Origin: Pecten maximus
Taxonomy: Eukaryota
DNA length: 64,000 nucleotides
Direction: 5' to 3'
Assembly (NCBI RefSeq): GCF_902652985.1
Contig: NC_047016.1
Location: forward strand, 27,590,001-27,654,000
This document shows, in pieces, positions 1 to 64,000 of the stretch (position 1 is the stretch's first letter; every line of letters starts with the position of its first letter). The translations under genes were made by a program, and so were the position numbers. The notes under the pieces were generated by a model. That model did not search any database. It had not been told where the DNA came from and saw only the letters and a list, made by a program, of their open reading frames with translations.

Positions 1-1947
1 TTTGACTTGATCATTAATAACTTTCCGAAGTACCCTAGGTATCAGACAAAATGGAGGAAACAAATATGGCTCGAGACCCTCCCAAGTTATAGTAAAAGCA
101 TCCACATTCTCAGACATAGGGTCTGGCCCCCAAGACACAAATCTGTCCAACTTGTGATTTAATCTTGAGGCGAACAAATCAATGTCAGGTAGGAAAAACT
201 GCAAGCAAGTCCTTTGAAAAATACTTGGGTCTAAACTCCATTCTGTCTGTACCGAGAACTTCCGAGATAATGCATCAGCCTGAACATTCTCAATACCAGG
301 TAAATACTTCGCGGAGACAAAGATGTCCCGCCCATGACACCACAACCAGATATCTTTTGCTAAACAGTTTAGTTTATCTACTGTACCACCCATATTGTTA
401 ATGTAAGCCACTGCAGTAGTATTATCACTCTGAACCATAATCTGAACAGAAGACCACTCTTTACAGAAAGCATGCAGAGATAACTGAATTGCTTTCAACT
501 CGAGATAATTGATGTGTTCTGTAGCCTCCTGTAAAGACCAGAGACCATTTACCTCCCTGGTGCCTAGCACAGCTCCCCACCCCTCCAGTGAGGAATCGGT
601 GGTCAAAATACAGTCAGGATTAGGCTGTCTTATGAGTTTACCATTGGACATAACTAGATTCTCTTGCCACCAAGTAATCTCTGCAATGCTATCTGAACTA
701 AGGGCCACGACCCCATCATACTCGTCCACAGAACCCGCAAGACCCCTTAACTTGTCTGCCTCTAACGAGCGATAATAAAGAGGTCCTAAAGGAATGGCTT
801 TAAATGATGAGGTAAAACATCCAATGAGAGAGGCTAGCAGCCTTATAGAGACATCATGAGTAGACAGAACCTGCTGACACTTCCCTAAAATTTTTTCAAC
901 TTTATCGTCTGGTAAAAATACTTTGAATTGGATTGAATCAATGATATAACCCAAATGACAAATGACCTGTGTAGGTTCTATAATAGACTTCTCTCTATTG
1001 ACCTGGAAGCCCAGGCTAATGAGCAAATCCATTAAGACTTTAGTGTCCATACCACATTTCTCTTTCTGAGCGGCCCTCGTAAGTGAATCGTCAATATAGT
1101 AAAAAACTGATATTGCTCTACTACGAAGGTAACTGTAAACTGGTTTCAAAATTTTTGTAAAAACTCTTGGGGCACATGCCAAACCAAAAGGGAGCGCATG
1201 AAACTCGTATAACGAGCCACGCCACTCAAACCTTAATAATTTCCAAAATTTCGCAGCTATAGGGATGCTAAAATAGGCATCTGTCAAATCAACTGAAGTG
1301 AAATAGTCAAATCTCTGAACTGCCTGCAAGACAATGTCCAGTGTTTCTTGTTTAAAATGTTCGTAAGCCACATGATCATTTAAGTTACGTAAATTTATGA
1401 CTGGGCGAAACTTACCATCTTTCTTCCTAACCAAGAAGATATTGGACAAAAATTCACCATACTCATGTTCACATGCTACTATTGCCCCTTTACTAATCAA
1501 ACCAGCTACCTCACTGTCTATTAATAATTGCTCTGTCTCAGAAAAAGAAATGGGTTTAGGCACAAAAGTCTGGACTGGCCATTTATCACCACCAAACTCT
1601 ATATCATAACCCTGAACTGCGTTCAGAACCCACTCATCGGATGTAATACCTCGCCACTTTTCAATGAATTTGGCAATTCTCCCCGAAGGGCCTGTATCAC
1701 TCACCTTTAGTGCTACTGGTTGACTGTTTTTCCTGCCCCCTGGTTGGCATCGTTGCTGGGGTTGCTCTGAAACTGTCTTCTCCCCCTTCTGTGAAACCTC
1801 GAGTTCCCTCTGTGAGACAGCTGGGACCCTCTGTAGCCTCCTCGCCCCCACGGGGCCTGCCAGTTTTTTGATGACCGTCCACCACGATAACCAGAATTGT
1901 ATCGATTGCCGAAAGCTCGACCTCTCCTCTGCGTGCAACGATTCAAG
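1..1947 (-). CDS. pol: DIRS pol ORF: reverse transcriptase, RNase H and adenine-methyltransferase-like domain (partial, open at the window edge; not in the ORF track)
   Basis: Hand-translated with no stop from 1947 to 1. Motifs: GRIAKFIEKWRGITSDEWVLNAVQGY, FRPVINLRNLN, VDLTDAYFSIPI, LPFGLACAPRVFTK, YYIDD (1101-1087); RNase H TTDSSLEGWGA, HINYLELKA, SDNTTAVAYIN, NVQADALSR; MT-like DLFASRLNHKL and YLFPPF. Confidence 0.93.
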
Positions 1948-2903
1948 TCATCAAGCTCCTTAATTCTCTTCTCTACATTATCACCGAAAAGTTCTGTAGT
2001 GATAGCAGTATCAGCATTACACAACGGATACAAGTGTTTGTAGGGCAATGACGGACGAATAAACCATCTCCGTTTCACTGACAGCTCATAGTGCACATTA
2101 CATAAAAGACTTAGTCCGTCGGACAACGTCTTCTTAATCTCTTTTGAATCAACACTAATCTCTGACGTCCCCTTCTTCCCAAACTTCTGAAATTTGGAGA
2201 CCAAAGTCAGAAAAGGGACCATAGCATGGCCCAGAAGTCTCTGAAAATCTTGCAAGGCTCTATCACATGTCTGGGCGTTGGCCCCAACGAAATTCCACAC
2301 CGCGTGGTTGGTATGCGGGGGCAACAGTGCCTCAATATTCTCAGGAATTTTATACAGTTCGTTCAGTTTACTCACGTCCGCCCTAGTTCTGACGGCAGAA
2401 GTAATGCTCTCCGCTACTTTCGCCGAAAGAGCTGGTCCGAACTTGGCCTTGTCATATATATCCGCTAACTGGAAGACCTCGTCATCCTCAAACTCTTCCG
2501 AACCATCATCCTCGGACTCCTTTTCAAACAAGGATAAATCATCAATCTCTCGACCACGGAGGTCGCCATCTTGGATCTCGCGAACGTCTCGCACGTTCTC
2601 GTCCGAAACTTTTTTCTGAGCCACCACTTTCGTTAACTGCTCTATAGCAGACAACACAGAGTCAAGTTTCTCGTCACCGGCTTTTCTCTTTTTCCTTGGA
2701 ACACTCTCCGACTGCGTCGGTTTTCCTTTCTGTTTACCGACCCTTTTCGACTGAAGCCGAGTCTTGGGTCTGGCCAATTTGACCGGAGAAGTTGCAGCTT
2801 CGCTGCAAACAGTGACGTTAGCTCCAACATTAACGCCGGGCCCCTCAAACTCAAACTCATTATCCGACCCTAACGATAGGGCGTCGTCTGACACGTCAGA
2901 CAT
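1713..2903 (-). CDS. gag: DIRS ORF1 (gag-like protein)
   Basis: ORF-track 404-aa frame with its first ATG at 2903 (MSDVSDD). Acidic/basic low-complexity N-terminus, core PENIEALLPP...ELFGDNV, and an RG-rich C-terminus typical of DIRS ORF1. It overlaps the pol frame. Confidence 0.85.
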   Translation of the reverse strand: MSDVSDDALSLGSDNEFEFEGPGVNVGANVTVCSEAATSPVKLARPKTRLQSKRVGKQKGKPTQSESVPRKKRKAGDEKLDSVLSAIEQLTKVVAQKKVSDENVRDVREIQDGDLRGREIDDLSLFEKESEDDGSEEFEDDEVFQLADIYDKAKFGPALSAKVAESITSAVRTRADVSKLNELYKIPENIEALLPPHTNHAVWNFVGANAQTCDRALQDFQRLLGHAMVPFLTLVSKFQKFGKKGTSEISVDSKEIKKTLSDGLSLLCNVHYELSVKRRWFIRPSLPYKHLYPLCNADTAITTELFGDNVEKRIKELDDLNRCTQRRGRAFGNRYNSGYRGGRSSKNWQAPWGRGGYRGSQLSHRGNSRFHRRGRRQFQSNPSNDANQGAGKTVNQ

Positions 2904-3281
2904 GATAAATAGAAAAAAACCACACACGCACGTGGCTTGTCACGCAAGCGACCAAATCCTGAAAAAATATCAAAACAAAAATAAGAACGTGTGTCTACAA
3001 CAGTCAATACGCGGTTTCGGTAACAAAATACAGAAAATTAAAACGAAGCAAAAAGAATGCTCGCGTTCTTTCAAAAATCACTATTGTATCAACGACACTT
3101 ACCTTCGAGGTGAAAACGGGTAGCACCCTCGTGTGCTCGAAACGAAAGATGGTTTCGTCGTGCGTGCGCGTGCTTTTGTAGGCTAGCTGATTTGCATATT
3201 TTAATCTTCAGATCGAGGTTGTTGTGCATAGAAACGGAAATGCTACCTTACCCCTGATAGCCGGAAGGCTACGGAAAAGAA

Positions 3282-4060
3282 TTTATGGGACACGGCACAG
3301 AAACAGTTACATGTAAAACATGATCACGATATCTATGGAAGATTGAGGGATAAAAGAAATTGCATATCTGAGTTGGCAAAACTTAAATCTGCAATACCAG
3401 CAAATTATAAAAGAATATTAATAGAGGATGAAATGAGGGATGAAGATAATGTTAAACTTTTTGTGAATTCTGAATTGAATATTTTAGATCGTAACAATAC
3501 AACGATCGAACATAAAAAATTAAAACTTAATATGATAAGCATGAAGTTGAATGCCAATACCGAACCTGCTCTTCAGAACAAATTGGGAAAGAGTTTACCA
3601 AAAACAGTTTTCGTGGGGAAAAAAATGTGACTGAATTGTTTTAATATATTAACCTGTCTAAAAATCAAAGAATTTCAATGGAAATGTTTACATCAAATAC
3701 TATATACTGAAATGAAAATAGTAAAATTTTGAAAATGTCATTTCTGCAAAACTGAAAATGAGGATTTCCAACATTTATTCTTCAGATGTGAATATACGAA
3801 ACTTGTGATAAATTATGTAGAAACCATATTAAAGGACCATAAAGATACTTGATATAGAGGGAACTGTTATGCTTGGCTATTCACATGATGATATAGGTAC
3901 GAAAACGTTTGCTACATTGACAAACAGTATAATCTGTAGTATGAAATAGATGATTTTGAAATGTCGGAATGATCTAAAACACAATGAAGGCAACCAAACA
4001 TATAACTCACAAAATTGCAATTATAGAGACAATTAAAAAATGAATTATTGTGTTATTATA
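3282..4060 (+). mobile_element. Decayed L1/Tx1-like non-LTR retrotransposon ORF2 C-terminal fragment
   Basis: Interrupted frames give RDKRNCISELAKLKSAIP, KEFQWKCLHQILYT and the zinc-finger-like KCHFCKTENEDFQHLFFRC (~3733-3790), with stops and frameshifts. Confidence 0.7.
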
Positions 4061-4969
4061 AATCAAATTTAAGCAAAGTAATTTCTGTTCTTAAGCATGG
4101 CTGAGATGGCTCTATAGATCAGTATAAAGCATTTTCAATTATCTCCCCTTTCTGTGTACGTGACAAGGATATTTTAAGATTCAATATAGTTTAATGTAAA
4201 AAAAAATGTGTAAAATTAAGCACAACTAGTCTACTGTCAAACTTTATCCCGAACTCTGATCACTTGAACACTGACGATAAAAGTTTTTCATGACACCGCC
4301 GACTTTAAGATAACGAGTTTCAGCTTTTTACATCACATACGCAGTTAAGTAAATATTCCACTAAAAGTCTTTACCTTATCTATTCCTGACTGTTTGCAAT
4401 ACTTTGTTTAACAGAAAATCATTTTTGAAATGTTTTCATTTACTCTCTCTTAATTTAATCTTAATTTCCGATGAGTTTGCTTATTTTTTTGTTTCCACCA
4501 TTCCGTTAATTTGTCAAGTACATATGAAGCCTAAACTCAACGTGTTCAAAACTACAGCAGAAAGCAAAAAAAATGTTACTTTATGGCGTAAAAGAATTGG
4601 AGCTTTGATGTCGGGCAGCAAATTTTAGTAAGTTGTATTCAAACCACTCACAGCCTCGGCAGTAAGTGTTAGAGGGATTTGGTGATTATATACCTCGTCA
4701 AGCTCATCATGTGGGATTCATCAGACTTAAGTCTATTTCTTTTTTTAAACACTATTTAAAGTCCTTTATACCAGAGCTCTCAGTGACAAAATCATAATAC
4801 AACAAGGAAGAGGTAATTTTCAAATAAAAGGGAGGGAAACAGTAACACATAGTTATTTTGTTCGTTTATACATCAAGATTGATCAATTAACTGACAATTC
4901 AGAATAACGTTCTTCAAACAGAAAATATAAAATCATAATTATTTAGCATACATTCACGACAAATTGGTA

Positions 4970-5088
4970 TAAACAGCCAGGGTGATTTAAGGAGGTGCCA
5001 GGATTTGTAAGGTTGAAGCACAGGCCTATGGCCAGTACTAGGCAACTACGTATACCCCACTGGAGTTTCCTCTCGGTCATTGCGGCCC
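4970..5088 (-). mobile_element. Degenerate, internally deleted tRNA-derived SINE relic
   Basis: The minus strand starts GGGCCGCAATGACCGAGAGG (degenerate tRNA head/A-box) and ends CCTGGCACCTCCTTAAATCACCCTGGCTGTT. This resembles, from memory, a common bivalve SINE; not verified by search. Confidence 0.45.
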
Positions 5089-6796
5089 TTTGGACTGACT
5101 ATAGATAGCCACAGATAACCAAGGCATTGACCATTAAGGTGTGATGATTGGTCTTTACTCAACTGTAATTGTTGTCATGAGTTAGGTGTCATTTCAACGT
5201 CAAAATGGCGGTTCAATCTAAAAGATCAAGTAACCTGTCTGTGATGTTTCCTTACTTTAGTTAAAATCGAATCAAAATCTACATATAAGAGACAAACAGC
5301 AGCTTGAAATATAAATCAAAACGTTCAGCTGTCTTGTGATAGATTTTTTACTCATTATCAGTTACATTATTTATGGCAAATCTCTAACATTTGTAATGAT
5401 GTTAAATACTACAGCAAGGAAATTCAGGATTTACATTTACCACTCTGCTGCGAGGATATGTCGGCCCAAGGATTTAACATTCATATGAAACTGACTATTT
5501 GTAATATGCACTCCGATTGGTCGTAATCTGCTAACAATCAGAAAGCCGAACACATATTATCCAGCAAGTAGAACCTAGCCGTCGCACGGATAAACTGAAT
5601 GCAGCTGGATCTGCTCGAATACACCACGACGTTTGACCACAACGGATTGCTATGTAAAAGTATGTAAACAACTTAGCTGTATTCACCAGGTATGACAATA
5701 TATTTTAATTTAGAATTTATTCGAAATTCTGTTTTGTAAAAAAAATTGTAGTGTAATGTATTTTAAAGTATCGCAGACGAGCCTAACAACAGGTCGCATT
5801 AAAATCAAATTGAAAAGGGTCATTAAGAGTATTCACATTGATGTGTTAAAATGTATCTTACCTATGATTTGCTTCATAAAAGATTGTGTTATAAAAAACC
5901 ATAATAATGACTCACTGTAAGAAATGATTTCAAATATTTCCAACCCATGTTCATTTAAAAAAAATATATTGCCACGTACTGCGGAAATAATGACATAACA
6001 AAAATCGTTAAAAAGGTAGATAAGATAGAAATCTGCATGTGGACCGGCCGGTATGTCGGCCCGGCCACCAATAGTAACGGACACTCGCCGAAAAAACTTA
6101 ATCATGTCTCTTTATATTTATACATGCCTTATTAGCTGGGGATGCATAGACTGCTCTTGACACACATACACTACATAGATATAGACACTGAGTTGGGAAT
6201 TTGTTTTCAAATCCAATATATGCTGTCGGATTTATATGAATGCACAATATACTTGAATATGAATAGTCTTATCTTATCTTTTGTGATGGCCTTGATCTGT
6301 TTAAAGTTAGGAAGTTGTGCGCGTCTCTCGTTTTTGTTTCATATCTCTATATAACCTTTTTTTTTTTAAACATTGCGTGATTTTGTCTCCTCAACGCTGC
6401 ATTGTTATGGTACATGTATTTCTGAAATTCAAAATCATTTAAAGATGGGTTTCCGCGTATTTTCGCTTTTTATTTCATTACAACACAATGTTTATGATTG
6501 AATGCTTTTATGAATTCCTATCTATTGAAAGGAACTTGTCAAAACCAACAAAACAGTTTGTATTATAACTTTTACATTTTTATCATTTTGTTTCGGGGAT
6601 CTAATGTTACTCATATACCGCCATGCATGTTTACTTCACTATTACATATAACGGAATATCACGTGATCGTTCTGAGCCAGTGAGCTTGAGCTTTCAGTAC
6701 GCTGGCCGGGGAAATCACTATGCATTTTGGAAGTAAAGAGACAATATCTTGAGAAAATGACAACCATAATGCATTTTCCTATCCAACTAAATAAAG

Positions 6797-6940
6797 GACA
6801 CATACGTGCACCGTTTTACAAAGTAGATGTATTTACAATACACAAGCACGTGTTTTGTGCAACATCGTGTGTGAATCGAAAATTATTTCAAACACGTGTT
6901 GTGCACACAGTAAATATAGTTTTAAAACTGTGCACGTGTC
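6797..6940. repeat. Imperfect fold-back (MITE-like) inverted repeat
   Basis: GACAC..GTGCACCGTTTT..TATTTAC..CACAAGCACGTGTTT is mirrored by AAACACGTGTTGTG..GTAAATA..AAAACTGTGCACGTGTC. Confidence 0.55.
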
Positions 6941-7290
6941 TTTACTTCAAATGAAATAAAGAAATATATAATTGCGAGTATATGCAATACTTATTGGACT
7001 TACTTACTACGTCAATTACATTTCTGCCAACTGAAGAATTTCATTTCACTTTTAAAATAAATATGTAAATCCAATTGACTTTCGTAATGTTGCTTTATTG
7101 AATATGGTCTGCAACACGGCCCATGGGAAATAACTCCAATCCATCCACATACAAATAACATAATTAGCGGCCGAAAGAATCGCTTGGAATAATATCACAG
7201 TGCTGTCTTTCCAAGAGAGATTCACCCGAGGTAAATTCAGAAAATATTCGCTGGTAGCCTTTAAAAACTTAAAGTTTGTTGTGAGATAAT

Positions 7291-8139
7291 TGTTACGGCC
7301 TAAATGTTAGTTTTATGTTGAATTTATTGTTTAGTTTCATTTGTGGTAATTTTGTTAAGATTCCGGAAAATACGGTTATCCGGTTTCCGGTTTTAGTATA
7401 GACGAATATTATGGGATAGCGTTATCCAAGCGCAGCACATGTTTTGAGTATGAGAAGATTCGTTCGGACTATCGTAGGATACGATACGGTAACTAATTAC
7501 TGTTGAATGATTTGAATATGATTTATGCTTGTTTAGGAATCCATGTCATCATGTTATAATGTCATTTTGGATAATTCGGCCAATATATAAATATGTCAGT
7601 GAACCGTGGACAGACGACAAGTCCCTCGTGCATTCTAGTCTATCACTTGATTTCTGCTGTATTTGTATGCTATGATATGATTGATACATTGCTGTTTCAT
7701 TGCTGTTTAACTCGCTATAAATGTGTAAGAGTAATAGTATCGTAATAGTATTGTATTTTGCTATATTTATCAGGTTCGGTTAAATTCATTCTGGGCCGAA
7801 ACGTCCTAGTCTTGTCAAGTCATGTGTATTGTATACTGAATAGTAGAGGGCGAGTTGTTTCGATCTCATCTACAGATCAAACTCGTCATGTGTTATAGAT
7901 GATAAGGCATAATAGTAATTACTGTTGCTTAGTTAATTAGTCTAATAAGTACTGTTTCTTTTCGTTACAGTCAATCTATCTACGTAGAACTATCATTGAG
8001 TCACTACACCTGTACTGTACATGTATGTAGTTGAACTGATGTCAAAGATAATAAACACAGATGAAGCCAGGAAGATGGAATTGACCTCATTTATTATTAC
8101 GATAGCCAGAACGATTTCGAGGCGTATTCGACGCCTACA
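7291..8139 (+). repeat. 5' LTR (849 bp)
   Basis: TGTTACGGCC...ACGCCTACA, a direct repeat of 14334-15179. AATAAA at 8050-8055. Confidence 0.97.
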
Positions 8140-8211
8140 TTCATTGACGTATCATCCCAGATGTAAGAGGTATGATCTTCAAGCTTTTAAGTGATACAGA
8201 TCTGGAACAAG

Positions 8212-8466
8212 ATGGCTACTAGAGACAGAGAAGCTGTAGAAGGTTACATGTATGACTTAAATTCAGATTCTGGACGGGCCAGAAAATTTAGTGAGAAAGG
8301 CATGCAGTACAATATGGAACAGCTTGACAAAAAATACAAGTCTCTATGTAGGTCAGAGAGATATTTAAAAGAAATAGCCACTGAAGATGACGAACCTTTG
8401 GATATTGTGCGTAAAAAATACAGTATGTGGATGAGTGAGGTTCGAAAAATATTTGGAACTGTATGA
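8212..8466 (+). CDS. N-terminal piece of the BEL/Pao polyprotein, out of frame with the main ORF
   Basis: ATG at 8212 (AAGATGG context) gives MATRDREAVEG... and overlaps the main ORF. Removing one G from GAGG near 8440 fuses the two frames (..WMSEFEKYLELY..). Confidence 0.6.
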   Translation: MATRDREAVEGYMYDLNSDSGRARKFSEKGMQYNMEQLDKKYKSLCRSERYLKEIATEDDEPLDIVRKKYSMWMSEVRKIFGTV

Positions 8467-11400
8467 CATTTTGCTGCCCCAAGTCTCTTCCCATGAGCAT
8501 GATGAGTTTGTTCAAAGGTTCAATGAGAATTATGGTTCTGCGAAACAATTCAAAAGTTGGATTGAGAACTACATTTCTTCGCGGAGTGCTATGACATTGA
8601 GTAAGAACACTTTATCTGTAGCCGAAGAGTTGAGTGTGGCTGGCGAGAAAATAGACCAAGGCATTATAAAGAAAACTGATCCAGAAGCCGATGATAATGT
8701 ATCCGTTTCCAGTACTGCCAGTTCATACGCGTCTCTGAAACGTATCAAAGAAGAACAGGTTAGGGTAGAATTAGAGACAAGGAAACTAGCGTTATCAAAG
8801 AAACATGAAATTGAGTTAGCTAAGTTGTCGCTAAAGCTCAAAGAGGAAGAGCTGGAACTTGATACCGGTATAGCTGTCGCTCAAGCGAGAAGCGGAGTAC
8901 TCGACAAGTACGACTCAAATGAAAATCTTAATGCTTCAGTTGACCAGGCTCTTGCGTTCGAGCAACCGCGATTTACCTCCCCTAAGCCGCGACCATTGCC
9001 TGTACGATTTACAGATGAAAGTGTTTGTGCAAGTCCCCCTCCAGTCCTATATGATAGACCTAGACCGCATATGACTGGTGTAGCAGAAGTGTCATCGAGA
9101 ACACTACCTGAACAATATGTTGATTCGTCCCATTCACAAACCGTAGTTCAGTCGGTAGTTCAACATTTAAGAAAACCTGTGGCAGAGGTAAAGAAGTTTA
9201 GTGGAGATCCTCTAGAATATCGCAGATTTATTCGTCAATTTCACTCGAAGGTTGTAATCAACACTGATGATGACGATGAAAGGATGAACTACCTTGAACA
9301 ACTTACATTCGGAGATGCACATAAAGTGGTGTCAGGATTCAGCCATCTTAACGGCGACAAGGCTTATAAGGCAGCCATGAGTCAGCTGGAGGATCGCTAT
9401 GGCGATGAGGAAGTTATAGCGACAGCTTTCATCAAGAAAGCATTAGACTGGCCCACCATTCGTCCTGGAGACCCGAAGGCACTCGATGACTTCTCTTTGT
9501 TTCTTGTAGAGTGTGATAATGCAGTTGGCACAGAATCAAATGGCGTTCTTGACTACTCGGACAATATTAAGAAATTAATGCTCAAACTACCCTTCTATCT
9601 GCATGATAAATGGAGGAACCAAGTATATAAGTACAAGGAAGCAAAGAGGAAGGTTCGGTTCAAGGACTTAGTGAAGTTTGTGAAGACAGAGGCTAAGAAA
9701 ATCAACGACCCTACGTATGGAAGTATTGCCACTGGGACTTCAAGACCAAAGACTCCGCAAAAGATTGCACGTTCCAGCAATGCAGTTCCAGAGATTGTTA
9801 CAGATTCTATACCTAAGAGCACCAGTGACACCGTACCTCCTCCAGCCCCGAATTATAAGTGTTTCTTCTGTGACTCTACTTCCCATTCTCTGGATACTTG
9901 CAAAAAGATAACTGCCAAACCTATGAACGAAAGAGTCAACTTCATTAAAGAAAAGGGATTATGCTTTGGCTGTCTCAAGAAAGGCCACTTGTCGAAGAGA
10001 TGCCGTAATCGTTCCAAGTGCGGCATATGCAATAAAAGTCATCCATCTATCTTACACAACGAAGAAAGCTCGTCAGTTGTTAGTGTATCGAATGCCAGTA
10101 CTGGTTATGCTATCGCAAAAGAAGATCAAAAGGGGGATGTGTCTTGTGCCATGGCGATAGTCCCAGTTAGAATTCGCTTGCGTGATAAACCTCATAGTAT
10201 AGAGACATACGCATTCTTGGATACAGGTAGTAGCGCTTCGTTTTGCACCGAGACAGTTATGAAACAGCTTGGAGCTAGAGGTAAGAAGACACAGCTTACA
10301 CTGAGTACAATGGGTGAGCCATTTATCATGAACACATTTTCCATCAGTGGACTGCAAGTAAGTGACATTGACTCGGAAAATGCTATTGATCTTCCGCGAG
10401 TGTTCACGAAGGAGAAAATGCCCGTGTCTAAGAAGCACATCCCAACACAAGCAGAGGTGTCAAGGTGGGAACACTTAGCAAAGGTTTCACTAGCTGAGCC
10501 TAACTGTGAGATAGGTTTGATGATTGGTAGCAACGTACCAGATGCCTACTCGCCTATTGAGATACTTGCAGGCCCTAGTGGATCACCACATGCTACAAGA
10601 ACTAAGCTTGGATGGGTGGTCTGGAATGTTCTTCGAGAAAGCGGTACTATACAAGTCAACAGAGTTCACATTCAGGATGAGTCTGGAGAAGACATCGAAG
10701 ACATGGTTAAGAGATCTATGAACCTCGATTTCCCTGAGCGTCTTATTGACGATAGAAAAGAAAACTCGAGGGAGGACAAACAATTTTTGGATATGGCTGA
10801 AAACTCTATTTATAAGGATGGAGAACATTACTGCGTTTCGTTGCCATTTCGTAACATGGTCACTATTTTGCCTGATAACTCGGTAATGGCTAAACGGAGA
10901 TTACGCAGCATTGAGAACAGGTTCAAGGCAGATCCCAAGTTCAAAGAAGATTACACTACCTTCATGGAAACACTGTTGGAGAAAGGTCATGCGGAACCAG
11001 CACCTGTGGGATTTGACAAAGGAAAGGTCTGGTACATTCCTCATCATGGTGTATACCACAAGAAAAAGAACAAGATTCGAGTGGTGTTTGATTGCTCTGC
11101 GCGATATCAAGGTGTCTCCCTTAACGACAACTTACTCCAGGGACCTGACCTTACAAACAATCTTCTTGGTGTGTTGATGCGATTCCGGGAGGAACCAGTG
11201 GCTGTCATTGGAGACATTGAAGCGATGTTCTATCAGGTGAAGGTCCCAGTAAATGAAAGAGACTATCTGCGATTTTACTGGTGGCCCAACGGGAATACTG
11301 CGAATGAGCCAAGGAGCTACAGGATGACGGTTCACCTGTTTGGAGCCTCATCATCTCCCAGTGTTTGCAACTTTGCTCTTCAGAAAACTGCAGAGGACAG

Positions 11401-14158
11401 TCAAAAACGGTTTCCCCAAGAAGTTCAGGACACACTGAAAAGAAATATGTATGTCGATGACTGTCTGACCTCCGTTGCTACAGAGAAGAAGGCGATTAGT
11501 CTTATACATGATGTGACTCAAATGTGTAAATCCGGAGGATTCCGACTTACCAAATGGACGAGTAACAGTGATGTGGTTGTGGAATCTATTCCAGAGGGTG
11601 ATCGTGCCCAAGAAGTCAAGTTGTGGAGTCTGGATAGTAAGCCACCTATCGAAAGAGCTCTCGGAGTTTATTGGTTCATGGAGAATGACTCCCTTGGATT
11701 CCAAATTCAGATGAAAGACAAGCCCGTTACTAGAAGAGGTATTCTATCAGTAACCAGCTCAGTGTACGATCCTTTAGGAATTGCATCCCCGTTTGTTCTT
11801 AAGGCCAAGTCAATTCTGCAAAGACTTTGTAGGGATGGTAAGGGATGGGATGAGGAGATCACAGGAAAAGATCTGAAGGACTGGACCGATTGGCTGCTTC
11901 AGCTACCTGAACTAGAGCATGTTACCATTGATCGGTGTTACAAAGGGAAAAACCTCGGCAAGGTAACCTCCTGTCAACTTCATGGTTTCGCAGATGCAAG
12001 TGACATTGGATATGGAATGGTATTCTATCTTCGACTCGTTGATGTCACTGGAAAGATCCACTGCTCGTTCTTGTTCGGGAAGGCGAGAGTCGCACCACTG
12101 AAGGCAGTGACTATACCCCGGATGGAACTTACAGCTGCCTCTTCTCTAGTGAAGTTGGGCAGGATGGTGACAGAACAGCTGAATTACAACATAGATCGTT
12201 TCTTCTTTTGGACTGACAGCACTTCAGTCTTAAGGTATATCGCAAACAAGAATTTGCGCTTCCACACGTTCGTAGCTAACCGCATTGCTCTTATCCACGA
12301 AGCTACGTCGGAAGATGACTGGTATTACATCAACACTAAGGAGAATCCAGCTGATGTTGCATCAAGAGGAACGAGCATTTCGAAGTTGCCTGACTCGTGG
12401 ACTCGTGGACCAATGTTCCTCTGGAAATCCGAACGTGAATGGCCCGTTGTGGAAAAGGATGTTAAGATCGCGGATAAAGAGGATGATCCTGAAATAAGGA
12501 CGACTGCGTGCGCTACATCAGTTGTTTTAGACACAAACAGTGGTGTCGAAAATCTTTTCGACTATTACTCCAACTTTAATAAGCTTAGGAGAGCTACTGG
12601 ATGGCTTATGAGAGCTATGGACAACCTGCAGGGAGCTGTTGAGAGGAGCCGGCAGATAAAACAGGACATCAGCAGTTCAGAATCTGATCCTGTGAAACGC
12701 GACCAGAAAATAAAGTTAGCATTGTCGAAAGAGAGACAGAGTAGACTTCTCAAAGGACAGAAAAACCTTCGTACAGCGTGCCTGTCTGTGGATATTCTGG
12801 AACGAGCTGAAGCCGCGTTGATTAAGTATGAGCAACGAAAGTACTTCGCAGCCGAAAGCAAGATCCTTCACCAGGACAATGGTGTTCAGTCGCGAAAACT
12901 CAAGAAGACTTCGAAATTATTCAAGATGGACCCCTTTGTTAAAGATGGTGTCATTCGCGTAGGAGGGCGTCTTGAAAGAGCTGAAATTTCGTATGATGCA
13001 AAACACCCAGTGGTGTTGCCTAGGGAATCTGTCGTATCGAGACTCGTTGTGGATGATGCCCACAGATCATGTGGTCACTTAGGAAAGAACACTGTTCTTG
13101 CATTCATTCGAGAAAAATATTGGATTGTTGGTGCTCGCACTCTGGTGAAATCTATTCTTTCCAAATGTGTGACTTGTAGGAAATACAGAGCTCCATGTGT
13201 TGAGCAAAAGATGGCAAACTTACCCGCAGAGCGACTCGCAGCTGATCAGCCTCCTTTCAGCAGAACTGGGATGGACTTCTTCGGACCCTTTGAACTGAAA
13301 CGTGGAAGGAGTGTGGTAAAGCGATATGGGGTATTGTTTACCTGTCTTGTGACTCGTGCGGTCCATTTAGAAGTTGCTGCGTCGCTCGATACAGATTCTT
13401 GCATCAACTCCATTCGAAGATTTATCGCTCGCAGAGGAAAACCTGTATTTATTAGATCGGATAACGGAACCAACCTTGTAGGTGCTCAACGAGAAATGAA
13501 GGAAAATATTCAGAAATGGAACACAGACAAAATTCGTGATAACATGTTGCAGAGTAGCATTCAGTGGGAATTCAATCCTCCCTCCGGTTCTCACTTCGGC
13601 GGAGTCTGGGAAAGACTCATTAGGTCTGTGAGACAGGTGTTGTACTCTGTTATGCATGAGCAGAATGCGAAACTAGATGACGAAGGACTTCAGACACTCT
13701 TTTGTGAGGTAGAGGCTATCTTAAATGGACGCCCGTTAACTGAAGCATCGGATAACGTAACTGACCTACGGGTTTTGACCCCAAACCATCTGCTATTGCT
13801 TCAGCCTGGAGAGTATTTCCCACCTGGAACATTCGTCGCCACGGATAACTATGCCAGAAGGAGGTGGAGACAGATACAGTACCTTTCAGATATTTTCTGG
13901 AATAGGTGGACCAAGGAATACTTACCGCTTCTGCAAGGACGCCAGAAATGGATGAAGAAACGACGCAATATGCAGACTGGAGATCTTGTGCTGATCGCTG
14001 ATAGTACACCTAGGCATGCGTGGATAACCGGTAGGATTCAGGAAGTTGTGAAAGACAAACATGACATTGTGCGATTCGTGAAGGTTAAGACCCCTTCCAA
14101 TGTGTTAACGCGTCCAGTGACCAAACTCGTGCTCTTGCTCGAGTCAGACATTGAGTAA
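8435..14158 (+). CDS. BEL/Pao gag-pol polyprotein (Gag, zinc knuckles, aspartic protease, RT, RNase H, integrase)
   Basis: 1907-aa ORF: KFSGDPLEY (Gag); CFFCDSTSHSLDTC, CFGCLKKGHLSKRC, CGICNKSHPSILH (knuckles); FLDTGS (protease); RVVFDCS, GDIEAMF, YVDD (RT); LHGFADAS, PRMEL, WTDS, NPADVASRG (RNase H); HRSCGH..CVTC, DFFGP, SDNGTN, GGVWERLIRSV (integrase). Confidence 0.97.
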   Translation: MRFEKYLELYDILLPQVSSHEHDEFVQRFNENYGSAKQFKSWIENYISSRSAMTLSKNTLSVAEELSVAGEKIDQGIIKKTDPEADDNVSVSSTASSYASLKRIKEEQVRVELETRKLALSKKHEIELAKLSLKLKEEELELDTGIAVAQARSGVLDKYDSNENLNASVDQALAFEQPRFTSPKPRPLPVRFTDESVCASPPPVLYDRPRPHMTGVAEVSSRTLPEQYVDSSHSQTVVQSVVQHLRKPVAEVKKFSGDPLEYRRFIRQFHSKVVINTDDDDERMNYLEQLTFGDAHKVVSGFSHLNGDKAYKAAMSQLEDRYGDEEVIATAFIKKALDWPTIRPGDPKALDDFSLFLVECDNAVGTESNGVLDYSDNIKKLMLKLPFYLHDKWRNQVYKYKEAKRKVRFKDLVKFVKTEAKKINDPTYGSIATGTSRPKTPQKIARSSNAVPEIVTDSIPKSTSDTVPPPAPNYKCFFCDSTSHSLDTCKKITAKPMNERVNFIKEKGLCFGCLKKGHLSKRCRNRSKCGICNKSHPSILHNEESSSVVSVSNASTGYAIAKEDQKGDVSCAMAIVPVRIRLRDKPHSIETYAFLDTGSSASFCTETVMKQLGARGKKTQLTLSTMGEPFIMNTFSISGLQVSDIDSENAIDLPRVFTKEKMPVSKKHIPTQAEVSRWEHLAKVSLAEPNCEIGLMIGSNVPDAYSPIEILAGPSGSPHATRTKLGWVVWNVLRESGTIQVNRVHIQDESGEDIEDMVKRSMNLDFPERLIDDRKENSREDKQFLDMAENSIYKDGEHYCVSLPFRNMVTILPDNSVMAKRRLRSIENRFKADPKFKEDYTTFMETLLEKGHAEPAPVGFDKGKVWYIPHHGVYHKKKNKIRVVFDCSARYQGVSLNDNLLQGPDLTNNLLGVLMRFREEPVAVIGDIEAMFYQVKVPVNERDYLRFYWWPNGNTANEPRSYRMTVHLFGASSSPSVCNFALQKTAEDSQKRFPQEVQDTLKRNMYVDDCLTSVATEKKAISLIHDVTQMCKSGGFRLTKWTSNSDVVVESIPEGDRAQEVKLWSLDSKPPIERALGVYWFMENDSLGFQIQMKDKPVTRRGILSVTSSVYDPLGIASPFVLKAKSILQRLCRDGKGWDEEITGKDLKDWTDWLLQLPELEHVTIDRCYKGKNLGKVTSCQLHGFADASDIGYGMVFYLRLVDVTGKIHCSFLFGKARVAPLKAVTIPRMELTAASSLVKLGRMVTEQLNYNIDRFFFWTDSTSVLRYIANKNLRFHTFVANRIALIHEATSEDDWYYINTKENPADVASRGTSISKLPDSWTRGPMFLWKSEREWPVVEKDVKIADKEDDPEIRTTACATSVVLDTNSGVENLFDYYSNFNKLRRATGWLMRAMDNLQGAVERSRQIKQDISSSESDPVKRDQKIKLALSKERQSRLLKGQKNLRTACLSVDILERAEAALIKYEQRKYFAAESKILHQDNGVQSRKLKKTSKLFKMDPFVKDGVIRVGGRLERAEISYDAKHPVVLPRESVVSRLVVDDAHRSCGHLGKNTVLAFIREKYWIVGARTLVKSILSKCVTCRKYRAPCVEQKMANLPAERLAADQPPFSRTGMDFFGPFELKRGRSVVKRYGVLFTCLVTRAVHLEVAASLDTDSCINSIRRFIARRGKPVFIRSDNGTNLVGAQREMKENIQKWNTDKIRDNMLQSSIQWEFNPPSGSHFGGVWERLIRSVRQVLYSVMHEQNAKLDDEGLQTLFCEVEAILNGRPLTEASDNVTDLRVLTPNHLLLLQPGEYFPPGTFVATDNYARRRWRQIQYLSDIFWNRWTKEYLPLLQGRQKWMKKRRNMQTGDLVLIADSTPRHAWITGRIQEVVKDKHDIVRFVKVKTPSNVLTRPVTKLVLLLESDIE

Positions 14159-14321
14159 TGGATACGGTGAACGCTTGAGTGAAAGGACAATTCGAACTAA
14201 AATATCAGATGTACTTTTGTAATTGTAATTATTGTATGATTAAGCATAATGATTTAATTGATGTGTTTGATGGTTATTAGGCCGTTTTTGCGAATTGATA
14301 ATCTCGGTTGAAGCCTCGATT

Positions 14322-14333
14322 AAGGGGCCGGTA
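14322..14333 (+). promoter_or_regulatory. Polypurine-tract-like plus-strand primer site
   Basis: AAGGGGCCGGTA directly before the 3' LTR, the usual BEL/Pao form. Confidence 0.75.
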
Positions 14334-15179
14334 TGTTACGGCCTAAATGTTAGTTTTATGTTGAATTTATTGTTTAGTTTCATTTGTGGTAATTTTGTTA
14401 AGATTCCGGAAAATACGGTTATCCGGTTTCCGGTTTTAGTATAGACGAATATTATGGGATAGCGTTATCCAAGCGCAGCACATGTTTTGAGTATGAGAAG
14501 ATTCGTTCGGACTATCGTAGGATACGATACGGTAACTAATTACTGTTGAATGATTTGAATATGATTTATGCTTGTTTAGGAATCCATGTCATCATGTTAT
14601 AATGTCATTTTGGATAATTCGGCCAATATATAAATATGTCAGTGAACCGTGGACAGACGACAAGTCCCTCGTGCATTCTAGTCTATCACTTGATTTCTGC
14701 TGTATTTGTATGCTATGATATGATTGATACATTGCTGTTTCATTGCTGTTTAACTCGCTATAAATGTGTAAGAGTAATAGTATCGTAATAGTATTGTATT
14801 TTGCTATATTTATCAGGTTCGGTTAAATTCATTCTGGGCCGAAACGTCCTAGTCTTGTCAAGTCATGTGTATTGTATACTGAATAGTAGAGGGCGAGTTG
14901 TCTCGATCTCATCTACAGATCAAACTCGTCATGTGTTATAGATGATAAGGCATAATAGTAACTGTTGCTTAGTTAATTAGTCTAATAAGTACTGTTTCTT
15001 TTCGTTACAGTCAATCTATCTACGTAGAACTATCATTGAGTCACTACACCTGTACTGTACATGTATGTAGTTGAACTGATGTCAAAGATAATAAACACAG
15101 ATGAAGCCAGGAAGATGGAATTGACCTCATTTATTATTACGATAGCCAGAACGATTTCGAGGCGTATTCGACGCCTACA
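14334..15179 (+). repeat. 3' LTR (846 bp)
   Basis: Matches the 5' LTR except one T>C (GTTGTTTCG vs GTTGTCTCG) and a 3-bp indel (AGTAATTACTG vs AGTAACTG), by eye. Confidence 0.97.
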
Positions 15180-15441
15180 ATAATATTGGACAATGGTAAT
15201 GTCTCTGTCTTCGAATTGATTGATAAGTAATTTAGGTCTTGTCAACACAGCTCACGCCGAAGGTTTCTTATTTAGTATGTACAGGTATGTGCAGCCTGAA
15301 ATATCAGAGTTACTTCCCTTTACCCAATTATAAAATGTTGTTTGTGGCCCCATATTATGTAAGACTTGTGCATGTTTCATGTGATACAGGCGACGTTAAT
15401 AACTTGTTTTATATACATACAATTAGTATAAGACAAAGTAT

Positions 15442-15796
15442 TATTATTATTATTATTATTCTCTTTATTTCCTCCAAAATGAAGATTTTATAAACAGAAT
15501 ACATACATAAGTATATATACAAATACATTTGAATGACATGCATGTAGGAATAATTAAATGTGCATAATTTTTTACAAGTGGAATTAACAATAGACTTGTG
15601 CATTATAGTCGATTAGTGGTACTATGTACATAGTCTACGATAATATGTCTCTATAAACAGACATTACATTTAAGGTGCATTCGAATATCACTTTCTAGAC
15701 ATATATATTTCACATACTCATATATTAAATTACTATGATTAATAGATTACACTTTAAATCATACGTGCAAACCGTAATTAATGATGTATATTCATT

Positions 15797-15827
<31 letters not shown>

Positions 15828-15841
15828 GACGTCAGTCACAC
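15442..15841 (-). mobile_element. Probable 5'-truncated non-LTR retroposon 3' end between 42-bp direct repeats
   Basis: The minus strand ends AAATAAAGAG(AAT)n. It is flanked by identical TAACTTGTTTTATATACATACAATTAGTATAAGACAAAGTAT at 15400-15441 and 15842-15883. Confidence 0.6.
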
Positions 15842-16503
15842 TAACTTGTTTTATATACATACAATTAGTATAAGACAAAGTATGTTTACGTTTATTTACA
15901 TCAGACATTTCACAAACAGGGCCAGTCAGTTCGACCACATTTACAATATAATACATATGTAAAGTGAACTGTTACATTTGTATGTATTACTGTAAAGAAT
16001 ACAGATCGGAGACTGCGATTGTATTGATTACTCTTCTCATCTAAATCTTTCTAGACAATTTAAAGTACCATCTATATAATTTTGTCAGCTATCAATTAAT
16101 TTGGTATTGGCCACAGTCTATTTTTAGATACTCATTTTGAAGTTTCCATTGAGTGATTTGGTTTTAATTAAACTAATACACATTTGTCTATTTGTTAAGT
16201 TTGCATGTTATTTTCCCTTTCTTTCAGCAACACATTATGTCTTGAGAAAAGTAATTGTATGTCAACATCCATCATCTAACTACAGATAGGTTAATATCGT
16301 TTGATATCCATCATTGTTATATTTTGCCGTAATCAAATCTTAATGACAGGCTGTGTTTGTATCAACTATAGATACAGAATACCGTGTCGGTATACACCTG
16401 TGTTAGGCCTTTGTTAAACAGATCTTATTATTATCGTAATGGATAATTGACTTTACATTACAATCCTCACCCAATATTTCACCATTTTTAAGAATGAAAA
16501 TAA

Positions 16504-16523
16504 ATCATCATCATCATCAGCAT

Positions 16524-16558
<35 letters not shown>
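16504..16558 (+). repeat. (CAT)n-(CAG)n compound microsatellite
   Basis: Directly visible; not part of any ORF in the track. Confidence 0.95.
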
Positions 16559-16559
<1 letters not shown>

Positions 16560-17801
16560 TTAAATCAACATTTATCGTATAAGCATACGTGTACACTTTT
16601 ACATTCATTATCATCATTAATATTGATCATCTAACAAACTGGCTTACATGGAATCTAAATTATGTCAAAATACACACTTATCCAGACCGAAAGACAAACT
16701 AACATATATAAATGTTTTACTTTTATGCACATTTATACACACCAGTGCCAATTTATTTTTTGATATACATTGTACATGTACACACATGTATTTATACTTA
16801 CTCGGAATAATTTGATGTAGATATATCATTTATCCACATCTTACGGTTAAACGTCAGTCATTATGAAAGTATGTTTAGTATAATATATATTTGTAGATTC
16901 ACGTAGTAACACGTACACTATACTATAAAATTATAGCGTTTTGATGAGGTCTTTACATGGTTATGTTATAGTTCTTCACAATATTTCTAACCTTCCAAAT
17001 AGCATATTCAATGTTAATGGTTATTGTATCTAAAAATCTTTTTGGTCATCCTTAAAATTCTCATTTGGAATGATTTGTAAGTAATTTATGTTTCAATGGT
17101 AGATAAGGAATATGAAGATTTTCACAAAAATTACATTTTCCAAGCGATCTATCCATCACGTATACTTCTGATTCTGAAAACAATCTGTGTATTAAATTCC
17201 AATAAAACTGCTATTATTTTCTAAAAAATTGCAGTATGTTAAGTTTTTGTCTATATAATTCTCGATTTGTTTTCTCTGCAGTATCACTGTTTGTAAATAT
17301 ACTTTCCATTATGTATTCTGCATTAGGTTTACAATCAAGAATAACTATTTTTTGAAATTGTTTTTCCTTGAAGCATTTTAGGTTAAACTCTTACTCGTTT
17401 ATATGAGTTGCCCTAATTGACTTGTTTCAAATCAGAACTAATAAAATACTCTATATCATGATAATGTTCATTTATGTCATATTTTGATACTACTTTTCTC
17501 TTTTTGTTACGTTCTGGAGCCAATAATGTCGTCGTTCGTCACGTTTTTGCTCGCTTTTTCACCATCTCTCACGTCTTTTCACGTTGCTTGTCTGTCCGCC
17601 ATTCTGCCTGTCTGTTAAACTATACATTTAACAAATATAAATTTAACTTATGATAATACCTCACCCATATAACCCACACGTTGTGAAGGGGAGGGGGATT
17701 AGCACTTACTACGTCCATGGCATGTACGTGTCGTCTGTCCGTTATAAACTTTGGATCTCTTGAACCTTTGAATATATTTAGTTCAAATAAACACCATAAC
17801 A

Positions 17802-18318
17802 CCACATCAAGGTCTACACCTGACTAGATTTTGGTGGTTACACCATCAAGACCTACACCTTACTAGATTTTGGTGATCACACCATCAAGACCTACACCTG
17901 ACTAGATTTTGGTGGTTACACCATCAAGGTCTACACCTGACTAGATGTTGGCGATCACACCATCAAGACCTACACCTGACTAGATGTTGGCGATCACACC
18001 ATCAAGACCTACACCTTACTAGATTTTGGTGGTTACACCATCAAGACCTACACCTGACTAGATGCTGGTGGTACCACACCATCAAGACCTACATCTGACT
18101 AGATTTTGGTGGTTACACCATCAAGACCTACACCTGACTAGATGTTGGCGATCACACCATCAAGACCTACACCTACCTGACTAGATGTTGGTGGATCACA
18201 CCATCAAGACCTACACCTGACTAGATTTTGGTGGTCACACCATCAAGACCTACACCTGACTAGATTTTGGTGATCACACCATCAAGGTCTTCACCTGACT
18301 AGATTTTGGCGATCGCAC
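17802..18318 (+). repeat. 39-bp tandem array (~13 copies), probably the core of a larger non-autonomous element (~17660-18600)
   Basis: Unit CACCATCAAGACCTACACCTGACTAGATTTTGGTGGTTA. Diverged longer copies follow and end in GGTCAAAGGTCAC. A GTCTGTCCGT motif lies upstream, as in mollusc tandem-repeat-bearing MITE/HINE elements (inference). Confidence 0.85.
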
Positions 18319-18740
18319 TTGATCACTCTTAAAACAAAAATCCTGTCTACGTGATATCTGATGATAATAGATTACATAACAGCATCACACCTTCAAGATC
18401 TACGGCTGATTTAATTTTGGTGGCCATCGGTCAAGGTTAAAATCAGTGTTGGGCTTGACCCTTGTGAAATAAAAAAAATCATGTAGACAATACTTCACTA
18501 GCTTTTTGACAGATTTTCACACCATCAAAGTCTACACATGGTTAGATTTTAATGGTCATCGGTCAAGGTGGAAGGTCAAAGGTCACACTGGAAAAATTCT
18601 GAAAAGAAATATAGTATAAAGATAAGATAAAACCAACCCTAACACTATATTTGCTACAGATACATTTTCTTGGTAACTTTAAGTATCAACGTATACAGTA
18701 TTGTGTTTTGTTAATTTGCAGATTGAGCGGTCATTTCAAT

Positions 18741-19547
18741 ATGGATGATATGCTGATGACAGTCGTCCTATCAGTAACATTGCTGTACATGACTGTGTTA
18801 GCGATATGGATTTTTCCAGACCCGATTATTTTACTGTATACAACGTTACATACATTCCTGGTACAAATATCATCGGTGTTCAGGAACAATAGGGCATTGT
18901 CCTGTCTAATTGTTGGAGTATGTGTTTGGCTTCTGGTGGTACATATTGACAGCATAGAAACGAAAAACAAATTAATGAACATTGAAAATACTTTGTTTGA
19001 CTTAAAGGACATTGTCAAATCAAGTATCAAGGACATGAAGAAGATGGAGAAGCATTTCGAAATGTCACTTGAAACTGAAATTCTTGAATTAGAAAATCAC
19101 TTCAGGAAAACACTTCGTGTAAAAATAAACGAGTTGAACAATAAATTATTGCAGAAAATGAGAAACGCTGATAATATTTTAGACGACTTTGATGAAAGAA
19201 CAACAGATATTGAGCGGAAGGTGAAATGTTATGAGAACACATTCCGACATCTAAAGGATTACCTTCAAGAACACGACGAAAAACATGATCAGTTGGAAAA
19301 AGAAATTAATAGACTTTATCAGATGTGTAACAGCTTCATCGAAGAAGGAAAGAAATACCGATTCCACGAGGAGGAAAGAAAAGATAAATATCAGCAGGAT
19401 ATTGGTCGTCATAATCGGGAACCAAGTTTTGTAGTGAAAGTAATTAATTTTGCTATTGATATTGCCGCCGGCGCTATCGGTAACTATCTTGGCGGGGCTG
19501 TCTACAAAGCAGTGTCTTGGGTAGGATCATGGCTTGGCATAACATAG
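18741..19547 (+). CDS. Uncharacterised membrane-anchored coiled-coil protein, paralogue 1 (268 aa, single coding exon)
   Basis: Splice acceptor TTAATTTGCAG (18721), then ATG at 18741. Two hydrophobic segments, a long heptad-rich region and a Gly-rich hydrophobic C-terminus; AATAAA at ~19634. Clear similarity to 23118-23792 with the reading frame preserved. Confidence 0.8.
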   Translation: MDDMLMTVVLSVTLLYMTVLAIWIFPDPIILLYTTLHTFLVQISSVFRNNRALSCLIVGVCVWLLVVHIDSIETKNKLMNIENTLFDLKDIVKSSIKDMKKMEKHFEMSLETEILELENHFRKTLRVKINELNNKLLQKMRNADNILDDFDERTTDIERKVKCYENTFRHLKDYLQEHDEKHDQLEKEINRLYQMCNSFIEEGKKYRFHEEERKDKYQQDIGRHNREPSFVVKVINFAIDIAAGAIGNYLGGAVYKAVSWVGSWLGIT

Positions 19548-20954
19548 TAACTGTACACCTACAGCGCCGATAATAGGTATACCTCTTAAACCATACATAG
19601 ATATGGACAATTTATTTCTTTTAGGTATGCTTAAATAAACTGTTGAGAAAAATATTCAATTCTTGTTATATCTTTCCTTTTTTTCTTATCATCATTAAAT
19701 AAGATAAATGTAACTACAATATCCAACAAAAGGTCAAAATAAATGTTACATGTAAATACATCTAAGAAATAAAAACATAAGAATATTCATTTTTGCATTT
19801 AATTTCAAAGTATCTTACCTATTAATGAGAGTTATATGATCCATTGATATTTCAGTAAACTCATGTTTGTACCCTGCCTATAACAAAGCTATTGACATAT
19901 TCTATTAATTGAATTAGATTACGATTTTCATCACGTACATAATACTACATCATACAATTATACATGAAAGGTAATGCGTATATCGTGACGTAAATTGGTA
20001 AACAATTCTCCCTACACCAGGCTTCTATTCATCCGCGACTTTGATATGTTCTTATATTCGGCGAAACGATATAGGTCGTGACCAACTTGATATCGAAGTC
20101 TAGTTTCATCCATTGTTTGAATGTGAACATCAGTCGATGGTTCGTATTAGAAAATAAATCCCAATCACTACTTTGTGTGTTCTCCATATACTGTGATAAG
20201 GCTACTTCGAATACACGTTAACAAACAATAGAAGCGTGCCTTGGAAACAAATCTTTAAATTGAGGCTGTCTATATTTTTTCAGACATATCTTGTCTTAAT
20301 TCGATGGGCAAGATCTACACCTGGATATATAGATATGTACAGTATCTTCTAGTATTTACTACATAAATTTACAAGTGGAGCTAATATTTTTTTCGATTGT
20401 GCAGTAAGAGTGAAAAATATTAAAATATTATTCACACGAGTGAAATAAATTTGGTGTACTGAAGACACTGTTAGATATTCTATTTACTGTATTACATTTT
20501 CATAGAAAAACATACCTGATCAAGTTTGAATCTTCCCAATTGTCGTTTGTAAGCAGTGTTTTGATTAGTCAAATCGAAAACAATTTTATAAAAAATACCT
20601 CTTTTATAGAATGAATAAATTTGTTATTTCACTGGTAAAAATTTACTTAAAGGTTTTCCTGATTATTATCAAAAGATGGTGAAAGCGTATGAAATGTCTA
20701 AAGAAACTATACAGTCACTTAAAATTAACGTAACAGCAATATTTTTATAGAAAGGACTTAAAGTAAAGATATATTTTCACCCAATAATCTGAGAGTCACC
20801 AGATCTCGATCTCTTCTTTCCTTAAGAAGATCTGGTCTATAAATTTAAATTTCGGCACGGAAGGAATACCAAGTGGAGAATTATTGGTAAGCAAATTAGA
20901 TGTCGATCGATATCGTGTACATGTCATATGTATATATAATAGCACTGATAAGTA

Positions 20955-21400
20955 TTACCAAAGGTCATTATATGGGTCACCAAAGGTCAAAGGTCAAATT
21001 GCTTATCAATGTGGACCAATGTCGTATACATTTCATATGCATATCATATTACAGTTTGAATATATACCAAAGGTCATTATATGGGTCACCAAAGGTCAAA
21101 GGTCAAATTGTTTATGTTACATGAATATCTTGTAACAGTGTAAAGTTATTTCAATTTCAAAGGTCATCATATGGGTTACCAAGGGTCAAAGGTCAAATTA
21201 TTAATCAATGTAGATCAATATCGTATACATTTTACATGCATATTATAGAACAGTGTAAAGTTATACGTAAGGCCATTATCTGGTTGATTAAAGGTCATAG
21301 GTCAAATTATCAATTAATGTCAATAAATCGTATGTTAAGGGACATCTTTTTAAAGTAATGCTAATGGTCATTATCTGGGTCACTAGTTGTCACGTGTTGA
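20955..21400 (+). repeat. Degenerate ~90-110-bp tandem repeat rich in AGGTCA
   Basis: AAAGGTCATTATATGGGTCACCAAAGGTCAAAGGTCAAATT recurs 4-5 times with decay. Confidence 0.8.
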
Positions 21401-22090
21401 AGTGTTAATAAATATACATAAGTATTATATACATTTTATATACACTTCTCATAACAACCTAATGTGATATCAAAAGTCACCTAATGTCACAGGCTATTTT
21501 ATTTTACAAATGTCATTCAATATCGTTTATACATTGTATCATGTAAGCATATCTTATCGCAACGTCTATGACCATGTAAACTGGTACCGAGATCCAATAC
21601 TTGTGTGGTTCACTATTCAACGGGGTCCATTTTCAACGGGTATGTAAAGAAAATTTAATACAATGTATATGGTTCCATTTTCCACAGGGGTCTATTTTCA
21701 ACGTTACACCGGTGGTATTTCGATCGTTTCAAGGGACGCGAATAAAGGCGGCATATTGTCAGCTGTAGTCACTCGAAAAAGTAAGTAACATACATTCATA
21801 TAATTTTATGTGCGATTGAACGTTAGGTTTTATTTATAATCACCATCGATTGAAACTACCCAAGATAAGTCTTTGGTTCGTTTGATGAAATGTGAATTAA
21901 CTTGGAAACATTATTCAAATGAGTACTTAAGTATTTCGTAATTACTCCCATAATAAGCATCACTGTTGTTTGTTATCTGCCATCAATGATATGAATATGA
22001 AAAATGATTAAGATATTGGTTTATATGACCTGTATATAAAAGAAATAAATTCAAATACACAAACGTAATAAAAAGCAAAACGAATAAAGA

Positions 22091-22109
22091 ACTTTCACTT
22101 TCGCTTTCC
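22091..22109 (-). promoter_or_regulatory. ISRE/IRF-E-like motif
   Basis: ACTTTCACTTTCGCTTTCC equals GGAAAGCGAAAGTGAAAGT on the minus strand: three GAAA cores with 2-nt spacers, ~1 kb upstream of the paralogue 2 ATG. Function untested. Confidence 0.5.
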
Positions 22110-23117
22110 GTGAAAACGTATTACAACAGATACGAAGAAAGTAAAAGTTGATATAACTTAATAGAGGTGTGTTTTGTATCAATGTGAGGCAATACAACAC
22201 AGGTTAGAGCATGTGAACGAGACACATTCGGTTTGAAGCATATCTCATTATCATGAACAAATTAATTGTTACTTTAGCGCGTCGATATAAGTAATTGACA
22301 AATAATTGTTTTTCAAAAAAATGAAAATAAAAATCTAACACGCTGTTGCTGTATGCTGTTTTGTATGAATGGTAAACGTTTGCAATGATATTCCCTTTTA
22401 GGATTTGAGCTGGGTGTGTAGTACACAGAAATTAATTTCTTCTCATAACCTAATCACTAAGCCAACGAGAACTGCAACAGAAAAAAACGAACTCCAAGCA
22501 GAATATATGTTTATAAAGTAAAAACAGGTAGGATAGGAGGGCGTACGTTTCTTAATATTAGTCGTCCAATATTTATTTCAAGATTTCCAAAACACCCTTT
22601 CTTGTATCTCAAGAAAAAGTTTAAACAAAGCACCACCGATCATAAGGGACACGTTCGATCCATCCATCTGATGGTGCAAGGGGAATAACTCTTATTTAGT
22701 TATGGTAACAAACAGTTGAAGCAACGAAGTTAGTATAGAATAGTTCTCATTCGACGAACACATTCGTCAACATAATTCGCCCATTATGTATTGCCCATTC
22801 GTCGATAGAGCCTACAAATGTCAAACACATCATCTTTCTTCAACAAAACCATCTATTTGTAAACAATTGATGTAAATACAATATTCCATTAGCAATAGTG
22901 TGATATAACTAAGTAAAAACAACACAATTTCTTTATTTCTGAAATGTTTAATGTTCTATCAATAACTAAAGACACTAAAGGGCGATTACCACTATATGCG
23001 AGATACATGCGTTTGCTAATCATGTGTGTGCTTTAGAAGGCTTTCGCGTAACTTAAATTATTTTATTTACAACACAGCTCTTTATTTTGCAGACTAGGCC
23101 CTATTTATCATTTCAAC

Positions 23118-23792
23118 ATGAATGATTTGCTGATCATCATCGCCGCAACTGTATTATTGGTGTATATAACAACGTTAGCAATATGGCTTTCTCCGGGTCG
23201 GATTATTCTACTTCATGCAACGTTACATGCATTCTTGGTACAAATATCATCAGACTTCAGGAACAATAGGACATTGTCCTGTTTAATTTTTGGAGTATGT
23301 GTTTGGCTTCTGGTGGTACATATTGACAACATACAAACGAAAAACAATTTAATACATATTGAAAATCAGTTCAGAAAAACCTTAGAAGTTGAAATAAACG
23401 AATTGAACAATAAGATATTATGGAAAATGACAGCAGCTAATAGCATGATTGACAACCTTGAAGAAAGAACAACGGCTATTGATTGGAAGATGAACCATTA
23501 TCAGACTGTGTTACAGTATCTAAAGGATTACTTTCAGGAACACGACGACAAACATTATCAGTTGGAAAAAGAAATGAATAGACTTTATCAGATGTATAAC
23601 AGCCTCATCCAGGACAGGGCGGAATACCGATTCCGCGAAGAGGAAAGGGAAAATAGATATCAGCAAGAAAGAGCTCGAAAAAAAGATCGGGAAACGAATC
23701 CGATTGTGAAAATAATTAATGCAGTCCTGGGTTTTTTTGTTGACGCTGTTGGTAAGTTTGTGTTCGGGGGTGTCAACAAATTACTAAATTAA
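23118..23792 (+). CDS. Uncharacterised membrane-anchored coiled-coil protein, paralogue 2 (224 aa)
   Basis: Acceptor TTTATTTTGCAG (23092), ATG at 23118. Shares FLVQISSxFRNNRxLSCLIxGVCVWLLVVHID and QLEKExNRLYQM with paralogue 1. A candidate upstream non-coding exon ends AAAA|GTAAGT at 21780. Confidence 0.82.
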   Translation: MNDLLIIIAATVLLVYITTLAIWLSPGRIILLHATLHAFLVQISSDFRNNRTLSCLIFGVCVWLLVVHIDNIQTKNNLIHIENQFRKTLEVEINELNNKILWKMTAANSMIDNLEERTTAIDWKMNHYQTVLQYLKDYFQEHDDKHYQLEKEMNRLYQMYNSLIQDRAEYRFREEERENRYQQERARKKDRETNPIVKIINAVLGFFVDAVGKFVFGGVNKLLN

Positions 23793-24689
23793 ACGAGATG
23801 TATTGATCGGTGATTAAGATTCCACATTTGTGTATATGGTACTGAAGGATTACCGCCCTGCCATAAGTCAGTTTTATGAAAGCAAATTTAATAAGATGCA
23901 AGCTATGGTAGCAGTGTACAGTAAAAATGCCCAATTTTGAAAAATATGACACATGTCTTAGATATGTAAACATTTCCAGTTAACCCTGCATATAAACTCT
24001 AATAAAGTATATATATTTGTAATCTGTACAACATTTGCAATTTTAATACAGCTCTGAAGGATAAGTTAACTGATATTTTCTGTGATTTTTAGAGCTGTGA
24101 ATACCATGGTAACAGCTTCAAAAATGCTCAAAAATTGCAAAATATTATGATATTTGACCAAAAATGACACAATTCTCTACACATTTTTTTTTTTGAAACC
24201 TATTTAAAATTAAATATCTCTATCCCAAAGACAGAATTAATCTTGTTTTGACATATGTTGTAAATTAAGTTTTTCCGCTATCTCACCTTTACTGTGGGCA
24301 TCCATTTTTCGCTGTAGGCAAAACTAAATTTCCTGTGTAAACACACTTGCGGAAAATCCGGAAATTTAAAATCCGGAACCAATTTATTAATTTTTGTTTT
24401 AACAAATGTGAAGCATGTATGTACTTCTTCATACTGAATATACCAATTATAGTGTACATTTATTTTTTCATTTTTTTTATGCATATCATAATACAGGAGT
24501 TATTTGCTTAACAAAAAAATTGCCATGGCCAGGCTGTCCTACTGTAGAGTGCTACCTATATGCATCTTCAGGAATGAAATGGGATTGGGTACTGTAATAT
24601 AGGTTCGGAATGTAATCCCTTGGATGGATTTTCCAAATTTGTACAATCAATAACAGTTCTGCAATGTCGTCCTGTGTCATCTCACGTCA

Positions 24690-24790
24690 TCACTCAGTAA
24701 CCATATATGGAGGTGTGGAAGCAGTGTCTTGGGTTGGGGCATTTCTTGGCATGACATATCTAGTACACTTAGGGCGCCGATATATTTCTA
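24690..24790 (+). pseudogene. Relic 3' end of a further paralogue of the TM-coiled-coil gene
   Basis: GCAGTGTCTTGGGTTGGGGCATTTCTTGGCATGACA...GCGCCGATA matches the end and 3' UTR of paralogue 1 (AVSWVGAFLGMT vs AVSWVGSWLGIT). Confidence 0.6.
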
Positions 24791-27585
24791 CTGCCTGCTG
24801 AAAACTATATATCATTGTATATAGCATGCCTACCTTATATCTTTGTTTTAATATGTTGGTGACTACGATATAAAATATAAGATATTTGTCCTTTTTGGTC
24901 TTGGGCCAGATTTATCAGTGATTCCTTAACTTATAAGTTCCTCACCTAAATATTTCCCTTAAGATAATCATAACAGAATTTAAGAAAGATTTCTTGAATA
25001 AGATTTTATTTTTACCAATCTGTAGTGCTTTCATATGGGGAGTTTTATGGTAAGGAATATTCTGAGGTATAGAACGGCGAATGGAAACGTGGCAAGCTGA
25101 TAATCATCAAATGCTGTCTCGGATGGTTATTGCTTGACAGTCACTCGACGTTCTAATTTTAGTTAAAACGTTATTGGGGGTTTATTATATATCTACATTT
25201 GTGATTTAAAAAAAAAACCTATGATAATGTTTCTATTGATATCATGTTGGGTTACATTCGAAATTTCGTAAAAAAAAAAAATCAAAAAAAAAAATCAAAA
25301 AAAAAAATCAAAAAAATCAGGAATTCCCAATTGGTAAAACCTAATCTTGATAATATTTCAGTTTAAACAATGCTTATACTTATACGGAGAACGAGATTTT
25401 AACAGAATATTAAAATACAGTAATTCGCGTTCTATATATGATATATAGAAACAAGATTTAAATGATATGATATAAAAATATCTCGAATAGCATATGAGAT
25501 ATTATCTTTTTTTAATTACGATGTCTCAATTAATTTAATATAGGAGTTATCGTTAGTTATGTATACATTATGTACATATATCTCATACAATATTTCAGAT
25601 ACATCGGCAGCAATTCCTCTTGAATAAATGTTAAATGAACATGCCATATAAATGATTGATGTTAATTATATCACCGAATATTCAACAGCTTTCTAGGCGA
25701 CGCTACGTTCAACAGAATGTCTTGAGTAGTATCTCGTATTGTCAAAACATTAATGGTTTACATAACACGCCTTAAAATGCATTCAAACACACATATGATA
25801 CATTTCCAGTTTTAAAGTTTAACTGGAGACATTTTCTTGGGACTTGAACAATCTTGAAACAAAATATTTACATCACCTATGGGATGATAATCTCTAATCG
25901 AATGCCATGACATTGATATATGAATAACTTATGGGGAAAATGCACTTCATCTAGTTCTGGTTACAAAGATAAGTTTCCCGGTTTTATTGTACATATGTAC
26001 ATATGTGGTTCACAGCTTTTTATTCTTGAAGTTATACTTTTGTACTAAACTTTGCTAATTGTGCTTGAAAAAGCTAACACTTGCGTTGCTAAGGTGTTAA
26101 CTGTTGCTATGGAATTAAATGTGCTTAAACTCAGTCATTGACTTGGTGTTTTTCATGGTAATCGTAAAATGTCTTTCATCAGTATTAGTGATGATGCTTA
26201 TATAAGTTAATTTTTACGTAATCATTTTAGGTGGATATCGTTTCGTTAAATACTGGTAATTTTGTCTATAGCTATGGGTTTTCGTGGCTACGGAGATTAC
26301 ATATTTCAAAACAGTACATCAATAACTTAAGATATTATGTATCTGTATTTCCATGACATACATATGTGTGGAGGATGAAACACTTTCTGGGTATCACAAT
26401 ATTAATTGCAATGCGTAAATACGGATGTAGACAAAGGCAATCGGCAATAAGTTCAAAAAGGTGCTATATCTTTTATGTCTTTAGTGTAATTCTTTGGTGT
26501 GTGTTCTTGATACCAAAGGGTTTATCATACAAATCACATGTATGACACGTTCCTGTGTGGATACAAGAGAATGCAATTATTGTTCATGTCTTTTTCAAAT
26601 ACTTTTTAAGAAAATAAAATTACAAACATCAAAGCTAATATGCATATGTAAGAGATTCTGTCTACATTTTGTTAGAATACTAGAATGGCGCTCCTGCGTT
26701 ATGCTTCAGGCCATTTATATATTGTGATTTCCTGCGATTACACCGCAGGGTACATGTATTCTTTGTCATGAATCTGAAAAAAATCCATCTGGTTAACCGG
26801 GATATGTGTGCATTTTTTCGTGTAAAAACATGGCTTCGAAACCGCAACGGCGGCATAGCGAGTGGGAATCACAGTATGGCAGGATAATGATAGAAAGATG
26901 GAACGAGTTCAAGAAAGAAAACGAATCTAATAACAATGGTGACGTGGCGTATCATATGTGAGAAGTGAAATTAACATATCTCATAAATTGAGTCATAAAT
27001 TCTCAATATACACATATTAGAAAAGAAAACTTGATATTTAAAAAAATATTAAATTTGCGAGTAAAACCTATCTATTTAGTAAACATTGAGTATAATGTAC
27101 GTGTTGCAATATCTACGAACAAGGAAGACGATGTATTATTCGTATTTATTAGTTAAAAATATAACCATTATTTAGGTATAGTGCAAGCATGACACAATAT
27201 TTGGCAAAACAATTTAAAACTAATTCAAATAAAACAAAACAGACATACAACGCATCTTAGCTTGAAATGGAAATAAATGTTGCTCATTAAAAGTATGACG
27301 AAATACCTACGTTCCTATAAATCAAACAAGCACGCTACGCCATAACAAAATCTAAAGAAATATTGAGGGAATAAAACAAGAATGCCATTGATATGTAGCA
27401 TATGTTTCCTCATACATTCCTAAAATACACATCAGCATAACATCGTCTGCTGAAAGGGAGTAAAAGGATCTAAAATGAGTTTTTTTTTCAAAAATGTGTT
27501 AAATAATATTTGTCAAAAAACATCAAACACGGAAGGTAAACAAATACACGGAAACAGTTTGTATCTCCAGGAATCACATCAGAAC

Positions 27586-27657
27586 CACAGGGGCTTGGCA
27601 CGATTTTCCAAATGATAGTCTATATATATGTTTGGAAAATCGTGCCAAGCCCCTGTG
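27586..27657. mobile_element. 72-bp MITE with perfect 27-bp TIRs and an 8-bp TSD (P-element/hAT class)
   Basis: CACAGGGGCTTGGCACGATTTTCCAAA, an 18-bp spacer, then TTTGGAAAATCGTGCCAAGCCCCTGTG. Flanked by ATCAGAAC at 27578-27585 and 27658-27665. Confidence 0.9.
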
Positions 27658-28013
27658 ATCAGAACAATCAAAATATATTCTGGTGCTCAATTTTCTACAT
27701 ATGATATAATGATAATCGGAATTTATTTCAGAATAAGGAGACAGATAGGCAATACACATTATAGAAGTATTACATCATAAAAATATAATTTCATTACCGG
27801 CAATAATATTATGCAGTGCAAGAATATCAACTGGCGCCCATGTATATCTGATAAGAAAAATATCAAGTTTCAATGCGTGTCCTTGTTCCAATGCCAGCAA
27901 TTAACATGCGGACATACAATATGGATTTTGCATTGTTTCACGTCTGTCTAACATGTCGCATTAGGTATCTTTCTATAACATCCCCAATGTTGGAGTGAGT
28001 CAGGGAAATCTTG

Positions 28014-31000
28014 TTACTTTCTTTGTTCAAACGTAAAAGTAACAGGTTTGTCAAGCGTCTGAATGATTTGGAATTTAAGTCCTAATTCATCTGTTGGGGT
28101 AGTGATCTTGAACTTGTTAAGAAGCTTTGCCATCATCACGTACATATCCTGCTCGGCTATTCGTCGACCTATATGAAAATAAGACACACATTGTATTATC
28201 GTATCAAATGCATGTATTCATTGTTCAAACCTATACATGTTTAATCCATTGGTTGGAAAAGAGTTAACGAGTGTACCAGTGAAAAGTTAGCCTAATGTTT
28301 GTGACAGTTAAAGATTAATGTGTGTTTGTTTGTTCCAGTTAAATGTCACCCTCTGTTAATGTTTGTACTAGTAGTGTTACCCTCTGTTAATGTTTGTTCC
28401 AGTTATGTTACCCTCTGTAATATGTGTACCAATTTCAATGCCAGTAAAATGTTACTATCTATTAGTGCTTGTGGCAATTACAAAAAAAAACAAAAACATT
28501 TGGGGCAGATAAATCTAACGCCAAGTAAATGATGGAACTATCTAAAAGTTGCCCATTGTTGTCGTGAATTTCATTTAAGTGATTAATCTATATTTGTAGT
28601 TAGTATAGGCTGACTGTTAACCCATATTTTAGATAATTGTTACTATTGCTAAATATTCAATAAACTGACAACAAACCTATACACATCCTCGGACCATGGC
28701 TGAAGGGTATAACGATGAAGGGGTGATGATTTCTGAAATATTTGCTGCCCCTAAGCCAACGCTCTGGTCGGAACTCCATGGGATCATCAAAATACACGGG
28801 CGACCACTGGTGTACGAAGGAACACATCTCTATGACAGTCTATTGGAAATTCAAAAAATGTATTTTAAAATTTTGTCTTTTGTTTGATTCTCAATACTTT
28901 TCATTGGATAAAACAGTTACCATAATTTATATCCTTGGATCTACAGGGTCAGGGCTATTTCGATTCTGATGGGAACACTAATGCAAGGTGTATCATTTGT
29001 TGAATTTGAGATATTGTTGAGTGGTCATCTTCTTAAACATAGGTCATCTATAATGCATTTTTAAATGAACACAGTGTGCACAAGGTGTTCGATACTGTAT
29101 TTATAACTGTTTTCATGATGATTTGACTTTTATGATACCGCAGTCATTATAATATTGATTTTTAGGGACTTCGAAAAGCTTTTAATCAGTTTTGAACACC
29201 CGGTTATGATACACGTTTCTGGCTGTTTGAACATTTCAAAATGTATAATATGTACACTGCCATATCTGGTTTAAAAAAACTTTATTCTTTTGTCTTTAGA
29301 TTATTATTTGCAGTTGCAAAGGCGAACGTCAACAGGTGGTCTCGAACTAAGGCTATTTTAAAATATACTGAAGTTGAAATGGTGAGAATGACTGTATTTT
29401 TTTATTCTACAATAGTTTTGATGAGCAAAATCGTAGAAAGATAATATAACGCCATTGTATTGCACACAAGACTTTTAGTTTCATAGGAAAAAGGGTAAAA
29501 ATGACCTTGACAATTCTTTCATTTTCTTTTATATTGATTATGTGTACGTCTTATTGTAGATAAAAAGATAGTCACTGACCTTTACCCGCTTATTTATGTG
29601 AACCTACATATTTATCCACATTAACTGCTTATATCTCAATCCTTTCCTGCATTTGGTCTCAGTGATAACTTTCCTTGTGGAATATGGAGTTTTATTGTTT
29701 ATGTGTCTAAAGAATGCATTGTCACTGCCCCGTTTCCATTTTTGACCACGTGACATTGTTAGATATTCCTCGTGTACTTTAAAACAGTATCAATGTAAAA
29801 TTTAATATTTTATCCATGCACGTGTAATTTGCCCTGCTTTTGATGTTTTTAGAGACAAAAAAATCCTGATTAAATTAAACGTCGACGTTCTCGTATATTG
29901 TACATAATGATTTTCTTTCACGTCTCAATGCAGCTTGAAGATAAAAACCACTCCTTATAAATGTGTATAAAAAGTAATATTTATTCTGCTAATATTTTGA
30001 TTACTTAGTCATTGAACTCATCAATAAAAGGTAGGGATGTTCACTAAGACAGCTTTTCAGCGAAGTGTAGTTATTTCAAATACTTATATATACACATTTA
30101 GTATAGACTGTATCACCGATGTCAACATAATAGCGTAAAGGGACATTTAGTTCGATAGGATTAGTTTAACATAAGGAACACAGGTAAACAATGTATATAA
30201 TCTCACCCCAGCTGGTATCTGGAACCCTCCCACTGCAATATTCTTATCCAATATCCTCTTAACGTCTAGGTTTAAAGGGTACAGCCTGTTGACGAAAGAA
30301 GAACAGTTATTGATTAATCTATGTATATACATACTGCTAACATTCTGTATATGAAAAACATATAAAGGAATAAAGCAAATTGGTCGAATGTTTATAGCTT
30401 AACATATATATTATAATAAAACTCATAGAAACAGAAAGATACCAAATGTATACATGTACTGGTATACTATGATGAACATACTTTTCAAATGGTATACATA
30501 TCGTACATACATTGTATAATGTAAGTAAACAAAATACTGGATATATAACAAACTAATAGTATACACCTCCCTGATCTCTATAATAAAGTGGATATAACAG
30601 AACGAAACAGCACACAAAAATAACACGTTCAAACAATTACGACATAAGTACACATGCTGACCTGAACGACTCCTTGAAACATGCCTTCAGATATGATAAT
30701 TTGTTTAAAACGTTGAGAGTTATGTAACCATCTTTAGGGATGTGTTGTTGTATCTCTTCAAACGCCCTTTCCTGGATTTCTGGATTCTTTGCGAGGCAGT
30801 ACATTGCTAGTAACAGTGCTGGTACCGTCTACAGAGTATAAAATACACTAAGATAGTTTATAAAATTATCAATAGTCCCATTACAAATGAATAAATAAAT
30901 AAGCAAGCATAACAAGTTTGCAATGTTCAGGATTTTGTTGTTGAAAATCAAATCATTGCAAAATGAAGCATAACAACTGAGGCTTCAGAGGTAATAAAGA

Positions 31001-34000
31001 AACCATAGATTGATAAAACTCACACAAAGATTCCTTAAATATTACAAGGAAAATACAGTATATATCCTTTAGATCAACGACGACCCCTTATACAAATCTA
31101 GGTAACATTCCGGTCAAAATATCAAAATGTGAAATAAAGTGGAAACATAATAAAAGAATACGAAAAAAAAAAAAAATGAAATCACCACTGCCTATCTGAA
31201 ACTTCGGAGACGTAATCTGTCCCTGCTGGTGACGTAAGCAAAGATCAAGGTAGGCATAACGATGTTATTTTCACCAATATTAGTAAAAATCAACGAAAGT
31301 CAGATAATTAATTCCAACACAAATTTTGCTTCAATTTTCAAAACTTTCAATAAGAGACTTCAATTTTGTTGCTAAGTCATTGATGCTAGTTGTGATAATG
31401 ATTGACACAAGTAAACAATGTGGTAGTACGAAAGAAAATATTATGAAATAAAATATTTTACTAGTTTCTCTCAATAATAGAATCATAAACAATCATCTTC
31501 TCTCTCAGTACTACACACAATACTCACCGCATTAAGTCCGTCAGCGAACACTGTGAGGGCTGTGATGTTGATATCTTTGTTGTTGAGATTTGTGTTAGAA
31601 AGAAGATATGAAAGAAACATGAACTTTCCTTCCTGTAGCTCGTTCTCGTCAACCAGTTCCTTGATACGAGATACCGTCGAGTTTATGAGATTCCTGCCAT
31701 CGCTTTGCAACAAAACCAAACCATAAGTAAAGTTAAAATAGTTGAATGAACAATAGATAGTTAGATATCAACTGATCACCAATTTGAACATATCGCACCA
31801 ATCCAATAACATCATACATGAAGATATACTTCAAAAAGCAATTATTTAAAAAGTATAAAAAAAATGTTTATACTAAATACACTTCGAAAAACATGTGTTT
31901 ATAAGTCATTAGATTGAACAATTAAACAAACATTATACGACAGATTTTGACTTTAAGGAAACCAACTTATGTGATTTTTAATACCGGTTTATTTCACGTT
32001 TGATATTTAATTACTTCAAGAGGAAGAACACAGTGTGTATTATAGATGTATATTCCAGTTATGACATTCAAATCAATAACTGCTACGCTCATGAAAAAAG
32101 TTTCGGTCATCGCTGCGAAAGGTGTTTATACTTCTAATAATTTAGAGTATATTCTTATGGTATTAGTGAACTAATTAGAGGTATGCTCTTCCGACAAGTA
32201 TTTGAGCATGTACGGAAATCAACACTTTATTCTCTGTCAAACGTCAGAGCTAATGTTGTACCTGTAGAAGTAGTCTTCCGCTGCGTAGTGAAGTTTTGAA
32301 AGTCTTCGATATGTTATGAAATCCCAAGGAAGTACAAACATTAGTTTTGTGGATAAATCAAATATATCGTGATTTGCCTGGATCATTCTCTGCGAATGAG
32401 ATTCGAATCCCTCCTTTAGTGCTCCAAGTCTCCTCTCAAAACAAATCATCCCGGCAGCTGTACAAGAAGGACAGGTAAAATATGAACATTTTATATAGAG
32501 TGTATGTATTTCTGTCTCGATAAACATCAATATCCAAGCTTTGCGCTTATTCTTTCTTTGAGTTAAATTCATCTTATCGATATGGAGAATGCATTCCATC
32601 AGTATGGTTGTTGATAAAATATCTTAGCTCTACGTATATAAAATGATTACGATCAACATTGATTTATTTTTCTGTATTATAAGTAACGTTATCAACTTAT
32701 TTCAGATGACGCCAGACACAGCCTTACTTTCCATATTCCATCTTCCCGCCAAATAGTTAAAATTTTCGAAATTCCCATCTGTATCCTTTCTGATGCATAT
32801 TTCGTCTATGACGTCATCAGCTATCTCATTCACAAACGGCAGAAACTGAGCTACCTCCTGGGGACGCATCATTACTATTTGAATGGCCTTCCTCATCGTG
32901 TTCCATTCCTCTCCGTTACTATAAAACATCAGTAATACTTGTGTGTTGAATACATATAATAATACAAAAATCATCTACCTGTATTGTGTGCAGGTGAACA
33001 GTTCGGTCAATAAGAGGACACCAAACCCCTGTTTAATTAAGTGTTTTGTACTTTTGTTTAGAAAAAAACATTTTTATATTAAGAGGAACTATCTTAGGTT
33101 ATAATATGATAATAATGAAGAAAAGAGGAATTATTGTAACTTGGGGAATACTGATGAAACAATTATAACGAATGGCATTTAGTTTAAGCTTCTTAAGTGT
33201 AAACATTCAGATGAAAATAATGTTTTAATCAAGTTTAAAGAAACATGAATGAGTCTAAGATATTTGTTAATTCTAAGATTCTAGGAATATAATACTTATT
33301 TTTTTGCATTTGTAAGAATCACCGTTAATACACGGATGATGTAGTTTATTTTTAACTCACATATTTCCCAGCCCAGGCGACATGCCTTTCGTTTCGCGAT
33401 ATTTTCGAGAACTCTCCAGAATGGGAACAATATTTGGCCATACCCCTTCGTGTTGGTAGACTCTCTGTACATGATCCGGGTCAAACAGTCGGACATGCGT
33501 GCGGTTTCCTATTGTTTCCTTGACAACAGATCCATACAGTTTCCATCGTGACTCCAGTACTGCTTGATATTTGTCTATGTCGTATTTCTTGAAAGGACCT
33601 TTTAACAAGAAAATGCGTAGTAAATAATGATTACCTCCATAAAAACGAAACCAAAAATACACGGTGTTTTTAAATTATTTGTCATGATCATACGCATTTA
33701 ACGAAGACTATTTGTTATACATTTGGCATATTCCGTTAAGTTAGATGCATGAATTCTATAGGTGATTGGACAATAAGATGGGGAACTATCTTGTGTAAAA
33801 CTAGCATACGTGTGTAGGTTACAAGGTTTGATGCCGTCAGTATATTTTATATGCTTAACTTGTTATAGTGAAATTTTTGCACGACAGGCCACAGCGGAAG
33901 GCCAAAATTAATCTAATATCGATGTTTTTATATCATAAAGGATGATCCATATCAATTTTAATTGTATTGTGTACATGCTATACAAATGCTTAAGCTATTG

Positions 34001-34548
34001 AATCATCTGAGCTTGATTACAGTAAATTATGACAAATACAAGTCGAATCTTCTTATCTCGAAGTGTTTATTGTTATATATAATATTTAATATCGACTTAG
34101 GCAGGGTCTTCGAGTTATCAGAGCTCGAGATAACGAAATTTTACTGCATCTTAATTTTGTCATAAGGAATTGTGCTAAAGGGATAATTAAACTATATCCC
34201 TCTTGGTTTTGTTGGTATAGATACAGTCACTGCAGGATAACGGTAATAAATACCCTAATCAACAAGTTCTTTACCTAGTAATGTTTCGTAAATCAATGTC
34301 AAAGTGACCTATAATTTACCTGTATATTGCAGGAGAGTTCCGATAAATGGCAATCCTTTTGGTCCCGGGATATCACGAAATGGTTTAGCACTATCATAAT
34401 CCGCTGAACAACTCCTATCCACAGCGGCATGACTGTCTAGTGAAGTTATATACGTGCTCCGTTTCCTTAAATATCTTGGCAAGCGGTGGCATAAGCATCT
34501 TCCAACAAGGACGACATCACAAAACGATCGTCTTTTAAAGTATGCCAT
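28014..34548 (-). CDS. CYP44: Mitochondrial-clan cytochrome P450, CYP44-like (9 exons, 530 aa; family-level call)
   Basis: GT-AG exons with consistent phase: 34548-34320, 33598-33361, 32918-32728, 32457-32262, 31702-31528, 30828-30662, 30285-30207, 28839-28677, 28168-28014 (1593 nt). Arg-rich transit-like N-terminus, KPFRDIPGPKGLP, WxxxR, I-helix FADGLNAT, KESFR (ExxR), FRPERW, and heme motif PFSHGPRMCIGRRIAEQD. Confidence 0.93.
34037..34148. mobile_element. Degenerate Tc1/pogo-like MITE in CYP intron 1
   Basis: Imperfect TIRs TACAAGTCGAATCTTCTTATCTCGAA ... CTCGAGATAACGAAATTTTACTGCA. A more decayed relative lies at ~4230-4330. Confidence 0.55.
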
Positions 34549-35147
34549 ACCGATGATAATCCAGCATCACATCATATTCAGTATGAAGTCTACACCCCGT
34601 GTGTTGGACAACAAGTCGTTAACATACACCATTCGTCTTCGTCACGCATAGGTAGCTCTTAAAATGTCACCCCTCTGAGTTAAAAATAGACCAGTGAATT
34701 GACCATAGCTGGTCATTTAGTAAACAGTCAAAGCATGTGACTTGACCCTTACCTTTAAAATACCTGTGTAAATAATCTATACTGTTATCTCGGTCAGTGA
34801 GACCGGCAGTGGTATGTAATGCCCATGCTCGTTTAGGATAAAGTTCCATTAATTCTACATTACTAGTTTTCAATACATACATAATACATAAACCAAATGC
34901 ACTGCCTATTGCTTCATCATTAATTTTTATTGAGTAAAACTACCTTCAATATTGTAGATTTTTAAATTAGCGAGTAAAAGAATGGTTTAATGCCGTCAAA
35001 GTATGTTCATTATCTAATGATATACATTTCATATACTAATATTAAACTTTATAACATACTATATAGCAAAGCTTTGGATTCTTTTGCTGGTACTAGACTT
35101 TTGTCATAGCATCGACACCATTACAAGAATAATTAGATGTAAGATTA

Positions 35148-35265
35148 CACCTGTGCGGGGACATTGTTTATATTTTGAAGGCTGACCTCAAGGCCCCAAC
35201 CTTGGCAGCCTTCCAATTGTTACATGTTCTGGGAGATTAAATGTTTGTGTGAAAAAAAAAAAAAA
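35148..35265 (+). mobile_element. 118-bp retroposed insert with poly(A) tail and 13-bp TSD
   Basis: AGATGTAAGATTA at 35135-35147 and 35266-35278. The insert carries a stem-loop (35178-35212), ATTAAA and an A14-15 tail. Confidence 0.85.
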
Positions 35266-36399
35266 AGATGTAAGATTATGTTGTGTATTCTAGCAGAATA
35301 TAACTTTTCATTATTTTGAACTATAGAATATTTTGTGAGCGATTTCTATGTCTAACAGTTATGCATATGATTGAAAATGTCATGGCTTTGTACCACATGT
35401 GATACAGCAAACGTTTTTCCTTCGGGAACGTCTGGAGTCTGATATTATTTCGTTTATTACAGTATCATTCATGTACCTATTGTTTTTTTTTTTAGCCTCA
35501 AGGAGTTCAGATTTTGTGCTTGTTCTAGCTGGCTGATTACATTGTTTTCTTTCATATAATCCCATATACCTATATCAAACAAGACTATGTTGTATACTAT
35601 TACAGCTATAAAGAAGTTATAATAGTTTCGCTTGGTTAGTCCGATCAGAACAATGGATCAATGTTACACTCAAACTGAAAACAAACATCTGTATTTCCAT
35701 GTCTGTTTAGTTAATATAGAATCATATTGATACATATCAATAAAATGTAGATATATAACATAGTCCTATGGACGGTATAACTTTGTTACAGATAAAACAA
35801 ATACCTTTGATAACCTTTTGAAATAAGGTTGTTTTCTTTTTGAGACTTAGTGTATATAACATTAGATAAATCGGCACATTTTCTTTTAACTGTTTCACAT
35901 AATTGATTATACATTTTTACCAGGTATACAACATAGACTATATTGTGATCGTATGTGAATGTATCACTTTACACTTACATATCAGCGAAGTATCTCCATT
36001 CCGCTTCATCAATACAGAATGCAAATCTTCACAATACTTACACTGTATATGTGCTATTCAATCTTTCGGATGACTATAATATCATACCAACGGATTCCAT
36101 ACTCATCAGTCATATATGAATGCTATCCATGGTATTGTCAAAACATTTTAAAGAAATAATTTACATTTCTGGATATGAAAAGGGACCACGTGTTTATTAA
36201 CAAACACATGTTCCCCTGGCCTTTATGACATACCGTTATACTCCAGCAAAGATATATGAGAGGATTAACTTAGTTATTCCTGTCAGTGTTGACGCTTTAA
36301 ATAAGAAAAGAAAAGCTCACAGCGGCGCTTTTTATTTGGGAAAGTAAATTATTCTCCAAGGGAGTGTGACAGTGAGGCGTGTACCATTTGAGGCATTAA

Positions 36400-36890
36400 A
36401 ACATGTCCCTCGCGCCTTTATTACTTTAGACACGCAAAACGCACGCCCCAAGAGCGTGTATTACTGAACAAATTAAAAGCATGCTTCGAGAACACTTTAG
36501 AGAACTAAAAGCACGCCCCTAGAGCATGTATTACATGAGAAAAAGTACAAGTAAGCCCCGAGGTTGTGTTTTACGTCAGAGAAAACATAAGCAAGGCGTG
36601 CCTGACAGTCGGTACCGTTTTATTCAAGCATTTACATGTAAGGTATCCCGAGAGCGTGTATTGCTTGAGACAAACTAAAAGCATGCACCGACAGCACTTG
36701 AGAGCAACTGTACTACTTGATACAAGCAGATGTCATAGCTTCAGAGCATGTAGGACTTGCTACAAGCTGATAGCATAGCACGAGAGCGTATTATGTGATA
36801 CAAGGGGATAGCATGGCCCGAGAGCATGTATTACTTGAAATAAGCTATTAACATAGCCCGAGAGCGTATTACGTGATACAAGCTAATAAC
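36400..36890 (+). repeat. Old degenerate ~40-45-bp tandem repeat
   Basis: Recurrent CCCGAGAGCGTGTATTAC(T)TGAGACAA..AAGCA units, about 10 copies. Confidence 0.7.
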
Positions 36891-37694
36891 ATACAAATGT
36901 TCATTCCCGTTTAGCGTGTTATGTCGATTATGGTCGGAGCTAACTTTTCTCTTTAACATATTATCAGAAAATATGTCAAGGTCAAGGTCTAAGTACGAGG
37001 TCAAATAAAGGTCAATAATAAAAAAAAGTAAATAAATATATATGAATAATTTTCGGGGATATGAACATTATTTACTTAAATGGAATGTGGAGGTTTTATG
37101 GTCGTGCGATAAAAAAATAACTCGGATATGGACAAAATAATGTACTTACAATGTAATTTCCTTATTCTCCTAAATCTTTACATATACAGATTTGATATTT
37201 GGCACATTAATAGCATGTACGTGTGCCTACAAACGTTGTTTTTCATTGACCCTGACCTTCGTTTAAGGTCACAGAGATCAAATGATCAAAAATAAAAAAA
37301 ATCACATCCTTTTAAAAAACAGTTTAATTTTAATCATATATAGAAGAGCATACACTTTTAAAAATGTGACCTTCGAAGTTCAAGATCACGGTAGACAAAT
37401 GACTGGTCAGAGAAGGGAAGCAAAGAGAAAACGGAGGGAAAACGAAGGTAAAATGTATTTAAGCGACCGTCAGATCGATAACATGCCTTACAACATTTCC
37501 TGGATGAAGATCTCGGGTTTTGATCTTGATCAAATCTAGTGGTTTGGCATTTGGAGAGTCGATCTCAATCTTACCAATTACAATTACAATGTGTATGCAA
37601 GACTAAGCAAGTCCACAGCAGTACTCGTGAATATCTTTTTACATTTAAAACAACAACTTGACTCACAACAGTAAACAAGGAAGAACTAACAGGA

Positions 37695-37900
37695 GTGTCT
37701 ACATTTGGAGTAACAGCCGAACTGTCGGTAGTATTCACTAGAGGGTTCTACAAATGGAGCAACAGCTGAACTGTCGGTAGTATTCACAAAGGGTTCTACA
37801 AATGGAGCAACAGCTGAACTGTCGGTAGTATTCACAGAGGGTTCTACATTTGGAGTAACAATCGAAACTACCGCAGTACTCGTTATTACCCGGAAGACGG
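37695..37900 (+). repeat. ~48-bp tandem repeat (about 4 copies) adjoining the satellite
   Basis: Unit GTTCTACAAATGGAGCAACAGCTGAACTGTCGGTAGTATTCACAGAGG. Confidence 0.85.
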
Positions 37901-37958
37901 AAGCGTTTCTACGTCAGGTGTATCAGTCAAACACTACCAACAGTATCCGCAAGTTTTT

Positions 37959-40900
37959 CTACGTTTGGAGTTACCGTCACAATACGTTTGGAGTTACTGT
38001 CACACTACGTTTGGAGTTACCGTCACACTACGTTTGGAGTTACTGTCACACTACGTTTGGAGTTACCGTCACACTACGTTTGGAGTTACTGTCACACTAC
38101 GTTTGGAGTTACTGTCACACTACGTTTGGAGTTACCGTCACAATACGTTTGGAGTTACCGTCACACTACGTTTGGAGTTACCGTCACACTACGTTTGGAG
38201 TTACCGTCACACTACGTTTGGAGTAACCGTCATACTACGTTTGGAGTTACCGTCACACTACGTTTGGAGTTACCGTCACACTACGTTTGGAGTTATTGTC
38301 GTACTACGTTTGGAGCTACCGCCGCACTACGTTTGGAGTTATTGTCGTACTACGTTTGGAGTTATCGTCACACTACGTTTGGAGTTACCGTCACACTACG
38401 TTTGGAGTTATTGTCGTACTACGTTTGGAGTTATCGTCACACTACGTCTGGAGTTACCGTCACACTACGTTTGGAGTTACCGTCACACTACGTTTGGAGT
38501 TACCGTCACAATACGTTTGGAGTTACCGTCACACTACGTTTGAAGTTACCGTTACACTACGTTTGGAGTTACCGTCACACTACGTTTGGAGTTATTGTCA
38601 CACTACGTTTGGAGTTACCGTTACACTACGTTTGGAGTTATTGTCGTACAACGTTTGGAGTTAATGTCACACTACGTTTGGAGTTACCGTCACACTACGT
38701 TTGGAGTTATCGTCACACTACGTTTGGAGTTATTGTCGTACTACGTTTGGAGTTATTGTCGTACTACGTTTGGAGTTACCGTCACACTACGTTTGGAGTT
38801 ACCGTCACACTACGTTTGGAGTTACCGTCACACTACGTTTGGAGTTACCGTCACACTACGTTTGGAGTTATTGTGGTACTACGTTTGCAGTTACCGTCAC
38901 ACTACGTCTGGAGTTACCGTCACACTACGTTTGGAGTTACCGTCACAATACGTTTGGAGATACCGTCGCACTACGTTTGGAGCTACCGTCGCACTACGTT
39001 TGGAGTAACCGTCACACTACGTTTGGAGTTACCGTCACACTACGTTTGGAGTTATCGTCACAATACGTTTGGAGTTACCGTCGCACTACGTTTGGAGTTA
39101 CCGTTACACTACGTTTGGAGTTACCGTCACACTACGTTTGGAGTTACCGTCACACTACGTTTGGAGTTACCGTCACAATACGTTTGGAGTTACCGTCACA
39201 CTACGTTTGGAGTTATTGTCGTACTACGTTTGCAGTTACCGTCACACTACGTTTGGAGTTACCGTCACACTACGTTTGGAGTTATTGTCGTACTACGTTT
39301 GCAGTTACCGTCACACTACGTTTGGAGCTACCGTCACACTACGTTTGGAGTTACCGTCACACTACGTTTGGAGTTACCGTCACACTACGTTTGGAGTTAT
39401 TGTCGTACTACGTTTGGAGTTATTGTCGTACTACGTTTAGAGTTACCGTCACACTACGTTTGGAGTTACTGTCACACTACGTTTGGAGTTATTGTCACAC
39501 TACGTTTGGAGTTACCGTCACACTACGTTTGGAGTTACTGTCACACTACGTTTGGAGTTACCGTCACACTACGTTTGGAGTTATTGTCGTACTACGTTTG
39601 GAGTTACCGTCACACTACGTTTGGAGTTACCGTCGTACTACGTTTGGAGTTACCGTCGTACTACGTTTGGAGTTACCGTCGCACTACGTTTGGAGTTATT
39701 GTCGTACTACGTTTGGAGTTATTGTCGTACTACGTTTAGAGTTACCGTCACACTACGTTTGGAGTTACCGTCGTACTACGTTTGGAGTTACCGTCGTACT
39801 ACGTTTGGAGTTACCGTCGCACTACGTTTGGAGTTATTGTCGTACTACGTTTGGAGTTATTGTCGTTGTACTACGTTTGGAGTTACCGTCACACTACGTT
39901 TGGAGTTACCGTCACACTACGTTTGGAGTTACCGTCACACTACATTTGGAGTTACCGTCACACTACGTTTGGAGTTATTGTCGTACTACGTTTGGAGTAA
40001 CCGTCACACTACGTTTGGAGTTACCGTCACACTACGTTTGGAGTTATTGTCGTACTACGTTTGGAGTTACCGTCACACTACGTTTGGAGTTACCGTAACA
40101 CTACGTTTGGAGTTACCGTCACACTACGTTTGGAGTTATTGTCGTACTACGTTTGGAGTTACCGTCACACTACGTTTGGAGTTACCGTCACACTACGTTT
40201 GGAGCTACCGTAACACTACGTTTGGAGTTACCGTCACACTACGTTTGGAGTTACCGTCGTACTACTTTTGGAGTTACAGTCACACTACGTTTGGAGTTAT
40301 TGTCGTACTACGTTTGGAGTTACCGTTACACTACGTTTGGAGTTACCGTCACACTACGTTTGGAGTTACCGTAACACTACGTTTGGAGTAACCGTCACAA
40401 TACGTTTGGAGTTACCGTTACACTACGTTTGGAGTTACCGTCACACTACGTTTGGAGTTACTGTCACAATACGTTTGGAGTTACCGTCACACTACGTTTG
40501 GAGTTACCGTCACAATACGTTTGGAGTTACCGTCACAATACGTTTGGAGTTACCGTCACACTACGTTTGGAGTTACCGTCACAATACGTTTGGAGTTATT
40601 GTCGTACTACGTTTAGAGTTACCGTCACACTACGTTTGGAGTTACCGTCGTACTACGTTTGGAGTTACCGTCGTACTACGTTTGGAGTTACCGTCGCACT
40701 ACGTTTTGAGTTATTGTCGTACTACGTTTGGAGTTATTGTCGTTGTACTACGTTTGGAGTTACCGTCACACTACGTTTGGAGTTACCGTCACACTACGTT
40801 TGGAGTTACCGTCACACTACATTTGGAGTTACCGTCACACTACGTTTGGAGTTATTGTCGTACTACGTTTGGAGTAACCGTCACACTACGTTTGGAGTTA

Positions 40901-43900
40901 CCGTCACACTACGTTTGGAGTTATTGTCGTACTACGTTTGGAGTTACCGTCACACTACGTTTGGAGTTACCGTAACACTACGTTTGGAGTTACCGTCACA
41001 CTACGTTTGGAGTTATTGTCGTACTACGTTTGGAGTTACCGTCACACTACGTTTGGAGTTACCGTCACACTACGTTTGGAGCTACCGTAACACTACGTTT
41101 GGAGTTACCGTCACACTACGTTTGGAGTTACCGTCGTACTACTTTTGGAGTTACAGTCACACTACGTTTGGAGTTATTGTCGTACTACGTTTGGAGTTAC
41201 CGTTACACTGCGTTTGGAGTTACCGTCACACTACGTTTGGAGTTACCGTAACACTACGTTTGGAGTAACCGTCACAATACGTTTGGAGTTACCGTTACAC
41301 TACGTTTGGAGTTACCGTCACACTACGTTTGGAGTTACTGTCACAATACGTTTGGAGTTACCGTCACACTACGTTTGGAGTTACCGTCACAATACGTTTG
41401 GAGTTACCGTCACAATACGTTTGGAGTTACCGTCACACTACGTTTGGAGTTACCGTCACAATACGTTTGGAGTTATCGTCACACTACGTTTGGAGTTACC
41501 GTCACACTACGTTTGGAGTTACCGTCACAATACGTTTGGAGTTACCGTCACAATACGTTTGGAGTTACCGTCACAATACGTTTGGAGTTACCGTTACACT
41601 ACGTGTGGAGTTACCGTCACAATACGTTTGGAGTTACCGTCACAATACGTTTGGAGTTACAGTCACACTACGTTTGGAGTTATTGTCGTACTACGTTTGG
41701 AGTTACCGTCACAATACGTTTGGAGTTACCGCCACAATACGTTTGGAGTTATTGTCGTACTACGTTTGGAGTTACCGTCACAATGCGTTTGGAGTTACCG
41801 TCACACTACGTTTGGAGTTACCGTCACAATACGTTTGGAGTTACCGTCACAATACGTTTGGAGTTATTGTCGTACTACGTTTGGAGTTACCGTCACAATA
41901 CGTTTGGAGTTACCGTCATAATACGTTTGGAGTTATCGTCACACTACGTTAGGAGTTACCGTCACACTACGTTTGGAGTTACCGTTACTCTACGTTTGGA
42001 GTTACCGTCGTACTACGTTTGGAGTTATCGTCACACTACGTTTGGAGTTACCGTTACACTACGTTTGGAGTTATTGTCGTACTACTTTTGGAGTTACCGT
42101 CACACTACGTTTGGAGTTACGGTCACACTACGTTTGGAGTTACCGTCACACTACGTTTGGAGTTACCGTTACACTACGTTTGGAGTTACCGTCACACTAC
42201 GTTTGGAATTACCGTCACAATACGTTTGGAGTTACCGTCACACTACGTTTGGAGTTACCGTTACACTACGTTTGGAGTTACCGTCACACTACGTTTGGAG
42301 TTATCGTCACACTACGTTTGGAGTTACCGTCACACTACGTTTGGAGTTACCGTCACAATACGTTTGGAGTTACCGTCACAATACGTTTGGAGTTACCGTC
42401 ACAATACGTTTGGAGTTACCGTTACTCTACGTTTGGAGTTACCGTCGTACTACGTTTGGAGTTATCGTCACACTACGTTTGGAGTTACCGTTACACTACG
42501 TTTGGAGTTACCGTCAGAATACGTTTGGAGTTACGGTCACACTACGTTTGGAGTTACCGTCACACTACGTTTGGAGTTACCGTTACACTACGTTTGGAGT
42601 TACCGTCACACTACGTTTGGAATTACCGTCACAATACGTTTGGAGTTACCGTCACACTACGTTTGGAGTTACCGTCACACTACGTTTGGAGTTACCGTCA
42701 CACTACGTTTGAAGTTACCGTCACACTACGTTTGGAGTTACCGTCACACTACGTTTGGAGTTACCGTCACAATACGTTTGGAGTTAACGTCACACTACGT
42801 TTGGAGTTACCGTCACAATACGTTTGGAGTAACCGTCACACTACGTTTGAAGTTACTGTCACACTACGTTTGGAGTTACCGTCATAATACGTTTGGAGTT
42901 ATCGTCACACTACGTTTAGAGTTACCGTCACAATGCGTTTGGAGTTACCGTCACACTACGTTTGGAGTTACCGTTACACTACGTTTGGAGTTACCGTCAC
43001 AATACGTTTGGAGTTACCGTCACACTACGTTTGGAGTTACAGTCACACTACGTTTGGAGTTACCGTCACACTACGTTTGGAGTTATTGTCGTACTACGTT
43101 TGAAGTTACCGTCACAATGCGTTTGAAGTTACTGTCACACTACGTTTGGAGTTACCGTCACACTACGTTTGGAGTTACCGTCTTACTACTTTTGGAGTTA
43201 CAGTCACACTACGTTTGGAGTTATTGTCGTACTACGTTTGGAGTTACCGTCACACTACGTTTGGAGTTACTGTCACACTACGTTTGGAGTTACCGTCACA
43301 CTACGTTTGGAGTTACCGTTACACTACGTTTGGAGTTACCGTCGTACTACTTTTGGAGCTACCGTCACACTACGTTTGGAGTTACCGGCACACTACGTTT
43401 GGAGTTACCGGCACACTACGTTTGGAGTTACCGTCGTACTACGTTTGGAGTTATTGTCGTACTACGTTTGGAGTTACCGTCACAATACGTTTGGAGTTAC
43501 CGTCGTACTACGTTTGGAGTTACCGTCACACTACGTTTTGAGTTACCGTCACACTACGTTTGGAGTTACCGTCACACTACGTTTGGAGTTACCGTCACAA
43601 TACGTTTGGAGTTACCGTCACAATACGTTTGGAGTTACTGTCACAATACGTTTGGAGTTACCGTCACACTACGTTTGGAGTTATTGTCGTACTACGTTTG
43701 GAGTTACCGTCACAATACGTTTGGAGTTACCGTCACACTACGTTTGGAGTTACCGTTACACTACGTTTGGAGTTACCGTCACACTACGTTTGGAGTTACC
43801 GTCACACTACGTTTGGAGTTACCGTTACACTACGTTTGGAGTTACCGTCACACTACGTTTAGAGTTACCGTCACACTACGTTTGGAGTTACCGTCGTACT

Positions 43901-44753
43901 ACTTTTGGAGTTACAGTCACACTACGTTTGGAGTTATTGTCGTACTACGTTTGGAGTTACCGTCACACTACGTTTGGAGTTACTGTCACACTACGTTTGG
44001 AGTTACCGTCACACTACGTTTGGAGTTACCGTCACACTACGTTTGGAGTTACTGTCACACTACGTTTGGAGTTACCGTTACACTACGTTTGGAGTTACCG
44101 TCACACTACGTTTGGAGTTACCGTTACACTACGTTTGGAGTTACTGTCACACTACGTTTGGAGTTATTGTCGTACAACGTTTGGAGTTACCGTCACACTA
44201 CGTTTGGAGCTACCGCCGCACTACGTTTGGAGTTACCGTCACACTACGTTTGGAGTTACCGTCACACTACGTTTGGAGTTACCGTCACAATACGTTTGGA
44301 GTTATTGTCGTACTACGTTTAGAGTTACCGTTACACTACGTTTGGAGTTACCGTCGTACTACTTTTGGAGTTACCGTCACACTACGTTTGGAGTTACCGT
44401 CACACTACGTTTGGAGTTACCGTTACACTACGTTTGGAGTTACTGTCACACTACGTTTGGAGTTACCGTCATACTACGTTTGGAGTTACTGTCACACTAC
44501 GTTTGGAGTTACCGTCACACTACGTTTGGAGTTACCGTTACACTACGTTTGGAGTTATTGTCGTACTACGTTTAGAGTTACCGTAACACTACGTTTGGAG
44601 TTATTGTCGTACTACTTTTGGAGTTACAGTCACACTACGTTTGGAGTTACCGTCGTACTACGTTTGGAGTTACCGTCACACTACGTTTGGAGTTATTGTC
44701 GTACTACGTTTAGAGTTACCGTAACACTACGTTTGGAGTTACCGTCACACTAC
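37959..44753 (+). repeat. 23-bp satellite array (~295 copies)
   Basis: Consensus CTACGTTTGGAGTTACCGTCACA with recurrent variants (TTATTGTCGTA, CACAATACG, CCGTTACA). No unique spacers. Confidence 0.98.
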
Positions 44754-44811
44754 CAGCAGTACACTTAAGCGTGAACTACGTTTAAAGTAACAGCCGAACT
44801 CTGAAAATGTG

Positions 44812-47800
44812 CTACATTCCGGAAAGAAAGCCACCGATGTTTATAGTGGGCATAGTGGGTATGATGCCGCTACCAGATACGAATTTCTGACAAATAAATG
44901 GGCCGAACGGTGTATCAGAGGGTGTGATAAAATAACCGATCTTCTGATTAAGAACAAGACTAGAATTACTATCAGGATTAAAGTATTTGGAATCTGGATT
45001 AGGCCATATGGTCATGGTATTCTGTGTTTGATCCTCGAACTGCCACTGCGATGCTGACACGTTGTAGGTACTCTGGATGAGATATTGGTTTAACGCTGAA
45101 ATGAAAATTGCGGAAAATTATACCTATGATATGTCTGAAAATATCAATTATGTCAAAATGTGTCAGAATAAGCCTGTTTGTGGCGTTGTGCTATGTACAG
45201 AGTATATCAAATCAACTTTTGACTTAATGTTATATGAAGAATTATCTAATTATATTTTAAGTACTGGTCATGTGCCCGGATCTTGGCTCATGGGAAAGAC
45301 TCGCAAGCGTTCATCAGTCATTCAATAAATGACCTTTTAACAACAATATAATTTTTGTTGTCTTTAATTTGCGAGTCATCTTTTTGCAACAAACAAGCTT
45401 CTTCATTCTCTGAACATGTTCCAGGCTTAAACAAATACATTTTTGAAATATTCTAACCTTTGACATCTGAAAGTATATCTTCGGGTTTATTTTACCCAGA
45501 CTGGTTTAACACAATTTAATATCAAACAACGATATAAAAAAGGTGTTAAAGCCATTATGGTGATATTGCCAAATGTCGAGATCATAATTTGACTATAGAT
45601 TGTCAACTTGACACATTTGGTAAAGCTATCAGACCTATTTTTTATATGGAAGTTGATATTAATGTTGAAGTGAGAATGATTGGATTTTTGGCTAAATTGA
45701 CTAAAAATAAACAGAATAAGCTAAGCAATGAACTATTAACAATTGTGTCATAATATAACTCGTCCTGGTTAAAATGTAAAAAAAATATATATGAAGAATG
45801 TAGGTTGTTAGATATATTTTTAAAAAATAGTTAAGATTTTTCAAGTAAAAATTGGTTGAAGAGTAATATATCTTATAAACTTAATGCAATTTTTTTAGCT
45901 AGCTGAATAAATTAATTTTTTACTTCTTCTAAATGAATCCAACATAGAATCTATAAGACTGAACTTCGTTTAAAGAATTATCTACCAGCACTCCTACCAA
46001 ACTAGCTAAAGCTTACTGTAAATTTAGAACGGATAATACAAAAATACCAACCGCATCCTGTTTTTCCATGTATTATTGTTATCCATTTTTAATGTTCATA
46101 TTCTCTGCGCTGTACTGTTTATGAGAATAAACAATTATCATTATCATTGAGAAAAAGATACGTCCTTGATAACACATTGTTTAACAAACGTTGGTCTATT
46201 ATAAAATCTTTTTTTAACGCAAGCTCTGTCAATGTAACATATAAAGGATTTAGAATATGGAGTCTGGCTTACGCTACTTACCTTTCATGTGTAGGAATAA
46301 ATACAAATTCGTATCGTGTTCTCGTTAAATGCTTTTAACATGTCACTTTAATGACAGGACATATCGATACTTCGCACTCTGAAGAAATCGACACTTTCTA
46401 TACTCGTGAATTATAAATGATTTGAACGGAATCAACAGCTATTGATTACCGATAGGTTGAATATATCACATCATTATCGCGGATCGTGAACTAGAGTAAC
46501 ATTCATTTCGGAACAACGAGTATTAGCTGTTCAATAGTATAATACAGGTTCGAGTTAATGTTTCGAAATAAAAACCATTACAAAACACAGCATACTCTCT
46601 TTTCCTTATTTTCTACCAATAAATACAGTAATCAGTATAGCACAACGGTTTAAAGGATACTAAAACAATAATGAATGATAGGCGTTATTCTTGGATTTAA
46701 CCAATAAATAAAGGACAGTGAGAACAGTGGATTAGCCTAATCTGTTCTGGTAAAACAGTAAGATTACTTTTTTCTGTAAAAAAAAATGATGGAAACATCG
46801 ATGAAACAGCTGTGTTTGAAATCGATCCATTTTTGACTGGAACCAATCAGACCGAGGTTCGTTGGATACATCAGTTAAATTAATGTGTCGAATTAACAGA
46901 GAAGGAATATCCTTTCCCACAGTATCGTTACGTTACGTATTGAACTATTTTATTATTTTTTTTTTATATTTCTCAGGAGGTCACAGTATCATATTGAGGG
47001 ACCACATTTTGTATTCTAATGCTGAGTTCTTTGATCACCCTTATTTAGATAGATTTAATTTGACAGTCCTTACAGTTGATGTATCTGTATAATGCACAAT
47101 ATTTATCGTTATGTTGAACCCTTACCGAGAAATGACATAAGATACTGCAATTGTCCTAGGTTTTCGAGCCGCAGGAGGTATGCGCGATCCTCCAGACATA
47201 TGGATTTGGCGTCATTGTAAAAGGCGGAGATATCGTACTCTTTGAAACAAAAATTCATTGTAGAGTCGTATACATAATCGTCATCGGCCTCTTCACATAC
47301 ATCTGAAACAAGACCACATTAGATCATGAATTTTAAATGTTTTTATTGTGTGCTTAAAGCAATGAGTTTATTTACGTGGAATATGCTATGGCAAACATTA
47401 TGAAAAAAAAAAAAATCAACACACACATGATAACATCACGTGACCTTTCAAACACATGCATGTACCACGTGACCTTACAAACACAGCCATGTTTCACGTG
47501 ATCTTACAAGCAAATACAACATTTTCTACAGCCACATTAAGTTTGTAATATACGTCTACATTCAAACTGGGATATATACATGTCCCTGATTCAATACATA
47601 CAGTATATAGATTAAATATATATGTCCGCTTGTGTTTAATTCGCGGTATTGATTACTGTTAATTCTACCACGTTTGCTATATATGTAACGTCAAAAAAAA
47701 TGTGTATGATTTGCCAGTAATCCACTCTCGTGTCAATAATACACGCTCGTGAGACAATGCTGTTACAATCTTTCTCCTCCAGAATCATACATTTGTAAAC

Positions 47801-49427
47801 AAACATGGCGGCGCCCAAACGTTTGAACGTCTGAGGAAAGTGTAATTTAAAACGGAGAAATTTGCAAGATTGTTAATTTCTATCAACCTAAAGCAGGCTT
47901 TGCTAAACAATATGTTGTAAGGTCAATTTCCACAGGCAACCTTTGGAGAGCATTTCTAGATGAATCGCTGGCCGACATCCCCGAAAGTTCTCGTAACGTT
48001 GCCGTCAACTGGCTTGGGATTGACGTCAGCTTTTAAATATTCATTAGCACGCGCGCCTTATCGTTCTTGTGAATTATAACAGCCATGTAGCGACACATTT
48101 CTCCAACAGCCATGTAGCGAAACATTTCTCGGGGTTTCTTTTCCGTTTTTTTTTCTATTCAGTACATTGTAGAATAGAAATAATCAACTTTGACTCATGT
48201 ATTGTTTAAGGATATACAACTCTGACTCGGATATTTTGCGATTTTAATTAATAACTCAGGCCTGCGGCCTTCATTATTAATTTAATTGCAAAATATCCTC
48301 GTTGTATATTCACTAATAAGCACATCGAGGCTGTAGGGAGTTTACATGTATATTATATATTTAATTTCTACAAGTATCTGGCCTGTAGTATCATCTGTGT
48401 CTCACCATTCAGAACTTCGTATTTTGACGAACGTTCGGGCGCAAACCAAATTTATTTTCAATGTGGTTTTGTTTGTTTATTTTGAAATCACGTTAGTAAT
48501 TTTTAAACTACTTCGTAGTGCGCGTGTTTGGTGCTATAATCATATACTCTTGTAAAGCATGTTTAAATGTTCAAGGGCATGTCAAGACGTTGTGCCATCC
48601 ATGCTAATCAATAGCTTTAAAGGCTAAAACCTTTCCTGTAGATGCGAGAGAAAGACGGTGTACAAATATGGTATATTTACAATGTTACTATCGCACATGG
48701 TTGGTTTATTTTGCGTTTATAAGTTTATATCTAGAGGTAAACGGTAGTACTTGGATTATGTCTCCGCAATACATGGTCTGTCATATTAAAACATGATTTA
48801 ATTTACTATGGAAATAAATAATGATTAAACTGTGGAGCTCTAGTTATACATTCACAAACACTGATTTTTGATCATTTAAATGTCACCGACAAATTAATCA
48901 GAAAGCATGATATTTGTTTCCAGAAGATATCCTATCCTCGACGCTTTATTCATTTTCCATGTACACAACCTTTTGTCGTTGATGTCTTTGTTACTAGATA
49001 CTCTCTGTAATAAACACACAGTAACCCTTACAAAACACAATATCGGATACAAACCATGCTTCATGTTGTAGCATTTTGTTCCTCCTCTATAGTGACCGGT
49101 TGCCGATGAGGACAGGACAGTGGTGTGTAGCCAACACAGTTCCTCACTCCTGGAGATGGAGAAGGACAAGCAATGGTCATTTGCTCCACACTGGATCATA
49201 CAGTTGATGACGGAAACTGCGGTTAAGTTTTCTATTGGGCTATTATCACAAAGGGACTCATTTAAAACGAGCTCAGAATGAAACGCACGTGCTGTACTAT
49301 TAAACATGTCTGTTTCAATGGAAAAACATGTATCTATAAATACAGACACATAAATCACAGCTATATACATAGCTCGAGTCGAGATCATCTTGTTATCATT
49401 GTTTCTTCTCGAACGGGCATACATCAT
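44812..49427 (-). CDS. Secreted PAN/apple-domain plus divergent C-type-lectin-like-domain protein (3 exons)
   Basis: Exons ~49427-49055 (start Met uncertain: 49484, 49427 or later), 47302-47126 and 45095-44812, all GT-AG phase 1. Hydrophobic signal-like stretch; PAN pattern SVINCMIQCGANDHCLSFS..LCWL; CTLD start CEEADDDYVYDSTMNFCFK..FYNDAKSICLEDRAYLLRLE; CTLD end WQFED..TIW..PFICQK. Confidence 0.82.
45180..46148 (+). mobile_element. Decayed CR1/L2-group LINE 3' fragment in intron 2 of the PAN-CTL gene
   Basis: Broken frames give KCRDHNLTIDCQLDTFGKAIRPIFLYG and LAKAYCKFRTDNTKIP. It ends in GAGAATAAAC plus an (ATCATT)n tail. Confidence 0.55.
48212..48309. repeat. ~100-bp imperfect palindrome
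   Basis: ATATACAAC..GGATATTTTGC..AATTAATAA..AGGCC-TGC-GGCCT..TTATTAATT..GCAAAATATCC..GTTGTATAT. Confidence 0.75.
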
Positions 49428-49685
49428 TGTTCCTTCTGAATAGCAGGTGTGGTTCCTTTCGCGTTTTGTCGCCTTGTGAAACATTAAATTGTGTATAGTT
49501 AATTATACCCGAGAAGAAATGTAGTTTTATTGACATATGATAGCATTGACAACCTCTCAGCCAATTTAGCGCATCGAGCTCGCTGGCAAAATCCGGTAAC
49601 AATTAATGCCATGACCTCAATGACGGACATCAATTGTATGAACATTACATCGCCACTGCAAGGGAAGAAGTTTCAAGGAAGCATT

Positions 49686-52600
49686 TATGAATCCGGAAGA
49701 TGTGGTGGTATTAATGAGACTGGGAGATATGGTGGTATTGATGAGACCGGGCGGTTGGATGGTATTTATGAGACCGGGAGATGAGATAGTATGATGAGAC
49801 CGGGGGAGGGGATGGTATTTATGAGACCTGGAGATGAGATTGTATTTATGAGACCAGGAGATGAGATGGTATTTATGAGACCAGGAGATGAGATTGTATT
49901 TATGAGACAACGAGATGAGATGGTATGATGAGAGAGGGAGATGAGATAGTATTTATGAGACCGGGAGATGAGATGGTATGATGGGACAGGGATATGTGGT
50001 GGTATGATGAGACCAGAATCTGTGGTGGTAGGTTGAGACCGGCAGATGAGATGCTCTGATGAGACTAGGATATGTGGTGGTAGGATGAGACCGGGAGATC
50101 AGATGGTATTTATGAGAGCAGGAGATGAGATGGTATTTATGAGACCAGGAGATGCGATTGTATTTATGAGACCGGGACATGAATTGGTAAATGTGAGACC
50201 GGAAGATGAGATGTTATTAATGAGACAAGGATATGTGGTGGTATGATGAGACCAGGAGATGAAATGGTATGATGAGACCAGGATATGTGGTGGTATGATG
50301 AGACCAGAATCTGTGGTGGTAGGTTGAGACCGGCAGATGAGATGCTCTGATGAGACTAGGATATGTGGTGGTAGGATGAGACCGGAAGATGAGATGATAT
50401 TTATGAGACCGGGAGATGAGATGTTATTTTTGAGACAGGGATATGTGGTGGTAGGATGAGACAAGGATATGTGGTGGTAGGATGAGACCAGGATATGTGG
50501 TGGTAGGACGGGACCAGGATATGTGGTGGTAGGATGGGACCAGGATATGTGGTGGAAGGATGAGGCCAGGATATGTGGTGGTAGGATGGGACCATGATAT
50601 GTGGAGTTAGGTTAAGACCAGGATATGTGGTGGTGGGATAAGACCAGGATATGTGGTGGTGGGAGAGACCAGGATATGTGGTGGTAGGACGGGACCAGGA
50701 TATGTGGTGGTAGGACGGGACCAGGATATGTGGTGGTAGGATGGGACCAGGATATGTGGAGGTAGGTTAAGACCAGGATATGTGGTGGTGGGATAAGACC
50801 AGGATATGTGGTGGTAGGATGAGACCAGGATATGTGGTGGTAGGACGGGACCAGGATATGTGGTGGTAGGATGAGACCAGAATATGTGGTGGTAGGATGA
50901 GACCAGAATATGTGGTGGTAGGATGAGACCAGGATATGTGGTGGTAGGATGGGACCAGGATATGTGGTGGTAGGATGGGACCAGGATATGTGCTGGTAGG
51001 TTGAGACCAGGATATGTGGTGGTAGGATGGGACCATGATATGTGGAGTTAGGTTAAGACCAGGATATGTTGTGGTGGGATAAGACCAGGATATGTGGTGG
51101 TTGGAGGGACCAGGATATGTGGTGGTAGGACGGGACCAGGATATGTGGTGGTAGGATGAGACCAGGATATGTGGTGGTAGGATGAGACCAGGATATGTGG
51201 TGGTAGGACGGGACCAGGATATGTGGAGGTAGGTTAAGACCAGGATATGTGGTGGTGGGATAAGACCAGGATATTTGGTGGTAGGATGAGACCAGGATAT
51301 GTGGGGGTAGGACGGGACCAGGATATGTGGTGGTAGGATGAGACCAGGATATGTGGTGGTAGGATGAGACCAGGATATTTGGTGGTAGGATGAGACCAGG
51401 ATATTTGGTGGTAGGACGGGACCAGGATATGTGGTGGTAGGATGGGACCAGGATATGTGGTGGTAGGACGGGACCAGGATATGTGGTGGTAGGATGGGAC
51501 CATGATATGTGGTGATAGGATAAGACAAGGTTATGTGGTGGTAGGATTAGACCGGGATATGTGGTGGTAGGATGAGACCAGGGTATGTGGTGGTAGGATG
51601 AGACCAGGAGATGTGGTGGTAGGATGAGATCAGGATATGTGGTGGTGTGATGAGACCAGGATATGTGGTGGTAGGACGGGACCAGGATATGTGGTGGTAG
51701 GATGGGACCATGATATGTGGTGGTAGGATGAGACCAGGATATGTGGTGGTTGGATAAGACCAGGATATGTGGTGGTAGGAGGCGACCAGGATATGTGGTG
51801 GTAGGATGGGACCAGGATATGTGGTGGTAGGATGAGGCCAGGATATGTGGTGGTAGGATGAGACCAGGGTATGTGGTGGTAGGATGAGACCAGGATATGT
51901 GGTGATAGGATGAGACCAGGATATATGGTGGTAGGATGGGACCAGGATATGTGGTGGTAGGATAAGACCAGGTTATGTGGTGGTAGGACGGGACCAGGGT
52001 ATGTGGTGGTAGGATGGGACCAGGATATGTGGTGGTAGGATGAGACCAGGATATGTGGTGGTAGGATAAGACCAGGATATGTGGTGGTAGGATAAGACCA
52101 GGATATGTGGTGGTAGGATGAGACCAGGAGATGTGATGGTAGGATGGGACCAGGATATGTGGTGGTAGGATGAGACCAGGATATGTGGTGGTAGGATGAG
52201 ACCAGGATATGTGGTGGTAGGATGAGACCAGGATATGTGGTGGTAGGATGAGACCAGGAGATGTGATGGTAGGATGAGACCAGGATATGTGGTGATAGGA
52301 TGGAACTAGGATATGTGGTGGTAGGATGAGACCAGGATATGTGGTGGTAGGATGAGACCAGGATATGTGGTGGTAGGATGAGACAAGGATATGTGGTGGT
52401 AGGATGAGACCAGGAGATGTGGTGGTAGGATGAGACCAGGATATGTGGTGGTAGGATGGAACTAGGATATGTGGTGGTAGGATGAGACAAGGATATGTGG
52501 TGTTAGGATGAGACCAGGATATGTGGTGTTAGGATGAGACCAGGATATGTGGTGGTAGGATGAGACAAGGATATGTGGTGGTAGGATGAGACCAGGATAT

Positions 52601-52802
52601 GTGGTGGTAGGATGAGACAAGGATATGTGGTGGTAGGATGGGACCAGGATATGTGGTGGTAGAATGAGACCAGGATATGTGGTGGTAGGATGAGACCAGG
52701 AGATGTGGTGGTAGGATGAGACCAGGATATGTGGTGGTAGGATGAGACAAGGATATGTGGTGGTGTGATGAGACCAGGATATGAGATGGTATTAATGAGA
52801 CC
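49686..52802 (+). repeat. G-rich minisatellite, 27-bp units grading into 26-bp units (~115-120 copies)
   Basis: Left part ATGAGACCAGGAGATGAGATGGTATTT (27 bp); main part CAGGATATGTGGTGGTAGGATGAGAC (26 bp). Confidence 0.97.
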
Positions 52803-54308
52803 GAGGCTTACACCATTAATGGACATCACTGTTATATGATATGAGTGGAGACAAATAAGCACACATATGAAATTCAACCACTTAATATAATGTTTACTTT
52901 TTGATGTACTAAACATTATTTAAGATATGTCGTGCCTGAATATGTCGGGGGAGCAAACTTATTTTTGGAGTATCATTTGTTTGTGTGTGGGCGTTTTTTG
53001 TTTTGATTTTTAAAGGTTTAAAAAAAATCATATTCAATATTACAAATAATTAGAGTCACACACAGCCGTTCCCCCGAAGTATTTTTGCATATGCTAGTGT
53101 TCATTGTTAGTAATACTATATAGGAATACTTCTAATGTATAGGATGACGGTACATATTTATAATGGCTGCATCAGAAAATAACGTATTATGAAACAAAAA
53201 ACACTGGCTGTATAAAACAAGTCCGAATCTGTGTAGCATGTACTGGTATCGATACAGAGTCTTGTATCCTAAGTCTGTAATGTATCATGTATGTATTAAA
53301 TCAAAATAATGTTTTAATTGTCGTTACCAAGGCTCGCCAGTAAAAACATCAAAATTCCTACTTCCTTCATTATTTCTGAACAACAATAAGAAAAGAAAAA
53401 GAAAACGGTCCATGTAACTTCTAAAGTGTACTGCAATATTTTACAACTCAGTTATTGGAATGTTATTATATCCCAGCCATAAACCTTTACTCTTTGTATA
53501 ATAAATTCCTTTGCTCACGTTATGGGCCCTAGTCCGTTGATATTCCTCTTTTATTTGCAGCATCGCATTTAGTGCAACTCACATGTACAGAGAAATCTTA
53601 ATCGCTCAAATGTTTAACACAAACGCTTCTGAAGCAAAGCATATTGGTCACGCTGATCATGTGAAAGAAACACACACGAGTTACACAACACACACGGGTC
53701 GCTCAATAGAGGTATGTATATACCCTGTTATTTATACCTGTATACGAGTCACTAAATGACAGGTATGCTATAATACACTGTATACCTGTATGGAAGGTTA
53801 TTTTCGTTTTCCTTTCAATACATCGTTTCTAATTTCTTTGCCATCGCTCCCGGTCCATAACACAGACACCGGGATGTCCAACAGGTACATGTATTTGGGG
53901 CAGCCTACAGTTTTTACATACAGCTAGGTGTCTTGGTGTGTGTCTGAGTTATCAGCTATTGTATGTAGTTTATTTAAAGTGGATCATATTCTCCATAGTA
54001 TGCCAGCATAAACTTCGATACTCCTGCATCACAAAAAAAAATCAAAATCATAATAAGAAATGACTGGTGTTGATCTATAATTGGCAAAAACCTTTAGTGT
54101 GAAAATTTTAGATATTTACCGCAAAGTTGACTAGACCAACGCTTGTGCACAGGGTAATTGGGTTGACTGTGTCAAGACACACCTCAAACGTACCTAAGAC
54201 TGGTTAACTTCGCCTTCTCGGTGTGTAATGAAAAAAAAAGAGAGACATTTATTAAATGTTTGAAAAGGGTTTTTTGTGTGTAATTTATGTCATGCAAGGT
54301 TTTCTTTT

Positions 54309-54312
<4 letters not shown>

Positions 54313-54386
<74 letters not shown>
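54313..54386 (+). repeat. (TC)n microsatellite
   Basis: About 37 perfect dinucleotide units. Confidence 0.98.
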
Positions 54387-54389
<3 letters not shown>

Positions 54390-55178
54390 AACGATGTGAA
54401 ACAGCTCAAATTAGACAGTTTATATGGTTTTACAACCCTGGTACGAAATAGACAAACAAGACAATGAGAATTCTAAAAATAGTGAATACCATTTGCTCCA
54501 GTACTCGGTAGATGCGATATTTTATACGCAATGTCGGTTGAAACGAAGGATAACATGTGATTACATAAACCTGTCGATTACGACGTTCAATTGAACTTGG
54601 TTAACTGTATAAACGAAATGTTACAATCAAAGGAAATATTTTGTAAGATAAGAGAAGTTTCTTCAGAAATACTAACGTCATTGTAAAATTAACCTTCAGA
54701 TTGGCGATATTTCCTGTAAATATCGACTTGTATGGTACACGGGGACTTTTATGATATATGTGATGGACCGACCATAGGTTGAAAATTCGTCCCTGTAGTT
54801 TCGTACTTTGGTTTCTGATTGGTGAATTTTATATTGAATATATTTTTAATGATTGCAAAAGTGCTATTTTTCATGATCTTTAAACTGTTTGATGTCAATA
54901 CTATAAATCGGAGACGTAAAGGTATATAAGCGAGTCTGAAATACTCAGCGTACTGTGAATGTGTGTGTGTGTAGGTACATGGTATCCTCCGGTCTACCCA
55001 AGGACGGATGTAAAGACTGTATAACACATGAGCGGCATGATTTACAAATTAAATAAATAATAACAATATTAAATGTGTAATGTAGTCAACTGATGTTTAC
55101 TCTGTGATCATTTACAAATAAGCTAGCGTGCGACTCGGCTGAACGGACGGCCCAGTTTGTGACCTACATGTATACAAC

Positions 55179-58100
55179 ATGGCGCTGTCCAAAGTGACGG
55201 ATATGATTGTCGACCTCCCCTTAGGTGTAAAGGCTGTGGGCGGGGCAGTGCTCACTGGGGCGGTGTTGGCGACTGTTTGGAGGGGACTCAAAGCCCGTCA
55301 AACCACAAGGTATGCTTTATAAACTAGCTGATGTTTAATACTAGTAACGCTATTTTATGTCAAAGAGAGTTAACTCCCTTGGTTCAGAGCAAGAAAACCG
55401 GTTGAACGGGACAGTGGTGTGTATTCACCTGCTGTTTATATCATCAATCAAGTCAGGTGTAGATAACAGCTGTTACTAGGGAGCTTATTTAAAGTGTTAA
55501 ACACGTGCTAAACACCACCACTTCTTAACCCTAGCTGATATAACGCGGTATGACTATTCCTTATGAATAGTTAATGTTTTTTTTAACATTGTTTACTTAT
55601 GATCTCATCACATCTGTAACGGTGAACCAAGACATGTCCAAACCAAAATGAGACTAGAGAAAGTTGAAAAATCTTTGTCAGATCACCATTATTTAATGTC
55701 TAGATGGTATATAACATGAGTGTGTTTTTGTGTTTAATTGAGTTCATATTTTTAACAGAAAGGTATACCCTCCAGACACCATTGTTCTCCATCAGATAGG
55801 TCGTGGTCCGCACGTGCCTAGTCTCACCTGCTATGCCATTAAATTGGAGACGTACTTCCGGATGGAGGGTATTCCATACGAGGTATATAGTCTATTTTTT
55901 TTCGGGAAATTTAATAAAACTTGTCTTTTTCTATAGTATTAATGTCGAAACGTTGAAACTGTATTTATTTTACAACAATTGCGAAACAAGTTACATGTAT
56001 ATCAACTTATATTAATCACGCTTGTCGGCCTGGATGGATTGGCGCGGGAAGTGTGACGGTGGAAACCGCCTAGGTGAAGGGCAAGTGTGTTTAACCTAGA
56101 GAATTGATGTCTCTGTTTCACTTCAAGCGTTTGGTGATCCGTTAACATATGTAAAACGGGTTCCGAAGCCTTATTTCCACAACAAGGAATACGTACTCCA
56201 CAAGTAGGAATACGTACTCCACAACGAGGAATACGTACTCCACAACGAGGAATACATACTCCACAACGAGGAATACGTACTCCACAACGAGGAATACGTA
56301 CTCCACAAGTAGGAATACGTACTCCACAACGAGGAATACGTACTCCACAACGAGGAATACGTACACCACAACGAGGAATACGTACTCCACAAGTAGGAAT
56401 ACGTACTCCACAACGAGGAATACGTACTCCACAACGAGGAATACATACTCCACAAGTAGGAATACGTACTCCACAACGAGGAATACGTACTCCACAACGA
56501 GGAATACGTACTCCACAACGAGAAATACGTACTCCACAAGTAGGAATACGTACTCCACAACGAGGAATACGTACTCCACAAGTAGGAATACGTACACCAC
56601 AACGAGGAATACGTACTCCACAACGAGGAATACGTACTCCACAAGTAGGAATACGTACACCACAACGAGGAATACGTACTCCACAACGAGGAATACGTAC
56701 TCCACAAGTAGGAATACGTACTCCACAACGAGGAATACGTACTCCACAAGTAGGAATACGTACACCACAACGAGGAATACGTACTCCACAACGAGGAATA
56801 CGTACACCACAACGAGGAATACGTACTCCACAACGAGGAATACGTACTCCACAAGTAGGAATACGTACTCCACAAGTAGGAATACGTACTCCACAACGAG
56901 GAATACATACTCCACAACGAGGAATACGTACTCCACAACGAGGAATACGTACTCCACAAGTAGGAATACGTACTCCACAAGTAGGAATACGTACTCCACA
57001 ACGAGGAATACATACTCCACAACGAGGAATACGTACTCCACAACGAGGAATACGTACTCCACAACGAGGAATACGTACTCCACAACGAGGAATACGTACT
57101 CCACAAGTAGGAATACGTACTCCACAACGAGGAATACGTACACCACAACGAGGAATACGTACTCCACAAGTAGGAATACGTACTCCACAACGAGGAATAC
57201 ATACTCCACAACGAGGAATACGTACTCCACAACGAGGAATACGTACTCCACAACGAGGAATACATACTCCACAACGAGGAATACGTACTCCACAACGAGG
57301 AATACGTACTCCACAAGTAGGAATACGTACTCCACAAGTAGGAATACGTACTCCACAAGTAGGAATACGTACTCCACAACGAGGAATACGTACTCCACAA
57401 CGAGGAATACGTACTCCACAACGAGGAATACGTACTCCACAACGAGGAATACGTACTCCACAACGAGGAATACGTACTCCACAACGAGGAATACGTACTC
57501 CACAACGAGGAATACGTACTCCACAAGTAGGAATACGTACTCCACAAGTAGGAATACGTTCTCCACAACGAGGAATACGTACACCACAACGAGGAATACG
57601 TACACCACAAGTAGGAATACGTACACCACAACGAGGAATACGTACTCCACAAGTAGGAATACGTACTCCACAACGAGGAATACGTACACCACAACGATAA
57701 ATCTACTGCCTTTTACATTGAACAAACATGTATAGTGTATCGATTAGCCACTGTCGTTATCGAATAGTCTATTCAAAAATGCTGACCAGGAGTATCCGAG
57801 AAGGTAAGTTTACACTTTAAGCATTTATTTGTATACTCTGAGCGAGACAACTACTATGTCTGTCCAGAAATATTCGAAATTCATATAATATTTTTGTCCG
57901 CTTCTGTTTAACGACTGAATCCATCGCAGAGTTAAACGAACGGTTGAACTCGGCATCGAGGCGTCATTCGTCGCAAAGTTTTGCTCATATTGAATTATTG
58001 CTTAATGGTTTTAAAGACCAGTTAGTATCGTTAACAATTTGTGTTCCCTCGCTTTTGTAAATATAATAGGGTTGTGAGATTAAACATGTTGTTTTTTATT

Positions 58101-61100
58101 GAAGTGGATGTCATTTAAGAGTATTTCTGATAATGAAAATTAACAGGCTGTTTTAATCATTCAACTGCTGATACCGAGTTCAGTATCTGTTTGCCCATCT
58201 TTGCGATGGATTCACAGATGAACTAAACAGCAGACATGTGTTGTAATATAAATTTCGAGTATTTCTAAGTTAGACTTTGTAATTGTCCCGCTCTGAGTGA
58301 AGTTATAAACCAGTGATTTTGTACCTTAAAGTGTAAACTGGCCTTCTGTGATTCTCCTGGTCCGCAATTTTGTGGAGACCATTTCCTAGCGTATACACGA
58401 CAGTGAAGGTAGTCACCACAACATTGGAAATGCTGTACCGGAAACAAAGCGAGACCTTCGTCTTTCGTTATAATATATTTAATTGTTTCGATTACATTTC
58501 GTTTCAACAAAATAAACATAGAATATTTCGAATGAAAATAGCAAATTGTTTTAGTATTTTCTTTCAAAACATATCTATCGCCCCGTCAACAAGCTAGAGT
58601 GATCACCATAAGTGGATATTACTTGCTTTGCAATCGTCGCTTATAAACGTACTCTAATTGCCGGCTGAGTATACTGTCGTGACAAAGCGAACGTGCTGGC
58701 TGGGTTAGGGGACACCGTCTTTCACTTATATTCTGCCAGCGGAATTATTGCTTATAATGAGATTGGGGACTGGGAATATTTGCACACAAAGAATAATTCA
58801 TGCTTAGTATGCAAATAGTTGTAACGTATATATTAAAACATACTATTAACTTTATTGCAGGTAGAACATAGCTGGTCTAGAACGGCAAAGAAAACAGGAA
58901 AAGTTCCTTTTATCGAGTACAATGGAGAAGAGATTCCAGATAGCGAGTTTATCCTGGAGTTTCTCAGTAAGGAGAAGAACTTTGACCTTAACAGGGGACT
59001 CACTGAAGAACAGATCGGAATCGGCAGGGCCTTCCAGAAAATGGCCGAGGAAAATACTTACTGGTAGGTAATTCACCACTTGTAGCATTTTTTTCCTTAT
59101 TATTTATTTACTTTTTTCACAATTCGTTTTTATGACGTTTGGGTTGTTTGACGGAGGTATCAAAAACAAACATTTGATAAAAGTTACCGAATAGATAATG
59201 ACTTTTGAACGTATCATCCAACAGATTTAATTATGTCATGAATATTACTTTATAAGGTACATGTACAACTCATTTTATTGTGTAGGAAACGTAACATTTT
59301 AGATTTAATTTCAACACGATTCCAACATCTTCTAAAACGATTAAAGGTCCGGGTCTGGCCTTTTCTTATCTTTTCCTTCTTTTAACATTAGTGACCTTCT
59401 CCGTGAAGACTTTATTGATTAGGATGCAAATATGTTTTTCAAAGAAACTGAGTTTAGTTTTGAGAATGTCATTATTTCGCTATTGTCTTTAAGTGTTTGA
59501 TTTGTACCAATTAAACATGAAACTGCACACATTACATGTTTATTGATAATGATAGAGAAGCATGTACGATCTGATTTTAATGTACTTTAATGTTGTACAT
59601 GTATATCTTTTTTTCGTAGGTGCCTTGCGGCAGATCGATGGGTACTTGACGAAACTAATGCAGTCTATAAATGCTTCAAGCTCTCTGGGCTTATCACGTA
59701 AGAATATTATCATGTTGTTAAGTCAGTAATTATATACAGGCAAAAGTAAGTCACAGTTATTGATATATATGTTTGATAGTAAGTGTTTGATATCTGTATG
59801 ATATTATAACGAAATTTGTACGTTACAAGGGTTAACTTTATACCTGGCTCACAAAACTTTGATAAGAAGCTTACCGAAAGGTTTCGTTTCGATTACCATG
59901 ACAGGTCCTCACTTAATCACTATAAGTCCGATTTGTTTCAAATGTATGTACATGATACAATACACATAATGACTTTGTCCGCCGTTCAACACCAAGTCGA
60001 GGCCATACATTAAGAAAGAAACTGAAAGATGTAAAGAGATTACAAACGTTTCAAACCGCGAATGAAGTTCCTTTCCAAGTGGATTCCTCATTGGGTTGTC
60101 TTGGCATTTGATGCAGTGAATAAAACCAGTTGTTGGTTGTTCTGAATCACGACTGCAGTATGACATGATATGTTTATTAATCACAATAACCACAGTAAGA
60201 GTATGACACTATGTCGCAATAACAATACAACGTACATGTATGATTTCAGAACATTGTTGAGCGTATCCAAGAACATAAGTAATTGATCAAAAAAATCTTT
60301 TTCATCAGATTTTTAGCAAAACGTGACTTAAGGAAGAAGTTCTGGAATCGAGGGATATTACGGTATTCACCAGAGGAAATACGTCACATCATGTCGGGGG
60401 ATCTCAAGGCTCTCTCCTATTACCTTGGTAAATAATTCCACTATAACTTATAGCATGTTAAGAATTAGACTGAGATTGATAAACTTTTTAGTATTAGCCG
60501 AAACTGTTTTGTTTTTAAAGAACGCCTTTCGGAAAGGTTGCAAAACTTCTCACATTTATACAGGTTCATTCTGTCATTGCTTACAAGCACTATTAACATA
60601 AGGCGTAATTTCCAGTTCAACCTGTAGGTATTTATGTCTTAATAGCATGTTTATTGTATCCCTAATTTAGGATCAAAGAAATTTTTGTTTGGTGACAACG
60701 CGAGCAAATTTGATTGCTCTATCTTCGGAATACTAGCAGAGATGAAATGGGCGTCCTTTGGAGGATTCGCAGGATCCGTCATAAATGGTTAGATATTTGT
60801 TTATAGACAGAATTGTAATCCTTGTTATCAATAATAGTACCATTTTCAATTTTGCCCAAAATCTTTCATCAAAATTGTTGGTGTTTAATCTCGGAGCGAC
60901 GACCATGTGGAAACGCGATTTCGTTTTTACTTTGTTGTAGTTGTAGCGTTGTAGTTGTTCCATGTGGACGTTTACCAGTCGAATGTGGTTTTCAGACAGA
61001 ATAAATACTTTTTGTTTTGTTTAAAGTTATTAAGTAATATCATCGGATATACAACGTTAACGTGACGTGGAAATAAAACTTCTTGTTTTTGGATTTTGAG

Positions 61101-61265
61101 AGTAAATGAGAACATATTGTATTCATTCTTAAACACGTATTTGATGATATAATTCTGGCAATTTATTTTACAGAGTATCCTAACCTATGTGACTACTGTG
61201 AGCGGATGAAGGAAGCGTTCTGGCCAGATTGGGACGAGGTTATACAGACAGATTGTACCAGATAG
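55179..61265 (+). CDS. FAXC: Failed axon connections homolog (metaxin-like GST-fold protein), copy 1 (7 exons, 287 aa)
   Basis: GT-AG exons 55179-55309, 55759-55882, 58861-59063, 59620-59697, 60309-60427, 60671-60787, 61174-61265 (864 nt, phases consistent). Motifs PSLTCYAIKLETYFRM, GKVPFIEYNGEEIPDSEFI, RAFQKMAEENTYW, DLKALSYYLGSKKFLFGD, YPNLCDYCERMKEAFWPDW. Confidence 0.93.
56176..57697 (+). repeat. 21-bp minisatellite (~72 copies) in FAXC intron 2
   Basis: Unit TCCACAACGAGGAATACGTAC, main variant TCCACAAGTAGGAATACGTAC. Confidence 0.98.
57895..58236. mobile_element. MITE-like element with ~65-bp imperfect TIRs in FAXC intron 2
   Basis: TGTC..CTGTTTA..TGAATCCATCGCA..TGAACTCGGCATC is mirrored by GATACCGAGTTCA..TGCGATGGATTCA..TAAACAG..GACA. 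Confidence 0.65.
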
Positions 61266-62228
61266 TCGAAATAACTTTACATGCTGACAAATTGGACAAA
61301 TGCTGTAGTGAAATGTCTGACATTGAGAATGTTTGGTGGTAGGGAAGTGATCTGACTTGTTAAGTGTCTCTCTGTGTGCTGTTGAGTGTGTTTGAATATG
61401 GAAAAAGGATTTATGCAGGTAACCAGCTACGTCTAAAACCAAATAATCTCCACAGCGCACACCAAAGAACGCAAACATGTAGCGGTGATAGTTGTGAGTC
61501 ATGTAAATAATATCAATTATCTAATCATGTGTGGTTTATATAGCGGAAATAGACCGAGAGTAGCGTATTTTTGCTAAATTGATCAAATGTATGTGTTGGT
61601 TAAAAAAGACAAACGTACTATGAAAACTTATTTTAGTGGTCATGTAGCATGGATCTGTGTATTGGGTAACGGTATATGTTAATTACAGAAAGTATTGTGT
61701 ATTTTGTACTCCATACTCTTCACTGTGGCTGTGATTCTTCCACTGATGAAGAGACAGTCCATCCATACCATCACAAAAATGTTGATAAAATCAAGAATTT
61801 TTAAATGTATCGTGTGTTTTGTTATATTTATAAATATCGTCAAAATCCTCTCTGTATGGCTAGCGAGAAATACGTCAGTAATACCGGTAACAGTATCAGA
61901 CGGAGTCACAGCCATCATTAAGCAGAACTACACAAATTATATAATTTATTATTTTCAGAGAAAGTAAACAAAAACAACAACAGTTATATTATGTTGATAT
62001 CGTCAATCATGATAAAATCATGGATGAACCTCATCTTGCTATAGTTGTATTATGAACATACAGATTAAAGAGGGCTGTAAAAATCTGTGCATATGTTGAT
62101 AGCTCAAATGAATATGAATATTAATAGATACAATATATGAAGAATAAAGAATAGAACTGATTCCTACATTTGTTTTGTCTCTATTTCTCGAGATCATTAT
62201 ATAGGTAAGAAGACAATTAATATTTAAA

Positions 62229-62326
62229 TAAACCTGATTGAAACAAATATGTTTATATTAGTATTAATGTAATTGATATTTATATAAACCTGATTGAAAC
62301 AAATATGATTATATTAGTATTAATGT
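62229..62326 (+). repeat. Short tandem duplication (two ~56-bp copies)
   Basis: TAAACCTGATTGAAACAAATATG(T/A)TTATATTAGTATTAATGT occurs twice. Confidence 0.8.
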
Positions 62327-63458
62327 TAATTAACTGAGTAGTCGTTAAATTTCATATTAATTTACATTGAAAGTTATTAATACATCGGGTGCCTTTGAAC
62401 AATCATTTGGAATTGCAGGTGGTAGACTTAAATTACAGATTTGCCGTATCTTGAATGTCTTTTTTTTATTATTAATTTGAATAGTGGTACAGTTCAGAAG
62501 TCCAACCATTGAATGTTATGAAATGTTATGAATTTTATAGCAATTTTGTCAAGAGTTTAAAGATACCCTCCCTGACCTAGAATCGCACAAACAATGTATA
62601 TCATTTGACATCCAGACAATAATGTCCGTAGGTAACAGTTAATAGCGACCCAACCAATAACCAGTATGGTCAGATTAAGTTAAGGGAAAACTTATTAAAA
62701 TAGTGATAATCCAAATACAGAGGAAGTACTTCAGCTGCTGGTCGAGCACAAATGTATGTAAATAAATCCATGTGATGGAGGAAAACATTGTTGTGACATG
62801 GTGAGTTTGATCTCATAAAAGCAAAACATGTTGTGATCGGTGATCAGTTAACTATGATGATAAATAATAATCAACTCCTGATATTGTATACTTTAAATCG
62901 ATCCAACACAGTTTTTCGTTGAGATTTAGCACACAAAGGGCAACCAACGGGAAATTCATGAAACCACAGGAATTTTTAGTGCATTAGAAGCAATTTATGA
63001 ACCGAAACATACGAGTTTACGCAATATGTGAATTTTATCAACGCTTACTAAGGACGATTATTGGTGTTCAAAGCTTTACAGGCTCTAACTTGGATTTCCA
63101 AGCCATTTTGTTTGCAGGCACGAGACGCGTTTTTCGCTTGCCCATGTAGCTCCGAATTCTAAAGATATATTTGTAAATAATGTAGGGTTACGCATGTCTT
63201 TGCTGTTAAACAACGCATGGGAAACATTTGCTTGAATTCATCGGCATGTTAAAATCCTCCGGATTTCAGAGCTTGAATTTTATGAGAAATTTCGTGACAT
63301 GATAGATTGAACACACCTGACGAAAATGCCCCCTTTGCGGCGGGCCGTGCTTTTCTAACAGTAGGTTCATCTATGTTGTTTATTTATTGAAATAAGATGT
63401 ATCCGAGCGTCTGTGCATCTTTCCCCACTACACCGACCCATATTGTGACATATACAAT

Positions 63459-63967
63459 ATGGCGCTGTCCAAAGTAACGGATATGATAGCAGACCTTTCC
63501 ATAGGTGTGAAGGTTGTTGGCGGGGCGGTGCTCGCAGGGGCAGTATTTTCAACTGTTTGGAAAAGATTCAAGGCCTTTCAAACCAGCAGGTATATGAACT
63601 TTTGTATAGTATATTGCTTACGTGCATATATAATGCGTTTAGGATATTCAATATACAGCTCCATTCTCGCCTGTTATGCCATTACATGACATATTATGCA
63701 ACACAATAATGCATTAATTAGTCTAATACGAATGAAAGCTGTTCGGTATCATCTAACAATCGTTATGCTGTTTTGTACGATGCTCCTCTTCATGCTATGA
63801 CATATATTTATTTTGTTTTTATTTAAATTTATTTGTCAAACAGGAAGGTATACCCCCGAGACACCATTGTTATCAATCAGATTGGCCGTGGTCCATACGT
63901 GCCCAGTCTAACGCCTTTTGCCATTAAGTTAGAGACGTATTTCCGGATGGAGGGTATTCCCTACCAG
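63459..63967 (+). CDS. FAXC: Failed axon connections homolog, tandem copy 2 (exons 1-2 only; continues past the window)
   Basis: Exons 63459-63589 and 63844-63967 have the same lengths and phases as copy 1. MALSKVTDMIADLSIGVK.. and KVYPRDTIVINQIGRGPYVPSLTPFAIKLETYFRMEGIPYQ. Confidence 0.9.
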
Positions 63968-64000
63968 GTACGTATCCCACTTAACGTTTTGCTCTGCAAT

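Follow-up and report, generated by a model that had tools for sequence, protein, structure and literature searches.

In a 64,000-nt stretch of the Pecten maximus genome (NC_047016.1; hereafter the window), we have identified a DIRS1-like retrotransposon, whose pol gene ribosomes likely reach through a programmed -1 frameshift close to the end of gag, giving a Gag-Pol protein from the unspliced RNA and, as is also likely, a Gag-YR protein from an RNA that has lost pol as an intron. Ribosome slippage and the two fusion proteins are what we infer from a slippery heptamer in the phase of gag, the absence of an early ATG in pol, the conservation of the heptamer among relatives, and a splice joint that keeps the shifted frame.

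Together with the neighbouring DNA (L039), the window gives a complete 5.0-kb element on the minus strand, in which the gag, pol (761 codons) and YR ORFs are all intact. The terminal features and the gag/pol junction are as follows.

3240..3282, minus strand: 5' end of the element, beginning ATT; these 43 nt complement the left ICR close to the 3' end (L039 7741-7783 against 3096-3138, 100%)
3149..3254, minus strand: left inverted terminal repeat (ITR), 106 nt, 100% complementary to the right ITR, which lies beyond the window
1713..2903, minus strand: gag-like ORF1, 396 aa (ATG at 2903, TAG at 1715-1713)
1863..1869, minus strand: slippery heptamer A_AAA_AAC in gag phase, the predicted -1 shift site (gag codons TCA AAA AAC at 1871-1863)
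1857..1862, minus strand: 6-nt spacer TGGCAG, from the sequence
1844..1856, minus strand: 5-bp GC hairpin GCCCC-GTG-GGGGC, a weak candidate stimulator, from sequence and folding
1..1947, minus strand: pol frame, 761 codons stop to stop, ending at L039:4163, with the RVT_1 match
1705..1863, minus strand: linker of 53 codons in the pol frame, from the predicted shift site to the splice donor (by arithmetic from coordinates)

According to excerpts of PMC3266345, DIRS1-like elements are defined by an NTT terminus and two ICRs; the present element starts with ATT, and its ICRs of 43 and 72 nt are adjacent and 100% matched to both element ends. The ITR arms of 106 nt are also 100% complementary, and YR is the third ORF and overlaps pol, both as in DIRS1-like elements. 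Pfam matches were found for PF00078 (RVT_1) in pol (E 1e-16) and PF00589 (Phage_integrase) in YR (E 7e-9). The gag-like ORF1 had no Pfam match and is named by its position, and no Pfam match to RNase H or methyltransferase domains was found on the in-window part of pol; by eye, motifs of these two appear to be present in pol. Within the DIRS1-like superfamily, the element is an ordinary one. One contig of run X1 skips the entire element, and this empty site points to a recent insertion. Five genomic copies of the family were found, three of which keep the heptamer; the remaining two, L003 and L004, share a change that destroys it, and the RT frame is broken in both. Also, a GT-AG intron of a host gene (L039 484-910, plus strand), about 2 kb past the element's 3' end, is skipped in a deep X1 contig, suggesting that the element lies near or within a transcribed gene.

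The original prediction held that pol has no usable ATG, and indeed its frame is open from 1947 with the first ATG only at 1050, downstream of the YYIDD motif (1101-1087). Its further statements, namely that pol is the -1 frame of gag and that A_AAA_AAC at 1869-1863 stands in the correct gag phase, were borne out in their coordinates as well. The -1 frame is open beyond the heptamer, and no other strict X_XXY_YYZ occurs over the 450 nt leading up to the RT N-terminus. Because the four other copies likewise have their first pol ATG at least 267 nt into the RT-proximal domain, the absence of an early ATG does not reflect damage to the copy in the window. A_AAA_AAC is among the most shifty heptamers on mammalian ribosomes, as stated in excerpts of PMC5009743. 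One in-phase heptamer is nonetheless expected by chance with P of about 0.25 when gag codons are synonymously recoded, and the case thus rests on the relatives.

RT searches of the same genome gave loci that were clustered into 24 families at 80% DNA identity, and 13 families with gag and pol in the -1 relation were chosen by eye; L026, L032 and L076, whose frames are broken by indels, as well as long-overlap and distant families were left out of the counts. A strict in-phase heptamer was present within the last 180 nt of gag in 12 of the 13 families, compared with 2/13 and 0/13 for the other two phases and 2/13 for the preceding 180 nt of gag. The expectation is 3.9 families from synonymous recoding (P 5e-7) and 2.7 from codon shuffling. 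In the thirteenth family, T_TTT_TTG takes the place of the strict heptamer; it is also seen close to the site in the uncounted L026 and L032. In 10 of the 12 families no stop interrupts the pol frame between the heptamer and RT, the other two being decayed copies with an intervening stop.

A metagenome search then provided an out-of-sample set of 80 loci in 55 families, 37 of which were scored automatically; one family that coincides with an own-genome family, six with too little upstream sequence and 11 lacking a gag ORF of their own were set aside. Pol is -1 relative to gag in 34 of the 37, and the in-phase strict heptamer is found in 29 and missing in eight, compared with 10 and 3 families for the two remaining phases, 3 for the upstream control and 11.6 expected in phase (P 2e-10, relatedness ignored). 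The families are related to one another, and the P values of both sets overstate their independence. Most of these heptamers are T_TTT_TTA (14), A_AAA_AAC (9) or T_TTA_AAC (3). Among the 34 families with the -1 relation, the heptamer lies inside the open pol frame in 26, and no pol ATG precedes the conserved N-terminus in 19, an ATG being present upstream of it in the other 15. In a tree of RT sequences, from which L033 and L038 were dropped, the six-row clade containing the window element (support 99/94) carries three different heptamers. The slippery character and the phase are thus kept while the letters turn over, which argues for selection on function. Loss of the heptamer or of its phase among relatives had been named beforehand as evidence against the shift; the strict in-phase signal is instead conserved beyond chance in both sets (12/13 and 29/37).

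Regarding the RNA downstream of the heptamer, the spacer and the 5-bp hairpin proposed in the original prediction lie where they were placed, and the hairpin forms in the MFE structure, but its role as a specific stimulator was not supported. In pseudoknot-free folding, the region 3' of the heptamer is no stabler than dinucleotide shuffles (z +0.30; -0.4 and +0.6 in a second analysis), and in the sister family one arm of the hairpin is altered and the hairpin sits 9 nt farther from the heptamer; we therefore do not favor it in that role. A larger three-way fold, beginning 1 nt behind the heptamer, extends over a 3-nt indel found in the other copies and RNA contigs. Across 40 families, the 50 nt 3' of the heptamer are more stably folded than their shuffles (mean z -1.22, Stouffer -7.7), compared with mean z of -0.18 upstream and -0.17 farther downstream; z is below -1.5 in 16 of the 40, and the window element is not among these strong ones. 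As a class, then, the relatives appear to have 3' structure, while the stimulator of the window element itself would be weak and is a candidate only.

The second part of the reading concerns splicing, for which the following features are relevant.

2959..3102, minus strand: GT-AG leader intron upstream of gag, 144 nt; joint in one of four runs (X2, with a short side of 32 letters)
1699..1707, minus strand: splice donor AAG/GTGAGT; the intron starts at 1704, in phase 0 of pol and 9 nt past the gag stop
1..1704, minus strand: in-window part of the 1850-nt pol intron, which ends at L039:4356, 145 nt beyond the window start; GT-AG joint in four of four runs
L039:4355-3360: YR exon (PF00589), following the pol intron in frame

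Contigs from all four runs (three studies; X1 is recorded as RNA but contains DNA, and X2-X4 are RNA by guess only) skip 1850 nt with GT-AG ends at the joint L039 4354>6205, with at least 255 letters on each side. These contigs differ from the window by one or two listed letters and small gaps in this region, none of them at the heptamer, and all five genomic copies found continue unbroken across the donor. Removal of the intron takes out RT and retains gag together with the predicted shift site. Both splice sites are in phase 0, the donor relative to pol and the acceptor relative to the YR ORF; the 53 codons after the predicted shift site therefore run in frame into YR and would be common to Gag-Pol and Gag-YR, and the same slip would hence also make the recombinase. 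The Gag-Pol frameshift of the original prediction is thus supported, whereas the prediction missed that pol is an intron, the removal of which places YR in the shifted frame.

The donor is also a feature of the relatives. When scored with an approximate frequency matrix, the best donor past the gag stop is in phase 0 of pol in all 13 own-genome families and in 23 of the 34 metagenome families, the remaining metagenome families having a phase-1 donor (five) or none (six); any donor was seen in only 3 of 51 control windows. Such a fixed phase shows that pol is translated across the donor, from upstream, and is by itself no proof of Gag-YR. All such donors are within 44 nt of the gag stop and would fall inside the zone of about 50 nt that is spared junction-dependent decay. 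The sister family has the same phase-0 acceptor and no ATG at the YR start. Upstream of YR, a scan for acceptors with a crude and noisy pyrimidine rule gave phase-0 sites in the closest families and none or mixed phases in many others. Splicing in a second family (L055) was checked in four runs, where only scattered diverged pieces appeared, with donor and acceptor uncovered.

Some of the relatives dispense with a separate gag frame. The 11 metagenome families lacking a separate gag ORF include, among the loci listed, six in which an open frame longer than 1 kb leads from the gag-like region into RT and a seventh in which it measures 438 nt; one of the seven is perhaps a decayed copy. Gag and pol share a single open frame, or almost do, in these seven loci, and a Gag-Pol fusion is accordingly tolerated. 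Gag and pol were seen in one frame in L095, L110, L099, L130, L159, L116, L111 and L157. Several of them keep a donor-like GT at the gag/pol junction, in phase 0 in L095 and L110 and, by eye, in phase 2 in L130 and L159; splicing from such a donor may yield Gag-YR or Gag alone.

Three other explanations need to be weighed. Pol might be made by the -1 shift, with YR produced separately from the spliced RNA through reinitiation at its own ATG after termination of gag. This ATG does lie where the conserved YR N-terminus begins, 18 nt past the acceptor and, once the RNA is spliced, 26 nt past the gag stop, and several relatives have an ATG at the same position. Many relatives, including the sister family, nevertheless have Leu or Val at the YR start with no ATG before the conserved part, and the splice joint is exactly in frame with the shifted frame. 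Reinitiation after an ORF as long as 396 codons is inefficient, which also counts against this route for YR, and we consider it unlikely though deserving of attention.

A start for pol might otherwise be supplied by a rarer spliced or internally initiated mRNA, for example by splicing the leader with its ATG at 3229 to an acceptor within the gag/pol overlap or by starting at the CTG immediately after the heptamer. Splicing does occur in the element, the frame from ATG 3229 is open as far as the leader donor, an acceptor-like site is present at about 1809, and the CTG is flanked by A at -3 and G at +4. The leader ORF, however, ends in phase 1, while the sole pyrimidine-rich acceptor is in phase 0 and phase-1 AGs have at most 6 pyrimidines in 12; acceptor-like sites in the overlap show no clear enrichment, occurring in 25/47 families against 19/47 controls, and are scattered in place and phase. 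As for internal starts, 18 ATGs separate the gag ATG from the heptamer, and the CTG is not conserved after the heptamer in most relatives. A joint giving pol an ATG, the other observation named in advance as speaking against the shift, was seen in no contig of the four runs, contigs being apt to drop rare forms. An alternative pol mRNA would, moreover, leave the conserved in-phase heptamers unexplained, and we regard this explanation as improbable. The heptamer could finally be a by-product of gag residues (K-N, F-L, L-N) or of A/T runs in a dead copy that has lost its pol start, as the single-site chance given above and the two sibling copies without the heptamer would allow. The synonymous-recoding null retains the amino acids, yet it expects only 3.9/13 and 11.6/37 families; the element has three intact ORFs, 100% matched ITRs and an empty site in one run, and an early pol ATG is absent in all siblings. 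This by-product reading is already largely refuted and very improbable.

We thus favor translation of both enzymes through the frameshift. Most ribosomes would make Gag, and a fraction would slip by -1 at A_AAA_AAC; slippage on the unspliced genomic RNA would give Gag-Pol, and slippage on the spliced RNA, from which RT is removed in frame, would give Gag-YR. By arithmetic, the products would be a 396-aa Gag, a Gag-Pol of about 1080 aa and a Gag-YR of about 731 aa. In our estimate, Pol very probably comes by the -1 shift at A_AAA_AAC, and it is reasonably probable that YR comes by the same shift.

A further group of DIRS-like relatives has a long pol/YR overlap. In its young, high-copy families (L040, L041, L042, L046 and L058), gag ends in TCC TGA C; L040-L042 and L046 constitute three young families. 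The gag stops are located as follows.

L040: C1, 24.90 Mb
L041: C7, 8.95 Mb
L042: C6, 25.32 Mb
L046: C18, 22.87 Mb
L058: C18, 27.55 Mb

The gag end reads CCC TAG G in L044 and CAC TAG G in L043. Pol of this clade is in the +1 frame and free of ATG for 101-133 codons, the frame of gag itself is open for 921-1012 codons past the stop into YR in four of six copies, and no donor scores in four of four long-overlap copies. UCC_UGA is the usual +1 site of antizyme (PMC5009743, in excerpt). The TCC-TGA-C stop may accordingly serve an antizyme-like +1 shift and readthrough at one stop codon, or else a 3' splice site: its letters also look like a branch point with a pyrimidine tract and CAG behind it, and this is a live alternative to the former. 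Also, the long-overlap relatives L088 and L117 lack a donor and have an A-run heptamer that immediately precedes the gag stop, and in L088 the -1 and +1/-2 frames are both open across RT. For DIRS1-like elements in general, we lean slightly to the view that both enzymes are Gag fusions from one AUG, in which a short linker frame is entered by one -1 shift, and whether the whole RT/RNase H gene is spliced out settles if RT or the recombinase comes next; the long pol/YR overlap would be an alternative solution, with readthrough to YR and +1 pol at TCC-TGA-C in one clade of this genome.

Several other features of the window were noticed. From an ATG within the left ITR, a frame of 42 codons reaches to the leader donor (3229-3103, minus strand); after splicing, this leader ORF would overlap the beginning of gag in a different frame and might reduce gag translation. 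On the plus strand, 8435-14158 is an intact single-ORF BEL/Pao retrotransposon of 1907 codons with Peptidase_A17, RVT_1, DUF1759, DUF5641 and integrase zinc finger domains. Two similar intronless ORFs (18615-19547 and 23052-23792, plus strand; 310 and 246 codons stop to stop) have hydrophobic N-termini and coiled-coil-like bodies and are likely tandem paralogues. Three long minisatellite arrays (37800-44800, 50700-52550 and 56000-57750) produce spurious open frames and strong strand skews.

A -1 shift at gag/pol is textbook knowledge for retroviruses. The window element shares with retroviral and Ty3/gypsy-type elements an X_XXY_YYZ near the gag end, a -1 pol without its own start and, in many relatives, 3' structure; it differs from them in that its pol has no protease or integrase, its stimulator is weak and a candidate only, and two enzymes would share the shifted frame via splicing. 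Splicing is known to set the product ratio in copia-type elements and retroviruses, where, as predicted here, an element's spliced RNA yields other proteins than its genomic RNA; the intron of the window element is, however, the RT/RNase H gene itself, and its spliced RNA retains full gag and the shift site. Heptamers of -1 frameshifting are described in excerpts of PMC5009743, which do not mention DIRS, and the HIV-1 site U_UUU_UUA in the abstract of PMC4373837. Programmed frameshifting has been proposed for another YR retrotransposon, Ngaro, with a shift into the YR ORF (Poulter and Butler 2015, as quoted in PMC13003380); that proposal concerns the RT/RH-YR overlap, whereas here the predicted shift is at gag/pol and YR would be reached via splicing.

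With DIRS1-like elements, as described in passages of PMC3266345, PMC7192593, PMC5633606, PMC3950715 and PMC9210276, the window element shares the gag, pol and YR ORFs, ITRs, two ICRs, the NTT start and a length of about 5 kb. Its pol/YR overlap is short, as in about half of the 28 DIRS1-like elements described in PMC3266345 (in excerpt). The passages on DIRS1-like elements are silent on translation of pol and YR, whereas the window element has a conserved -1 signal and a pol-removing intron. Excerpts of PMC3266345, PMC7192593, PMC13003380, PMC6681497, PMC3783388, PMC9210276, PMC4495291, PMC4157794, PMC5633606 and PMC3950715 hold no account of a gag/pol frameshift or a pol-removing splice in these elements, and full-text literature searches likewise turned up no paper on either; Poulter and Butler 2015, Goodwin and Poulter 2001/2004 and Repbase reports may mention a frameshift. 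New here are the pol-skipping GT-AG joint in RNA contigs, the out-of-sample heptamer counts and the TCC-TGA-C clade.

In conclusion, how DIRS elements express pol and the recombinase from three overlapping ORFs is unexplained in the parts of the literature examined, and the shift site and the in-frame pol intron predict Gag-Pol and Gag-YR products instead of free RT and YR. This reading would account for the lack of a usable ATG in many annotated pol and YR ORFs of DIRS elements, and would offer a reason for the 2-kb double-coding overlap present in some elements and not in others. It would also add dozens of natural -1 cassettes from animal-associated transposons.

What the first reader, a model, noticed from the sequence alone, without database searches (positions are those of the whole stretch)
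18741..23792. Orphan tandem gene family with a tetherin-like layout: N-terminal membrane anchor, long coiled coil, hydrophobic C-terminus
Seen: two intact paralogues (268 and 224 aa), each with a single coding exon, two N-terminal hydrophobic helices, ~130-160 aa of heptad-rich sequence and a Gly-rich apolar/amphipathic tail. They show many amino-acid differences, and I recognise no family motif. Established: BST2/tetherin works through this kind of double-anchor rod topology rather than through sequence. Inference: with tandem duplication, a relic copy and a nearby ISRE-like motif, this is a candidate invertebrate antiviral or membrane-tethering family. Organelle-tether or ApoL-like roles are alternatives.
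Basis: partly seen in the sequence, partly recalled or inferred. Interest (0 to 1): 0.7.

Follow-up and report, generated by a model that had tools for sequence, protein, structure and literature searches.

The report
Scallop double-anchor rod protein family
A scallop carries two transcribed copies and one broken copy of a fast-changing gene so far found only in scallops, whose protein is predicted to be a rod with a membrane anchor at one end and a membrane-binding helix at the other; a nearby DNA motif resembles antiviral switches, so it is likely an immune membrane tether, but it is not a tetherin and its function is untested.

Summary
ORFs A (268 aa) and B (224 aa) are intact and transcribed, each with one coding exon. 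They are the only copies found in the genome, plus a frameshifted 3' relic. The only homologues found are two uncharacterised scallop proteins (41-44% identity), with no family or fold match.

Anatomy: two predicted transmembrane helices around a basic loop, a 120-210 aa helical rod, and an amphipathic Gly/Trp tail. The tail looks like neither a transmembrane helix nor a GPI signal. Its last 18 residues are the most conserved part across species, and B has lost them. The BST2 hallmarks (single type II helix, GPI signal, conserved Cys, glycans) are not met.

The ISRE-like triple is rare (203 in 918 Mb) and sits 0.3 kb into the intron after a unique 5' exon. One transcript contig joins that exon to gene A, although it lies downstream of A in the assembly. 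Tests of whether such motifs mark immune genes in this genome were inconclusive.

Best reading (0.35): a likely IRF-inducible membrane-bridging effector that would work like tetherin without being one. Topology, induction and function are untested.

The parts
18722..19643 (+). Gene A coding exon (19 nt of 5' UTR, ORF, 3' UTR; AATAAA at 19634)
   Evidence: Acceptor. Contigs of 6 runs from 6 studies lie between 18711 and 19643, none at 19722-20185. Poly(A) signal.
18741..19547 (+). ORF A, 268 aa, full-length family member
18750..18950 (+). Predicted N-terminal membrane hairpin of A: TM1 (aa 4-22), basic loop with a weaker helix, TM2 (aa 52-70)
   Evidence: Hydropathy in 4 of 4 family members; loop 2-5 K/R, N-flank acidic; helices in both AF2 models
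18951..19421 (+). Helical rod of A (aa 71-227), with a predicted break at aa 178-182
   Evidence: low-confidence models (mean pLDDT 59.9 and 53.6)
19425..19544 (+). Amphipathic Gly/Trp-rich C-terminal tail of A (aa 229-268); last 18 aa most conserved across species
   Evidence: 16/18 identical with Mizuhopecten, 12/18 with Ylistrum, against 41-44% overall
21700..21780 (+). Non-coding 5' exon ending at a GTAAGT donor (start approximate; may extend further upstream)
   Evidence: Run X9 contig joins 29 nt identical to 21752-21780 to gene A at 18723. This part is single-copy in the assembly. No ATG in 21690-21780.
22093..22114 (-). Triple ISRE/IRF-E-like motif (22093-22108) overlapping a GAS-like palindrome (22106-22114)
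   Evidence: region single-copy
23118..23792 (+). ORF B, 224 aa; shorter rod, lacks the conserved terminal motif; exon starts at 23093
   Evidence: contigs cover 23142-23935 in pieces
24600..24900 (+). Frameshifted relic of a third copy (tail codons and 3' UTR); limits approximate

Best explanation
This is a fast-evolving, tandemly duplicated gene family, so far found only in scallops, whose product is predicted to be a membrane-anchored helical rod that likely bridges two membranes as an IRF-inducible innate effector. Shown: intact transcribed ORFs, scallop homologues, hydropathy pattern, conserved amphipathic tail, rare ISRE-like motif. Inferred: TM1-basic loop-TM2 inserts as a hairpin with the loop in the cytosol, so the 18-31 nm rod (if fully extended) would face the lumen or cell exterior. 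The conserved Gly/Trp helix at its far end would lie on a second bilayer (a budding or entering enveloped particle, or a vesicle) and hold it, replacing tetherin's GPI lipid with a peptide anchor. Paralogue B, with a shorter rod and no terminal motif, would be a weaker variant or a modulator.
For: Architecture shared by 4 of 4 family members, except the tail end lost in B. Loop carries 2-5 K/R and the N-flank is acidic in 4 of 4. Terminal 18 aa are the most conserved segment across species (binomial p 1e-4 to 0.02, segment chosen after inspection). Rod length varies by indels (122-212 aa), as expected of a spacer. A/B dN/dS is 0.66 (bootstrap 0.45-0.95); 9 of 12 contig-level variants in A are non-synonymous, 4 of them at aa 226-247. 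The triple IRF-E-type motif is the only strict one in 214 kb and occurs 203 times in 918 Mb against 92 for the reversed control, so P is about 0.0015 for a 7 kb locus (post hoc). It lies 0.3 kb behind the donor of an exon that one contig joins to A. Oyster IRFs are virus- and poly(I:C)-induced and activate ISRE reporters (PMC5557890, passages). An OsHV-1 variant kills scallops (PMC3623871, listing and passages). In A, C163 and C196 sit symmetrically about the predicted turn (about 2.6% of random pairs would), which would fit an oxidising compartment.
Against: No induction data. Motif calibration was inconclusive: in 20 motif-centred loci, 2 held ISG-like domains (G-patch+FtsJ, 3CxxC), against 1 of 20 controls with an immune-type domain (Mab-21); only the 150 longest ORFs of each set were scanned. 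Upstream of 4 IRF and 6 RLR loci (199 kb) there was no triple, and double motifs were 6 in 199 kb against 7 in 350 kb of controls. No such motif lies upstream of A in the assembly. Topology is uncertain: 0 sequons were found at least 14 aa from TM2 against 3.4 expected over the four proteins (not independent), the rod Cys are not conserved, and TM1 could be a signal peptide, which would put the rod in the cytosol. dN/dS is below 1, so relaxed constraint explains it equally well. Both AF2 models break the rod at about aa 178-182, and the structural matches cluster on an antiparallel hairpin at 136-228, which would shorten the reach. A common allele, I241S, makes the tail less apolar. The copy number is small (2 plus a relic; 1 protein each found for the other two scallops).
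Confidence: 0.35

Rival explanations
1. Constitutive intracellular tether or membrane shaper: TM1 is a signal peptide or the hairpin is reversed, the rod is cytosolic (or in the mitochondrial intermembrane space), and the amphipathic tail captures vesicles, lipid droplets or another organelle, as golgin ALPS ends or Mic60 lipid-binding helices do (mechanisms recalled). The ISRE-like motif would be incidental.
For: No sequons in the distal rod and no conserved rod Cys. The tail is an amphipathic helix rather than a GPI signal. Transcripts are present in 18 of 24 listed runs from 6 studies. About 45% of triple motifs are matched in number by the reversed control (92 against 203).
Against: Core tethers are usually widely conserved (recalled), whereas this family was found only in scallops at about 41-44% identity. 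Positive-inside charges favour an exoplasmic rod. 6 of the 24 listed same-species runs hold next to none of the sequence (not proof of absence).
Confidence: 0.3
2. IRF-inducible membrane disruptor or pore former, working like ApoL or IFI27/IFI6 (recalled). The N-terminal hairpin and the small-residue zipper of the tail (A243-G247-G251, S259/G262-G266) would oligomerise in one membrane and permeabilise it or alter its curvature, and the rod would serve for assembly.
For: Gly/Ser face opposite a Val/Trp/Leu face in the tail; same ISRE and divergence evidence as the best explanation; predicted hairpin break in the rod.
Against: No ApoL, ISG12 or pore-forming family among the Pfam rows shown, and none in the PDB profile search. 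A permanently anchored protein needs no soluble-to-membrane switch. Variable rod length fits a spacer better.
Confidence: 0.2
3. Lineage-specific non-immune surface protein (gamete, mantle or adhesion role) whose fast evolution reflects sexual selection or relaxed constraint.
For: Taxon restriction, high dN/dS and birth-and-death duplication are also typical of such genes (recalled).
Against: It does not explain the rare triple IRF-E-type motif. Tissue of the runs is not given, so there is no positive support.
Confidence: 0.13
4. True, highly diverged BST2/tetherin homologue.
For: Tetherin orthologues share topology rather than sequence (PMC10617486, passages).
Against: Two N-terminal hydrophobic helices, no cytoplasmic tail or YxY motif, no GPI-like signal, no conserved Cys or glycans. 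The recognised neighbours are a cytochrome P450 and retroelements.
Confidence: 0.02

Closest known systems
BST2/tetherin (and TMCC(aT)/CCDC194, PLVAP)
   Same: A rod-like coiled coil with a membrane contact at each end, poor sequence conservation, lineage-specific duplicates including copies that lost the C-terminal anchor, and ISRE/GAS elements near the start (PMC10617486 and PMC9599465, passages). Long TMCC(aT) isoforms are predicted to use a hydrophobic peptide at the C-terminus.
   Different: Two N-terminal helices instead of one type II helix; no cytoplasmic tail or YxY; conserved amphipathic tail instead of a GPI signal; no conserved Cys or N-glycan sites; single coding exon; no sequence similarity detected; rod orientation unproven.
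XP_060064290.1 (Ylistrum balloti LOC132544683) and XP_021368356.1/OWF43205.1 (Mizuhopecten yessoensis LOC110459998)
   Same: True homologues (E 1e-58 and 2e-56) with the same layout and terminal motif.
   Different: Both are uncharacterised. The Mizuhopecten rod is 57 aa longer. The A/B duplication appears to post-date the split from both (support 92/93, not starred).
Golgin-type and MICOS Mic60-type tethers (recalled)
   Same: Membrane anchor, long coiled coil, amphipathic lipid-binding helix at the far end.
   Different: No significant sequence match (a Mic60 row at E=0.58 is noise); these are widely conserved and constitutive.
Apolipoprotein L and IFI27/IFI6 interferon-stimulated membrane effectors (recalled)
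   Same: Helical, membrane-acting, fast-evolving, tandemly duplicated, interferon-type regulation.
   Different: No Pfam match in the rows shown; different order of elements.

Membership tests
BST2/tetherin | Short cytoplasmic tail followed by a single type II transmembrane helix | tested here: not met
   Two hydrophobic helices (aa 4-22, 52-70) and only 3-4 residues before the first, in 4 of 4 members; hydropathy only, no TM predictor available
BST2/tetherin | Extracellular coiled coil | tested here: inconclusive
   Helical heptad-rich rod present; side of the membrane unresolved (positive-inside for, lack of sequons against)
BST2/tetherin | C-terminal GPI anchor signal | tested here: not met
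   Last 12-25 aa KD only 0.7-1.1, invariant K256, strongly conserved in sequence, absent in B; heuristic test, no dedicated GPI predictor was run
BST2/tetherin | Conserved ectodomain cysteines for dimerisation | tested here: not met
   Rod Cys: A C163 and C196, Ylistrum C121, none in B or Mizuhopecten; the only invariant Cys is in TM2
BST2/tetherin | Conserved ectodomain N-glycosylation sites | tested here: not met
   0 sequons at least 14 aa beyond TM2 in 4 of 4 proteins
BST2/tetherin | Cytoplasmic dual-tyrosine (YxY) motif | tested here: not met
   No N-terminal tail and no conserved Tyr in the loop
BST2/tetherin | Locus between CILP2 and PLVAP | tested here: inconclusive
   Recognised neighbours are a cytochrome P450 and a Pao-type retroelement; CILP2 and PLVAP were not searched for, and the 214 kb region was only screened for long ORFs
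BST2/tetherin | Detectable sequence or fold similarity | tested here: inconclusive
   No BST2 row in Pfam (25 of 26 rows shown for A, 6 of 6 for B), in the PDB profile search (9 rows) or in fold searches; models are low-confidence and tetherin orthologues often lack similarity
BST2/tetherin | Interferon-type inducibility | tested here: inconclusive
   ISRE/GAS-like motif present; calibration inconclusive; contigs cannot show induction
BST2/tetherin | Blocks release of enveloped virions | not testable with these tools
   Needs a cell assay
Apolipoprotein L / ISG12 | Match to the family profile | tested here: not met
   No such family among the Pfam rows at E up to 0.1 for the 4 members (19 of 19 families listed)
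Golgin-type or Mic60-type tether | Cytosolic or intermembrane-space rod with an organelle anchor | not testable with these tools
   Localisation needed; no sequence match

The most novel reading that the evidence does not exclude
An independently evolved invertebrate tetherin analogue: an IRF-induced scallop protein that traps enveloped virions (for example malacoherpesviruses) between a transmembrane hairpin and a conserved amphipathic peptide anchor, with no GPI lipid, possibly expressed from one shared ISRE-linked first exon that is spliced to alternative coding exons.
Probability: 0.13. Interest if true: 0.85.

Novelty: new variant of a known kind. Interest (0 to 1): 0.42.

Why it matters
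Molluscs have an IRF/ISRE antiviral system (PMC5557890, passages), but few of its lineage-specific effectors are known (my own knowledge). A scallop-restricted double-anchor rod that can be cloned from one exon makes it directly testable whether physical virion tethering evolved outside vertebrates, and whether a peptide helix can stand in for the GPI anchor. B is a natural tail-less control. It may bear on herpesvirus mortality in farmed scallops. If the rod is cytosolic or not induced, it is an ordinary lineage-specific membrane protein of modest interest.

Tried and rejected
Homology: a word-indexed search with A alone found 0 of 391 candidates. phmmer over 1.84 billion representatives gave 3 hits; I dropped P0004 as a repetitive spurious ORF. 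The profile search returned only the same 2 of 4802 candidates, and 0 of 7993 longer proteins (weak evidence). Shorter proteins were not searched with the profile. There was no match in phages, metagenome contigs (0 of 416 stretches) or viral contigs (0 of 439). The ESM Atlas gave no feature hit for either homologue. All Pfam rows are sub-threshold coiled-coil noise.

Folds: Foldseek found nothing at E<=0.001 in PDB or BFVD. The best VIA Z was 10.0, under the level quoted for helical bundles. The homodimer prediction for the rod gave no answer (score 0.02, alignment not used), which is no evidence either way.

Gene structure: B has an in-frame GT-AG option (donor near 23752, acceptor near 24698) that would attach the relic's tail motif. 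I rejected it for now: contigs in X1 and X6 run through the donor unspliced and no such joint was listed in 4 runs. The other 5' sequence of A seen in X15 and X6 was not found in the window or genome. There is no homology between the upstream regions of A and B. A loose end at 22012 maps to another contig, which showed no similarity to the window; I left it unexplained. A transposon origin of the ISRE was rejected because the region is single-copy. The bacterial promoter scan was irrelevant.

Literature: 0 papers for LOC110459998 and 0 for tetherin with OsHV-1. The 20 papers listed of 2,913 had no occurrence of tetherin. Searches showed nothing on this family in their listings. The two primary tetherin-evolution papers were not held and are known to me only through PMC10617486. 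No supplementary files were searched; scallop expression tables there could bear on induction.
Full report
1. Observation. Both ORFs are as described: A at 18741-19547 (268 aa) and B at 23118-23792 (224 aa). Each starts 19-25 nt behind a pyrimidine-rich AG acceptor. Three own-genome searches, with A, B and the Mizuhopecten homologue, found only these two loci among 28, 14 and 67 scored candidates. A frameshifted relic of the tail and 3' UTR lies at about 24600-24900. No further copy was found in 100 kb upstream or 50 kb downstream.

2. Transcription. Of 24 listed runs, 18 from 6 studies hold at least half of A's sampled words. Of these, 4 are on record as RNA, 10 are guessed RNA and 4 are of unknown kind; the other 6 runs, with the same species label, hold next to none. 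In the 6 runs laid, contigs lie between 18711 and 19643, the longest ending just behind AATAAA at 19634, with nothing at 19722-20185. This exon-shaped cover argues for RNA. B is covered in pieces: near-identical in X1 and X6, but only about 93% identical in X10 (19 differences in 271 nt) and X15 (16 in about 250 nt, plus a 3-nt gap), so a divergent allele or an unassembled copy exists (tables cut). Contigs cannot show level, strand or induction.

3. An unexpected gene structure. One contig (X9) carries 83 nt before position 18723. Of the 30 letters shown, 29 are identical to window 21752-21780, which ends at a GTAAGT donor and is single-copy in the assembly. That exon lies downstream of A. In X1 the A contig starts exactly at 18722, and another contig, by its record numbers, ends at about 21780 (my inference). 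X15 and X6 instead carry 81 and 67 nt before 18711 whose visible end is absent from the assembly; X10 has 75 unaligned nt at the same place, letters not shown. No 21780-to-B joint was listed in the 4 runs laid over it. The simplest readings (inference) are a structurally different haplotype or a collapsed duplication in the assembly, in which this exon or a twin precedes A; back- or trans-splicing is less likely. A young Pao-type element (LTRs 99.5% identical, 5-bp target duplication) sits 3.5 kb upstream of A.

4. Relatives. phmmer over 1.84 billion representatives gave two real hits, uncharacterised proteins of Ylistrum balloti and Mizuhopecten yessoensis (E 1e-58 and 2e-56). Profile searches added none. 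The window is therefore most likely from a scallop, and the family is scallop-restricted as far as these libraries reach. Identities are 41-44% from A to the other species and 57% between A and B; A and B group together (92/93, below the starred level). Pfam, PDB sequence, PDB and viral fold, ESM Atlas, phage, viral-contig and metagenome searches gave nothing significant.

5. Anatomy. All four proteins have TM1 (about aa 4-22), a loop with 2-5 K/R, TM2 (about aa 52-70), and a rod of 122-212 aa that is 36-43% charged, with 3.5-3.75 periodicity. Both low-confidence AF2 models show a long helix broken at about aa 178-182 and a separate tail helix. The tail has an amphipathic first half (moment 0.32-0.50) and a Gly/Ser-faced, Val/Trp/Leu-faced second half. 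On a crude insertion scale it scores 4.4-7.4, against -2.2 to +0.7 for TM1 and TM2. Its last 18 residues are the best-conserved segment between species (16/18, 12/18, 12/18), which is unlike a cleaved GPI signal (established knowledge) and suggests a retained binding helix. B ends before this motif. Positive-inside charges put the loop in the cytosol and the rod outside. Against that, no sequon occurs in the distal rods (3.4 expected), and TM1 could be read as a signal peptide. I put an exoplasmic rod at about 60%.

6. Evolution. Nei-Gojobori A/B dN/dS is 0.66 (bootstrap 0.45-0.95): 0.66 for the N-terminus, 0.52 for the rod and 1.04 for the tail over 34 codons. Of 12 variants in A's own contigs, 9 change the protein (pN/pS about 0.8); some come from contigs under depth 5 and may be errors, and I left out 5 further rows that come from cross-mapping B contigs. 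This is weak constraint, not proof of positive selection.

7. The ISRE-like motif. GAAA-GC-GAAA-GT-GAAA-GT on the minus strand at 22093-22108, overlapping a GAS-like nonamer, lies 0.3 kb into the intron behind the 5' exon. It is the only strict triple in 214 kb and is not part of a repeat. The pattern occurs 203 times in 918 Mb against 92 for its reversed control. The consensus is recalled and the test is post hoc. Two calibrations were inconclusive. First, 20 motif loci, picked from the first 100 listed as mixed-type motifs, yielded a CMTR1-like (G-patch plus FtsJ) gene and an RTP-like (3CxxC) exon, both vertebrate ISG types by recall, among housekeeping and transposon domains; 20 control loci about 1-2 Mb away yielded one Mab-21 gene. 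Second, upstream of 4 IRF and 6 RLR loci there was no triple; double motifs were 6 in 199 kb against 7 in 350 kb, although two tandem RLR paralogues share the motif in a conserved context. Oyster IRFs activate ISRE reporters (PMC5557890, passages). A scallop IKK did not (PMC9879056, passages).

8. Mechanism. I commit, at 0.35, to a likely IRF-inducible membrane-bridging rod: hairpin in one membrane, amphipathic tail on a second, rod as spacer. The rivals are a constitutive organelle tether (0.30), an inducible membrane disruptor (0.20), a non-immune surface protein (0.13) and a true BST2 homologue (0.02). The genes, transcription, layout, conservation pattern and motif are shown. Topology, tail binding, oligomer state, induction and antiviral action are inferred.

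9. Comparison and novelty. Tetherin is defined by a cytoplasmic tail, one type II helix, an extracellular coiled coil and a GPI anchor, with conserved Cys, Asn and YxY motifs and CILP2-PLVAP synteny (PMC10617486 and PMC9599465, passages). Five of these features were tested and not met, so this is not filed as BST2. That it works like tetherin stays open, since hydrophobic-peptide and anchor-less variants exist among vertebrate relatives. I found no paper on the family (supplements not searched). Verdict: a real, uncharacterised, scallop-restricted family and a reasonable candidate immune effector; new variant of a known kind; interest 0.42. The tetherin-analogue case has probability 0.13 and interest 0.85 if true.

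Noticed in passing
window 7291-15179: Young Pao-type LTR retroelement: 849-bp LTRs 99.5% identical, 5-bp target duplication, intact 1855-aa ORF with RT and integrase-linked domains.
   Followed up: partly
window 1-3300 (-), continuing upstream: Overlapping long ORFs (396 and 761 aa; a 360-aa frame just outside the window) that look like a DIRS-type retroelement by recall; Pfam gave nothing for the 396-aa ORF.
   Followed up: no
window about 27950-34570 (-): Multi-exon cytochrome P450 gene converging on the cluster (3 of 5 exons hit PF00067); resembles the mitochondrial clan by recall.
   Followed up: partly
window 24495-25260: Contigs cover the relic and beyond (depth 38.7 in X6, also X1, X10, X15); strand unknown: relic transcript or long 3' UTR of the P450 gene.
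   Followed up: no
window 23230-23777: A B-type sequence only about 93% identical in runs X10 and X15, against near-identity in X1 and X6: divergent allele or extra copy missing from the assembly.
   Followed up: partly
window 18711 and 21752-21780: 5' ends of gene A transcripts do not fit the assembly: one joins a downstream exon, others carry sequence absent from the genome.
   Followed up: partly
window 17805-18309, 37700-44400, 50000-57800: Tandem arrays (39-bp unit, 12.8 copies; larger satellites) that give long repetitive open frames.
   Followed up: no
L092:1755-4993; L081:7151-9540; L128:2080 and L130:5314: ISRE-like motifs 1.3 kb upstream of a G-patch/FtsJ (CMTR1-like) gene, about 2 kb before a 3CxxC (RTP-like) exon, and in a conserved context upstream of two tandem RIG-I-like loci: candidate scallop ISG promoters.
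   Followed up: partly
window 48894-49484 (-): 196-aa open frame with a signal-like segment and a cysteine pattern reminiscent of a PAN/apple domain (recall); no Pfam hit at E 0.001.
   Followed up: no
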